Assembly (NCBI GenBank): GCA_964016885.1
Contig: OZ024743.1
Location: 286,316,001-286,380,000, forward strand
Direction of reading: 5' to 3'
Origin: Eledone cirrhosa
Taxonomy: Eukaryota
Length of the DNA stretch: 64,000 nucleotides
Shown: positions 1-64,000 of the stretch, one piece after another
How the letters are laid out: each line of letters starts with the position of its first letter
Position numbering within the stretch: the stretch's first letter is position 1
Program-made: the position numbers and the translations under genes
Notes under the pieces: model-generated
The model's database searches: none
Told to the model about the DNA's origin: nothing
The model's input: only the letters and a program-made list of their open reading frames with translations

Positions 1-575
1 CCACTATAAGGGCTGGAGACATGATGTGATGGGCATGGTGATCCACTGGCACCTGTGCAAAGTAAACAATTTTCCACATTCTGAGAAATGGTATGAGCAT
101 AGGCGAGAGGCGGTGATGGAGAACGATCAGGTGAAGGTGCTGTGGGATTTTAGGATACAGACGGACAAGAAACTGGAACACAATAGACCTGACCTGGTGG
201 TTGTGGACAAACAAAAAAGATCGTGCCTGATTGTGGATGTGGCCTGCCCATTCGACACGAGAGTGCAAGAGAAGGAGAGGGAGAAAATTAACCGATACCA
301 GGACTTAAAGTGGGAGGTAAAAAGGATTTGGAACTGCCATGAAGTCAAAGTGATCCCGATTGTCATAGGCGCACTGGGGACTATCTCCAAAAGTTTCCAG
401 GGATGGTTAAAGAAAATCGGCCCCTTCACGCTTTTTGGAACGCTTCAAAAGGCATGCTTGCTGGGAACAGCAAGAACCCTCCGATACGTCCTGAATATCT
501 GAGGCTGCAGGTAGTGGCTTGATATTCATTCCAACGGACTTACCAGTTAACCAACATCAATGACTGAGATTCAAG

Positions 576-577
<2 letters not shown>
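1..577 (+). mobile_element. 3' end of R4/Dong-like RLE non-LTR retrotransposon (family A); continues off the window
   Basis: ORF 26-502 has the restriction-like endonuclease motifs (HNRPDLVVVD...DVACP...KINRYQDL). Nearly identical to 7163-7740, including the 3' UTR. Followed by (TAA)n. Confidence 0.92.

Positions 578-651
<74 letters not shown>
578..651. repeat. (TAA)n microsatellite, tail/target of Dong-like elements
   Basis: Direct reading; lies between the family A 3' UTR and the 5'-truncated family B copy. Confidence 0.97.
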
Positions 652-652
<1 letters not shown>

Positions 653-3145
653 GACAGACAAATGAAAGATACAGCTCACCTTGAGGAACAAATATGGGAA
701 AATATAACAGTTGAACCGTTGCGCTTGGCTCTAAGAAAAACCAGCAAATTGAAATCCCCAGGAAAAGACAAAATACAAAAGTTTTGGATAAATGCCTTCT
801 CAGAGTCTCATGAGCTGTTAGCCCAACTTTACAATGAAATAGTTAAGGAGCCAGAAAAGATACTATCATGGCTAGTTAACGGCATTACATTCCTGCTTCC
901 GAAGAATGATGAGACAAACAATCCCAAAATTACAGACCGATAACTTGCTTGACCACAATGTATAACATTTTAACATCAGTCCTAACTGAATATACATATG
1001 ACCACCTGATAACAAATGACCTATTTTCTATTGACCAGAAAGGGTGTAAACGAGGCTCATATGGCTGTAAGGATCAGCTTTTGGTTAACAAAATGATACT
1101 GGAAGATTGTCATAATAGACACAAAAATTTATCAATTGCTTGGATAGATTATAAAAAAGCATTCGATAGTTTGCCACACAGTTGGATTGAAAAATGTTTA
1201 GAGATTTTCAAAATATCCCCCGTTGTCAGGAGGTTTTTGTCATTCAGTATGAAGACATGGAAAACGACACTCCTTTTGAATAGTGAAACAAAATCACTGG
1301 AAGCTGGAGAAGTTAATATTAATTGTGGAATTTTTCAGGGTGACTCTTTATCACCGCTTTTATTCTGCATCGCACTTATACCATTAAGTAAAATGCTCAA
1401 TGAAACAAAACATGGATATAAAGTCTATGACAAAACCATTAATCACTTGTTCTACATGGATGACCTGAAACTATTTGCAAAAAATGATGAACAATTGCAA
1501 GGGCTATTATCCACTGTGGAGCGGTTCAGTGATGACATTAAAATGGAGTTTGGACTAGATAAATGCGCCAAAGCAACGTTCACCAGAGGAAAGCTGCTGA
1601 AGAGTTCAGACATTAATCTTGATCGGGGGAACGTGATAAGAGAACTTGATCAAGAAAAAACTTACAAATATCTAGGTGTTTGTGAAGGAGACGGAATCAA
1701 GCACTCGACAATGAGGGAAAGGATAAGGAAGGAATGTTACCGCAGAGTAAGAGCAATCTTAAGAACGGAATTGAATGCAAGGAATAGGATCGATGCCATA
1801 AACACGCTTGCCATACCAGTAGTAACCTACAGTTACAATGTCATCAACTGTCAAGCACAGAGATCCGTAGGCTCGATACAAAAATTAGAAAATTCTTAAC
1901 CATGCACAGAATGCATCACCCTAAGGCAGATACAGATATAATATATCTCCCTATGAAAGAAGGAGGACGTGGGTTAATCCAGTTAGATATTGCGTTGAAA
2001 ACTGCAACAATTGGATTATCTACATATCTAAGGGAATTACATTTTTGGATGATCAAACTCGTTTTGAAACACGAAAGCATCAAAAGATCATATTCCATTA
2101 CAAAAGATGCACAAAGATACAGTAATGGACTACAAATTTCAGAAGTCCCATTTACTGCTGACATGGAAAACACAGAAAAAGCAAAGCAGGTAAAAGTAAC
2201 TGCTAAGAAAGAACTGCTACAGAAACTGGCTAAGAAATGGCAAGAAAAGCCTCTGTATGGAAAATACCCAGAACGAGCTAATAGTCCTGATGTTGACAAA
2301 ACTTTAACCCATCAGTGGTTGGCATCCTCTGGACTGAAATCGGAGACTGAAGGACTGATTATATCAGCACAAGATCAGTGTCTGCCAACAAAAAATTACC
2401 AAGCCAACATAATAAAAAATGGATGCAGCCCATTATGCCGTGTATGCAAAAAACAACCAGAGACCATTGACCATATAATTTCAATGTGCAGTCCTATAGC
2501 TCCAACCGAATACCTAAACAGGCATAACAGAGCTGCACAATACATATTTTGGATAATGTGTAAGCATTTTGACCTGCCCCATCAAAAGAATTGGTGGGAG
2601 CATCAACCACCTCCCATACTTGAAAAAGATCACATCTCAATCTTGTGGAACTTTAGCATCCAAACAGACCGAAAAATAGATGCAAATAGACCTGATATAA
2701 TATTGAAGGACTTTAAAAAGAGGGTATGCCTGCTAATTGATATGTCTGTTCCAATAGACAAGAATGTATCTATAAAAACATTTGAAAAATTGAGCAAGTA
2801 TAAGGACCTGGAGATAGAAATTGTAAAAATGTGGAAATTGAGAACTAAAACAATACCAGTGGTTGTAGGCGCTCTGGGAATGATACCTAAGGGGTCTAAT
2901 GATTACTTATCGCAAATCCCAGGAAACCCGCGTATAGGAGAAATACAAAAGATAGTACTAATGGGAACTGCCCATATACTAAGGAAGATTCTGTCAATAT
3001 AAGTACATCACAAGTCTAAACACTAAAGATGCATGTGTGTGTATGCATGTTCTTTCTTGAACATGGCGGACCTTGTTGTCTCTTGAGGTCACTGGTTGTG
3101 ACTTGGTGATAACTCGTATGAACATAAAGCAAGATAAATGCAACT

Positions 3146-3147
<2 letters not shown>
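652..3147 (+). mobile_element. 5'-truncated R4/Dong-like RLE retrotransposon (family B), frameshifted
   Basis: ORFs 560-943, 949-1899 and 1902-3002 give KSPGKD, QKGC, WIDYKKAFDS, GIFQGDSLSP, FYMDDLKL, a CCHC finger (CRVC...H...C), RHN and NRPD. Two frameshifts. (TAA)n tail at 3148-3202. Confidence 0.92.
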
Positions 3148-3203
<56 letters not shown>

Positions 3204-4139
3204 GGGAAGAAGACGCACGAGGTGACGGAGGTCATGAAATCGCTCCCGTAAGTTTTGAATTTTTAACATATTTAAACCATTTGTGAAATAACAACTCTTA
3301 GCACAAATGCTACGTAAAGCACCCGGCTTGAGCCCCAAAAAATTCGGACCCAAAATATATTGTTATAAGGCTCAAATATTCAAATATTCAACTTTGTATT
3401 GTACACTGTATATCCAAAAAAAAAAAATGGCTATAAATGGAAGAAGAACCCCTCCCCTCATCTCCTCTGGCTACACTATATAGGACAGCTAAACTCACCA
3501 ACACCAGAAACTAGATACACCACCCACCCCATCATCTGTGTACACTAAACACAACAGCCAGATAACGACACATTTTCACCTTCACCGCCACCGCTCACTA
3601 CGGCCATCATTACCACCACTATCCCATCACCGCCGCCACCACCCCTTGACTCCGCTACAGCACCATGACTACAGTAATACGGTCACATCACCGCCACCAC
3701 TGCCTCGGTATCGACATCACCACCACCACTGTCTCAGTATCGCTAACGCCGCCAGTCTCCCACTTCCCTGCTGGCTGCTACTTCCACATTATAGAATTCC
3801 TACTACTAACAAAGAGGAAGGCATCAAAATATATAGATAGACCCAAAAGAAAAAAGAAAAAACAAACAACAAAACCAAAGCAGCACAGCAACAACAGCAA
3901 AAAACGAGAAAAACAAACAGAGAAAAACAAAAACAAAATAAAAGAAACCCCAAAAACGTAAAGAAAATAAGAATGAAGAGAGAAGCAGGCGGACGGACAG
4001 AGAAGAGGGGGGAAAAAGTAAAACTTAAAAAACTAAAACTAAGTCAGACATTCGAACACTACATTACAATGAAACTTATGCTTATTCATTTCTGGGGCCC
4101 TTTCTGCCTGTGTGTTTGTTTGTTTATGTGTGTTCGTAT

Positions 4140-7100
4140 ACAGCGTGGCGATAATGCCACACAAGGGCCAAGTGGGATGGCGGATCCACAGATGGCTATG
4201 TAAACATACATTCGCCAATCCTCGATAAGAGTGTTTAAATATCGAACATAAACAGTTCGAATAACGGTGAAATGGAGACTAGAACGTCATGTGACAGACT
4301 CTCACCCAACAGGTGCCCCCTGGCTCAGCAGCAGGAACCTGACTGTCAACCAAATACTGCTGATGTTGGAGGAAGGAGAAGAAGGAAAGGGGCCAGAACC
4401 AACTGGACGAAAGAATTGAATAGAACTGTTATGCAATGCTACCTGAAAAGTAACCCCAAGGAGAGGGGCTACAGGAGACGGATGCATAACATCTGGAACG
4501 AGATTGGTTTATTTAAATTAGATGAACAAAAATTGGCCGGGCAGGCTCGGGTAATAAGAACTAATGGGTGGATAAGCGAGCTGGAACTGGAGGAACTGAG
4601 CAGAGAGAATGGCTTGGAGATGGCGGGTGTAGTATGCCAGACAAGCGAGCCGGTGGGAAATGAAGGTGAGGAGGTCCTGAGAACGGAGGAACCACCCGAA
4701 GCAGACAATGATCTGAGTACTGAGATAAATAATACCTGGAACAGAGATACGGCCACTGAGGAGATGAATGCTGACGGGCTAGGACAAGATTCGGTTGACA
4801 TCCTAAATTTAGTGGTAGATGAATTGAACAATGATAGTGGGAGACCTATGAACCTAAGATTTGTAGACAGGAAAAAGTTAAAAGAAACAACAGCTAAGGT
4901 AAACAAAGTCATCTAATACCTTGAGGCGAGGAGCCTTCACCAGTGCAACAATATCCTCAGAGCAACAGCAAATACGGTGAGGAAACTACTTGGTATAAAA
5001 GCGATAGGAAACAACAGACAGGAAAGAGTAGAGCCGTGGTGGAAGAAGCGACTGAGTGGGCAAATCGGGGAAATGAGAAATGACATAGGAAAGCTTGAGT
5101 CACTACTGAATGGGACACTAAAAAACATAGGCACTAAAAATAGACTGGAAATAAAGTACAAAACTAAAGGGAAAAAGCTAAATATTATCATAGAGGAATT
5201 GAAGCAACGCATTGTAGCAAAGAGTGCCAAAATCAGGCGATACGAGAACAGAGTCAGTCAGTATAAACAGAACCGCATGTTCGACAACAACCAGAAGATG
5301 CTGTTTGGACAGCTTGAGGGCAAAGAAAGAGGCAACGACTTGATCCCTGGGGCGGAGCAAACTAAAACATTCTGGAGAGGAATATGGGAGCAGGATGTTA
5401 GACACAATGCCCAGGCAGGGTGGATTGAGACAGTACAGAGGGAGATCGGTGAGCAGGCACAGCAACAAACTGATTTGAGTATCACAGTTGAAACTCTTAA
5501 GGGGCAAGCCAAAAAACTAACCAACTGGAAATCACCAGGCCCAGATGGTGTGCAGGGATATTGGATTAAACATCTAACATCCCTCCACCCGAAGCTGACG
5601 GCCATGTTCAATGAATGCTTGGTGTCGGGTGAGGTGCCAGAGTGGTTGACAAAAGGTACCACAGTTCTGATAATGAAAGACCGAATCAAGGGTAATGATG
5701 CTACCAACTATAGACCTATCACATGTCTGCCCGTAATGTGGAAACTGTTGACGAGCATTGTGTCTGAGGAAATCTACCATCACCTCCACACAAACAACTT
5801 GTTACCGGACGAACAGAAAGGATGCCGAAAGAAGTCACGTGGTACAAAGGACCAGTTGCTTATTGATAAGATGGTAATGGGGAATTGCAGGAGGAGACAC
5901 ACTGATCTTGCCATGGGATGGATAGACTACAGAAAGGCATTTGACATGGTGCCTCATTCCTGGATCACCAAAAGCCTGGAGATCTTCAGGGTGGCGGATA
6001 ACATCAGACAGTTGCTAGGCAGGAGTATGGGGTCCTGGGAGACAGAGTTGACATCAACTGGAGTATCCTTGGGAAGCGTGAAGATCAAGAGAGGTATCTT
6101 CCAGGGAGATAGCCTGTCCCCTCTGTTGTTTGTCCTTGCCCTGATGCCCTTGACCATTATGCTGCGAAAAGTGAGAGCAGGATACAAGTTGGGAAGGGGA
6201 GAGCTTACCATCAATCACCTCCTCTTCATGGACGATCTTAAGCTCTTCGGGAAAAGTGAGAAGGAGTTGGATGTGCTTGTTGACACTGTCCGTATTTTCA
6301 GCAGTGATATATGTATGCAGTTTGGTATTGGTAAATGTGGAGTCATTGTGATGAAGAGGGGTAGGTTGAGCAGAAGTAACGGGATCCAGATACCAACAGG
6401 TGAGATGATAAAGGAAATTGACTCTGAGGAAGGATACAAGTATTTGGGCGTTCTGGAGGCTGATGGCATAAAGAACAAAAAAATGAAGGAATTGTTAAGA
6501 ACTGAATACATTCGGAGAGTAAGGAGCGTATTGAAGTCACATCTGAACAGCAGAAATGCCATAAGCGCAGTAAATTCCCGAGCTGTGTCTATTATTAGGT
6601 ACAGTGCGGGAATTCTGAGATGGAATGTTGCTGAACAGAAAGAAATGGATAGGAAGACTAGGAAGCTATTGACTATCTACAACATGTTCCACAAGAGGAG
6701 TGATGTCGATAGACTCTACCTAAGGAGATCTGAGGGTGGAAGAGGTCTTATCAGCATAGAGGACTGTGTTCAGATGGAGAAAAACAACCTATACAAATAC
6801 GTGACCTATAGTAAGGAGCCAATGCTCAGAGCTGTACTGAAGGAGGGGACAGTAGGCCAGGGGATGTCCAGGGAGGAAATAACATCAAGGAGGAAGAGCA
6901 GCCTTAAGGGAAAACCCCTTCATAGTACCTTCTTTGAGAAAACTGAATTTAGAGATCCACAGACATGGAACTGGTTGAGAAGAGGAGACCTCAAAAAGGC
7001 TACAGAAGGAATGCTAATGGCTGCGCAGGAGCAGGCCCTCAAAACGAAGTGGTTGAAGCACCATATCTACAAGGAGGAGGCCAGCCCACTGTGCAGGATC

Positions 7101-7740
7101 TGTGGAGAGAGAGAGGAGACTGTGGCTCACATTGTATCCGAGTGTAAACACCTAGCCCAGACCCACTATAAGGGCTGGAGACACGATGTGATGGGCAGGG
7201 TGATCCACTGGCACCTGTGCAAAGTAAACAATCTACCACACTCTGAGAAATGGTATGAGCATAGGCCAGAGGCGGTGATGGAGAACAGTCAGGTGAAGGT
7301 GCTGTGGGATTTTAGGATACAGACGGACAAAAAACTGGAACACAATAGACCTGACCTGGTGGTTGTGGACAAAGAAAAAAGATCGTGCCTGATTGTGGAT
7401 GTGGCCTGCCCGTTCGACACGAGAGTGCAAGAGAAGGAGAGGGAGAAAATTAACCGATACCAGGACCTAAAGTGGGAGGTGAAAAGGATTTGGAACTGCC
7501 ATGAAGTCAAAGTGATCCCGATTGTCATAGGCGCACTGGGGTCTATCTCCAAAAGTTTCCAGGGATGGTTAAAGAAAATCGGCCCCTTCACGCTTTTTGG
7601 AACGCTTCAAAAGGCGTGCTTGCTTGGAACAGCAAGAACCCTCCGATACGTCCTGAATATCTGAGGCTGCAGGTAGTGGCTTGATATTCAATCCAACGGA
7701 CTTTCCAGTTAACCAACATCAATGACTGAGATTCAAGGAA
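4140..7740 (+). mobile_element. Near-full-length R4/Dong-like RLE retrotransposon (family A)
   Basis: Single RT-CCHC-RLE reading frame; 3' UTR matches 503-577; (TAA)n(GAA)n tail at 7741-7790. The 5' boundary is approximate. Confidence 0.9.
4272..7664 (+). pseudogene. RT-RLE polyprotein interrupted by one in-frame TAA (4914-4916)
   Basis: ORFs 4272-4916 and 4977-7664 are in the same frame. Motifs: KSPGPDG, NYRPITCL, GIFQGDSLSP, LFMDDLKL, CRIC..H..C, RHD, NRPD. Confidence 0.9.
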
Positions 7741-8459
7741 TAACAACAATAATAATAATAATAATAATAAGAAGAAGAAGAAGAAGAAGATATAGTGGTC
7801 ATTATTGGATGAGAGTGTTACTTACGGAGCCAAATAAAATATTATTTGAGAATGATAATTATAGAAAGAAAGGTACTTATATGAGAACTATTACAACGTG
7901 ATTTATTAACACTCATTTTTTTAATAAAATATGAAGGACATAAGAGATTTAATCAACCCTAGTACTTGAATTGTATCTCATTTATCGAAACCGGATATAT
8001 CGGCAAGATTTTAACTCTGAACTTAAGGGTGGGTGTGGTGGGGTGGGTGGGGGTGAATAGGATATTTTGTCCAGTGACCTGCTTATTCTGCTATACTGTA
8101 CCTCGCATGGGCCTTGGTGGGTGGGGGGGGGGATTGGACAATTTAGTTACAGTGATTAGTTTAGCTCTTAGCACTCTAAAATGGTCTTATCAATTTGTCA
8201 GATTCTCCCCACCTGGTCTTTATTCCCCCACCCCCACCCGCTTATTAAATTTTCTAATCTTTCTCCGGCGAAATCTTTTTGTAATTGATTCATATTGATA
8301 CAGCAGCTGGAGCATCTAATAATAATTTTATTTAAAAAAAAACATTATATATGACAAAAGCAGAACATTATAAGAAATCCCATACGTACACTATACAATT
8401 ACTAACTTCCCAAGCTCCCTCCCCCCATTATTCCACCGATTATTTGGGACCCGCGAGTG

Positions 8460-8810
8460 CCACCAAATTCTCGTCCTCTCTATGTTTATCACACAAAACT
8501 CTCTTTTAACCCCCCTCTCTGTATCAACTAAAACGAAACTCTACCAGTCTCTATATCTACCACGACACCACCTCTCTTATCCCACTCTCTATATCTAAGA
8601 CCAATGCACTCTCTCACTCTCTATAAATATCTTCACTTATCTCTCCCAATCCTTCTTTGTATCAATCACCCCTAAACTCTCCCCATTTCCGTATCTACTA
8701 CACGGCACTCTCGCATTATCCCTCTCTGTATATCTACAACCACCAAATTCACACCCTCTCTATATCTACTACACGGAACTCTCTTCCAATCCCCCTCTCT
8801 ATATCAATTA
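8460..8810. repeat. Degenerate CT-rich minisatellite (ctctctatatc...accac), resumes at ~14502-14700
   Basis: Repeated ctctctatatc(a/t)a motifs on both sides of the L1/Tx1 element. Confidence 0.6.
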
Positions 8811-9010
8811 CCACTTGATATAGACGTGATTTACTTTGCTCCGGATTCTTACGGATTGTTGTAAAAAAAAACTGCGAGTTTATTGATCAATTTAATAACA
8901 TTGTTTGGTTTAGCCCCTTGCCTTGGCCGTCAGACGTTAAGTCAACAAATTTTCGCCCCTTTCTGGGGCGAAATTTTCAATTTTCATCTAAAAACTGTAG
9001 ACTTGGTGGC

Positions 9011-10782
9011 AATGGACGCCATTTCCGCCTCGCACACTGTCGTGAGTGCCACGCCCACTAAGAAAAGTGGTGGAGGGAAGGTAGGAATACAAAGCTTGCA
9101 GCCGTCCCCCCTCGCATCATCGAAAAATGTGGAAAATATCGAAACCGCGAAACCAAATCCGGCAAATAATACCATCACCAACAACAAGAACAATGACAAC
9201 AACACCACAACCAACAACTGCAACAATAGCAATACCAATATTACCAACAGTGACAGTAACACGAAAGACAACAACACCAAAACAACATTTGCACAGACCG
9301 TAAAAAAAACCCAACTATACACGCCAATAGACATAACAAATGCTAAACAACTATTACAAGACGCAAAACAATTCGTGACTTTTGGCGAAAACGGTGCTTT
9401 TAGCATCAATTCTCCACAGGAATTACGTAGAGAGGCTGTCCTGAAAACTGTGGTTTTCAGGACAATATCGAACGTAACAAGAAAACCAGCTCAATTATCA
9501 CAAAATGAAATTGAGCTGGTTCTAAAAGACGCAATGAAGGACTTAACCTTCATACAAAAAGGTAAACTGTTTGGTAGCATTTCGGTGCTGATGAACAACC
9601 AGTCAACAGCTCAAAAGTACTCGATAGCACCCATTGTGTCCCCCCACTTCACCTTTTACCCCACATACAGGGGGAAAAGGACACAAAGAATAAAAATAAT
9701 GAGTATCACACCAAATGTAAACATTTGGTGGATACTATGTGGAATAATAAACTTTGACGAAGACAAGATAATTTCAATAGGAAAGTCCTCCGGAGGTGTA
9801 TTTGGTGGGACCACAGTAGAAGTTCTGGTGCAAATGAGCCCAGAACGAATAGCGAATATCCCACAACGCGTGCCTCTGGACGGGCTAACTTATATAAACA
9901 TTTCAGTGGGGGGAAGGCGGCCGTCATGTTACCACTGCTTAAGCAGGGGTCACCTGAGGGCTGCCTGTCCTCAATTAACGAGTAAAAAAAAAAAGGCTCT
10001 TCTGCCAACCCCGAACACAACAACACAACCACCACCACCACCACCACAACAACAACACGGAAAAATAACAACACAAAACACTGTTCCACCCAACCCCTCC
10101 CCACCTAAAACAAATACAAAAGCAACCACAACAAAACCCCAAAATATACCCCTCCCCAACAACACGGAAGAGGACTCTGTATCAACGTCACCCAGTGACG
10201 ACGAGGGAGAACCCTTTCAACAGGTGAAAAGGATTAAAAAAAGGCACCACATTAACAAAAATGCCACAAACACACAGCCACCAGCACAAACAGAACAAAC
10301 ATCACAAATAAAAAACCACCCCTCCCAAAAACATAACACGTACTATAAAACGCAAACACGCACAAGAACAACAAACAAAAACAAACACAACACAACAAAA
10401 ACTCTATACATACATTAACAAGAACAATAAAACGTTGATGAAAGCGATAGAAAATAACCCTTCGGTGGAAACCGAAGGGATCACTTTCACCTACGCAGCG
10501 AACAAACCGCACCTAATGATGATTAGGGTCCCAACGGAAACCTATGTAACTTTGAAAAAGAACCATCCAATGCATGTGGGGACCAACTGCACCAAACCAC
10601 ATAACAGCGTCCTATTGAGATGTTTCCCCACAACCACACCAGACACCCACACCCCACCAAACACCCTAATCCCACCACACACTGATGTCCTCACCCCACC
10701 ACAAACCACCACCCCACCAAACAACCCTTCCAACACCCCCATGGAAATTGTACAGCCTGGCCCCCAGGAGACGAAGAGGTAA
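9011..10782 (+). pseudogene. L1/Tx1 ORF1 (zinc-knuckle nucleic-acid-binding protein), probably frameshifted near 10300-10430
   Basis: CYHCLSRGHLRAAC CCHC knuckle; Asn/Thr/Pro low-complexity segments; ORFs 8883-10418 and 10435-10782 lie directly upstream of ORF2. Confidence 0.7.
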
Positions 10783-10824
10783 GTAATTTCCTCTCCTCTT
10801 CCTTTTTAGCTCTTCAGCACCAAC

Positions 10825-13800
10825 ATGGCCAATATAAGAGTTGGATGTGTGAATGCACGCGGCTTGGGGATGTCCTGGAAACAGGGCAAACTCTTAAATG
10901 ACCTCAGGTCGCACAGAGTGGATGTAATGGTTATTTGCGAGTCCAGGATCAGCAGCGAGCGCCAACTGGCCCCCATCTTCGACGACTTTGAGATCTACGC
11001 ATCTCTCTGTCGGCCGAGGGGTGGGGTGGGGTTGTCGTTCTGCTGCGAAAATACCTGGGTCTTGCCACACAGAAGGTACACCTGGATCCGGAGGATCGAC
11101 TGGTGGTTTTAGACGTTGGCAATGGTGAAGGTGGAGCTTTCAGGCTGGTGGCAGCGTATGCCCCATCGGGGACACCGCGACCGGACTTCTTCCGACGCCT
11201 GGAGAATTTCCTGGGAACGTCTCGCTCCTTGCTTTTAGTGGGGGACTGGAATGGTATCCTGGATGCACGTTGGGACTATGTAGGGGCATGTCCCGATAGA
11301 GGGGGGTGTAACAGCCTCAAACGATTAATCGGCCGATTTGATCTGGCCGATAGATATCGACTGGATTTTCAGACTGTGCCACGGTGGACGTGGAGTAATC
11401 GCAGTGGAACATCCAGGTCGTACCTAGATAGGTTCCTAGTTAGAAATAAGGATAGGGACATATTAAGCTGTCCACGAATGTTCATGGTTGACTATTCGGA
11501 TCACAAGTTGTTGACCGGAGTGGTCAACCTTGATAGAACTCATAGACAGGGACCCGGTTACTGGAAGCTAAACTTGTCTTTACCGACAAACAAAGCTTAC
11601 AGTAAGCGGATTAGCACACTAGTTAAGCAGCGTTTGACGGTGGCAATTGTCAACAACAGGTGGTGGGGCTCTCTCAAGAGAGAAATTAGAATAGAATCGA
11701 TAGGTTTTAGTCGGGAATTAGCATCAGATAGGAATAGAACTGAAAGGGAATTAACAAATAGAGTAGAAGAGGCGATTAGGAGTGGAAACGTGGCCGGCGT
11801 GCTGGCGTCAAGAACGGCCCTAGACCAGTTCTTTGATACGAAGCACGAGGGCTGCGTTGTTAGGAGTAAAATACGTGCTCTGGGTAACGAGGGAGCCAAA
11901 GCTGTTAGCTGGGCCCGAGTGACAGAGGCAAAAAGTGGAAACAAGTCCACGATTCGGTCTTTGAAGGACCAGGATGGACGCGTGATCCTTGAACCTGAGC
12001 GGATGAGCGCGGCCTTTCAACGGCGCTTTGCACGACTGTTCGGGAGGGGCGGCGGGCCGGGTGGGGCCATGGATTTCGGTCCATACCTCGACGGTCTGGC
12101 GCGGCTCTCGGACGGGGAGGCGAAGTCCTGCGAGAGGCCGATTTCAGCCGCTGAAATGGGAAGCGCTGAGCCAATGCGGCAAACGCAAATCTCCGGGTCT
12201 CGATGGTCTACCATACGAACTTTATGTAGCGATGCCGGGCTTGTTCTCCGGTCTCCTCGAGGCGGTCTACTGCAACTGGCAACAGAACGGGAGAATTCCC
12301 AGTTCTGTGACCAAGGGCGTAGTCACGCTGGTGAGGAAGGACGAGAACAAGGGGGATGACATAGATAACTTCAGGCCCATAACTCTGCTAAACACAGAGT
12401 TAAAGATTTTGGCCAAGGTGTTAGCGAAGAGGTTGGCGCTTGTCGTCGGGAACCTGGTGGGAGAAGCGCAGACATGCGCAATCCCGTCCAGGTCCATACA
12501 CGACAACCTCCACCTCATGCGATACATCGTAGAGAGGGTAGGGAACGAACCCGGCTTTGGTGGGGCCCTGATCAACTTGGATCAATCTAAAGCGTTCGAT
12601 AGGGTTGACCATCGGTACCTGGATGCGGTGCTCGCGGCGGCAGGCTTCGGAGCCGTTTTCAGAGGCTGGATTGCTGCAATGCACAGCAGCAACACTTGCT
12701 CAAGGGTCAAGGTGAACGGCTACCTCTCGGAGCCGTTCCAAATCACGCGATCCATTCGACAGGGATGCCCTCTCTCTTCCCTCCTGTATGTGCTGGCTCT
12801 CGAGCCACTACTGAGGAAGCTGGAGCTGTTGCAGGGCATCCCCTTGGAACCGGGATTGCGGAAAGCGGTGTCGGCCTACGCCGATGACGTGACAGTAATG
12901 GTGTCGTGCGCCTCGGAAATCGGGCAGATCGGCACCTTACTGGAGGAATATGAAAGGTCCACAGGAGCAAAGCTGAACCGGGACAAGTCCGTCGGTTTGC
13001 AACTCGGGACGTGGAGGGGCAAAACGATGCCCTCCGACGGCATCGTCTGACGCTGGACGGAGGGACCGGTGAAGCTGCTCGGGGTCTGGTTCGGACCGGA
13101 CCTCCAGGTGGAGAAAAACTGGGACGAGGTAACGGGCAAGGTGTTTGCACTCGCCCAGAAGTGGGCCGAGTGCAAACTATCCCTGAAAGATCGAGCGGAG
13201 GTGGCGAACGCTTATATAGCGTCCGTCATCTACTACCGCTTGACCGTCGTGCCTTGCCCAGAGAAAACACTCGCCAAAATGGAGAGCGCGCTCTTCCGAT
13301 TTCTTTGGAAGAAGCGGGCTCCTTTGGTGAGAAGATCCATCTGCTGTCAACACCCTTCGAACGGAGGGCTGGGGATGCCGTGGCTGACGATGCGTAGACA
13401 CGCATTAAGGCTACGGCACCTACAGGTATTCCTCAATGGTCAGCCGGTGTGGGCCCTGTTTGTGAGGCGAGCCTTTCCGAGACTCGTCTCACTCACCGAG
13501 CTGCAATCCTGGGTCAAGCAAAGACCGAGAAAAGTGGGCGACTGGCACATTGAATGTGCCCAGGCGCTCGCGGCCCTCTGGCAAGCGGATCCGGCAATCA
13601 GTGGAGACTCAACCTCAACATTCTATAGAGGGCTGGTGCGCAGTAAGTGCGACGACGCTCTCGGAGAGGCTCTGGGCATGGAGGAAGACGAGCTGGCCAG
13701 TCTGTTCGGTAGGACGTTTGGCCCGGGACCGATGGACAACTTCCAAAAGTCCCTGGCTTGGCAATGTTACCGAGGAGCTCTACCCGTTCGGGACAAGCTC

Positions 13801-14259
13801 TACAGACACAGTCGCCCGGGTAGGGACCCCTCGAAGAAGATCTGTCCAAGATGCGTGCGGGACGAGGAAACCGTCGCACACGCATTCGTACACTGCCCGG
13901 GCGTTGCTGACCTGTGGGGCTATGTAGAACGACTACTGTCGCGGGTGGGACCAATCCGGTTGACCACCGAGAACATTGTCACAATCAAACCGCCTCCCCC
14001 TTTCAAAAACGAAGGAGATGCGGTTTTCCTCTGTGTGATAGCCATGGTGAAAGAAGTTGTATGGTGGACAAGGTTGAAAGGGCTGAGGTCAGACACTTAT
14101 CTCTCCGGCCAACAACTGGTCTTTTTTTTCAAGTACCACTTTAGAAGAAGGATCAGAATGGAGAGAGAGGTGCTCTACCCCAGCAAGTTTTATGAAAGAT
14201 GGGTGAAAGTAGCGAGAATGGCCCGAGTGAATGGGCCTTCTCTCTATATCAGCCTGTAG
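10825..14259 (+). pseudogene. L1/Tx1 ORF2 (APE endonuclease + reverse transcriptase), disrupted
   Basis: VNARGL, GDWN, YLDRF, SDH (APE); KSPGLDG, NFRPITLLN, DQSKAFD, RQGCPLS, YADD (RT); CPRC..H..C. Frameshifts near 11030 and 12150, and an in-frame TGA at 13048-13050. Confidence 0.9.
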
Positions 14260-15177
14260 GTGAGAGAGGAGAAGAATGAGAAGAGGAAGGAAGCACCCGC
14301 TCTTTGTGCTCCTGAAGAGGAGGGTTGCACATTTTTTCGGGGGTGTGTGCGACCCATATCAACGCCCCTCCCTATTGAGGACATCGATTATTAAATTTAA
14401 TTTGTTATATGTTTTTTTACACGTCTTTTTAAATGTATGTAAACTCCCCCCTTTGTATTTGTCCCAATCTTTGATGCCCTGGTGGCAAATAAATAGAAAT
14501 ATATATCAATTAACGCCTAACTCTCCCCCTCTGTATATTTACTACACGGAACTCTCTTTAAATTCCTCTCTCTGTCTCAATAAATATTAATCTCTCCATC
14601 TCTCTCTATATCTAATATAACACACTCTGGCAACCTTCCTCTCTATATCAATTACCACCAAACTCTCCCCCCTCTCTATATCTGAATCTCTCCCATCTGT
14701 TTCTACATAACATGCACATAAATTGTAGCGCATATACAAATAGATGTGCGTTTTGGTAGTTTGGGGAGAAAAATATAATTATTGGGGGGATTGGTTTGAC
14801 CCCTTTGCCCCACCCCAAGTTCCACCGCCTTGCACTGCCCCTTTCGTATTTATTAAATATGATTTCTAACTCAGGTAAAATTTTAGTGAAGATCGCATAT
14901 AGATAGACCTTACTTCTTGTATTTGCTTTATTGGTTTTGTGAGAATGAAAATGGCAAAGTAGACACTAAAGGTAACATAAAGGAACATAAATAAAGAATA
15001 GCGGAAAATGTTCTATCGATCCTCGATAAAACTGAATGTGTTTTAAAATTTAATTTAAAATGATGCATAGAAACGTACGTGCATACGTTTGTGAGTTAAT
15101 GTTTTGAATAAGACTGTGAATATATGTACTTAAAATGTACTTAAATGATTTTACTTATTCAAAATAGACAAATTTAA

Positions 15178-15356
15178 TTGTTTCTACTTTTGGCACAAGG
15201 CCAGCAATTTCCCAGTACATTACTGGTACTTTATTTTATCGACCCCGTAAGGATGAAAGGCAAAGTCAACCTCGGCGGGATTTGAACTCAGACCGTAAAG
15301 GGACGTAACTATGCTGCAAAGCATGGCGTCCGACCCTCTACCGATACTGCCAATCC
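15178..15356 (-). mobile_element. tRNA-derived SINE
   Basis: Minus strand reads ...GAGTTCAAATCCC (B box)...GCCTTTCATCC...GGGGTCGATAAAATAAAGTACCAG; same family as 15391, 36767 and 42752. Confidence 0.8.
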
Positions 15357-15390
15357 TGGAGGTGAGTAAGGTGTGTTAGTCAATTATAAT

Positions 15391-15567
15391 TGTTTCTACT
15401 TTAGGCACAAGGCCACCAATTATCCAGTGCATTACTGGTACTTTATTTTATCGACCCCGTAAGGATGAAAGGCAAAGTCAACCTCGGCGGGATTTGAACT
15501 CAGATCGTAAAGGGACGTAACTATGCTGGAAAGCATGGCGTCCGACCCTCTACCGATACTGCCAATC
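15391..15567 (-). mobile_element. tRNA-derived SINE with 13-bp TSD
   Basis: Near-identical to 15178-15356; flanked by AGTCAATTATAAT at 15378-15390 and 15570-15582. Confidence 0.85.
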
Positions 15568-17649
15568 TAAGTCAATTATAATACGATCAAAATAGATTAA
15601 GAAAAAATACGTTTTTTTCTTTTTCAGATACTATGTCGTCTATTGATTTGTCGTCTATTAATTTTTGTATATTTTTGTCTGTGCAGACTAAAACCTGTCA
15701 TTTTTCTTTGATACCAATTCTGAACGTAGTCGTTTAGAAAAAATATGTGATTTTTCTGTCTGGAATTTTAATTTTGTTGTCTCAACTCACCTGGTTTTTG
15801 GTTCACACAACAAAGAATATAAATATTGACCAAGAAAAGGAAACGAGATGTTAAATTCTAAAGAGAGTATTAATGAAATTATGTAACGTTTGTATGTTTT
15901 CTAAAGTAATTTAACAGCAGCAAACCCCCCCCCCCAAAAAAAAAAACAGGCTTTCAGCCTACGATTGTAAACGGATGACAGAATCATAAACTTTTCGATA
16001 ATTTTGATATTGTGCTATAAATAGAATCAGTGGTGTGCAGAGAGGGGCAGCGGGGTGAAACGACCCGGGCAACTATATAAGAGTAAGTTGTTGGGGCATG
16101 CAACAAAAGAGTCACACAGGGGTCTCCATTTAGTACGGCTACTGAGTTACAGTATCCACTTAGATTTCTCGAGCATCCATTCAAAATCTGCGCCCAGTTT
16201 TCGGCCCAGATCAATACGCTGACAAACTTATTCACTTGAAATTCGATGTTTATGCTCAGACAAAACTTAGGTGGCTGGTTTTATATTAATTTGAAGTGTT
16301 TATTTTATGTTTCATCTGTATTTATATATTCAAAATGTATTTCTTGCTCACATTGCTCAGTACTAGACCCTATGCTTGAGCTTTAGGGGCATACAATCAA
16401 GAAGTGGGCCACGGGGATCACCAAACCACTGCGCACCACTGAATAGAAAGGGGAAAAAATGGAACTCCGTCAGTTTCACTACAGCAGTGAAAACAACGAC
16501 ATAAATCAATTAAAAAACGTGAAATTAAAATATACAAATAAATATACACATGAAAAAATCATTGTTAGATAACAAATCATCCTGATAGTATGAAAATATT
16601 CAATAGATTATTAAAGGGCAACAACAGCCGAAAGATAGGATAAAGATAGATAGACAGCGACAGAGAAAGAGGGAGAGGATGAGAGAGAGGGACAGAGAAA
16701 GAGAGAGAGAATAGAAAAAGATAGAAAAAACTTTTCCTCTTATGTAATATGTAGTTGATTGGCCGAGACAGGGTGTTTCTGTCTTTAACAGCGGTGATAT
16801 CTCAGGTGATGTCGGCCATTGTGTCAACACTGTTCAGCACGTCCACATCGTATATAATCCCTTGTCGCCGTAGCCATGTCACAATAGTAAGAATGAGTCA
16901 TCATGTCAAAATCGTTCTCATTGGACTAGACTTATGTAATCAAAGGCATTTAATTTTTTCCCCATGACATATATGTTCACACACACACACACATATACAC
17001 ACACTCACACACACACACCCACACACACCCACTCACACACACTCACTCACACACACACGCGCACACACATATTATTGAACGCGACCATAACATCGAGTGA
17101 CAGAATCACGAACATTGTAATTCCGACAGCTTGAGAACACCGACAGCTTGGAAACCGAAAATCAAAAACTCGAAAATGTACTTCAAGATAATATGTATAT
17201 ATATATATACATTTACATAAACTCACACGCGCGCACACACACACAGACACACACACACATATTGATCAGTATGAAAATTCGAATCAACCGAGCAGTCTCG
17301 CAATTTCAGGACCAAATCTTCCTTTAGGAGTACCCATTTCAAGGATGACAAGCAAGGGAGATAAATTCTTTAGACTAGGCTGAGCTAAGCTACTTGAAAT
17401 AAGTCCATTGCTTTCACGATGTTGGCTTATAGACAAGGCCTACTTCCACTTGTACAAATAATTTAAATTAGCTTAGTCTATGAAAGGCTTTTACTTATTG
17501 TTGTTGTTTAGTCCGAGGTTCGCCGACATAGAGCAAACCTGTAATGCAGCCCTGACCAACTTATGTTTCTTTAATAGATTTATTCAGTAATTACATCTAT
17601 GAGAAAAATAAATCAGTTGTACAATGTTTTCTTTGTCTGATGTAGTGAA

Positions 17650-18370
17650 TTGTACATCACACTACAGGACACTGTTGATGCAAGGTGAGCTCGGTCGTTG
17701 AGAGTGTGGTGTCTTTGCCATGGACGTAATGTAGTAACAGCGAGATGATGCTAACCACCCATTTCTCGCCGTATTGTCTAGTGTCTTATCGACTCGAAAT
17801 ATTACAATCAAGGACAATAGCAAATCTATAATTAGACACAATAAGAATACTATATTTTGTACAAACATGATTTTAACTAAATCTCTGTCTTCAAATTGCA
17901 ACGTCGAAACGCCTTGCATAAACTGTCTAGACGATGACTGTTTTATATTGATAGTTTGACATGGAGGTAAGTGTCAGCATTGGTTGTCGAGAGGAGCAGG
18001 GGAAAGAAAAGCAGGAAGAAGAGAAGCGTTATAACCGGAGATAAAAAGTTAAACTGTGTGTGTTTAAGTCTGTGTCTGTACATATGTGTGTGTGAGGAGG
18101 GAGGTGTTAGGAGTTAGGGTGAGGAAAGGGAATTGAAAGTTGCAAGAAAGGGTAAAGAAAAAAAAGCAGAAGCCTCTTCAGAGAGAAGAGAAAGGTGGAA
18201 AAGGCAAGGCAAGGTAAGTTTCGAAAGAAGAAAAAAGCCGGCGGGACGTGCTTAAATGTGAGAGCGACCAGACGATAAGAAAGAATGTGTAATTAATGGG
18301 GAGTAGGAGACAGCAACGCAATGAGTTAGACATAAGTGAGACACAGAAAGCAGTTGCTAGGTAAAGCCAT
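17650..18370 (+). repeat. Unclassified interspersed repeat; a second, inverted copy is split at 41360-41822 and 53295-53620
   Basis: 17925-18370 is the diverged reverse complement of 41360-41821; 17680-17925 matches the reverse complement of ~53400-53620. Confidence 0.75.
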
Positions 18371-18400
18371 GAACGCGAGAGAGAGAGAGAGAGGGAGAGG

Positions 18401-18484
<84 letters not shown>

Positions 18485-20237
18485 TTGACAGGAAAACCTA
18501 GAGAAAAAAGGTGAAAAAAAAAGACAGAATGAACAAAGAAAAAGAGGTGTAGAATGAGGTGAGAGAGAAGGTAGGAGAGGGGGAGGATTGGGGGTGGAGA
18601 TATCAATGTGAATGTGGGGAGAAAAGGAGAGAGTCACTATAACTAGATAAGTGAAGAAAGGTGAAGGAGGTGGGGTCGGTATTATTAAATAGCAGTTGGC
18701 CAAATTGAACTTTAAAGAGATTATTCATATTGAAGGATAATCAGTAGATTACGAAGAGACAAGTGATAACTTGAAGCAACTTCAACACACACATACATAC
18801 ACATGTGTATTGGACCTTCACTCAGGTACATGCACACACACACACACATACACACATAAATGCTTGTTTTATAGGTTAGTGCTTTAAACACTGGACATGC
18901 ACTGAATGAAAGACTTACAGTTTCTAGAGTCAAGACATGCACACACACACACACACACACACTACAAGCACCACACCGCCACTACTACCACAACATTGAT
19001 AGCTTCAATCTCATTGGTCTTGGAGTGCTTACAAAGATTATAAAGAAACTCCTTTCCTCCAGATCTCTATAAAAAAAAACTCTCTATAAAAGACACGAAA
19101 CTCACGAATTGAAAGTGAATTAAAAATGATACGTCATATGTATACCGTTTAATGTATAAGTATATACTAGCGGCCACCTGACCTCCCCGGTATCTACTGT
19201 GCTCAAATCTATTCATAAGGCATCCATTGTCGTAATGTCTATTTTCCTTAGAATAAAAGATGTTAAAAGGTATTTAAATAGTGCAAAACATAAATTAAAA
19301 AAATGTATTTAAAATATCTAAATATAGAAAGTAATAAAAAAAATAATAGAAAAATATATTTTACGAAAATTATAAAACATTTACAGAGCTTCAGTATATA
19401 CAATGTTTTAAACTTTTTTAATGGAAAAACATATGCCCAAGAGGACCATTGGTGTTAGCATTGCAGGTGACATAGATAACCTATTCATGGTATGGTGGGA
19501 CAATAAACTTAAAGAACAATTAGAAGACAGCAACCTCTTAACCCTGATAATGTACTCTCGCTACGTTGATGATATAAATATCGTAGTAAAAACACCCCCA
19601 CTAGAGAACAGTCAGGAATTAGAGAAAAACACCATGGAAAGCATCCAGAAAATAGCTAACTCCATCCACCAGAGTATTAGAGTTACTATAGACTACCCAA
19701 GCAAACACCCCAACCATCGATTACCTGTACTAGACACAGAGCTCGGGTTATAAACCATTAATAACAAAAAACAAATCCTCCATTCCCATTATGCCAAACC
19801 CATGACTTCCAAATATCTGATCCACCGAAACTCAGCTGTTTCGGATCACACCAAAATCAACATACTGATTGCGGATTTGGTACGGGTGATGAGAAACGTG
19901 TCCCGCATGTGCAACCCCAAAGAACTAGAGAGACACATACAACACTGGTTACAATCAGAGAGATAAAATCAGAGTGTATAGAGGAGCCAGAACCAAATGG
20001 GAAAGAATGGCAAATAATGATACAAATGGGATCTGCCCCTTGTATAGGAGCAAATTTTGGAATAGAATAGAAAGAACTAAGAATAAGGTTAATAGAATAA
20101 ACTCATGGTATGATAGCAATAAATACCAGTGTAATGTTCATCAATACACCCCCTAGAGGTGAATTAGCTTACAAATTTAGAAGGGCCCTAGATAAACTTA
20201 AACTAAATATTAAGATAGAAGAAAGACCAGGTACCTC

Positions 20238-20407
20238 CAGTTAATATGGGGCCTTAGTTTACAGATTATGCATTTCTTATCTATACAGGGAGGTCTTTGA
20301 AAAGAGTATGTATTACTAATAAGTATTAGTAATACATACCCTTTTCAAAGACCTCCCTGTATAGATAAGAAATGCATAATCTGTAAACTAAGGCCCCATA
20401 TTAACTG
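20238..20407. repeat. Near-perfect fold-back (inverted duplication) inside the PLE ORF
   Basis: CAGTTAATATGGGGCC...TACTAAT at 20238 pairs with ATTAGTA...GGCCCCATATTAACTG ending at 20407. Confidence 0.92.
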
Positions 20408-20937
20408 TAAAACTAGAAACATAGTATATAGCATAAGATGTACAGAAGGACAATGTAAAGATAAAAATATAATGTACGTAGGTGAGACAGTTTGTAGTAT
20501 AGGAGAACGATTAAATGAACACTGGCGAGAGCTTCAAGATAGAAAAGATTCATCAGTACTCCACCAACATGCTAAAATAGAACATAAGGGAAAATTAGAG
20601 AACATAGAAATAAAAATAAAATCTACACACAGAAAAGATGCAATATTTAGACAAATTACAGAGGTAATAAACATAAATGAACTCCAACCAAAATTAAGTA
20701 GAAAACATGAATGGAATAGCAACATCACAACTTACAATTAAGGACAAAATGAAAACACACTCACATAGAACAAACAACCAACCAGTAACATGTAAATAAA
20801 CAAATAAATAAACAAATAAAAACACACACAGACACCCGGATGTAACACATGCGCAAACTAAGCACACAACACACACAAAAACAAGATGGCGTAGGAAAGA
20901 ACAAAGGAGAGGCACAAAACAAAGAGAAGAATCCCCA

Positions 20938-20980
20938 GTTACTGAAGAGGTCACAGAATGTGTGACGAAAGAGCTTTGAC
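20938..20980 (+). ncRNA. Minimal type I hammerhead ribozyme in the PLE pLTR
   Basis: GTTA-CTGAAGA-G-GTCACA(GAATG)TGTGAC-GAAA-GAGCT-T-TGAC: stem I GUUA/UGAC, CUU triplet, one extra G before stem II. Confidence 0.7.
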
Positions 20981-21665
20981 AATATATGAACAACCGTCCG
21001 GTTGTGAAACCAACCAACCAACCAACGGGATATTTATAAATTTTTAAATTTATAATTTAATTTATAATAAATTGAAGTGAAAGCAACTGGTGCGTGTGTT
21101 TCTTATTGGCAACATGACCCTCCCAAAGTATAACAATATCGGTTTCAACACACGTTTTCAGAAAAAGAATCTTGCTAAACAAATTCAGAAACGAAATATA
21201 TATATATATATATATATACGTATAAATAAATAAAAAGATTAATGGCTCGTATACAGGAAACTGAATGACCTGTCTGATGCAGTTATGTTTACATGCCAAC
21301 ACAAGAGCAAGAATGAGGGGCTCATTCTACTGACATGGCTTTAAAAAGAGGCTGTTTGCATAATTGCAAATGAATCGAATATTATTATTAATATTCGAAA
21401 AACCCAGATTACATTTATAGATATATAGATATATACTTACGGTAAATATTGATTCAATTCAAGTATTCTACGTACTTTTTCTACATAGGAATGACGGAGT
21501 ATATTTAGATTATATAAGAAAATGCGAAGTAGTTTCAGATGTTAAAGTCCTTTATTGATAAGGCTGTGATACATATTTCAATGACGACAGTGGCCACGCG
21601 GTTCCGCCTAACCAGTGCCATGATTTCCTCGAGGCAATCCAAATTAAAATGGACATATATATATA

Positions 21666-21977
21666 CATGAGCCAACTTATGCAGCTTCATATGCAAATGA
21701 AATTAATCACCTCATTTACACAGACGAGAAAACTATATATTCTCGCCTGTCTTCTAGTCCAGCAGTCGCAAGCGGTGGGAGGGACCGTCCTGACGATGGC
21801 CAGTTAAGCCTGAAATGCATAGACGGTTGTCCCCCTTGCTTCTGCTGGACATCACCAGAGGCCATTAGCCCCCCGGTGTTTGCATAGCTACGGCTTCCTA
21901 AAACCGTATTTCTTTGGAGATACGAAATATTTATACATATTGTATAAAGCTATGCTTGAAGCGAAATCCTATTTGTT
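21666..21977 (+). mobile_element. Small non-coding hammerhead-bearing element between (TA)n tracts
   Basis: Octamer at 21691-21698, TATATA at 21734-21739, long stem 21757-21850 enclosing a hammerhead. Confidence 0.7.
21784..21827 (+). ncRNA. Minimal type I hammerhead ribozyme (U.U stem II closure)
   Basis: ACCGTC-CTGACGA-T-GGC(CAGTTAA)GCC-T-GAAA-TGCA-TA^GACGGT: perfect 6-bp stem I, palindromic stem III ATGCAT, AUA site after 21821. Confidence 0.85.
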
Positions 21978-22117
21978 TATATATATATATATATATATAA
22001 GTTGAAAAAAATGAAAACGAAATTTCATTTCTCACTCTTAGTATGGCACTTACTTAAATGTAAGTATGCATGCATACGTACATACATATATGTATACAGA
22101 CGTACAGTAGCACGCAT

Positions 22118-22148
<31 letters not shown>

Positions 22149-22326
22149 CACATATATATACACATATGCATACAGGTACACATACATATATGCACGCATC
22201 AGTTTAGCCGACGTTTATTATAACGCCTGCTTTTTTCGTTTGTTTGTCAACAAATCGAACAGCCTGAATTTATGCCATACGGTGTTAAGGCAACCACGTC
22301 ACCTTTTTGTTCAACACTGACACAGG

Positions 22327-22371
22327 AACGATGTACTAGTTTCAAGCTTGTTAGCTATCATCAGCACCGTT
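22327..22371 (-). ncRNA. Minimal type I hammerhead ribozyme (first of 18 copies, one per unit)
   Basis: Minus strand: AACGGTG-CTGATGA-T-AGCT(AACA)AGCT-T-GAAA-CTAG-TA^CATCGTT. 7-bp stem I, palindromic stem III ACTAGT, GUA site between 22334 and 22333. Confidence 0.88.
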
Positions 22372-22404
22372 TACCCATCTGCCAGATAGTTGAACGTTCG
22401 AAAG

Positions 22405-22452
22405 TATATACTTTCCTTATGAAAATTAACGGCTGAGCAGCCTAATTTGCAT
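22405..22452 (-). promoter_or_regulatory. Candidate internal promoter: octamer ATGCAAAT - 34 nt - TATATA, upstream of the ribozyme (in every unit)
   Basis: ATTTGCAT at 22445-22452 and TATATA at 22405-22410; same spacing at 44072-44119 and, on the plus strand, at 21691-21739. Confidence 0.5.
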
Positions 22453-22610
22453 ATTGAGTGAGTTAAATCGGTCAGGCATACCGAAAACGATAAGTTGAAA
22501 AAAATGAAAACGAAATTTCATTTCTCACTCTTAGTATGGCACTTACTTAAATGTAAGTATGCATGCATACGTACATACATATATGTATACAGACGTACAG
22601 TAGCACGCAT

Positions 22611-22641
<31 letters not shown>

Positions 22642-23103
22642 CACATATATATACACATATGCATACAGGTACACATACATATATGCACGCATCAGTTTAG
22701 CCGACGTTTATTATAACGCCTGCTTTTTTCGTTTGTTTGTCAACAAATCGAACAGCCTGAATTTATGCCATACGGTGTTAAGGCAACCACGTCACCTTTT
22801 TGTTCAACACTGACACAGGAACGATGTACTAGTTTCAAGCTTGTTAGCTATCATCAGCACCGTTTACCCATCTGCCAGATAGTTGAACGTTCGAAAGTAT
22901 ATACTTTCCTTATGAAAATTAACGGCTGAGCAGCCTAATTTGCATATTGGGTGAGTTAAATCGGTCAGGCATACCGAAAACGATAAGTTGAAAAAAATGA
23001 AAACGAAATTTCATTTCTCACTCTTAGTATGGCACTTACTTAAATGTAAGTATGCATGCATACGTACATACATATATGTATACAGACGTACAGTAGCACG
23101 CAT

Positions 23104-23134
<31 letters not shown>

Positions 23135-23596
23135 CACATATATATACACATATGCATACAGGTACACATACATATATGCACGCATCAGTTTAGCCGACGT
23201 TTATTATAACGCCTGCTTTTTTCGTTTGTTTGTCAACAAATCGAACAGCCTGAATTTATGCCATACGGTGTTAAGGCAACCACGTCACCTTTTTGTTCAA
23301 CACTGACACAGGAACGATGTACTAGTTTCAAGCTTGTTAGCTATCATCAGCACCGTTTACCCATCTGCCAGATAGTTGAACGTTCGAAAGTATATACTTT
23401 CCTTATGAAAATTAACGGCTGAGCAGCCTAATTTGCATATTGAGTGAGTTAAATCGGTCAGGCATACCGAAAACGATAAGTTGAAAAAAATGAAAACGAA
23501 ATTTCATTTCTCACTCTTAGTATGGCACTTACTTAAATGTAAGTATGCATGCATACGTACATACATATATGTATACAGACGTACAGTAGCACGCAT

Positions 23597-23627
<31 letters not shown>

Positions 23628-24078
23628 CACATATATATACAGGTACACATACATATATGCACGCATCAGTTTAGCCGACGTTTATTATAACGCCTGCTTT
23701 TTTCGTTTGTTTGTCAACAAATCGAACAGCCTGAATTTATGCCATACGGTGTTAAGGCAACCACGTCACCTTTTTGTTCAACACTGACACAGGAACGATG
23801 TACTAGTTTCAAGCTTGTTAGCTATCATCAGCACCGTTTACCCATCTGCCAGATAGTTGAACGTTCGAAAGTATATACTTTCCTTATGAAAATTAACGGC
23901 TGAGCAGCCTAATTTGCATATTGAGTGAGTTAAATCGGTCAGGCATACCGAAAACGATAAGTTGAAAAAAAATGAAAACGAAACTTCATTTCTCACTCTT
24001 AGTATGGCACTTACTTAAATGTAAGTATGCATGCATACGTACATACATATATGTATACAGACGTACAGTAGCACGCAT

Positions 24079-24109
<31 letters not shown>

Positions 24110-24571
24110 CACATATATATACACATATGCATACAGGTACACATACATATATGCACGCATCAGTTTAGCCGACGTTTATTATAACGCCTGCTTTTTTCGT
24201 TTGTTTGTCAACAAATCGAACAGCCTGAATTTATGCCATACGGTGTTAAGGCAACCACGTCACCTTTTTGTTCAACACTGACACAGGAACGATGTACTAG
24301 TTTCAAGCTTGTTAGCTATCATCAGCACCGTTTACCCATCTGCCAGATAGTTGAACGTTCGAAAGTATATACTTTCCTTATGAAAATTAACGGCTGAGCA
24401 GCCTAATTTGCATATTGAGTGAGTTAAATCGGTCAGGCATACCGAAAACGATAAGTTGAAAAAAATGAAAACGAAATTTCATTTCTCACTCTTAGTATGG
24501 CACTTACTTAAATGTAAGTATGCATGCATACGTACATACATATATGTATACAGACGTACAGTAGCACGCAT

Positions 24572-24602
<31 letters not shown>

Positions 24603-25064
24603 CACATATATATACACATATGCATACAGGTACACATACATATATGCACGCATCAGTTTAGCCGACGTTTATTATAACGCCTGCTTTTTTCGTTTGTTTG
24701 TCAACAAATCGAACAGCCTGAATTTATGCCATACGGTGTTAAGGCAACCACGTCACCTTTTTGTTCAACACTGACACAGGAACGATGTACTAGTTTCAAG
24801 CTTGTTAGCTATCATCAGCACCGTTTACCCATCTGCCAGATAGTTGAACGTTCGAAAGTATATACTTTCCTTATGAAAATTAACGGCTGAGCAGCCTAAT
24901 TTGCATATTGAGTGAGTTAAATCGGTCAGGCATACCGAAAACGATAAGTTGAAAAAAATGAAAACGAAATTTCATTTCTCACTCTTAGTATGGCACTTAC
25001 TTAAATGTAAGTATGCATGCATACGTACATACATATATGTATACAGACGTACAGTAGCACGCAT

Positions 25065-25095
<31 letters not shown>

Positions 25096-25557
25096 CACAT
25101 ATATATACACATATGCATACAGGTACACATACATATATGCACGCATCAGTTTAGCCGACGTTTATTATAACGCCTGCTTTTTTCGTTTGTTTGTCAACAA
25201 ATCGAACAGCCTGAATTTATGCCATACGGTGTTAAGGCAACCACGTCACCTTTTTGTTCAACACTGACACAGGAACGATGTACTAGTTTCAAGCTTGTTA
25301 GCTATCATCAGCACCGTTTACCCATCTGCCAGATAGTTGAACGTTCGAAAGTATATACTTTCCTTATGAAAATTAACGGCTGAGCAGCCTAATTTGCATA
25401 TTGAGTGAGTTAAATCGGTCAGGCATACCGAAAACGATAAGTTGAAAAAAATGAAAACGAAATTTCATTTCTCACTCTTAGTATGGCACTTACTTAAATG
25501 TAAGTATGCATGCATACGTACATACATATATGTATACAGACGTACAGTAGCACGCAT

Positions 25558-25588
<31 letters not shown>

Positions 25589-26050
25589 CACATATATATA
25601 CACATATGCATACAGGTACACATACATATATGCACGCATCAGTTTAGCCGACGTTTATTATAACGCCTGCTTTTTTCGTTTGTTTGTCAACAAATCGAAC
25701 AGCCTGAATTTATGCCATACGGTGTTAAGGCAACCACGTCACCTTTTTGTTCAACACTGACACAGGAACGATGTACTAGTTTCAAGCTTGTTAGCTATCA
25801 TCAGCACCGTTTACCCATCTGCCAGATAGTTGAACGTTCGAAAGTATATACTTTCCTTATGAAAATTAACGGCTGAGCAGCCTAATTTGCATATTGAGTG
25901 AGTTAAATCGGTCAGGCATACCGAAAACGATAAGTTGAAAAAAATGAAAACGAAATTTCATTTCTCACTCTTAGTATGGCACTTACTTAAATGTAAGTAT
26001 GCATGCATACGTACATACATATATGTATACAGACGTACAGTAGCACGCAT

Positions 26051-26081
<31 letters not shown>

Positions 26082-26543
26082 CACATATATATACACATAT
26101 GCATACAGGTACACATACATATATGCACGCATCAGTTTAGCCGACGTTTATTATAACGCCTGCTTTTTTCGTTTGTTTGTCAACAAATCGAACAGCCTGA
26201 ATTTATGCCATACGGTGTTAAGGCAACCACGTCACCTTTTTGTTCAACACTGACACAGGAACGATGTACTAGTTTCAAGCTTGTTAGCTATCATCAGCAC
26301 CGTTTACCCATCTGCCAGATAGTTGAACGTTCGAAAGTATATACTTTCCTTATGAAAATTAACGGCTGAGCAGCCTAATTTGCATATTGGGTGAGTTAAA
26401 TCGGTCAGGCATACCGAAAACGATAAGTTGAAAAAAATGAAAACGAAATTTCATTTCTCACTCTTAGTATGGCACTTACTTAAATGTAAGTATGCATGCA
26501 TACGTACATACATATATGTATACAGACGTACAGTAGCACGCAT

Positions 26544-26574
<31 letters not shown>

Positions 26575-27036
26575 CACATATATATACACATATGCATACA
26601 GGTACACATACATATATGCACGCATCAGTTTAGCCGACGTTTATTATAACGCCTGCTTTTTTCGTTTGTTTGTCAACAAATCGAACAGCCTGAATTTATG
26701 CCATACGGTGTTAAGGCAACCACGTCACCTTTTTGTTCAACACTGACACAGGAACGATGTACTAGTTTCAAGCTTGTTAGCTATCATCAGCACCGTTTAC
26801 CCATCTGCCAGATAGTTGAACGTTCGAAAGTATATACTTTCCTTATGAAAATTAACGGCTGAGCAGCCTAATTTGCATATTGAGTGAGTTAAATCGGTCA
26901 GGCATACCGAAAACGATAAGTTGAAAAAAATGAAAACGAAATTTCATTTCTCACTCTTAGTATGGCACTTACTTAAATGTAAGTATGCATGCATACGTAC
27001 ATACATATATGTATACAGACGTACAGTAGCACGCAT

Positions 27037-27067
<31 letters not shown>

Positions 27068-27517
27068 CACATATATATACAGGTACACATACATATATGC
27101 ACGCATCAGTTTAGCCGACGTTTATTATAACGCCTGCTTTTTTCGTTTGTTTGTCAACAAATCGAACAGCCTGAATTTATGCCATACGGTGTTAAGGCAA
27201 CCACGTCACCTTTTTGTTCAACACTGACACAGGAACGATGTACTAGTTTCAAGCTTGTTAGCTATCATCAGCACCGTTTACCCATCTGCCAGATAGTTGA
27301 ACGTTCGAAAGTATATACTTTCCTTATGAAAATTAACGGCTGAGCAGCCTAATTTGCATATTGAGTGAGTTAAATCGGTCAGGCATACCGAAAACGATAA
27401 GTTGAAAAAAATGAAAACGAAATTTCATTTCTCACTCTTAGTATGGCACTTACTTAAATGTAAGTATGCATGCATACGTACATACATATATGTATACAGA
27501 CGTACAGTAGCACGCAT

Positions 27518-27548
<31 letters not shown>

Positions 27549-28010
27549 CACATATATATACACATATGCATACAGGTACACATACATATATGCACGCATC
27601 AGTTTAGCCGACGTTTATTATAACGCCTGCTTTTTTCGTTTGTTTGTCAACAAATCGAACAGCCTGAATTTATGCCATACGGTGTTAAGGCAACCACGTC
27701 ACCTTTTTGTTCAACACTGACACAGGAACGATGTACTAGTTTCAAGCTTGTTAGCTATCATCAGCACCGTTTACCCATCTGCCAGATAGTTGAACGTTCG
27801 AAAGTATATACTTTCCTTATGAAAATTAACGGCTGAGCAGCCTAATTTGCATATTGAGTGAGTTAAATCGGTCAGGCATACCGAAAACGATAAGTTGAAA
27901 AAAATGAAAACGAAATTTCATTTCTCACTCTTAGTATGGCACTTACTTAAATGAAAGTATGCATGCATACGTACATACATATATGTATACAGACGTACAG
28001 TAGCACGCAT

Positions 28011-28041
<31 letters not shown>

Positions 28042-28503
28042 CACATATATATACACATATGCATACAGGTACACATACATATATGCACGCATCAGTTTAG
28101 CCGACGTTTATTATAACGCCTGCTTTTTTCGTTTGTTTGTCAACAAATCGAACAGCCTGAATTTATGCCATACGGTGTTAAGGCAACCACGTCACCTTTT
28201 TGTTCAACACTGACACAGGAACGATGTACTAGTTTCAAGCTTGTTAGCTATCATCAGCACCGTTTACCCATCTGCCAGATAGTTGAACGTTCGAAAGTAT
28301 ATACTTTCCTTATGAAAATTAACGGCTGAGCAGCCTAATTTGCATATTGAGTGAGTTAAATCGGTCAGGCATACCGAAAACGATAAGTTGAAAAAAATGA
28401 AAACGAAATTTCATTTCTCACTCTTAGTATGGCACTTACTTAAATGTAAGTATGCATGCATACGTACATACATATATGTATACAGACGTACAGTAGCACG
28501 CAT

Positions 28504-28534
<31 letters not shown>

Positions 28535-28994
28535 CACATATATATACACATATGCATACAGGTACACATACATATATGCACGCATCAGTTTAGCCGACGT
28601 TTATTATAACGCCTGCTTTTTTCGTTTGTTTGTCAACAAATCGAACAGCCTGAATTTATGCCATACGGTGTTAAGGCAACCACGTCACCTTTTTGTTCAA
28701 CACTGACACAGGAACGATGTACTAGTTTCAAGCTTGTTAGCTATCATCAGCACCGTTTACCCATCTGCCAGATAGTTGAACGTTCGAAAGTATATACTTT
28801 CCTTATGAAAATTAACGGCTGAGCAGCCTAATTTGCATATTGAGTGAGTTAAATCGGTCAGGCATACCGAAAACGATAAGTTGAAAAAAATGAAAACGAA
28901 ATTTCATTTCTCACTCTTAGTATGGCACTTACTTAAATGTAAGTATGCATGCATACGTACATACATATATGTATACAGACGTACAGTAGCACGC

Positions 28995-29025
<31 letters not shown>

Positions 29026-29491
29026 CACACACATATATATACACATATGCATACAGGTACACATACATATATGCACGCATCAGTTTAGCCGACGTTTATT
29101 ATAACGCCTGCTTTTTTCGTTTGTTTGTCAACAAATCGAACAGCCTGAATTTATGCCATACGGTGTTAAGGCAACCACGTCACCTTTTTGTTCAACACTG
29201 ACACAGGAACGATGTACTAGTTTCAAGCTTGTTAGCTATCATCAGCACCGTTTACCCATCTGCCAGATAGTTGAACGTTCGAAAGTATATACTTTCCTTA
29301 TGAAAATTAACGGCTGAGCAGCCTAATTTGCATATTGAGTGAGTTAAATCGGTCAGGCATACCGAAAACGATAAGTTGAAAAAAATGAAAACGAAATTTC
29401 ATTTCTCACTCTTAGTATGGCACTTACTTAAATGTAAGTATGCATGCATACGTACATACATATATGTATACAGACGTACAGTAGCACGCAT

Positions 29492-29522
<31 letters not shown>

Positions 29523-29984
29523 CACATATATATACACATATGCATACAGGTACACATACATATATGCACGCATCAGTTTAGCCGACGTTTATTATAACGC
29601 CTGCTTTTTTCGTTTGTTTGTCAACAAATCGAACAGCCTGAATTTATGCCATACGGTGTTAAGGCAACCACGTCACCTTTTTGTTCAACACTGACACAGG
29701 AACGATGTACTAGTTTCAAGCTTGTTAGCTATCATCAGCACCGTTTACCCATCTGCCAGATAGTTGAACGTTCGAAAGTATATACTTTCCTTATGAAAAT
29801 TAACGGCTGAGCAGCCTAATTTGCATATTGAGTGAGTTAAATCGGTCAGGCATACCGAAAACGATAAGTTGAAAAAAATGAAAACGAAATTTCATTTCTC
29901 ACTCTTAGTATGGCACTTACTTAAATGTAAGTATGCATGCATACGTACATACATATATGTATACAGACGTACAGTAGCACGCAT

Positions 29985-30015
<31 letters not shown>

Positions 30016-30477
30016 CACATATATATACACATATGCATACAGGTACACATACATATATGCACGCATCAGTTTAGCCGACGTTTATTATAACGCCTGCTTT
30101 TTTCGTTTGTTTGTCAACAAATCGAACAGCCTGAATTTATGCCATACGGTGTTAAGGCAACCACGTCACCTTTTTGTTCAACACTGACACAGGAACGATG
30201 TACTAGTTTCAAGCTTGTTAGCTATCATCAGCACCGTTTACCCATCTGCCAGATAGTTGAACGTTCGAAAGTATATACTTTCCTTATGAAAATTAACGGC
30301 TGAGCAGCCTAATTTGCATATTGAGTGAGTTAAATCGGTCAGGCATACCGAAAACGATAAGTTGAAAAAAATGAAAACGAAATTTCATTTCTCACTCTTA
30401 GTATGGCACTTACTTAAATGTAAGTATGCATGCATACGTACATACATATATGTATACAGACGTACAGTAGCACGCAT

Positions 30478-30508
<31 letters not shown>

Positions 30509-30970
30509 CACATATATATACACATATGCATACAGGTACACATACATATATGCACGCATCAGTTTAGCCGACGTTTATTATAACGCCTGCTTTTTTCGTT
30601 TGTTTGTCAACAAATCGAACAGCCTGAATTTATGCCATACGGTGTTAAGGCAACCACGTCACCTTTTTGTTCAACACTGACACAGGAACGATGTACTAGT
30701 TTCAAGCTTGTTAGCTATCATCAGCACCGTTTACCCATCTGCCAGATAGTTGAACGTTCGAAAGTATATACTTTCCTTATGAAAATTAACGGCTGAGCAG
30801 CCTAATTTGCATATTGAGTGAGTTAAATCGGTCAGGCATACCGAAAACGATAAGTTGAAAAAAATGAAAACGAAATTTCATTTCTCACTCTTAGTATGGC
30901 ACTTACTTAAATGTAAGTATGCATGCATACGTACATACATATATGTATACAGACGTACAGTAGCACGCAT

Positions 30971-31001
<31 letters not shown>

Positions 31002-31193
31002 CACATATATATACACATATGCATACAGGTACACATACATATATCACGCATCAGTTTAGCCGACGTTTATTATAACGCCTGCTTTTTTCGTTTGTTTGTC
31101 AACAAATCGAACAGCCTGAATTTATGCCATACGGTGTTAAGGCAACCACGTATATATATATATATAAATTGGAATAAATGCTCTGAAATAGCG

Positions 31194-31474
31194 ATATATA
31201 TGTGAATATAGACATAGAATATTCGAAAATATTCTGTATGTTTATAATAAACATTTTGAAGACCTAATCGCTATAGAATAGAATACGTCACGTATTACAA
31301 TTAGATTCTCGATAAAAGCAAGAATGAAACGCGTAGATTACTTCCCTTGCTTTTATCGAGAATCTAATTGTAATACGTGACGTATTCTATTCTATAGCGA
31401 TTAGGTCTTCAAAATGTTTATTATAAACATACAGAATATTTTCGAATATTCTATGTCTATATTCACATATATAT
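31194..31474. repeat. Perfect ~129-bp inverted repeat; loop holds a hammerhead 3' half
   Basis: Arms 31194-31322 and 31346-31474; loop AATGAAACGCGTAGATTACTTCC contains GAAAC-GC-GTA. Confidence 0.92.
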
Positions 31475-31562
31475 ATATATATAGGTAAGTTATTCCGGGT
31501 TGAATCGGAGGTAACCACAGTAAGTAAGGTACTCAATACATAGCAGAGTATAAAAGTTTCAA

Positions 31563-31683
31563 TATAGATGAGATTCTACAGGAACTGATTCTACTAGAAC
31601 TGTTTCATTCTTTAGAAATGAGATTCCTGATGATTTCTAAAGAACGAATGAAACAGTTCTAGTCCTGTAGAATCTCATCTATA
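31563..31683. repeat. Imperfect fold-back carrying a rearranged hammerhead
   Basis: TATAGATGAGATTCTACAGGA...TCCTGTAGAATCTCATCTATA; CTGATGA-T-TTC...GAA-T-GAAAC in the right arm. Confidence 0.75.
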
Positions 31684-31692
31684 TATATATAT

Positions 31693-32280
31693 ATTAGAAT
31701 TGGTGCTCTGAAATAGCGATATATATATGAATGTATATATAGTGTATTTTGCAATACACTGTATGCTTAATTAAAAGCATTTGAAGACCTTACGCTATTG
31801 TTTTAGAGTAGTGACAGTCTCACTTTAAATTTTCAGCAAACAGGGGGAGATAAAGCTGACAGAGCTCTGTTTCGTACTATTTGGTACTTATCAAAGCTAA
31901 GTACTCCACCTGTTTGCTGAAAATCATGAATGTTTGATTCTTATCGAATTCTAGTAATAATCAGGAACTGATTATACAGAGCGGTTGCCGGTCAAGCAGA
32001 AATTGAAAATTAGAATTGGTGCTCTGAAATAGCGATATATATATGAATGTATATATAGTGTAGTTTGCAATACACTGTATGCTTAATTAAAAGCATTTTG
32101 AAGACCTTACGCTATTGTTTTAGAGTAGTGACAGTCTCACTTACTTTAAATTTTCAGCTGAAATTTAAAGTAAGTGAGACTGTCACTACTCTAAAACAAT
32201 AGCGTAACGTCTTCAAAATGCTTTTAATTAAGCATACAGTGTATTGCAAACTACACTATATATACATTCATATATATATA
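31693..32280 (-). mobile_element. 316-bp-period mini-element (about 1.5 tandem units) ending in a fold-back, with a mutated hammerhead
   Basis: ATTAGAATTGGTGCTC at 31693 and 32009; palindrome centred at 32157/32158; minus strand AGCT-TTGATAA-GTAC..GTAC-GAAA-CAGAGCTCTG-TC-AGCT at 31854-31898. Confidence 0.75.
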
Positions 32281-33836
32281 TATGTATGTATATATATATA
32301 TATATATGTATATATACAAATGTGAGGTATCAAAACATCAAATATGTTTGATTTTTTGTGCTTCCTAATAAAAAAAATCTGAATGTCCAGAGTTATAATA
32401 ATAATTTAAAAGTAAAAGATATATTTATATATATGTATATATATAGAGAGAGAAAGGACCATATATCCAATAGAATATACAATATATTGTATATATACAA
32501 AGCACATATTTCAAAGAAAAATATGTACTCCAGATGGAAACAATAACATTCCCTATAACCCTATTTCATGCCTTGTAAACCGCAACCTAAAATCGATCTA
32601 TGTAATCGATCATCGGTCAGGAACTATCAATTTTGGTTTAGTAAAGGGAGACGCAAGACAATAACCAGGGGGATCATCTTTTGCATTATATGAAATAAAA
32701 TAGAGTTGTAAAAAGAGTATATGATACAATATACCTGTTTATATCCAGAGGGAAATTCAACGTTTTAGCTTGGTGTGAGTTCGTTGAATATTTAATATCC
32801 TCTCCGCACTTTCAAACATATTTACATACATAAGTGTGTACGTATATATAAATTTCCCCTTTTTTAATGGAATGCCGTTTTCACAACAACAGCGTCTACT
32901 CCCTCGTTAGAGGCAAAGAGAGGATCCTTTGTTAAAGAATTCTCTTTTTATCAATTGATCTTATTCTCTTATTCTGTTCTGTTGCATAGTTCTTCAGCAA
33001 ATTGGAAATTCTTTCCAATTGGCCAACGAACAATGCCGTAATAACTGCTTACATCGGGAAACTCCGAGTACCCAGAATGGTATATGCCAGTTTGCCATGC
33101 ATTTTACGCAATATAATATATTTACCTCTATGTCTGCATATTGATGGCTCATTCTTTACTGATTACAATTCAAGACTAAGGCGAATATATGTGGCGAATC
33201 TATGTAGCGAATCTATGCAGAAAGATTTGAATTTTTGTTCTTCGGTTAGCTAAATAAATCATTGCGACCATACAGGCTGACCCTTTGGCCTCATAGATAA
33301 ACGTACTGTAACCAACGAATTTGATTTCTTTTGTTTTGGGACAGTTGTCGCCAAATTGTCTTGAGGAATAGTTTTCTAGAGGCCATCTGCTTATTGTCAA
33401 GAATAAAAGGCCCTTCAAAAATAATATCATAGATCACCACGATGTAGTTTGTCAACAGACTCACGTCGACCCGTTGGGTCACGGCCCTTTTCGGCCAGCG
33501 AACTAAGATAGTCACACATCCGTTCGATATCAACAAAAGTTAGTTCCATATAATTTTTAAACTACTATTATAAGCATCCATGCCAAACCACCATACAAAA
33601 TTAATACACAATTATATTGTCACTCTTTGTTGTTTTTCCTGTTATCACAATACCTTTGAAGCAAGTTATTCATTAATAAAATTATCAAAATAGCGACTCT
33701 TGTTATCTTTCATTCACCACTGACAATAGAAACCATAAATCTCGACTCAGTGAGACATACACATATCTGCCACACAACAATGAACAAACTGATCAACCTA
33801 CTAAGTCACATATACAATTTACACATTTAATCAACT

Positions 33837-34463
<627 letters not shown>

Positions 34464-35069
34464 TATATCAAGGGCGCTGCCCCAGCATGGCCTCAGCCGG
34501 ATGGCTGGAACAGGTAAAAGAATAAACGAGTAAATATGATCAATCATCATAGGTGCGTGATTAATTAATTTTCCAGTCGCGTAGATTCGTGTTCAATTTC
34601 ACTGGGTGGCAACTTGAACAAGGGTTTTCTATTATGACCTGTGAGTGAAATTTACTCGACGAAAAATATTCAAAAGCCTGCCGTACGCAAAAAGCCCTTC
34701 TCACCAGCCGACAGCTAGAGGTTCTCTCGGTTTCGCTTCTTTAAGATCGATACCACTAGTTCCATTGCACACAGGACAAATGGACGTAGGACAGGACGAT
34801 TGGTCTTTCGACTCTTTACAAATAAATAAAATTTACTACAAACCAATGTGCTGCAACTGGAAAGAAGAGATTGAGACAAAGCCTAACATATTGTATTAGC
34901 CAAGAAAAGAAAGTATGAATAGAAGGCAAAGTGAGAAAAAATTGTTCGTTTCGACGTAAGTCTTATATAGACAGACATATCGAGCAGAGAGAGAGAGAGC
35001 AAAAGATAGGAGAGAACAAAGAACGAAAGCGGTATAAAGTTTGAATGCATATATAAATGTACACACAAA

Positions 35070-35134
<65 letters not shown>

Positions 35135-35143
35135 ATATATATA

Positions 35144-35457
35144 TATTATAAAATAACAGGAGTCTGGACTGGTGTAATTCCTTAAAGGTTTATTATACTA
35201 TGAACATTTCAATGACCGGTTTTAGTATAAATCCGGTGACATAATCAAGTATTCGAAATTTAACAAAGGAATATAATAGACACAATCCATGGGGCTGAAA
35301 AGGCAGAGAGATGGATTGTATCTATTATATTCCTTTGTTACATTTCGAATACCTGATGATGTCACCGGATTCATACTGAACCCGGTCATTGAAATGTTCA
35401 TAGTATAATAAAGCTTTAAGGAATTACACCAGTCCAGACTCCTGTTATTTTATAATA
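35144..35457. repeat. ~147-bp-arm inverted repeat with degenerate hammerhead copies
   Basis: Arms 35144-35290 and 35311-35457 with scattered mismatches; CTGATGA at 35353-35359 and GAACCCGGTC at 35378-35387. Confidence 0.85.
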
Positions 35458-35600
35458 ATTAACTCCGTACTCGCACCACGAACAACACAAACGAAGACAG
35501 GTGAGTTGCATTACGTCGAGTGCTCTCTCTAATATTACACTAAGGTTGACTATACGGAATGACCAGTTCTATCCAGTGGTGAACCAACAAACCTAAATGT

Positions 35601-35733
<133 letters not shown>

Positions 35734-35781
35734 TATTCAAAATATTAATAAATGAAGACGTTCACATAATCAAAATATATG

Positions 35782-35843
35782 TTTTATTATATATATTTCG
35801 GAGGTACTGTGCTGTTTTTTCAGTACGTCCTCATCAGATAAAA
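35782..35843 (-). ncRNA. Type I hammerhead ribozyme with canonical core
   Basis: Minus strand: TTTTAT-CTGATGA-GGA-C-GTACTG(11 nt)CAGTAC-C-TCC-GAAA-TATATA-TA^ATAAAA; G-C closes stem II; palindromic stem III. Confidence 0.82.
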
Positions 35844-36101
35844 TACATAAATTGATGTACCACATACCTCAACTGTCTTGATGGTTTAATTTCAGTCTTG
35901 GCAGTGATTTATTACAACAAAACTCTATGTTTATATACCACAAGAAGGAATAACATGACAAACTAAATATGATGAAGAGAGGGATGTGGAGTGAGATATA
36001 AGTATCAAGAGGGGGTGGGTATGAGAAAATATAGAATAAATAAATAAACACATAAGTACATAAATGTTAAAATATTTAAATATTCATGTTAGAGAAGAAG
36101 C

Positions 36102-36166
<65 letters not shown>

Positions 36167-36766
36167 AAATAGAAGAGAGAAGGGAAAGAAAAATATGAAG
36201 ATAAAAAGGAGGGAGAGGGAGATAAAAGAGAGGATGGAATACATAACTGCAACAGGAAAGAAAAAAAGAAAGAAAGAAAGAAGAAAGGGACATGATGCGT
36301 GACAGTTTTTCATATATTAAGTCAGGTAGAAGCGACTAATTAAATACCGTTAAAATTATTACTATCTTTTGTATTTGGTTATGTTTGAGCGAAATTATAC
36401 TAATATATTAAATCAAAATTAAACAATATGAAATATTTTCACTGATAATCAGAAGTATAGTTAAATTTATAAATATATTCAATATTTTGTTACAAACTTC
36501 AAAATCAGAAACATTTAACCTACAAATAAAGTTTACAAATATAGTAAATATGTATGAGTATATTTATCATAACTTAATCACATATCACCATCTGTATATG
36601 CATTTTATATAATCTTTAGAATTATTAACATTATAAACATTACAAACAGTTTAAATCAATAGTTGTCAATTACATATAGGATTAATTAATAGTTATATAT
36701 ACTCTTGAAAGTATTATTATTTCGAATCAACCCAATCCTACTACATGCAACAGTATAAATTATGTT

Positions 36767-36945
36767 CAGTATCGGCAGAGGGTCTGACGCCATGCTTTGT
36801 AGCAAAGAGTTACGGCCCTTTATGATCTGAGTTCAAATCCCGCTGAGGTTAACTTTGCTTTTCATCCTTACGGGGTCGATAAAATAAAGTACCAGTAATA
36901 CACTGAGATAATTGCTGGCCTTGTGCCAAAAATAGAAACAATTAT
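36767..36945 (+). mobile_element. tRNA-derived SINE
   Basis: Reverse complement of the 15178/15391 family; B box GAGTTCAAATCCC. Confidence 0.8.
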
Positions 36946-37260
36946 TAATCCATTATTAATTGAATAATATTAATAACTCCAGAAAACTTCTTTGTTGACT
37001 GCTTTGACTGAATATTGTAAAACTATATTCATTGAATAATCAATGAACCTTATTAACATTTGATTATATATATATATATGTACTGTTGTACATCCGAAAT
37101 ATGTATAATAAAATGTAATTGATCAAAAGAACATCTATTTTATTAATATTTATATTCTAATAATAACTCCGGAAAATTATTTTTCGTAGAGTGCTTCCAA
37201 TCTACTGTAAAACTCATTCTTTGATATACTCAGTGAATTTTGTTTAACTCTTCAATATAC

Positions 37261-37294
<34 letters not shown>

Positions 37295-37302
37295 TAGAGA
37301 GC

Positions 37303-37396
<94 letters not shown>

Positions 37397-37787
37397 ATAT
37401 ATGTATGTATATATACTATATGTTCAAGTAAGTTACAAGTTATTACTTGTCTATTCGTTAACTACACATCCTTCAATAAGAATAATCTCTTTAAAGTTCA
37501 CAGTTTGGCCTACTACTATTTAACACCATTTCTTCACTCATACCTCTCTCCCGTTACATATTCTCTTTTCCTTTATTCAATTTGTCGCCTTGCATCTTTG
37601 TCTTCTCTTTCTCCTCTTCACATATTTTCACCTTTTTTCTTCTCTTAGTTCTCTCGTTAAATACTCTCTTTAACCACCCCTTTATCTCTCTCTCCCACCC
37701 TCTCTCTCCTCTCTCTCTCTATGCACACACACACATGCGCGCACACGCATACACACACAGACACACACACAGACACACACACAGACA

Positions 37788-37872
<85 letters not shown>

Positions 37873-37885
37873 GAATGTAAATATA

Positions 37886-40800
37886 CTTGGGGAGGGTCAT
37901 ATTGTTGTAATAATATTGCCAGAATTAATAACAGAACACACTCACTGTTTGGTTGGTTTTCGCTTCTGTGTCTTTTATATCGGTTAATTTAATTTATTCG
38001 CTCCTCAATGTTACCATTGACTGACCAACGGTCAAACATACAGATACAATATAGACACAAACACATATATATATAGTCTAACAAAGTTCTTTCGTTGCAC
38101 ATTTGCAACATCGTCAGTGGTGCTATTATGTTTCCTCCTGTTGTATTGAATGCCTACGCCATCTTTATTTAGTTTGTTTATTTATTTATTTATTTATTTA
38201 TTGTCTTCTCTGCGCATGCGTTTGCGTGTGTGTATAGTGTTTGATGTGTGTTCGTGTTTGGGTGACTGTGTATTCGTTATTGTATTCTATCTTAGTTTAC
38301 TAGTGTGTGTTTATATGTGTTTGTTGTTATTGTGCTTGTGTATGTATTTATTTATTTATTTATTTATACTTCTCTTAGGTCAGTATTGTTTGTTTGGGTG
38401 TTGTTGTTATTCTATTCATTTTTTATGTTTAGCCTTGGCCTTCTAAGCTCTATTTCGCTGGCCTCTCTGATTTGCCTATCTGCTGGGTCATTTCTATGTT
38501 TAGATATTATTCTAATTTCTATGTTGTCTATGTTACAGTCGTGTTGTTATCTGGCATGTTCTTATAGTACTGAACCGTTTTTTCGTCCTTTTAGTTCCCC
38601 CCAGTGTTGGTCTATCCGTTCACCTATGCTACGAGCTGTCTCACCTATGTATGTTGTTGTCATGTTTCTGCAAGTACCCTCTGTACATCTTATGCTATAG
38701 ACTACGTTTCTAGTTTTACAGTTTATCCGGGGGTTTACTTTACATATGATACATTTCCTATTGGTACAGTGGGTTTTCTTAAAAGGGTAGGTTTTGCTGA
38801 TCAGGGATTTTATGGTGGTTCCTGGCTTTTCTACCACCTTAATCTTTAAGTGGGTCTTTCTCAGGGCCTTTCTACACTGGTTAGCTAATTTCCCTCCAGG
38901 GGTAGCGTCCACAAACATGACACTCTGGTATCTCTGGTTGTCGTACCATGAGGTGGCTTTCCCTATCTTATGTCTAGTCCTATCTAAGCTATTCCATAAT
39001 TTGCTCCTGTATAATGGGCAAATTCCTTTCATGTCCAGTTCTATGAGGGTCTTATACTTCTCCGTGGCTCCTTCGTATACTCTGATTCTGTCTCTTTGGT
39101 TGTAGCCAGAGAACTGCATGCAGTTGATGAAGTGTTGGATGTGTCTTTCCATTTCTGTTGGGTCGCACATGCGGGACACGTTCTTCATCACTCGTACCAA
39201 GTCTGCGATCAGAATATTAAACTTAGCACTACTGGACATTGCTGAGTTTTTGAGTATCAGGTATTTGGAGGCCATGGGTTTAGCATAGTGTGAGTGGAGA
39301 ATTTGGGCTCTCTCGTCTATAGTGTTAATCCAGAGTTCCGTGTCTAATACAGGTAGTCTATTGTTAGGGTGTTTGGAAGGGTAGTCGATAGTTAGTTATA
39401 CTCTGGTGTATGGAATTAGCTATCTGCTGGATGTTTTCCATTGTGCTACGTTCTAAATCAAACTTGTTAGTACTCTCTTGTGGGGATGTCCTTATTACTA
39501 TATTGATGTCGTCTACGTAACGAGAGTACATGATGAGGTCTATGGAGCTCTCATCAAGGAGATCTTTGAGTCTCCTTTCCCACCATACCATAAAAAGGTT
39601 GGCAACGTCACCAGCTATGCTGACGCCAATGGCTGCTCCCTCATTTTGGGTGTAGATCTTCTCGTTGAATTTGAATATGTGGCCCTTTAGGGTAGTTTTG
39701 ATACTAGCCGCTATTGCATGTGCGACCATTTTTCTTACCTGATCATTGTTTTGGGGGTCCGTATAGCTTTGGTCCACCCAATCTACCTTCCCATGAGAGT
39801 TTTTTTTGCCATTGAGGTTATGGTGGGGGGTCTACCTCTTATGGGTCTACTGGGGCAGAAACGTCTAAGGTCATGGCTGTCTAGGTAGTCAGTGTCGTAG
39901 GTACTCTAAGTAGGAGGCCCAGTTCGTCTGTGTCGACGTCGCAGAACTCCACCTCACTCTCAATGATCATCTCCACACATCTTTCCACAGCAAAATCAAT
40001 GTTAATGGATGGGTACAGTGATACCACACCCATACTGCCTATTATGCAGTTGGATAGGTTGCTGTTTTTGTTGCACTCACTGATTCTGCTGAGGAGGTCC
40101 TCTGTATTGTCACATACATCTGGGGACATCTTGATTATGGGGCGTATAACCATTGAGAGGAAGTAGGAGATCCTGTAGTTGCTAGCTATATTTTCTCCGC
40201 ATACGGGTCTTGTTGGTGGTCCTGTTGTTGGGTCGTCGACTGTCTTATGGTCTTTGCGGAGCCCATACAAGGGGGTATGCCATTGTTAGACGCCTGGAAG
40301 TTGTTGGCAGTGCGTCTGTTTGACTTTAGGATGTCGGTCCACATCATCATGTGAGTGATGAGGATTTTCTCTCTCCCATCATGTATTTGCTGTGCAATTT
40401 CGCTCGTGTTGGTGATGTGGGGTTGCATAGCCTTGATGTAGTTCGGCATGCTGTCTATTGACATCCTACCAGACTTATCCGTGGGTTATACTACCTCACC
40501 ATCCCTTGTGCGCTGCTTGAGGCTAACCAAGCCTTCTACAGGTTTCCTCCCAAGTTGTTGGACCTCTGGTCTGCTTTGTCTCTTAGTATACCGGTCTACT
40601 ATTTGTCTAATCTTATTTCTAGCTATGTTGAACTGTACCTCTGTCTCGTCATCTATTTGTTGTGGTATACAAACCCTTTTATTAAAGGGTAACCTCGTAG
40701 GATAGATATTACCCATCTTATATGTTTTGTCAGCTGGATTGAAGTCTAAACAGAAAAAATGAATAGAATAACAACAACACCCAAACAAACAATACTGACC

Positions 40801-41324
40801 TAAGAGAAGTATAAATAAATAAATAAATACATACACAAGCACAATAACAACAAACACATATAAACACACACTAGTAAACTAAGATAGAATACAATAACCA
40901 ATACACAGTCACCCAAACACGAACACACATCAAACACTATACACACACGCAAACGCATGCGCAGAGAAGACAAAAATAAATAAATAAACTAAATAAAGAT
41001 GGCGTAGACATACAATACAACGGGAGGAAACATAATAGCACCACTGACGATGTTGCAGATGTGCAACGAAAGAACTTTGTTAGACTATATATATGTGTTT
41101 GTGTCTATATTATACCTGTATGTTTGACCGTTGGCCAGTTAATGGTAACATTGAGGACCGAATAGATTAAATTAACTGATATAAAAGACACAGAAGCGAA
41201 AACCAACCAAACAGTGAGTGTGTTCTGTTATTAATTCTGGCAATATTATTACAACAATATGACCCTCCCCAAGTATAACAATATTTGTTTCGACACGATT
41301 TCATATCAAAAACCTTGCAAAACT
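37886..41324 (-). mobile_element. Penelope-like element, 5'-truncated, with inverted pLTRs and a 12-bp TSD
   Basis: Minus-strand ORF pieces 38430-40745 (YGLRKDHK, TRPV, SLYPSI, AIGVSIAG, YSRYVDD, VVYSIRC...YIGET); pLTR 37886-38432 is inverted at 40746-41276 plus a tail to 41324; TSD AATGTAAATATA at 37874-37885 and 41325-41336. Confidence 0.92.
38078..38125 (-). ncRNA. Minimal hammerhead motif in PLE pLTR (second copy at 41036-41083, plus strand)
   Basis: CTGACGA-T-GTTGCA(RATG)TGCAAC-GAAA-GAACT-T-TG; stem I is weak. Confidence 0.55.
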
Positions 41325-42394
41325 AATGTAAATATATATATACATATATATATATCTGTCTGACTGTCTGTCTATCTGACGCTCTTACCTAGCAACTGTC
41401 TTCTGTTTCAACATGTCTAACTCATTGCCTTTCTGTCTCCTCTTCCTCTTTAATTACACACGTTTTCTCGTCGTCTGGTCACACTCACATTAGGGCACAC
41501 CTCGCCAGCTTTCTTCATAAATTTGTAGTCTTTTCTCTCTCAAGAGTTTTCTTCTACTTTACCTTCTTTTGCAACTTTCTCTTCCCTTCCCTCACCCAAG
41601 TTTTATAACTTCTAAAACCTCCGTCCGCATACACACATGTATATACACGCACACAGACTTAAACACACAGTTTAACTTTTTATCTCCGGTTATAACGCTC
41701 CTCTCCTTCCTGCTTTTCTTTCCTTTGTACCTTTCGACAACCAACGTTGACACTTACCTTTATGTCAAACTATCAATATAGAATGTCAAACTATCAATAT
41801 AAAGCAGAGTCATCGTCTAGATCAAAGGTTCTCAACCCATTTTGCCCCTCATAATCACGAAACGCCCCCTACCCTATTTTTCCATTTTTCAATATATTAC
41901 TGATTTTAGAATCAGTAGATTACTGGGGAAAATCAAGTTATGTTAGAATCTTTAAAAAGATCTTTAAAAAATACTCGTACGAATTAAATACAAAAAAGTT
42001 TGAATCCAAAACAAAAGCAAGCTATTTCAAATTATTATATATATTTAAAAAAAAAAAAGACGGCGAATGTTCTCAAAGATTTGATCTCAGTCGAAAAACA
42101 AACTTGTGTGTTTGTCTGTGTGTGCCTTGTTTTTGGTACAGAAAGAATTTTGACTCCAGTTTTTATTGCCGGGTCAAAGGCCAGTGCTCTTTTCAACAAC
42201 GTCAAATAACAACGCCATGTATATATATATATATATATATATACGGAAGAAATGTGGTAAGGAACCAGGTGGACCATAACGCACCAAAGTACTCATTAAA
42301 AAAAAAAAAATTAGTTTTTTTTGTTTTTTTTTGTTTTTAGTCCAGAATTAGCCGTCGAAACGGCTTGAGCTCAGCCGTCGGGGTCCTACTCGTT

Positions 42395-42646
<252 letters not shown>

Positions 42647-42661
42647 TGTCTATCTTTCCAA

Positions 42662-42740
42662 CAGGGGGCTCAAACATGCGGCCCGCGAATTACTTTTCTA
42701 TGGCCCGTAGTAGAACCAATATTTCAGATTCCATTATAAC
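42662..42740. mobile_element. Probable hAT terminal fragment
   Basis: CAGGGGGCTCAAACATGCGGCCCGCG...TGGCCCG resembles hAT ends; no partner TIR was found. Confidence 0.4.
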
Positions 42741-42751
42741 TGTGGGAAATA

Positions 42752-42970
42752 AGGCGGTGAGCTGGTGGAATGGTTAGCACATCTGGCGAAATGCTTAGCG
42801 GGACTTCTTCCGTTTTTACGTTCCGAGTTCAAATTCCGCCGATCTCAACTTTACCTTTCATCCTTTTGAGGTCGATAAATTAAGTACCAGTTGTGAACTG
42901 GCATCGATGTAATCGACGGGACCCTAAACCCTAAATTTCATGCCTTGTGCCTATAGTAGAAATGATTATA
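42752..42970 (+). mobile_element. tRNA-derived SINE (octopus-type)
   Basis: GGCGGTGAGCTGGTGGAATGGTTAGCA (A box)...GAGTTCAAATTCCGCC (B box)...CCTTTCATCC...GTCGATAAATTAAGTACCAG. Confidence 0.82.
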
Positions 42971-43067
42971 ACTGGTGAAAATCACCAACCACCACCACGT
43001 TTAGCCCACTGTGCCTCTCCTCCAGGACGTAATGGCCCTTTTATGTCCTTCAGTTTGCGACCCCTCT

Positions 43068-43114
<47 letters not shown>

Positions 43115-43373
43115 GCACTTTACTTTTTTTTCTGTCTCTGGACTACGCCCATGCTGGAGCATCACCTAGGTAAGTTATGGGACGTCAACAAACCAACAAG
43201 TATTGGTGGGAGCGCAAACACAAACGCAAAGACACACACAGACATATATACATATATACGACGTGCTTCTTTTAGTTTCAGTCTATCAAATCCACTCACA
43301 GGGCTCTGGTCGGCCCGGGCAGTGGGTCTGAACCCGGAAACATGTGGTTGGGAAGCAAGCTTCTTGTCACACT

Positions 43374-43378
<5 letters not shown>
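43115..43378 (-). mobile_element. Second tRNA-derived SINE family, degenerate
   Basis: Minus strand reads ...AAGAAGCTTGCTTCCCAACCACATGTTTCCGGGTTCAGACCCACTGC (B-box-like GGTTCAGACCC)...GTGAGTGGATTTG...CCAGCATGG. Confidence 0.65.
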
Positions 43379-43444
<66 letters not shown>

Positions 43445-43634
43445 CAAATTAACAATGAAAAAAAAAAGTCAAGTTACTTTATAACTTTGTTTTTATTTTG
43501 TTGTTTTTATTTTTATTGTTAATTTAATACCTAATATCTGACTCTGTAGAATTAATTCAGCGAAACACAGAACTTCTCTATGGATTTTACAAGATTACAT
43601 TCAGTTCTATCCAGCGGTAGACCAGACTGAAAAA

Positions 43635-43673
<39 letters not shown>

Positions 43674-43735
43674 ATAATAAATAAATATATATATATATAT
43701 ATGTGTGTGTGTATAATAAATAAATATATATATAT

Positions 43736-44211
43736 ATAAACGGAAAAAATGAAACGAAATTTCATTTCCCACTCTTAGTACGGCTGTTACTTAAATATAA
43801 GTATGTACACGTACATACATATATGAATACAGACGTACAGTAGTATGTATATATATATACACACATGCACACATATATATATGTACGTATGGATTCACCG
43901 AACATTTATTATAATGCTCGGTGTGTTTGTAAACAAACATCCAGAATTAAGCCGTAGTGTCTAGCAACCATCGTTGCTCGTTTGTTCAACACTGACAAAG
44001 GAACGCTGTACTAGTTTCAAGCTTATTAGCTATCGTCAGCAACGTATACCTTCCTGCCAGATTGTTGAACGTATATACTTACCTTATGCATATTAACGGC
44101 TGAGTAGCCCAATTTGCATATCGAGGGGGTTAATCAGCCGGGTGCACCGAAAACGATAAACGGAAAAAATGGAAACGAAATTTCATTTCCCACTCTTAGT
44201 ACGGCTGTTAC
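43736..44211 (-). mobile_element. Diverged relative of the 493-bp unit: 420-bp period, about 1.13 copies
   Basis: Shares AAACGAAATTTCATTTC(C/T)CACTCTTAGTA, TACAGACGTACAGTAG, TTTGTTCAACACTGACA, the hammerhead and CCGAAAACGATAA; start repeats at 43741 and 44161. Confidence 0.88.
44003..44045 (-). ncRNA. Minimal type I hammerhead ribozyme (U.U variant)
   Basis: Minus strand: ACGTTG-CTGACGA-T-AGCT(AATA)AGCT-T-GAAA-CTAG-TA^CAGCGT. Confidence 0.85.
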
Positions 44212-44504
44212 ATACATACATATATACACACACAGGCCGACGTTGGTGTTTGATGAGGTTGAGAACCTGGTCAGCTTTCAGTCAGAGCTGTTGTATTTAA
44301 TCTGCCTAGGTAATACAATCTGGAGACAAAATTTTCTCCTTACCAAAAGAAAACATAAATCAAGTCAACATCCTGACACACTTAAATATAAATGCATGTA
44401 TATATACAAATATATAAATACATAGCTATATACATAGCTAAATGTATGTATATATCTATGTATGTAGATTTTTATATATATATATGAACGTATATGTGTA
44501 TGTA

Positions 44505-46274
44505 TTTATTGTCAGCTGCTGGCCCTCCCCTTTTGTGCAGCAGATATTTGGTAGGGAGTTCTTGTTCCTGTATTGCATAGAGATATCCCTCAAGGTGTGA
44601 TGTCATAAACTTGTCGGAACTCCATGCCAGGCTTTTTGAGTGGTTTATCCCCTCTATGGTCTGTGGTTTACGTCTCAAGTATCCATGCACAACTTTTTCT
44701 GTAAATTGGTCAATTTTTTCATCTTGTTTGAACATTGAATAGGATCTTCCGATTTCTCTGGGTGAGAGATTTATATCAGGCTTTATTCCATATCTCTCCT
44801 CCAGATCAGTCGCTATTCTAATGATATTTTTTTTTTCATGCTCATAAACCTGGGCAAGATGGTTGCCAACCTTTTTCCTCTTTTGAAGGTGTTGCTTCAG
44901 TGTTTCTATCCGGGTCTCATATGTTGTTAATATGGATTTTAGATCCCGGCCACCTTCCTTGCGTGAGAAGTATAGCCTATCCACATCACCATTGATGTTA
45001 AAGTTCCCAGTAACACTGAGAAGTTTGCGAGTTCTAACATCCATCTCACTTAGTTCTTGCAATGACCAGTTCAGCAGGCCAAATGTTGGCGCTAGAATTG
45101 GCACAGCATAAGTATTGTGGGCAATGTATTTGTTGTACGTTGACCGTTCTGATGACCATATTTTCTTTACTCTTCTGAGGTATTCAGTTCTGGTTCTCTC
45201 CTTATTTATGGGTCCATCATATCTGACATTCTCGTCCTGTCCAAGATATCTGTAGTTGTCACCTGACTGTAGAGGTTGTATTGTCAGGCCGTTCATCTCT
45301 AGATTTTTAGAGGAGGGCACAGCTCTTCCACGTTTTACTGCCAAATATGCACACTTGGACTCACCAAATTTCATTTTGATGTCTGTTGAAAATGGTGTAA
45401 TGAGGTCCAATTGTTTCTTGATGTCATTGATATTTGGCCCATCAACTTCAGGTCATCAACAAAGAAAAGATGGGAGATACTTCTGGACCCACTTCTTTGT
45501 CCACCTTGTTTGCTGAGTAGGTAAGATAGTGGATTTAGTGAGAGAACGAAGAGTAGCACTGACAAGCTATCACCTTGAAAGATGCCCTTCTGGTAATGTA
45601 TCTTATCAGTCTTAACTTGCTCCTTCTCACCTCTAAGGATCAAATTGGTGTACCAGTTCTTGGTCAGGCGTTCAACAGCAGCTACCGATGGTTGTGGGAC
45701 TTTGGCTAACTGTAAAGCCTTAATAATCCACCCATGAGGTACACTATCAAATGCTTTTTGATAGTCCAGCCACACCACTGTCATGTTTCTGCGATTCTTT
45801 GTTGTTTTTTCCTGAATCATTTTATTAGTTAGTAGGTGATCTATGCAACCCCACACCTCCCTATTTCCACCAGCTTGCTCAGGTATTGCGATGTTGTTGG
45901 TAGCACAGTGATCCTGTAAGAACAGGTTAAAGCACCCAGTATATAATTTATACATGATGTTTTGGCAGGCTATTGGGCGGTAATTTTTAGCAAGGGTGGT
46001 TTGGCTATTTTGGGGAATGAGGAGAGTAGTGGCAGTTGATAACCATCTGGGCAGTTCTTGTGTGCCTTTAATGGTTTCTGTAAACAGCCGTATGAGATCT
46101 TACCGATAAAAAGTGAAATTCTTCAACTAGTATCCTGTAATGAGGTCTGGGCCTGGTGATTTCCTATTCGACATTTTCTGTAGAGCTGTTTCCAGGATTG
46201 ACCCATCTATGTCATATTGTTTGGTCTGGACATGTTGGCAGTAGTCCTGTTCCAGTTCTTTTAGCCAATTAGTT
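44505..46274 (-). mobile_element. R4/Dong-like RT fragment (family C), truncated at both ends
   Basis: WLDYQKAFDS, GIFQGDSLS, FFVDDLKL, YRYLG, AIQEQE; stops before the zinc finger. Confidence 0.85.
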
Positions 46275-48070
46275 TGTATGTATGTATTCTTCTGGTTTTA
46301 TAATTTCACAAAGTTTTACCAATAGAGAGAGAGTCGGTTTCTAACATAGACACGAGACTCTCATTGGAATTTACACAACATCAACTAGGTAGATATGTAT
46401 GTATGCATGTGTAGATATGGATGTTATTGTATGTGTGGATGTGTATGTTTTGAGTTGTATGTGTGCATGTGTATATGCTTTGTCTCTGTACATGTGTATA
46501 TTCAGTTATTAGATGTAAAATTTTTTGAATGTTTTACATATTTTTACTATTCCATTAATGGATTGTACTTGTAGTTTCCTAACTAGTTGTGTTCTTTCTG
46601 TTCCTGTGAAGCCTAGCTTCTCAAGATTTGTATTGAGGCAGTTACTAACATATCCCAGTGCCCCAATAATCACAGGCATAAATCTGAAGGTGTAATCAGG
46701 GTGGAGTATCTGCAGATTTCTCATCAGTTCTGCATAAATATTCTCCTTTTCACTAATCTTTGATATTATATTGGCATCTGCTGGGCAGCTAATTTCCACT
46801 ACTGTGCATGTTTTCTTCTCCCTGTCCCATATCATAATATCTGGTCTGTTATGCCTGCATTTTATTGGGGTTTTTACTGGAACATTCCACCAGTACTCTT
46901 TCATATTATGTACATGGATGTCTTCCACATTGTTGTAGCTTTTAATGTGTTTATTATCGGGGCTATCTTTTTTACGAACTGCATTGGCCACTACATCATG
47001 CCTCATAGGTAGGTAGATAGTACCGCGATGACATCTTTGGGCAGCTGCTGATGACATGGGTGATATCCTCGATGTTAGTTCTGCAGAGTCTGCACTTGTT
47101 ATCACATCTAGGTGTTTTGCCTGCATCCCTATCTCTTTTGTGAATCAGGTATTTCGTGCTAATCTCCTGTTCTTGGATTGCAAAAGCGTATCCTTCAAAG
47201 TGGGAGCCAATATAGCGGTTGTTGGTCCAAGATAAACTACTTTCCTTATCTATATTACTCTCACTCTTGAGCTTCCTGGCAACATATCCATGCATCATTT
47301 TTTGCTGATAAGTATGCAGTTTTTCATCCATGGATTCACTGCGATACTGCTGAGCGACATCCCTGGGTGTGAGTTTTTGATTATCACACAGGGAATATCT
47401 CTCAAGGAGTTCCTTCCCAACTCTCATGATCTTATCTGTTTCATGCAGATAGACTTGCTCGAGAAACGGGCTCCTACGCTTCGAGGTTCGTAGATATTGT
47501 CGGAGAGATATGATGCGACATTCAAATGTTGTCTGGACTGATGTTAGGCCTCTGCCTCCCTGCTTACGTTTCAAGTAAAGGCGGTCTATGTCACTGTTGA
47601 TGTGGAAGTTTCCGATATTGTTCAGTATTTTTCGAGTTCCAACATCAACTGCTCGGATTTCGTCTATCGTCCAATTGAGTATTCCAAACGTTGGTGTTAG
47701 GACAGGCACAGCAAACACATTGTGAGCCACTGTTTTGTTTTGCGCAGAGAGTTCCGATGACCAGATCTTTCTTAATCGGGTGTAGTATTCCCTGGTTACG
47801 CGTTCTTTATTACAGATACCATTATAAGATATGTTCTCATCTATCCCCAGGTATCTGTAGCAGTCCTCATCAGATATCGGTGAAACAGTTAGGCCATTGA
47901 TGACAATGTTGCTAGATTGGGTTGTTGTTTTTCCCCGCTTTACAGTCATGTATGAGCATTTATCTTGGCCAAACTCCATTCCTATATCCTTTGAGAACGT
48001 TGTAACCAGGTCAAGATTTTTCTTCATCCCATCCATGTTCTTGGCATAGTTTCAGATCGTCCACAAAGAA
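46275..48070 (-). mobile_element. 3' part of R4/Dong-like family D (tandemly duplicated segment) with (TACA)n tail
   Basis: ORFs 46996-48036 and 46509-47126 (CRLC..H..C, RHD, HNRPD); near-identical to 48071-49825. Confidence 0.88.
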
Positions 48071-51000
48071 GAGAGTCGGTTTCTAACATAGACACAAGAC
48101 TCTCTCCTTGGAATTTACACAACATCAACTAGGTAGATATGTATGTATGCATGCATGTGTAGATATGGATGTTATTGTATGTGTGAATGTGTATGTTTTG
48201 AGTTGTATGTGTGCATGTGTATATGCTTTGCATCTGTACATGTGTATATGCAGTTATTAGATGCAAAATGTTTGGAATGTTTTACATATTTTCACTATTC
48301 CATTAATGGATTGTACTTGTAGTTTCCTAACTAGTTGTGTTCTTTCTGTTCCTGTGAAGCCTAGCTTCTCAAGATTTGTATTGAGGCAGTTACTAACATA
48401 CCCCAGTGCCCCAATAATCACAGGCATAAATCTGAAGGTGTAATCAGGGTGGAGTATCTGCAGATTTCTCATCAGTTCTGCATAAATATTCTCCTTTTCA
48501 CTAATCTTTGATATATTGGCATCTGCTGGGAAGCTAATTTCCACTACTGTACATGCTTTCTTCTCCCTGTCCCATATCATAATATCTGGTCTGTTATGCC
48601 TGCATTTTATTGGGGTTTTTACTGGAACATTCCACCAGTACTCTTTCATATTATGTACATGGATGTCTTCCACATTGCTGTAGCTTTTAATGTGTTTATT
48701 ATCGGGGCTATCCTTTTTACGAACTGCATTGTACAGTGTTTTGGCCACTACATCATGCCTCATAGGCAGATAGTACCGCGATGACATCTTTGGACAGCTG
48801 CTGATGACATGGGTGATATCCTCGATGTTAGTTCTGCAGAGTCTGCACTTGTTATCACATCTAGGTGTTTTGACTGCATCCCTATCTCTTTTGTGAATCA
48901 GGTATTTCGTGTTAATCTCCTGTTATGGGATTGCAAAAGCGTATCCTTCAAAGTGGGAGCCAATATAGCGGTTGTTGGTCCAAGATAGACTACTTTCCTT
49001 ATCTATATTACTCTCACTCTGGAGCTTCCTGGCAACATATCCATGCATGATGTTTTGCTGATAAGTATGCAATTTTTCATCCATGGATTCACTGCGATAC
49101 TGCTGAGCGACATCCCTGGGTGTGAGTTTTTGATTATCACACAGGGAATATCTCTCAAGGAGTTCCTTCCCAACTCTCATGATCTTATCTGTTTCATGCA
49201 GATAGACTTGCTCGAGAAACGGGCTCCTACGCTTCGAGGTTCGTAGATATTGTCGGAGAGATATGATGCGACATTCAAATGTTGTCTGGACTGATGTTAG
49301 GCCTCTGCCTCCCTGCTTACGTTTCAAGTAAAGGCGGTCTATGTCAATGTTGATGTGGAAGTTTCTGGTGTTGTTTAGTATTTTTCGAGTTCCAACATCA
49401 ACTGCTCAGATTTCGTCTATCGTCCAATTGAGTATTCCAAACGTTGGTGTTAGGACAGGCACAGCAAACACATTGTGAGCCACTGTTTTGTTTTGCGCAG
49501 AGAGTTCCGATGACCAGATCTTTCTTAATCGGGTGTAGTATTCCCTGGTTACGCGTTCTTTATTACAGATACCATTATAAGATATGTTCTCATCTATCCC
49601 CAGGTATCTGTAGCAGTCCTCATCAGATATCGGTGAAACAGTTAGGCCATTGATGACAATGTTGCTAGATTGGGTTGTTGTTTTTTCCCGCTTTACAGTC
49701 ATGTATGAGCATTTATCTTGGCCAGACTCCATTCCTATAGCCTTTGAGAACGTTGTAACCAGGTCAAGATTTTTCTTCATCCAATCCATGTTCTTGGCAT
49801 AGAGTTTCAGATCGTCCACAAAGAAATTATGGTTTAGGTTCGTATTTCTGTCCTCCTGTGAGCCAATGATGTATCCCTCACATTTCTTGAGCAGAAAGGA
49901 CAAGGGGTTTAATGACAAGATGAATAATATCACAGAGAGACTGTCCCTCTGAAATATACCCCTGAAATATTTTATTTTATCAGTGAAAATAGAGTCCTCC
50001 TTCTCTGTCTTTAACCTTAGGATAGTAGCCCAAGAAGAAGACAGCCTCTCTATGGCTCTGACAATAATGTCTGGGACTTTAGCAAGTTGGAGGGCCTCTA
50101 TCATCCAAGAGTGGGAAACAGAATCGAAAGCTTTCCTGTAGTCCAGCCAGACTGTAGCCATATTCCTCCTAAGTTGTCGCACTTCTTGTTTGAGGGTAAT
50201 CAGCTTATATTGGAGAGATCTGGTTCTACTGTTACCAAACATCGCCTCTATTTTATTTTTCACTCTTTGTTGGTGAGGAGTGGAGTAAGTTTTTTTTGTG
50301 CTTGTTTGCATGTAAGGAGCATTGTCACATATCCTATATTTCTTCGTAGGTCAGCAATATTTTTTTCTATTTTAGTTATATATGATGGTATTTTTGGTGG
50401 TGTTCTGTTCTTGTTAATATCTCTGCTACCACCAAGATAATGCTTCACTGTCGTTGCTAAGGCATATAAACAGGCGTTGATTTGCCAAAATGTTGGGGTT
50501 TTTATCCGTCGTAAATATTCATCCCCTATTTCGTCAATAACACGTAATATTTCATTATTTGTTTTTTTTTTTATTAAACATTGTCGTTTTAATACGTTCA
50601 GCAAGAGAGATATTTATACATGAATTAATTTCTCTCTGGGAGATTTCGTTGAGGGAAAATTCCAATTGTTTATACTTTTGATTATCATTATCGATAGTAT
50701 TTTCCACAACAGTCGAGGTAGACTCGGATGGTACACGTGGTGTCAAATTTCTTCGATTATTATTATTATTATTTCTTCGATTATTATTATTATTATCGAT
50801 AGTGTTTTCCCCAGCATTCGAGGTCGACTTAGATGGTACAGGTGGTATAAAGTTTCTTACAGGCATAGTTGCTTCAAGGCACTGTTCGACCTGGCTGCTA
50901 GGAAGTCTAGTAGCATGGCGACCTGTAGCACGTGTTGTTGATAACATGTTTGTTGTGGGGGACTTACAATTAATAATATTTATCTTATTTTTACGTTCAA

Positions 51001-51498
51001 CAAACGTCGCTTGTTGGCGTAATTGTTTCGCTGTGAAATAATTTAGCTCTGGATGCATTTCGTCCCAGTGTAGCTTCCTTCTGTTCATATAACCAATGGA
51101 AGGATTGTTTTTTGCCATTTTATAACAATTAAATAAATCATCATTAAGTTCGCAACTCCAAGAGAAATGCGATTTATAATTTCGGTTTCTTCAGTAGCTT
51201 CAACTGAATAAAGTTTGTTTACCTTCCTTGTTATTTGTCTTCGGTACTTCCTTAATTTTGTTGTTGATGTTGTGTTCAGCCATGATGTTTGTAGCAAATC
51301 CTTGTAAAATGAATTATGTATTTAGTCGAATATCTCTACGAATTCGAATAAAAGGTGTCTTCAGAAGATATAGTTAGAAGAATAACCAGTTATTCAACAT
51401 GATTGTAGTTGTGGCATTACTGTCAGAGATAGTATTCATCTTAAATTTAATAAATAGTCTCCCACGCCAAAATATGCGACTGATCGCGTTGACTAAAT
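48071..51498 (-). mobile_element. R4/Dong-like family D, long degenerate copy with an internal deletion
   Basis: ORF pieces 50555-51118, 50260-50604, 49406-50311, 48923-49327, 48257-48787; the frame jumps from the N-terminal region to WLDYRKAFDS near 50180; (ATGT)n at the 5' flank. Confidence 0.85.
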
Positions 51499-51520
51499 AT
51501 GTATGTATGTATGTATGTCA

Positions 51521-52124
51521 GGTCACCAGTTGGTGCTACTGGTAACGTGTATTCCAGTACAACCTGTCCCATGGTCGGGTCGTTGGCGACTAAATTGGCA
51601 ACCCCGCCAAGGTTTCTTGGTGAGGAGGGTGACTTTGGACATCCTGCAGGACTAAAAACAAAACCTGTCAAAGGGCAAAGGAGCTCTTAAGAGTCAATGG
51701 CCATCCAAAATCACCGGAAGAGATGACCCCTTAGTCTTTGTCAAGGCAGAATTCTAGGAGAAGGAAAACTCTGATATAACACCTGCAACCCTGATGGTAT
51801 CCAATGATGTTGACTTGTTCTTCTTTTTGTTAAATATCATCTTGGTTAAGAGACTGGGACTGGCTTTGTGCAGTGCCTGTGCTCACTATAAAAGCTTCAC
51901 GGCACAGGCATTGCTTTATATCTGGAGATCTCTCTGCAATTGTCGTCACATGGTACCATGGGCCCAGCACTATGTGTCAATAATTGTCACAAGTGTAGTG
52001 TTTGTACCAGAGTTTTCAAGTCGCTGGCTGAACTAAAAAGCCACACTCGTTCAGCGCATCGGTAGGGGTTCTCCTACATGGATATAAAGTAGTGGCCGTA
52101 CTCGAAAACAAGTTGGCAGCCACC
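51521..52124 (+). mobile_element. Bipartite RTE-derived non-autonomous element (5' UTR joined to 3' end) with (ATGT)n tail
   Basis: RTE-like 5' UTR motif CTAGGAGAAGGAAAACTCTG; 3' part encodes KCSVCTRVFKSLAELKSHTRSAHR* (C2H2); flanked by (ATGT)n on both sides. Confidence 0.7.
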
Positions 52125-52202
52125 ATGTATGTATGTATGTATGTATGTATGTATGTATGTATGTATGTATGTATGTATGTATGTATGTATGTATGTATGT
52201 AT

Positions 52203-52470
52203 GTGCCTTTGCTCACAATAAAAGCTTCACGTCACAGGCATTGCTTTGTATCTGGAGATCTCTCTGCACTTATCGTCACATGGTACCATGGGCCCAGTAC
52301 TATGTGTCAATAATTGTCACAAGTGTAGTGTTTGTACCAGAGTTTTCAAGTCGCTGGCTGGACTAAAAAGCCACACTCGTTCAGCGCATCGGTAGGGGTT
52401 CTCCTACATGGATATAAAGTAGTGGCCGTACTCGAAAACAAGTTGGCAGCCACCATGTATGTATGTACGT
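52203..52470 (+). mobile_element. 5'-truncated second copy of the RTE-derived element
   Basis: Near-identical to 51873-52124 at an offset of 330 bp. Confidence 0.85.
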
Positions 52471-55400
52471 ATGCATGTGATTGTTTAATGGATTGGTCAT
52501 AAGGGTTATTTACCCCAGTAAATACCACTGCATGCCAACCACTAATTTAATTTGAAAGAAGATATAGAAGAACTTTTATGTAATATTCCTTGGTTAGAAT
52601 TATCTCTCTACATTCGAAGTAATAATTGAAGCATGACGAATATCTCAAAACGAGTATCAATAACAATTGGTATTTATTGTAGTGCGTATATTACAATTTG
52701 GTAACAAAACGTACCTTGTTACATGATAGAAGTGTCATCCTGAAATACAAGATAGGATTAGAAAAAGCTTAAGATATTTGTGCTCGGTGTGGTCAGTTCG
52801 AGAGCCTGTTGCCAAAGAGAGAGATTGCCCTTTTCTCTTTCTTTTATAATACCTGGAACGGAAGTTCAAGGGATGTTCTAGAAATTCTACGGGAAGTAAC
52901 TCTAGCTACTTCCCTTTATCTAGAGAGCGCTACAATTGTATATATGTATATGTATACACCCACACCTTTCATCCCCATTGCTTCTTTTTCTTGTCGTTTC
53001 TGTTGTTCTTGTAACTGTTGTAAAAATTGAAGTTGTCCTTATTTTCATTTTCTTTGATTTCTTTCATTTTTCTTTTATCTCCCTAGGGAATTCGTTGACA
53101 AGCTTCTTTTATTTATTTTCGTTTTCTTCATTCAAATGCATTCACACTGGCTGTCTCAGAAACGTACAAATATGGCTTATAAAACTTACCTAAGTAAATA
53201 GCCTTCCAGTGTCCCCCTAGCGACCCCTGGAACTCCGACCCCCCCCCCCCATTTCCCGGGGGAGGGGGGATATATCCCCCGTTGAGAACATTTGGTCTAG
53301 ATAGATTGCTTGATTTTCTCAAACAAGAAACAGATAATTAGAATGGCAAATGAATGAATGCATCATTGTTTACAAACAACAGGCAATTGTATTACAGTTT
53401 GTAACGCGTTTCGTCGTTGCAATTTGAAGACAAATATATTGCTCTTATGTGTCTCATTATATCTACGATAATGTTCTTGAATATAATGTGAATTTTCGTC
53501 TTGATAAGGCAGTAGACAATCAGTTAAGAGTTGCCGACTCGTATTATGTCTCTGTTACTGCTTTGCCTCCATGACTAGGACACCTAGATCTCAACGACCG
53601 AGCTTACATTGAACTAATCACGTTCCATGGGGTAACATATAGTTCACTGTAACATTGTCATGTGCTTTGCTCTGTCACAGTGCTTCTTGGGCGAAAGTCC
53701 TCATGTGGTTCTGAAAAAAGTAATGTCAAACCATTCCGGTTCATAAGGTTACAGGATAATCACAAGCACGTTGGCCAGTAAACCATGGAATTTCTTTGCG
53801 GTCGCAAGACCAACTAAAAATAGCTAAGTCTCCTGAAAAGTTTGAATAGGGATACGATAATGTAGTTTTAGATACACAAAAAGACAGAAATGCACAACTA
53901 AACGCTTTTTGTTATAAGCCTTTACGGACGATGTTAACAACAATACACTTCAACTTGAGCATCCCGTCTTTGATTTAGACACAGATAATCTAGGGCTACC
54001 TTACCCAATGTGCCCTGTTTAAAAAGTTTGCGAGGTGTGTTTTGAAGACGGTTTGCTTGCTATTTTAGTAGTTCGAACGATCGCCTACATTGACTCGAGA
54101 CATATACTCATTTTAGCAGATGTAAATATGAGTCCAATACTGTGGTGCGAGTCACAGCTAAGCTGATAAGATGTTGGGCTGATAGACGAAGGGCGATCTA
54201 CTGTCTGTATTATCTCACAAGCCCTTTTTAAAATATATAGCATAAACATATAACCATCTACAGTCTTGCTCATTTGGCTTTAAATGGGTACTACGAATTG
54301 TGAGGTGTACGGCTCACTGTCTGTGTAAATATACGAGTAATATGCTGTGTCAATCTGAATTGCTTGAGATACTATACGTTAACATCAGCTTTTAGTGGGG
54401 GCTTCAAATAATTCAATAGGCCATATCTCACCAAAATGCCGGAGCGGAGATATTTCAACGTGAGTAAACTCGAAGTCTGACTAACAGTAACATCACGTAA
54501 TTTATTAGGATTAGATTTTATACTTGATAGATGGTGAGTTGAAAGACTGGTGGCCTACCAGTGAAGAGATAAAGATTCATAGACAGTCTCCAGCGTTTCA
54601 AAATGACTTTGGGTTCATTAAACTGACTAGCAGAAAAACCACCCTTCGGGTGGTTTTCTGCTAGTATGCGTAGTGTGTATATTGATATTTTACGCAAGTA
54701 TATATGCATGTAGATATGATACATCAAATAAAATCGTAATTGACAATATCCACAGATTGAACGAAGACTGTGTTACACTGTCTTATTTAATCAGTAATGT
54801 AATCCATGATACATTAAAAAAAAGACGATATTATATATAAACTGCATTAGGAGAAAATTAGTGTCGGAAATATATGAGTATTTATTTAAGCGATCGCCAC
54901 CGGAAGTGTTGACATTTGAAAATTTTAAAGAAGTGAATCTTTAAATAAATAATAAAATATATTTAATGAACAGCCACGAAATTTAGTAGATAAATTATGT
55001 AATATTCATTCATTATTTATTCAAAGTAATCCAACTTATTTTACTAAGGGGATAAAAAATTATAAACCGTAAGCAATCCCGCGCTTCTTACTTTAATATA
55101 GTTTAGATTGTTAAATTTCACTTGACACCTGATCAGTTATCTCTGACTTTGCATCTCTGTAATAATTATAGTAATTGTTGTTTAAAAAGATTTCACCTGC
55201 GCGACGTAGACAACCAAACTACACACCAGTTAGTTTGCCACTCATTTACTCAATATTCCACTGCTTTTTTGCTTATTTACTTGCTTGCACTTTGTTTATT
55301 CAGAGCATACTTCCATTCTAGTGACAGGATACGAACTCACAACTCTTTATTTAAAAACAACAACCCACTTCTTATGAACTCAGCAATTACAACTATAGTC

Positions 55401-55603
55401 GTTGTTATTGTTGTAGTTGTTCAGCAGACACATGCCACATAGTCAGCTGATGAGAATTTTTGTAAAAAAAAAAAAAAAAAATCCTGCTTAGCACTCCAGA
55501 TACTTCGGACTTATAAGATTTGTAGTATGTCAATATGGCTGAACTTTAGCTTTCGGTCAGTTAGTGTTCTAGCTAGCTACCGCCATGACATTTTAATTCT
55601 GGT

Positions 55604-56815
55604 TCATGCAATTATAAGATATGGGCTGGCCAGCTCAGCGCCTATGGTGGTGAGTAAGGAGGTAGCTCTGGGGCCGAGGACACCAGAAGTCTCCACTGCC
55701 AGGGGTACGACCGCAAACCTGTCGGAGAGCGACCGGTATTTGAGGAGTTTGGCCTCCTCAGCCCGACGTGCAGCAAAACCTGGGTCAGTCGCAGACTGCA
55801 CCAGGTTGCAGCTGCAGAAAGTGTAAGTGGCATCCCAGACGAGGGGTTTGCCACCGCGGAACGGGAAGATGGTCATGCCATCTGGCCTTTTGCCGTCCCC
55901 TCGATCCAGCCCCACCGGCTCGAGCTGGAAAGGGAAGCCTGCAGCGTCCAAGCCATGCTTAATGACCTCGTTGAGGGCAGCATGGCGTGGAATGCGACCG
56001 GCACTGTTGCGACAGGAAAGAGTCCACGGTGGAACCGCAGCGACATTGGTGTGGCTGGCAGATCCGGAGGCCGAGCCTCAGAGAAACGCCGATGCGCAGG
56101 CTATGGTTGTCTAGCTGCGTGCCAGTGGAGAAGGGGTACAGGGTTTGGAGCCAGGCACAACTGTGGGGTTTGGAGGCCGCATGAAAACAAGCAAGGCGGT
56201 GCTGGTCTAGCTGGCGCGTAAGCCTGTCTGAGTCCAGGCTGCACTGGATGGCATCTCAAGTGCGTTGGGGGGACTTGACGTCAACAGGGGGAGCAGGAGG
56301 AGGGATCTACTGGGATAAGTCCTAGCCGGTCCCACGTCTCACAGGCGGCGTCGCGTTCTCTGAACACAGAGGGTTCTGTTGTATTTTGAAGAACCCTTCT
56401 GACGAGGACGCGGCGCGAGGTTACCGACGAAAGATACGCCGGCAAAGCTAGTGAGATCGGGGACCGGAGGCCAAGGCCGCCATACCTGGCATCTAAAGTG
56501 GCCTGTTGCCACCCTATGTCGTCAAACTTGACGTTGCATATCTCCTCGGCTGTTGCTCGGATACAAGTATCGAGGTCAGCGAGGAGAGATGTCTGGGTGT
56601 AGCACGGAGCGCTGCGAAGGGTATAGAGGAGCTTCGGCATGGCGAAGCAGTTCCTCAGCAGAAAGAGAGCTGGGTGGCCGTCAATCAAGCCCAGTCGGCT
56701 CGTGAGAGTCTGGAGTTGTTGAAGCCTGGACCTGATGGTGGAGCGGATGGCCGGCGGGTGGATCGGTAACTCGAGGATGAGGACATCCTCTTTGGGGGTC
56801 ACCTGGAACAAGCCC
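55604..56815 (-). mobile_element. CRE-clade RLE retrotransposon 3' fragment, degenerate
   Basis: ALFLLRNCFAMPKLLYTLR, QATL...GGLGL, RH, EPVGL..GDGKRPDG...WD, K..KY, FAVVPLAVETSG. Confidence 0.8.
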
Positions 56816-56976
56816 CAGTATATGGTATAGCTCCTCAGTGTAATATCTTTATCATATTTACCATATTTTCAAACAACCTAATCAGGTGACGTAATTCTAT
56901 TATGATGTAAAAATTCATAGATGTCATTCGGTTATATTATATAATAGAATAGTTTGAACTAGTAGAGTCACTAGTT

Positions 56977-58815
56977 GGTGTGGCGCCGGAAGGCAAGATG
57001 ATCTCTTGTTTCAATCCTGAGGTCAAAGATGCCATCCGAGCAAATAAGGGGGTCTACAAAGCGGGACTTATAAAATTAAGTCCTCCTTGCACTTGCGGTA
57101 CAAGCAGGTACGAAAAATCGCAGCAGACAGTAAAGGCGTCCAAAGTTAAGACATGGGAGGACTTCAGAGTTAAGCTAGAATCCTACGTCAGATCAGCAAA
57201 TAAAGTGTTTTGTCAGATCATCCACCAACTTCGTAATAAGAAGTCCTCCTCCACACATGCTATCAGGAACGCGTCAGATGTTCTCCTCTCTTTAGAGATG
57301 TGCATCCTCGCGAGGTGGAGTGAATACTTTGCTGGTCTCCTAAACCCGATCACAACAGCATTTTCTGATGCACACGAAGTGCATCTGAGAGTGGTGACTA
57401 ATCTCTCGGAGGCTGAGATCACAAGAGTAGTTAAAGAGCTTAAATATGGCAAGGCTTATGGGGAGGATGAAATCCGGTCCGAGATGTTAAAAGCCATAAA
57501 CAGAGAAGGTATTCTCTGACTTACTCGTGTGATCTGAGTGATCTGGATCTATGGAAAGGCATCTAAGCAATGGTAATCGGGAGTGATAATCCAAATTTTC
57601 AAAAGGGAAGACAAGTGAGATTATTCCAATTATAGAGGGATTTCCTTGTTAAGCCTCCCCGGTAAAGTCTTTGCTAAGTGTCTAGCAAAGAGATGTAGAG
57701 ATATTGTCGAGTCCTAGCCAACAGATGAACAGTGTGGTTTTCGCCTTGAACGCAACACAGCCGACAAAATATTCACACTGCGGCAAATCTTTGAGAAATC
57801 GTAGGAGTACTGTCAAGAGGTGTATTCTTGCTTTGTAGACCCCGAAAAGGCATATGACCGCGTTCCACGGGATCTGCTGAGGAAGATTCTGCAAGAGCAT
57901 GAGATCAAAGGTCAGCTTCTTGTTGCCGAGTATTTGTGTTCAAATAAATGGCGCTAAATTGAAACCATTCAAGGTGCGTACTATCACCTCTCCTGTTCAT
58001 TATTTTCATGAACAGGATTAACATGCACAGTCGGGTTTTAAATGCGATCACGACTGGCAGGTGTAAAATAGTCGGTTGGAATTTGGAGAAGACATTATAT
58101 TACTTAACTTGACAGAAGGTGATCTTCGACTTGCACTTGATAGGTTTGATGCCGAGTGCTGCATGGCGGAAATGAAGATCAGTGCTGCGAAAACTGAGAC
58201 GCTCGTCTTCTCAAGAGAGCCAGCGCAGTGCACTCTAAATGTGAATAGAGTTCCACTGAAGCATGGGAAGAAGTTCACGTATCTAGGGGCCATGTTCACA
58301 TGTGATTGACGGCAGGTGGCTGAATTAAGTACAAACATTGCAACCGCTGGTGCAGTAATGCGCCAGCTTCAATATTCAGTAATCAGATGAAGATTGCTAT
58401 CTTCAATTCGGTATTGGTTCCAACCATTACCTATGGTCATAAATTTTGGGGTAAGAATACGATCGCGGATACAAGCGGCCGAAATAGGATTCCCCCGAAG
58501 AGTCTTTGGAGTAACGTTACTCAATACAGCGCTTAACTCGGAGATCAGAGAGGTACTTCAGGTAGAGCTGAACTCCGATACTACGGGCATGTGGTTAGAA
58601 TGTCTCGGGGAAGAATCATTGGACAGATTTTACGGGCAAAACCAGCCAGTAGGAGATCCTGGGGTAGACCCAAGCAAGATGGTTGGATAACAATAATTAA
58701 CTCGGCCGGTCTTGCTTGGGGATCCAGCCGGGTCAGTTGGAGACGGTTGCTCGTGACAGGACTCGCTGGAATGAGTGTTTGAGGACTCTGCTCCCACTTC
58801 CCCATCAGGAATAAG
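56977..58815 (+). mobile_element. Degenerate RTE/RTEX-type LINE, 5'-truncated
   Basis: RWSEYF, KAYGEDEI, NYRGISLLSLPGK, QCGFR, FVD.EKAYD, FTYLG, RIQAAE; many stops; (GAC)n(GAA)n tail at 58821-58951. Confidence 0.82.
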
Positions 58816-58819
58816 AGGA

Positions 58820-58852
<33 letters not shown>

Positions 58853-59839
58853 AGAAGAAGAAGAAGAAGAAGAAGAAGAAGAAGAAGAAGAAGAAGAAGA
58901 AGAAGAAGAAGAAGAAGAAGAAGAAGAAGAAGAAGAAGAAGAAGAAGAAGAAATAGTCTTTACTTCAACTAGTTGAAATGATAAGAACTGCATATTCTAG
59001 GACACCAAAAAAGATGGAGAAGCCATGGTTAGAGCGCTGATTGGACGTTGGTTGCCCTAAACTGATAAAGCGGATATCATATATCTGTACATTGATGGTT
59101 TGGGCTAAAACTCAGACAACCTGTGATATGACTCATTTTAAGGCGGGCCGCACTACTAAAAAACTTCAAGGCAATCTTTCGTTAAGCGTGCCATTTAGGA
59201 AGCCAAACGGGTCACAGTTTGCCCATGACTGATTTAGTTAGGTCCTATAGTTTGTTTATAAACCAGTTATGGTTCCTAAAAGTAACTCTGAGATTACCAA
59301 AGTTACTCAACAGTAGCAGCGATAACATGAGCTTTAAATAAATATGAGATAATCCTTATCGGATTAACACAGACTTTTATAAACTGCTTACATGGGACTT
59401 GGTCAGAAGGGTGATTAAAATAGTTATGTTGCATAACAGTTATTACATAAGCAATTTCTGCCTCAGATCAATGCATTTTTATTACCCCCCGGCAAAAATG
59501 GACACCAATTAATTCTCTTGCAATTTATTTTTATGTAAGTGTTACTATGTGGATGTTTGATGAGTAAATCGATTTAAATTTAAATTTCAGTTCCGAGATC
59601 AAATATAATTGCAGATATTTTTTCTCTCAGAAACATTGATGGCATTGGGGTTTGGAGCTTCCAAGGCAGACTATCCGATTTTTCAGATGAATAATTAATT
59701 GGAGATTGGATATGAAACAAACGAAGTTTATTGTTTGTTTTTTTTCTTTTGTTTTTATTGGATTTGACTTTTGTACGCATGTGTGTGTGTATGTATGTAT
59801 GTATGTATGTATGTATGTATGTATGTGTGTGTGTATATA

Positions 59840-59925
<86 letters not shown>

Positions 59926-61559
59926 TACATACATACATAAAACTCAATATTTTATGATTTTTCTCTCTCATTTAAACTACTGAACTCTTTCTACTACCAT
60001 TCAAAATCTATACAACTTCATACTTTCTGCTACTTTCTCTTTCCAAGCTTGATGGTGATACTGTCCGTTCACACCACTCCCTACTGTCTTAAATTTAGAA
60101 AACACATATCCTCTATGAGGTTACTAAACCTGCTAGAAACAGCAGCTAACTCTCCCCCATATCACACCACTCCCTACTGTCTTAAATTTAGAAAACACAT
60201 ATCCTCTATGAGGTCACTAAACCTGCTAGAAACAACAGCTAACTCTCCCTCATATCACAACCCTCCTTACTGTCTTAAATTTAGAAAACACACAGACAAC
60301 CATGCAGAACAACTCCATCGCAGCTCTGTTGTTCGGCTGGCATCGTCTACATGCGTGTTGCGCAAGTACTGTGAAACAATAAATTTCAACACTTTTTTGC
60401 ACAGAGATAATATCCATAGGCGAAACTACAATTGTCACTGCTGGCGCAGTTCCTGCTTCCAGGTCTGCAATTCATTCACCCAGTGCCTGGCAGACAAAAA
60501 AGTGCTGCCATAAAATGGGTGGTGCAACCTAACTTTGATAACTTAATGACCCCGAGCAACGCCAGGCTTTAATGCTAGTATATATATATACACATATATA
60601 TGTGTGTATGTGTGTGTATGTGTGTGTATTTGTGTGTGCGCACACACGTATTTTTGCAAACATGAATAGACTAGTTGGACAACAAACATCGACTTATATT
60701 TTGTCACGGCAACTATGAAGCAGCTCATCACTCAATGACCCACTTCAGCTCTCACTAAATAGATAAAACAAGACTGGTATCAGACAACAGCAAAGTAAAA
60801 AGTACAAGCAAACCAGGGATCACTCAACTAGCTAGAAATAGCAGCGTAATTCCCCTCATTTCACTACCTGTTGCACTTGATAGGTTTGATGCCGAGTGCT
60901 GCATGGCGGAAATGAAGATCAGTGCTGCGAAAACTGAGACGCTCGTCTTCTCAAGAGAGCCAGCGCAGTGCACTCTAAATGTGAATAGAGTTCCACTGAA
61001 GCATGGGAAGAAGTTCACGTATCTAGGGGCCATGTTCACATGTGATTGACGGCAGGTGGCTGAATTAAGTACAAACATTGCAACCGCTGGTGCAGTAATG
61101 CGCCAGCTTCAATATTCAGTAATCAGATGAAGATTGCTATCTTCAATTCGGTATTGGTTCCAACCATTACCTATGGTCATAAATTTTGGGGTAAGAATAC
61201 GATCGCGGATACAAGCGGCCGAAATAGGATTCCCCCGAAGAGTCTTTGGAGTAACGTTACTCAATACAGCGCGTAACTCGGAGATCAGAGAGGTACTTCA
61301 GGTAGAGCTGAACTCCGATACTACGGGCATGTGGTTAGAATGTCTCGGGGAAGAATCATTGGACAGATTTTACGGGCAAAACCAGCCAGTAGGAGATCCT
61401 GGGGTAGACCCAAGCAAGATGGTTGGATAACAATAATTAACTCGGCCGGTCTTGCTTGGGGATCCAGCCGGGTCAGTTGGAGACGGTTGCTCGTGGCAGG
61501 ACTCGCTGGAATGAGTGTTTGAGGACTCTGCCCCCACTTCCCCATCAGGAATAAGAGGA

Positions 61560-61628
<69 letters not shown>

Positions 61629-62627
61629 AGAAGAAGAAGAAGAAGAAGAAGAAGAAGAAGAAGAAGAAGAAGAAGAAGAAGAAGAAGAAGAAGAAGAAGA
61701 AGAAGAAGAAGAAGAAGAAGAAGAAGAAGAAGAAGAAGAAGAAGAAGAAGAAGAAGAAGAAATAGTCTTTACTTCAACTAGTTGAAATGATAAGAACTGC
61801 ATATTCTAGGACACCAAAAAAGATGGAGAAGCCATGGTTAGAACGCTGATTGGACGTTGGTTGCCCCAAACTGATAAAGCGGATATCATATATCTGTACA
61901 TTGATGGTTTGGGCTAAAACTCAGACAACCTGTGATATGACTCATTTTAAGGCGGGCCGCACTACTAAAAAACTTCAAGGCAATCTTTCGTTAAGCGTGC
62001 CATTTAGGAAGCCAAACGGGTCACAGTTTGCCCATGACTGATTTAGTTAGGTCCTATAGTTTGATTATAAACCAGTTATGGTTCCTAAAAGTAACTCTGA
62101 GATTACCAAAGTTACTCAACAGTAGCAGCGATAACATGAGCTTTAAATAAATATGAGATAATCCTTATCGGATTAACACAGACTTTTATAAACTGCTTAC
62201 ATGGGACTTGGTCAGAAGGGTGATTAAAATAGTTATGTTGCATAACAGTTATTACATAAGCAATTTCTGCCTCAGATCAATGCATTTTTATTACCCCCCG
62301 GCAAAAATGGACACCAATTAATTCTCTTGCAATTTATTTTTATGTAAGTGTTACTATGTGGATGTTTGATGAGTAAATCGATTTAAATTTAAATTTCAGT
62401 TCCGAGATCAAATATAATTGCAGATATTTTTTCTCTCAGAAACATTGGTGGCATTGGGGTTTGGAGCTTCCAAGGCAGACTATCCGATTTTTTCAGATGA
62501 ATAATTAATTGGAGAATGGATATGAAACAAACGAAGTTTATTGTTTGTTTTTTTTTTCTTTTGTTTTCATTGGATTTGACTTTTGTACGCATGTGTGTGT
62601 GTATGTATGTATGTATGTGTGTGTGTA

Positions 62628-62714
<87 letters not shown>

Positions 62715-63808
62715 TAATCTATAAAGCTCAGTGTGTGGTCATGCTCCTTCGTTATAGAAATCTACGATATAGAATTTCTTCAATTGAAATTTACAATTCA
62801 GTATTAGAAATAGCTTCGATTGCGTCTTGACGCAGATAATTTTTTCAATTTCACCCACAATTACGCAAAAAATAGATAAAACTCAATATTTTACGATTTT
62901 TCTCTCTCATTTAAACTGCTGAACTCTTTCTACTACCATTCAAAATCTATACAACTTCATACTTTCTGCTACTTTCTCTTTCCAAGCTTGATGGTGATAC
63001 TGTCCGTTCACACCACTCCCTACTGTCTTAAATTTAGAAAACACATATCCTCTATGAGGTTACTAAACCTGCTAGAAACAGCAGCTAACTCTCCCCCATA
63101 TCACGCCCCTCCCTACTGTCTTAAATTTAGAAAACACATATCCTCTATGAGGTCACTAAACCTGCTAGAAACAACAGCTAACTCTCCCTCATATCACAAC
63201 CCTCCCTACTGTCTTAAATTTAGAAAACACACAGACAACCATGCAGAACAACTCCATCGCAGCTCTGTTGTTCGGCTGGCATCGTCTACGCGCGTGTTAC
63301 GCAAGTACTGGGAAACAATAAATTTCAACACTTTTTTGCACAGAGATAATATCCATAGGCGAAACTACAATTGTCACTGCTGGCGCAGCTCATGCTTCCA
63401 GGTCTGCAATTCATTCACCCAGTGCCTGGCAGACAAAAAAGTGCTGCCATAAAATGGGTGGTGCAACCTAACTTTGGTAACTTAATGACCCGAGCAACGC
63501 CAGGCTTTAATGCTAGTATATATATATACACATATATATGTGTGTATGTGTGTGTATGTGTGTGTATTTGTGTGTGCACACACACGCATTTTTGCAAACA
63601 TGAATAGATTAGTTGGACAACAAACATCGACTTATATTTTGTCACGGCAACTATGAAGCAGCTCATCACTCAATGACCCACTTCAGCTCTCACTAAATAG
63701 ATAAAACAAGACTGGTATCAGACAACAGCAAAGTAAAAAGTACAAGCAAACCAGGGATCACTCAACTAGCTAGAAATAGCAGCGTAATTCCCCTCATTCC
63801 ACTACCTG
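58131..63808 (+). repeat. Head-to-tail segmental duplication (58131-60870 and 60871-63808)
   Basis: Both copies start TTGCACTTGATAGG and end ACTACCTG; the ORF track repeats at offsets of 2740, 2809 and 2939. Confidence 0.95.
60070..60291 (+). repeat. 93-bp minisatellite, about 2.4 units (also at 63009-63230)
   Basis: CTACTGTCTTAAATTTAGAAAACACA recurs every 93 bp. Confidence 0.9.
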
Positions 63809-64000
63809 GTTTTTTTTTAAAGAAAGGACACATAGGAGAATGTAAAAAAAAGTAAAAGGCTCTGAACTCATGATAGAATCGTAAGAGTGTCGCCATGACA
63901 AATAGCAGGTCTTAGACATTAAAAACTTTGGGGAGCTCATCCTTCTCCAGGTCTGAACATAGTCGATTTATGCCGGAGAGAAAGAGAGAGAGAGTGAATG

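What the first reader, a model, noticed from the sequence alone, without database searches (positions are those of the whole stretch)
21691..22452. Octamer - 34/35 nt - TATATA module upstream of hammerheads in otherwise dissimilar mini-elements
Seen: ATGCAAAT followed 34 nt later by TATATA lies on the ribozyme strand in the array (22452 to 22405) and the sister copy (44119 to 44072). The same pair with a 35-nt spacer occurs in the element at 21691-21739, whose other sequence does not resemble the array. A start 25-30 nt after TATA would fall close to the start of the ribozyme stem in each case. Established: ATGCAAAT is the POU/Oct binding site used with TATA boxes in immunoglobulin, histone H2B and snRNA-type promoters. 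Inference: each unit carries its own promoter, so one unit drives transcription of the next and cleavage releases a monomer that keeps the promoter. I know of no description of this arrangement in retrozymes, but I cannot search for one.
Basis: partly seen in the sequence, partly recalled or inferred. Interest (0 to 1): 0.75.

Follow-up and report, generated by a model that had tools for sequence, protein, structure and literature searches.

The report
Ribozyme repeats carrying hybrid snRNA promoter
These are copies of very abundant self-cutting RNA repeats of a known kind (retrozymes), and just ahead of the ribozyme each unit carries DNA signals matching those in front of the host's own small nuclear RNA genes, so the repeats likely switch on their own transcription, an idea with precedents in newts and schistosomes.

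Summary
ATGCAAAT-34-TATATA precedes a type I hammerhead in 18 of 18 array units and at 44119; the spacer is 35 at 21691. These are two families (A, about 30,000 core matches; B) of non-LTR retrozymes inserted in (TA)n. The host's own genes explain the module. U6, U6atac and MRP carry the same TATGCAAATKAG box 38-40 nt before a TATA at -30. U1, U2, U4, U5 and U12 lack the box but have YCAGY 25-28 nt before a TATA-like box. A carries both: box, TCAGC 26 nt before TATA, and a predicted start at a Y|A step. B has TCACC at 27. Across families the spacer is not fixed (34-36 or 39-40), and one family lacks the octamer. Best reading: an internal snRNA-type promoter, more likely read by Pol II, with read-through, cleavage, circularisation and Penelope-driven copying. 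No RNA evidence was obtainable. The promoter-per-unit model is already published for schistosome and newt hammerhead repeats. This scan found the U6-like box before, on other DNA of this genome (8 notes shown). What is added here is the U1/U2-type core and the two spacing classes.

The parts
21665..21980 (+). Family B retrozyme, solo copy of a unit of about 327 nt, flanked by (TA)n
   Evidence: 75-95% identical copies in 9 other loci
21690..21701 (+). B: octamer-containing box TATGCAAATGAA (family form TATGCAAATGAG, identical to the box of host U6a and MRP)
21707..21711 (+). B: PSE-like core TCACC, 27 nt before TATA (weak match to host YCAGY; TCAGC in sister family B2)
21734..21739 (+). B: TATATA; predicted +1 at 21764 (CAGC|A), inferred from the host -30 rule
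21757..21850 (+). B: type I hammerhead with extended stem I; CTGACGA at 21790, predicted cut after AUA at 21821
21997..31151 (-). Family A array: 18 full units (481-495 nt, 11 identical) plus a 302-nt partial unit, flanked by (TA)n
22442..22453 (-). A unit 1: box TATGCAAATTAG, identical to the box of host U6b
22432..22436 (-). A unit 1: PSE-like core TCAGC, 26 nt before TATA, as in host U1/U2/U5 (TCAGT) and U4/U12 (CCAGC)
22405..22410 (-). A unit 1: TATATA; predicted +1 at 22380 (TGGC|A), inferred
22309..22395 (-). A unit 1: type I hammerhead with extended stem I; CTGATGA starts at 22364, predicted cut after GUA at 22334
21997..22011 (-). A: T7 run and the common 3' end of insertions (…CAACTTAT then (AT)n), 9 nt after the run
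43737..44217 (-). Family A subfamily A2 copy, a little over one unit: box at 44120-44109, TCAGC 44103, TATATA 44077-44072, CTGACGA 44039; 8-nt deletion between TATA and ribozyme

Best explanation
The array, the 44119 copy and the 21691 element are non-LTR retrozymes whose octamer-core-TATA block matches the upstream signals of the host's snRNA genes and likely works as an internal snRNA-type promoter, more likely read by RNA polymerase II in these two families. Shown: the block, its match to host genes, the hammerhead motif, (TA)n insertion, tandem and inverted copies. Inferred: transcription starts about 30 nt after the TATA start, runs through the ribozyme, the T-run and the next unit's promoter; two cuts release a monomer that is predicted to be ligated to a circle; a Penelope-like RT would copy the circle or multimer into (TA)n for more than one turn, which puts a promoter back in front of a whole ribozyme. 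A solo copy would make only a sub-monomer RNA and could not propagate alone.
For: Host Pol III genes U6 (3 promoter types), U6atac and MRP carry TATG[CG][AT]AAT[TG]AG at -77 to -79 and TATA at -30 (5 of 5 types). Host Pol II genes carry YCAGY at -55 to -58 with a TATA-like box near -30 and no octamer box in 400 nt: 13 of 13 U1/U2/U5 types, 2 of 2 U4 types and U12. YCA[GC] lies 25-28 nt before TATA in 14 of 18 element representatives (about 5% each by shuffling; not independent); in A it is the best site of a host-trained matrix (6.1-8.2 bits; host leave-gene-out 6.0-14.1). Predicted +1 is Y|A in 7 of 7 A/B representatives (U1: AGC|A or AAC|A) and T|G in 2 of 3 of family C, which has U6 spacing. 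Among 52 distinct A sequences chosen by a downstream anchor, 1 of 21 motif columns is polymorphic (an alignment-gap column) against 21 of 81 others (p 0.03). The subfamily 8-nt deletion lies downstream of TATA and leaves box-core-TATA spacing intact. A1 has a T7 and A2 a T6 run before the next promoter, and no 3'-box-like motif was found in six element sequences against 10 of 13 host Pol II genes: Pol II would read through, Pol III would tend to stop. Of 96 A contexts, 73 run upstream past the octamer, and the other 23 5' ends are scattered with no pile-up at +1 or at the cut: the template was continuous across both. The monomer folds with its two ends paired in stem I (z -8.1, partly from the TA-rich hairpin). 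RT plus GIY-YIG ORFs exist in the genome.
Against: No transcript evidence. The octamer box is found only in Pol III host genes, and no sampled host gene combines box and YCAGY core. The core is only 4-5 letters; I relaxed it after seeing the data, and B's TCACC, C, E and F score poorly on the matrix. Family C has U6 spacing and also a TCAG at 26, so the two signals do not separate cleanly. The T-run is not universal: some A copies have ATTCTATT in its place and B has no T5. Families may share the block by descent (F against A1: 78% over 59 nt), so they are not independent trials. In vertebrates a TATA box selects Pol III (PMC1761439 introduction), although here U1/U2/U5 have TATA-like boxes too. 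RNase P has TCAGT at -66 and no box. No Penelope partner sharing sequence with A or B was identified.
Confidence: 0.55

Rival explanations
1. The block is a U6-type Pol III promoter; multimers arise from leaky read-through of the T-run.
For: The box is identical to that of U6a, U6b and MRP and absent from Pol II snRNA genes. Family C has U6 spacing (39), a T|G start and two 17-nt stretches 94% identical to the U6b promoter. A T-run lies near the 3' end of A.
Against: In A and B the box lies 4-5 nt closer to TATA than in any host Pol III gene sampled (34-35 against 38-40). Element 3' ends lie 9 nt beyond the T7 run, most copies keep the upstream promoter, and arrays reach 18 units, all of which needs read-through.
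Confidence: 0.22
2. An mRNA-type Pol II promoter (POU site plus TATA, as in H2B or immunoglobulin genes; recalled) with no SNAPc role.
For: Octamer and TATA are both present; the octamer is dispensable in family G and its distance varies.
Against: Family G keeps CCAGT 27 nt before TATA, resembling host U5. The 12-nt box matches host U6/MRP letter for letter. mRNA promoters of this host were not examined.
Confidence: 0.1
3. The block is not a working promoter: it is kept by descent or as RNA structure, and the arrays are transcribed from neighbouring promoters.
For: In A the octamer lies in a predicted hairpin (z -2.0); TATATA is common here (4,289 control matches); families share ancestry.
Against: The B segment has no significant fold (z -0.87), and in C the octamer sits partly in the loop of a different inverted repeat (sequence). 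Letters and spacing match host snRNA genes in three separate elements; 247 against 1; subfamily changes avoid the motifs.
Confidence: 0.13

Closest known systems
Metazoan non-LTR retrozymes (Cervera and de la Pena 2020, PMC7229834: passages and parts 3-4 of 6 read, supplement not readable; Li, Clavereau and Pollet, bioRxiv 10.64898/2026.07.22.740005: part 1 of 5 and term search)
   Same: Short tandem non-coding units with one type I hammerhead each, thousands of copies, coexisting with Penelope-like elements; proposed circRNA and PLE-RT cycle.
   Different: Neither main text describes an internal promoter ('octamer' and 'TATA' 0 hits in both; 'promoter' only for T7 in the first, 0 in the second). 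Unit A (493 nt) is longer than the 170-400 nt range given. circRNA is untested here.
Newt satellite 2 (Coats, Zhang and Epstein 1994; Cremisi 1992). Papers not held; seen only as citing passages in PMC2220036 and PMC6765202
   Same: Hammerhead satellite with an internal snRNA-type promoter driving Pol II.
   Different: That it uses an octamer plus a PSE is recalled, not read. Here box, core and TATA lie within 50 nt, and the design is shared by several families with two spacings.
Schistosome Sm-alpha hammerhead repeats (Ferbeyre 1998, not held; described in review PMC6765202, passages read)
   Same: Promoter followed by hammerhead in each unit; the promoter ends up at the 3' end of the cut monomer; the upstream unit transcribes the next.
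   Different: Reported as a Pol III promoter in a SINE-like element; here the signals match snRNA upstream promoters.
Host snRNA promoters of this genome (U6/U6atac/MRP type and U1/U2/U4/U5/U12 type)
   Same: Same 12-nt box, same YCAGY core to TATA distance, TATA, purine at predicted +1.
   Different: No sampled host gene has both box and core; in A and B the box is 4-5 nt closer to TATA than in U6.
Plant LTR retrozyme NbRZ1 (PMC12029980, abstract only)
   Same: A retrozyme with its own mapped promoter.
   Different: LTR element of plants, not a tandem animal repeat; no snRNA-type promoter mentioned in the abstract.

Membership tests
Non-LTR retrozyme | Type I hammerhead in each unit | tested here: met
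   Core and stems in 18 of 18 units, 44119 and 21691; no Rfam gathering match
Non-LTR retrozyme | Short non-coding tandem or partial-tandem units, high copy number | tested here: met
   493-nt x 18.6 array; 29,620 A core matches against 0; no ORF of 150 aa or more in 21660-31151; B copies longer than one unit
Non-LTR retrozyme | Self-cleavage and circular RNA in vivo | not testable with these tools
   No RNA holder listed
Non-LTR retrozyme | Mobilised by a Penelope-like element | tested here: inconclusive
   (TA)n targets, inverted and tandem copies; RT+GIY-YIG ORFs present; no partner with shared sequence found
Host U6-type (Pol III type 3) promoter | TATGCAAATKAG box and TATA | tested here: met
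Host U6-type (Pol III type 3) promoter | Octamer-to-TATA spacer of 38-40 nt | tested here: not met
   34 in A, 35 in B; met in families C and D
Host U1/U2-type (Pol II snRNA) promoter | YCAGY core 25-28 nt before a TATA-like box | tested here: met
   A: TCAGC at 26
Host U1/U2-type (Pol II snRNA) promoter | Same core in family B | tested here: inconclusive
   TCACC at 27 scores poorly; sister B2 has TCAGC at 28
Host U1/U2-type (Pol II snRNA) promoter | 3' box after the transcript | tested here: not met
   0 of 6 element sequences against 10 of 13 host genes with a simple pattern; absence fits read-through
snRNA-type promoter (either polymerase) | SNAPc binding and a start at the predicted +1 | not testable with these tools
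   Needs 5' mapping, ChIP or reporter assays

The most novel reading that the evidence does not exclude
This genome's retrozyme families have assembled a hybrid promoter found in no sampled host gene (U6-type octamer box plus U1/U2-type core plus TATA) and have diversified into a short-spaced Pol II class (A, B, E, F; 34-36 nt, A start) and a long-spaced Pol III class (C, D; 39-40 nt, G start). Tens of thousands of copies would then be a natural polymerase-switch series and a genome-wide sink for SNAPc and POU factors, and would explain why animal retrozymes are so highly expressed.
Probability: 0.25. Interest if true: 0.75.

Novelty: new variant of a known kind. Interest (0 to 1): 0.5.

Why it matters
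Animal retrozymes make abundant circular RNAs, but the two family-wide papers read here do not say what transcribes them. A defined promoter with a predicted start site, shared by several families and matched to host snRNA genes, makes that question directly testable. [quoted passage not shown]

Tried and rejected
Rfam scan of the window: no match. RNA evidence: no RNA holder listed; contigs of four runs of unknown kind were laid and say nothing about starts or expression. Using 5' ends of genomic copies as a footprint of the start site: no pile-up at +1 in 23 truncated copies. Mapping of A 3' ends by BLAST was noisy because of microsatellite matches and was read only by eye. Search for a host gene with both box and core (U1, U2, U3, U4, U5, U6, U6atac, U12, MRP, RNase P, SRP): none; U11, U4atac, U7, 7SK, tRNA-Sec and vault were not searched. 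Inheritance of the box from Penelope pLTRs: no box in 25 short GIY-YIG loci on the coding strand or in 11 of 12 long loci, the twelfth being an inserted A copy; the output was cut, so part of the BLAST against these loci was not seen. Literature: five targeted searches showed no paper describing an octamer-TATA or snRNA promoter in retrozymes other than the newt and schistosome citations; a search for mollusc U6 promoters gave nothing useful. Primary papers on newt and schistosome repeats are not held, and the supplement of PMC7229834, which may show whether mussel retrozymes have the box, could not be read. Rejected: 'fixed 34/35 spacing' as a general rule; the genome-wide count as evidence of enrichment.

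Full report
OBSERVATION. The window holds 21 exact octamers. Eighteen lie in a 493-nt tandem array (21997-31151) on the minus strand, each 34 nt before TATATA; the copy at 44119 has 34 and the element at 21691 has 35; the one at 2680 has no TATATA and no ribozyme behind it. All 20 are followed by CTGAYGA…GAAA…TA with a 6-7 bp stem I, and an extended stem I is predicted for the array unit and for 21691 (z about -2.6). Rfam reports nothing at gathering score. The array and 44119 are one family (A; 72% gapped identity); 21691 (family B) has no BLAST hit to them better than E 0.17.

WHAT THE ELEMENTS ARE. The genome has 3.0 Gb; that the animal is a cephalopod is recalled from its repeats and from earlier notes, not tested. 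A 21-nt core of family A has 29,620 matches against 0 for the control; a loose hammerhead core has 160,652 against 5,575. A and B copies sit in (TA)n, often as partial tandems or with an inverted truncated copy beside them. The commonest 3' end of A, read by eye from a noisy table, is 37 nt upstream of the octamer and 9 nt after a T7 run, not at the ribozyme cut. Of 96 distinct contexts around the first 100 listed A cores, 73 extend upstream past the octamer, 57 keep an exact octamer-33..36-TATATA, and 23 are truncated at scattered places with no pile-up at the predicted start or the cut. The solo B copy also runs from upstream of the promoter through an intact ribozyme. Such copies cannot come from a linear cut monomer or from a transcript that began at the unit's own start; the template must have been continuous, a circle or a multimer (inference). 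The cut-to-cut monomer folds with its ends paired in stem I. This is the non-LTR retrozyme design of PMC7229834. RT plus GIY-YIG ORFs of the Penelope type exist (150 scored hits; a 938-aa ORF); 4 of 12 long loci carry one shared hammerhead family about 380-410 nt after the stop, without the box. No partner specific to A or B was found.

WHAT THE MODULE IS. I compared it with the host's own small RNA genes. Of 30 U6 loci, 2 dispersed genes have ATGCAAAT at -76/-77, 26 clustered copies have ATGCTAAT (6 of them with a repeat inserted between TATA and gene), and 2 have nothing, likely retrocopies. One of 6 U6atac loci and the single MRP gene have the same box; the other U6atac hits lack it. The shared form is TATG[CG][AT]AAT[TG]AG at -77 to -79 with TATA at -30, an octamer-to-TATA spacer of 38-40. 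Pol II snRNA genes differ: 13 of 13 promoter types that I picked as non-redundant from 40 U1, U2 and U5 loci have YCAGT at -55 to -58, a TATA-like box near -30 and no box in 400 nt; both U4 types and U12 have TCAGT or CCAGC there, U3 has TCATT, SRP has neither, and RNase P has TCAGT at -66 without a box. Family A has the box, then TCAGC 26 nt before TATATA; B has TCACC at 27. With +1 set 30 nt after the TATA start, the step is Y|A in 7 of 7 A and B representatives, as in U1. Subfamily differences in A avoid the three motifs (1 of 21 against 21 of 81 columns, p 0.03; 8 of the 21 are one deletion, and the core was part of the selecting anchor).

HOW GENERAL. A search for box-N33-40-TATAWA-N35-62-CTGANGA gave 247 matches against 1. 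The 30 loci examined hold A (4), A3 (1), B (6), B2 (2), C (13), D (1), D2 (1) and E (2); spacers are 34-37 in A, B and E (one broken copy apart), 38-41 in C and D; family C's hammerheads are often decayed (5 of 13 without a recognisable core). The reverse test is less flattering: of the first 30 hammerhead-like hits, 5 have a sense octamer within 130 nt upstream (4 of family F, 1 of A), 3 more are truncated or mutated A and B copies, family G has CCAGT and TATA but no octamer, and the Penelope-like minimal hammerheads have no module. YCA[GC] lies 25-28 nt before TATA in 14 of 18 representatives (chance about 5% each), but these are related, I relaxed the motif after looking, and a host-trained matrix picks that site as best only in A, B2 (1 of 2) and D (1 of 2). 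F aligns with A over the promoter (78% over 59 nt), and A3 and B2 look intermediate between A and B by eye, so the shared 34/35 spacing probably reflects descent plus selection.

MECHANISM. Most likely each unit carries an snRNA-type promoter. A transcript starting at 22380 would keep the core stem I, be cut 46 nt later, and run on through the unit, its T7 run and the next promoter to the next ribozyme; two cuts give a 493-nt monomer with the promoter near its 3' end; ligation and rolling reverse transcription into (TA)n restore promoter-before-ribozyme order. I favour Pol II for A and B because the core-to-TATA distance and start letter are those of U1-type genes, the box is 4-5 nt closer to TATA than in any Pol III gene sampled, a T6-T7 run must be passed, and no 3' box is seen. 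Against this, the box occurs only in Pol III host genes and family C looks U6-like. In insects, small PSE differences decide the polymerase (PMC1761439, abstract, introduction and passages), so sequence alone cannot settle it. Every step after the DNA anatomy is inferred; there is no RNA evidence.

COMPARISON AND NOVELTY. The elements meet the testable features of non-LTR retrozymes. The two family-wide retrozyme texts searched do not mention an internal promoter. Eight earlier notes of this scan on other DNA of the same genome report the U6-like box; I had reached that reading, and their agreement is not independent support. Verdict: a real feature, a new variant of a known kind, interest 0.5.

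Noticed in passing
window 21997-31151: Units 2 and 9 share one substitution and units 4 and 11 share a 12-nt deletion: a 7-unit period, so the array grew at least partly by block duplication, not by one pass round a monomer circle.
   Followed up: partly
window 31163-31464; L179: Inverted fragment of retrozyme family G (311-nt tandem unit elsewhere) abuts the array's 5' end; G has CCAGT and TATA like host U5 but no octamer.
   Followed up: partly
window 35837 (-), 35355 (+) and 20943 (+): Further hammerhead-like motifs of the minimal Penelope type without the module; the 35355 type also lies 1.4 kb after the GIY-YIG ORF of L285.
   Followed up: partly
L283, L284, L287, L291: GIY-YIG elements (RT domain confirmed in L283) with a hammerhead about 380-410 nt after the stop, preceded by CCAAT-like boxes, a possible mRNA-type promoter in the pseudo-LTR.
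   Followed up: no
L033-L060 (G000:C19:31.78-31.84 Mb): Tandem U6 cluster; in 6 of 26 copies examined a repeat of about 190 nt is inserted between TATA and gene, with a short duplication that leaves a TATA-like box at -28.
   Followed up: no
L111-L138, L061-L072, L292, L302: This animal's Pol II snRNA genes have a TATA-like box near -30 and a 3' box close to AAAAYCAGAC, unlike the TATA-less vertebrate pattern.
   Followed up: partly
window 577-3203 and 3147-7770: RT-encoding retroelements bounded by (AAT)n/(TAA)n repeats (Pfam RVT_1); an R4/Dong-like assignment is recalled, not tested. The octamer at 2680 lies in this coding region.
   Followed up: no

What the first reader, a model, noticed from the sequence alone, without database searches (positions are those of the whole stretch)
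43736..44211. Diverged 420-bp sister element conserves the ribozyme through covariation
Seen: the unit is clearly diverged and 73 bp shorter, yet the catalytic core is unchanged. Differences fall at tolerant sites: N7 U to C, loop II AACA to AAUA, and a stem I G.U pair (ACGGUG/CAUCGU) swapped to U.G (ACGUUG/CAGCGU). A second helix is also kept: GGCTGA/TCGGTC in the array and CGGCTGA/TCAGCCG here. Inference: selection acts on RNA structure, so this is a dispersed family rather than a local satellite.
Basis: partly seen in the sequence, partly recalled or inferred. Interest (0 to 1): 0.75.

Follow-up and report, generated by a model that had tools for sequence, protein, structure and literature searches.

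The report
Promoter-bearing hammerhead retrozyme, solo copy
This stretch is one copy of a very abundant, protein-less repeat of a known kind (an animal retrozyme) that carries a hammerhead self-cutting RNA motif; its RNA fold has likely been kept by selection on one strand, and it likely carries its own promoter resembling that of the host's U6-type genes, though neither cutting nor transcription was tested.

Summary
The sequence facts hold: a 420-bp unit plus a 56-bp terminal repeat, with a type I hammerhead on the minus strand that differs from the array's at four tolerant positions. The family is dispersed: 24,001 exact core matches genome-wide. The G·U/U·G swap is one event, and the 'second helix' has no double change and is mismatched on the ribozyme strand in 64 of 70 copies. 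A tree-aware test still supports selection on RNA structure: lineage-shared changes keep pairing in 37 of 46 cases, against 99 of 255 private changes, and only on the ribozyme strand. Insertions show Penelope marks: optional tail, inverted parts, (TA)n targets. Upstream lie a box found at -76 to -78 in host U6 and MRP genes and a TATA box, which put a predicted start just 5' of the ribozyme; the spacing is 4-6 nt shorter than the host's. The scan already noted this promoter reading on at least 8 other stretches of this genome, and newt and schistosome elements are precedents. No RNA data were available. Verdict: new variant of a known kind.

The parts
43736..44211 (-). Whole insertion: one 420-bp unit plus a 56-bp 3' tail; a single hammerhead (solo monomer)
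   Evidence: 3' ends of relatives fall at the tail end or tail start
44156..44211 (-). First copy of the 56-bp terminal repeat, with a predicted hairpin and a T6 run (44169-44164)
44109..44120 (-). Octamer-containing box; 11 of 12 letters match the box at -77 of host U6 gene L180 (array unit: 12 of 12)
44099..44103 (-).
   Evidence: resemblance judged by eye
44072..44078 (-). TATA box, 42 nt after the octamer; predicted transcription start at 44047 (TATA + 30, the host U6/MRP distance)
   Evidence: the start is inferred
43984..44070 (-). Predicted long rod that extends hammerhead stem I; shared changes here keep pairing
44003..44045 (-). Type I hammerhead motif: stem I 44045-44040/44008-44003, core 44039-44033 and 44018-44015, U·U at 44032/44019, stem II 44031-44028/44023-44020, palindromic stem III 44015-44010, predicted cut between 44009 and 44008
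43792..43879 (-). Microsatellite-like (TA/TG/CA) self-complementary part; source of most of the length difference to the array unit
43736..43791 (-). 3' tail (second copy of the terminal repeat) with a T6 run at 43749-43744, the first run of four or more T after the predicted start
43634..43738 (.). (TA)n-rich microsatellite into which the 3' end is inserted
21997..31151 (-). Tandem array of the related 493-bp subfamily, 18.6 units with 18 hammerhead cores
21668..21978 (+). Distantly related family B unit with the same layout: box at 21690, TATA 43 nt later, hammerhead core at 21790

Best explanation
This is a solo, one-hammerhead copy of an abundant non-coding repeat family that likely spreads as a non-LTR retrozyme copied by Penelope-type retrotransposons, with its RNA fold likely under selection in the source lineages. 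Shown: family size and dispersal, hammerhead motif on the minus strand, subfamily ladder, Penelope-type insertion anatomy, and a box plus TATA matching host U6/MRP upstream regions at a fixed distance from the ribozyme. Inferred steps: (1) the box and TATA start transcription just 5' of stem I; (2) in tandem copies a transcript that reads through the tail T-run reaches the next unit; (3) two hammerheads pair through their palindromes and cut, while the monomer rests in an inactive fold; (4) the cut-to-cut monomer, which holds the promoter internally, is circularised; (5) a Penelope reverse transcriptase/endonuclease primes at either end of the 56-nt tail on nicked (TA)n DNA and copies more than one round, giving arrays, partial tandems and inverted parts. 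This copy has one hammerhead, so it cannot yield a cut-to-cut monomer by itself and is probably a dead end.
For: Dispersal: 12,336 + 11,665 exact core matches, control 0; family covers 0.40% of 600 kb sampled at round coordinates, 8 of 60 stretches. Constraint: 0 shared changes at 23 of 23 core, stem II and stem III sites while 77 of 298 other sites have one (P = 0.001; for the 11 core sites alone 0.04). Structure: shared changes keep pairing in 37 of 46 cases, private in 99 of 255 (p = 2e-7); opposite strand 13 of 30 against 84 of 244 (p = 0.42); 0 of 58 column-permuted controls reach 80%. Some of these changes lie in helices 5' of the predicted start, so the selected RNA spans the unit junction. 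Circular monomer folds at z -8.3 and -10.5 on the ribozyme strand against -3.4 and -6.0 opposite. Deep relatives: stem I pair 1 G-C in 6 and C-G in 5 of 13 representatives, three different stem III palindromes. Dimer: double hammerhead -19.4 kcal/mol against -16.2 for two best-folded monomers, whose core is sequestered. Penelope marks: of 97 outer 3' ends, 45 at tail end and 32 at tail start; 75 followed by (TA)4+ against 7.7% background; 31 of 66 sites with an inverted part; these match PMC11167929 and 10.1101/2021.04.23.441226. Penelope-type fragments lie in the window. Promoter: 3 of 3 distinct U6 upstream regions shown and 1 of 1 MRP gene carry the box at -76 to -78 with TATA 30 nt before the start; outside families A and B the 12-mer occurs 3 times in 1.2 million strand-bases, none with a TATA at that distance; TATA + 30 falls 8-31 nt before the core in 16 of 16 representatives.
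Against: Two-sided covariation within the family is not significant (2 double changes, reached by 2 of 58 controls). Without the microsatellite the strand contrast nearly vanishes for the sister (z -4.1 against -3.5), though not for the array (-4.1 against -1.1). The best-scoring dimer is another fold (-20.7) than the double hammerhead. The 10.1-11.1 pair is U·U (51 of 70) or mostly C·A in the older subfamily (13 of 70), not G-C. Only 1 of 9 predicted Xenopus retrozymes cut in vitro, and hammerhead mutants did not impair Penelope insertion in vitro. Box-to-TATA spacing is 42 against 46-48 in host genes; the distal box shared by host U1, U2, U6 and RNase P genes is absent from sister and array at up to one mismatch. 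A T6-T7 run between units should stop polymerase III (established knowledge); T-run depletion after the start is not significant (14 against 20.8, p = 0.08). Sampling bias: 70 of the 100 loci were picked by the box and 30 by the core, so zero change at those motifs is partly built in; stem I pairs 1-4 were required by the parser. No autonomous partner was identified.
Confidence: 0.7

Rival explanations
1. Ordinary retrozyme without a working promoter: the box and TATA are kept for another reason (RNA fold, protein binding) and RNA arises by read-through from host transcription.
For: Spacing is 4-6 nt off the host's; distal box absent; the box can be folded into a hairpin; a review states that retrozymes seem to lack promoters and proposes read-through (PMC7761336).
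Against: 12-letter match to a host motif that is rare in background; box, TCAG-like element and TATA kept at fixed distances across families whose other sequence is barely alignable; some families have the host spacing of 47-48.
Confidence: 0.25
2. The promoter is real but of the polymerase II snRNA type, as reported for newt satellite 2, which would let transcripts pass the T-runs.
For: TCAGC lies 26 nt before TATA, like TCAGT in host U1/U2 (by eye); needs no terminator read-through; newt precedent (cited in PMC2220036 and PMC6765202).
Against: Host U1 (4 loci) and U2 (2 loci shown) lack the proximal octamer box that U6 and MRP have; RNase P carries TCAGT and ends in a T-run, so TCAGT does not mark polymerase II alone; first T-run after the start sits at the unit's end.
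Confidence: 0.25
3. The units are detached terminal repeats of an autonomous Penelope element, spread passively; the fold is selected for binding the Penelope protein, and cutting or circles play no part.
For: Xenopus retrozymes are related to Penelope terminal repeats; hammerhead cutting was not needed for insertion in vitro; non-canonical 10.1-11.1 pair.
Against: Catalytic letters and palindromic stem III are kept across deep relatives; 18-unit head-to-tail arrays without an ORF; the Penelope copy in the window has a different hammerhead without the box.
Confidence: 0.15
4. A neutral satellite or young repeat whose conserved core reflects chance and recent amplification.
For: The two-sequence comparison is not significant; private changes hit the core.
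Against: Strand-specific, branch-specific pair keeping; fixed 3' ends and (TA)n targets; dispersal.
Confidence: 0.03

Closest known systems
Metazoan non-LTR retrozymes (Cervera and de la Pena 2020, PMC7229834; Li, Clavereau and Pollet 2026, 10.64898/2026.07.22.740005)
   Same: Non-coding, low-GC units with one type I hammerhead, as monomers, dimers and arrays in thousands of copies; predicted self-paired circle; co-occurs with Penelope elements. Axolotl HHR_Amex2 also has a U·U at the base of stem II and a two-pair stem III and cuts better as a dimer.
   Different: Unit of 420-493 bp, above the 170-400 nt given in 2020 but inside the 51-972 bp range of 2026; carries a host U6/MRP-like box and TATA, whereas a 2020 review says retrozymes seem to lack promoters; no cephalopod case was seen in the passages read.
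Newt satellite 2 (Coats, Zhang and Epstein 1994; paper not held, seen only as cited in PMC2220036 and PMC6765202)
   Same: Tandem hammerhead unit with an internal snRNA-type promoter.
   Different: Reported as polymerase II; here the best match is to genes that are polymerase III in other animals (U6, MRP; established knowledge). Details of the newt promoter could not be compared.
Schistosoma Sm-alpha SINE-like repeats (Ferbeyre et al. 1998; not held, seen as summarised in PMC6765202)
   Same: Polymerase III promoter followed by a hammerhead; tandem copies needed to propagate; single copies lose that ability.
   Different: No tRNA gene-like promoter was tested here; the promoter-like part is an upstream box plus TATA; mobilisation marks are Penelope-like.
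Penelope-like element terminal repeats with minimal hammerheads (PMC4209133; PMC11167929)
   Same: Optional 3' tail from two priming sites, 5' truncation, inverted parts, AT-rich targets, palindromic stem III.
   Different: No ORF; tail of 56 nt against 30-40; no autonomous element sharing this unit was found in the loci in hand.

Membership tests
Non-LTR retrozyme | Type I hammerhead motif in each unit | tested here: met
   Rfam models do not detect it
Non-LTR retrozyme | Short non-coding, low-GC unit in tandem and dispersed copies | tested here: met
   no stop-to-stop frame of 120 aa overlaps 43736-44211
Non-LTR retrozyme | [quoted passage not shown] 2026) | tested here: not met
   this copy has one core; the array (18 cores) and relatives such as L002 meet it
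Non-LTR retrozyme | Highly self-paired predicted circular monomer | tested here: met
   z -8.3 and -10.5; about half of the signal comes from the microsatellite part
Non-LTR retrozyme | Self-cleavage in vitro and circular RNA in vivo | not testable with these tools
   no RNA holder listed
Canonical hammerhead | G10.1-C11.1 closing pair of stem II | tested here: not met
   U·U in 51 of 70 units, C·A in 14, C-G in 2; U·U is described for axolotl HHR_Amex2
Penelope-mobilised element | Optional 3' tail, 5' truncation with inverted part, AT-rich target | tested here: met
   77 of 97 ends at tail start or end, 31 of 66 sites inverted, 75 of 97 ends at (TA)n
Penelope-mobilised element | Sequence shared with the terminal repeat of an autonomous Penelope element | tested here: inconclusive
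   only loci in hand were searched with pieces of one Penelope copy; no genome-wide partner search
U6-type (type 3) polymerase III promoter | Host proximal box and TATA box | tested here: met
U6-type (type 3) polymerase III promoter | Host spacing (46-48 nt) and host distal box | tested here: not met
   42 nt; distal box absent; related families have 47-48
U6-type (type 3) polymerase III promoter | T-run terminator with no earlier T-run | tested here: inconclusive
   first T-run 298 nt after the start, at the unit's end; depletion over 16 representatives p = 0.08
U6-type (type 3) polymerase III promoter | Measured start site and polymerase III dependence | not testable with these tools
   needs RNA data or bench work

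The most novel reading that the evidence does not exclude
A superfamily of Penelope-copied ribozyme circles captured the host's U6/MRP-type upstream promoter and carries it inside the cut-to-cut circular RNA, so that a normally external promoter survives retrotransposition; it has kept this layout across tens of thousands of copies and many diverged families, under selection on the fold of the whole circle.
Probability: 0.45. Interest if true: 0.7.

Novelty: new variant of a known kind. Interest (0 to 1): 0.45.

Why it matters
The finding as posed (a dispersed hammerhead repeat with a conserved core) is what retrozymes are known to be. Two things go further. First, comparing shared with private changes gives strand-specific genomic evidence that the fold of the unit, not only the ribozyme, is selected, including helices that can form only in a read-through or circular RNA. 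Second, if the box and TATA work as a promoter, they answer how animal retrozymes get transcribed, which a review left to read-through, and show how an upstream promoter can ride along in a retroelement. Both make a direct test easy: one cloned dimer and one 5' mapping experiment.

Tried and rejected
Rfam scans found no hammerhead; the miRNA-family hits at 43785-43950 are far below gathering scores and reflect the microsatellite hairpin. Sequencing runs: no RNA holder listed; contigs of four coded runs of unknown kind show the same variant positions but say nothing on expression. Classical covariation was tested and is not significant; one search used a mis-registered structure string for the outer helices and is superseded. 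The dimer energies had an index error and are superseded (the monomer energies and insertion counts stand). BLAST of U2 upstream regions against the unit gave only microsatellite-level matches. T-run depletion was not significant. No Penelope partner was found among loci in hand. Coats 1994 and Ferbeyre 1998 are not held. Rows dropped: of 282 BLAST hits in 100 loci, 141 covered box through ribozyme and were collapsed to 68 sites; alignment A2 used 58 of the 67 listed site segments (those of 89 nt) plus sister and array; the structure was folded from 24 of 70 units and tested on all 70; the 13 and 16 family representatives were picked by hand.

Full report
Setting. The window lies on contig C4 of a 3.0-Gb animal genome; an octopus is likely from size and repeat make-up, but that is inference. 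It holds a 493-bp array of 18.6 units at 21997-31151 and the related copy at 43736-44211.

Observation. The copy is one 420-bp unit plus a 56-bp repeat of its start, with its 3' end on the minus strand running into (TA)n. The hammerhead is on the minus strand at 44045-44003. It is type I, with a six-pair stem I, a four-pair stem II closed by U·U, and a stem III of two pairs within a six-letter palindrome. For two sequences this contrast is not significant (P = 0.08 for the 11 core sites; Fisher p = 0.10). Rfam does not detect the motif. The second helix fails: on the ribozyme strand its middle pair is C·A in 64 of 70 units, none of 7 pairs has a double change, and its right arm is simply near-invariant.

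Family. The 31-letter core pattern has 24,001 exact matches and the reversed control none; a 23-letter pattern 80-88 nt upstream has 20,560; an older subfamily has 1,051. The family covers 0.40% of 600 kb sampled at round coordinates. From 100 loci on contig C1 (70 picked by the upstream pattern, 30 by the older core), 68 independent sites plus sister and array gave a tree that is a ladder of subfamilies. The variable stem I pair is G·U in 35, U·G in 26, A-U in 6 and other in 3 of 70; the U·G state maps to a single branch of 27 tips.

Selection. Changes on branches of three or more tips (source lineages) were separated from private ones (decay after insertion). No shared change hits the 23 core, stem II and stem III sites, while 77 of 298 sites outside the hammerhead have one (P = 0.001; core alone 0.04). 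Private changes hit the core at 1.3% of cells against 2.1% elsewhere (p = 0.15). On a structure folded by energy alone from 24 of the 70 units, shared changes keep pairing in 37 of 46 cases and private ones in 99 of 255 (p = 2e-7). On the opposite strand the figures are 13 of 30 and 84 of 244 (p = 0.42), and none of 58 column-permuted controls (mean 54%, sd 7%) reaches 80%. Nearly all of this is one-sided change through G·U; double changes number 2 (2 of 58 controls reach that), and the pair-count tool finds 3 of 28 pairs with a double change against 2.9 shuffled. So structure is selected, on the ribozyme strand and beyond the ribozyme, but classical covariation inside the family is not demonstrated. 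It appears among deeper relatives found by a profile at E<=0.01 or by pattern: in 13 hand-picked representatives stem I pair 1 is G-C in 6 and C-G in 5, 77 of 78 cells pair (pairs 1-4 were required by the parser; pairs 5-6, not required, pair in 25 of 26), and 10 of 13 have a perfect stem III palindrome of three different sequences. Circular monomers fold at z -8.3 and -10.5 (opposite strand -3.4, -6.0); without the microsatellite, linear z is -4.1 for both, against -3.5 and -1.1 opposite. In the monomer's best fold the core pairs with loop III; a double hammerhead scores -19.4 kcal/mol against -16.2 for two monomers, though another dimer scores -20.7.

Mobilisation. Among 66 sites, 31 have an inverted part; of 97 outer 3' ends, 45 stop at the tail's end, 32 at its start and 20 elsewhere; 75 are followed by (TA)4 or longer, against 7.7% of random windows. 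An optional tail between two priming sites and AT-rich targets are the Penelope signature (PMC11167929, abstract and main text read; inverted and partial tandem copies in 10.1101/2021.04.23.441226, passages). Decayed Penelope-type pieces lie in the window, but the partner of this family was not identified.

Promoter. Three distinct U6 upstream regions and the one MRP gene carry a 12-letter octamer-containing box at -76 to -78 and a TATA box 30 nt before the start; four U1, two U2 and the RNase P locus lack that box and carry TCAGT instead. The array unit matches one U6 box in 12 of 12 letters and the sister in 11; family B's usual box equals that of another U6 gene and MRP. A TCAGC element and a TATA box follow. 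TATA + 30 gives 44047, two bases 5' of stem I, and falls 8-31 nt before the core in 16 of 16 representatives. Outside families A and B the 12-mer occurs 3 times in 1.2 million strand-bases, never with TATA at that distance. Box and TATA at the host spacing occur 873 times genome-wide against 153 for the control; many listed hits are slipped A or B copies, and some are further hammerhead families. Against: spacing 42 instead of 46-48, no distal box, no significant T-run depletion, and a T6-T7 run that would have to be read through. These families are related, so they count as one origin kept long, not as independent origins. Pair-keeping changes at 44064 and 44057, 5' of the predicted start, imply that the selected RNA spans the unit junction, as a circle or read-through would.

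What is known. Non-LTR retrozymes are described from coral, mussel and axolotl, with circles shown and a U·U variant that cuts better as a dimer (PMC7229834, passages and part 3 of 6). A 2026 preprint links them to Penelope terminal repeats, and only 1 of 9 tested cut (parts 1-3 of 5). A review says they seem to lack promoters (PMC7761336, passages), but newt satellite 2 and schistosome repeats are reported with internal promoters (PMC2220036 and PMC6765202, passages; originals not held). Palindromic stem III and dimer cutting are in PMC4209133 (passages). PMC10886601 (passages) added nothing. Searches listed no paper on cephalopod retrozymes or on a U6-type promoter in Penelope-copied retrozymes; the library lacks most subscription papers and Repbase, and no supplements were read (those of PMC7229834 and the preprint may list further species). 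The scan itself had already recorded the promoter reading on 8 listed stretches of this genome (957 notes fit the look-up), none near this window; I had reached it before that call, and one note led me to the review's statement.

Verdict. Observation partly confirmed; interpretation right in conclusion, weak in proof. A retrozyme family copy, new variant of a known kind; interest 0.45, or 0.7 if the carried promoter is shown to work.

Noticed in passing
window 21668-21978 (+): Second hammerhead family (B), about 310 bp, same box-TATA-ribozyme layout, lying next to the array's 3' end; 2,387 first-look candidates in the genome, with truncated and inverted parts.
   Followed up: partly
window 38090-41071: Decayed Penelope-type element on the minus strand (weak RVT_1 hit, E 6e-5, below cut-off; GIY-YIG-like end by eye) between two inverted hammerhead-like motifs at 38117 (-) and 41044 (+).
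   Followed up: partly
window 20301-20970 (+): GIY-YIG fragment (PF01541, E 4e-4, below cut-off) followed by a hammerhead-like motif at 20942.
   Followed up: no
window 31627, 35353, 56399 (+): Further hammerhead-like motifs of other families; 47 structure-filtered motifs were found in 600 kb of sampled genome.
   Followed up: partly
L161, L163, L173, L177, L178, L179, L180, L208 upstream regions: Host U1, U2, U6 and RNase P genes share a distal TTACCTCCC-like box at about -250 to -290, and split into two proximal types: TCAGT (U1, U2, RNase P) and an octamer-containing box (U6, MRP).
   Followed up: partly
L271, L279, L282, L290 (around position 1500): Hammerhead-like families whose box-to-TATA spacing equals the host U6 spacing (47-48 nt).
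   Followed up: partly
L131-L160: Older subfamily with C·A at 10.1-11.1 and U at the cut site, 1,051 exact matches.
   Followed up: partly
window 44472-50350 (-), 551-7664 (+), 10992-14259 (+): Fragments of LINE-type reverse transcriptase frames; the one beside the sister scores RVT_1 at E 5e-19.
   Followed up: no
window about 58600-64000: A duplication with a period of about 2.94 kb (93-bp repeats at 60069 and 63008).
   Followed up: no
L017 2190-3320: A 151-bp sub-unit of the sister family containing the ribozyme region repeated in tandem about six times.
   Followed up: no
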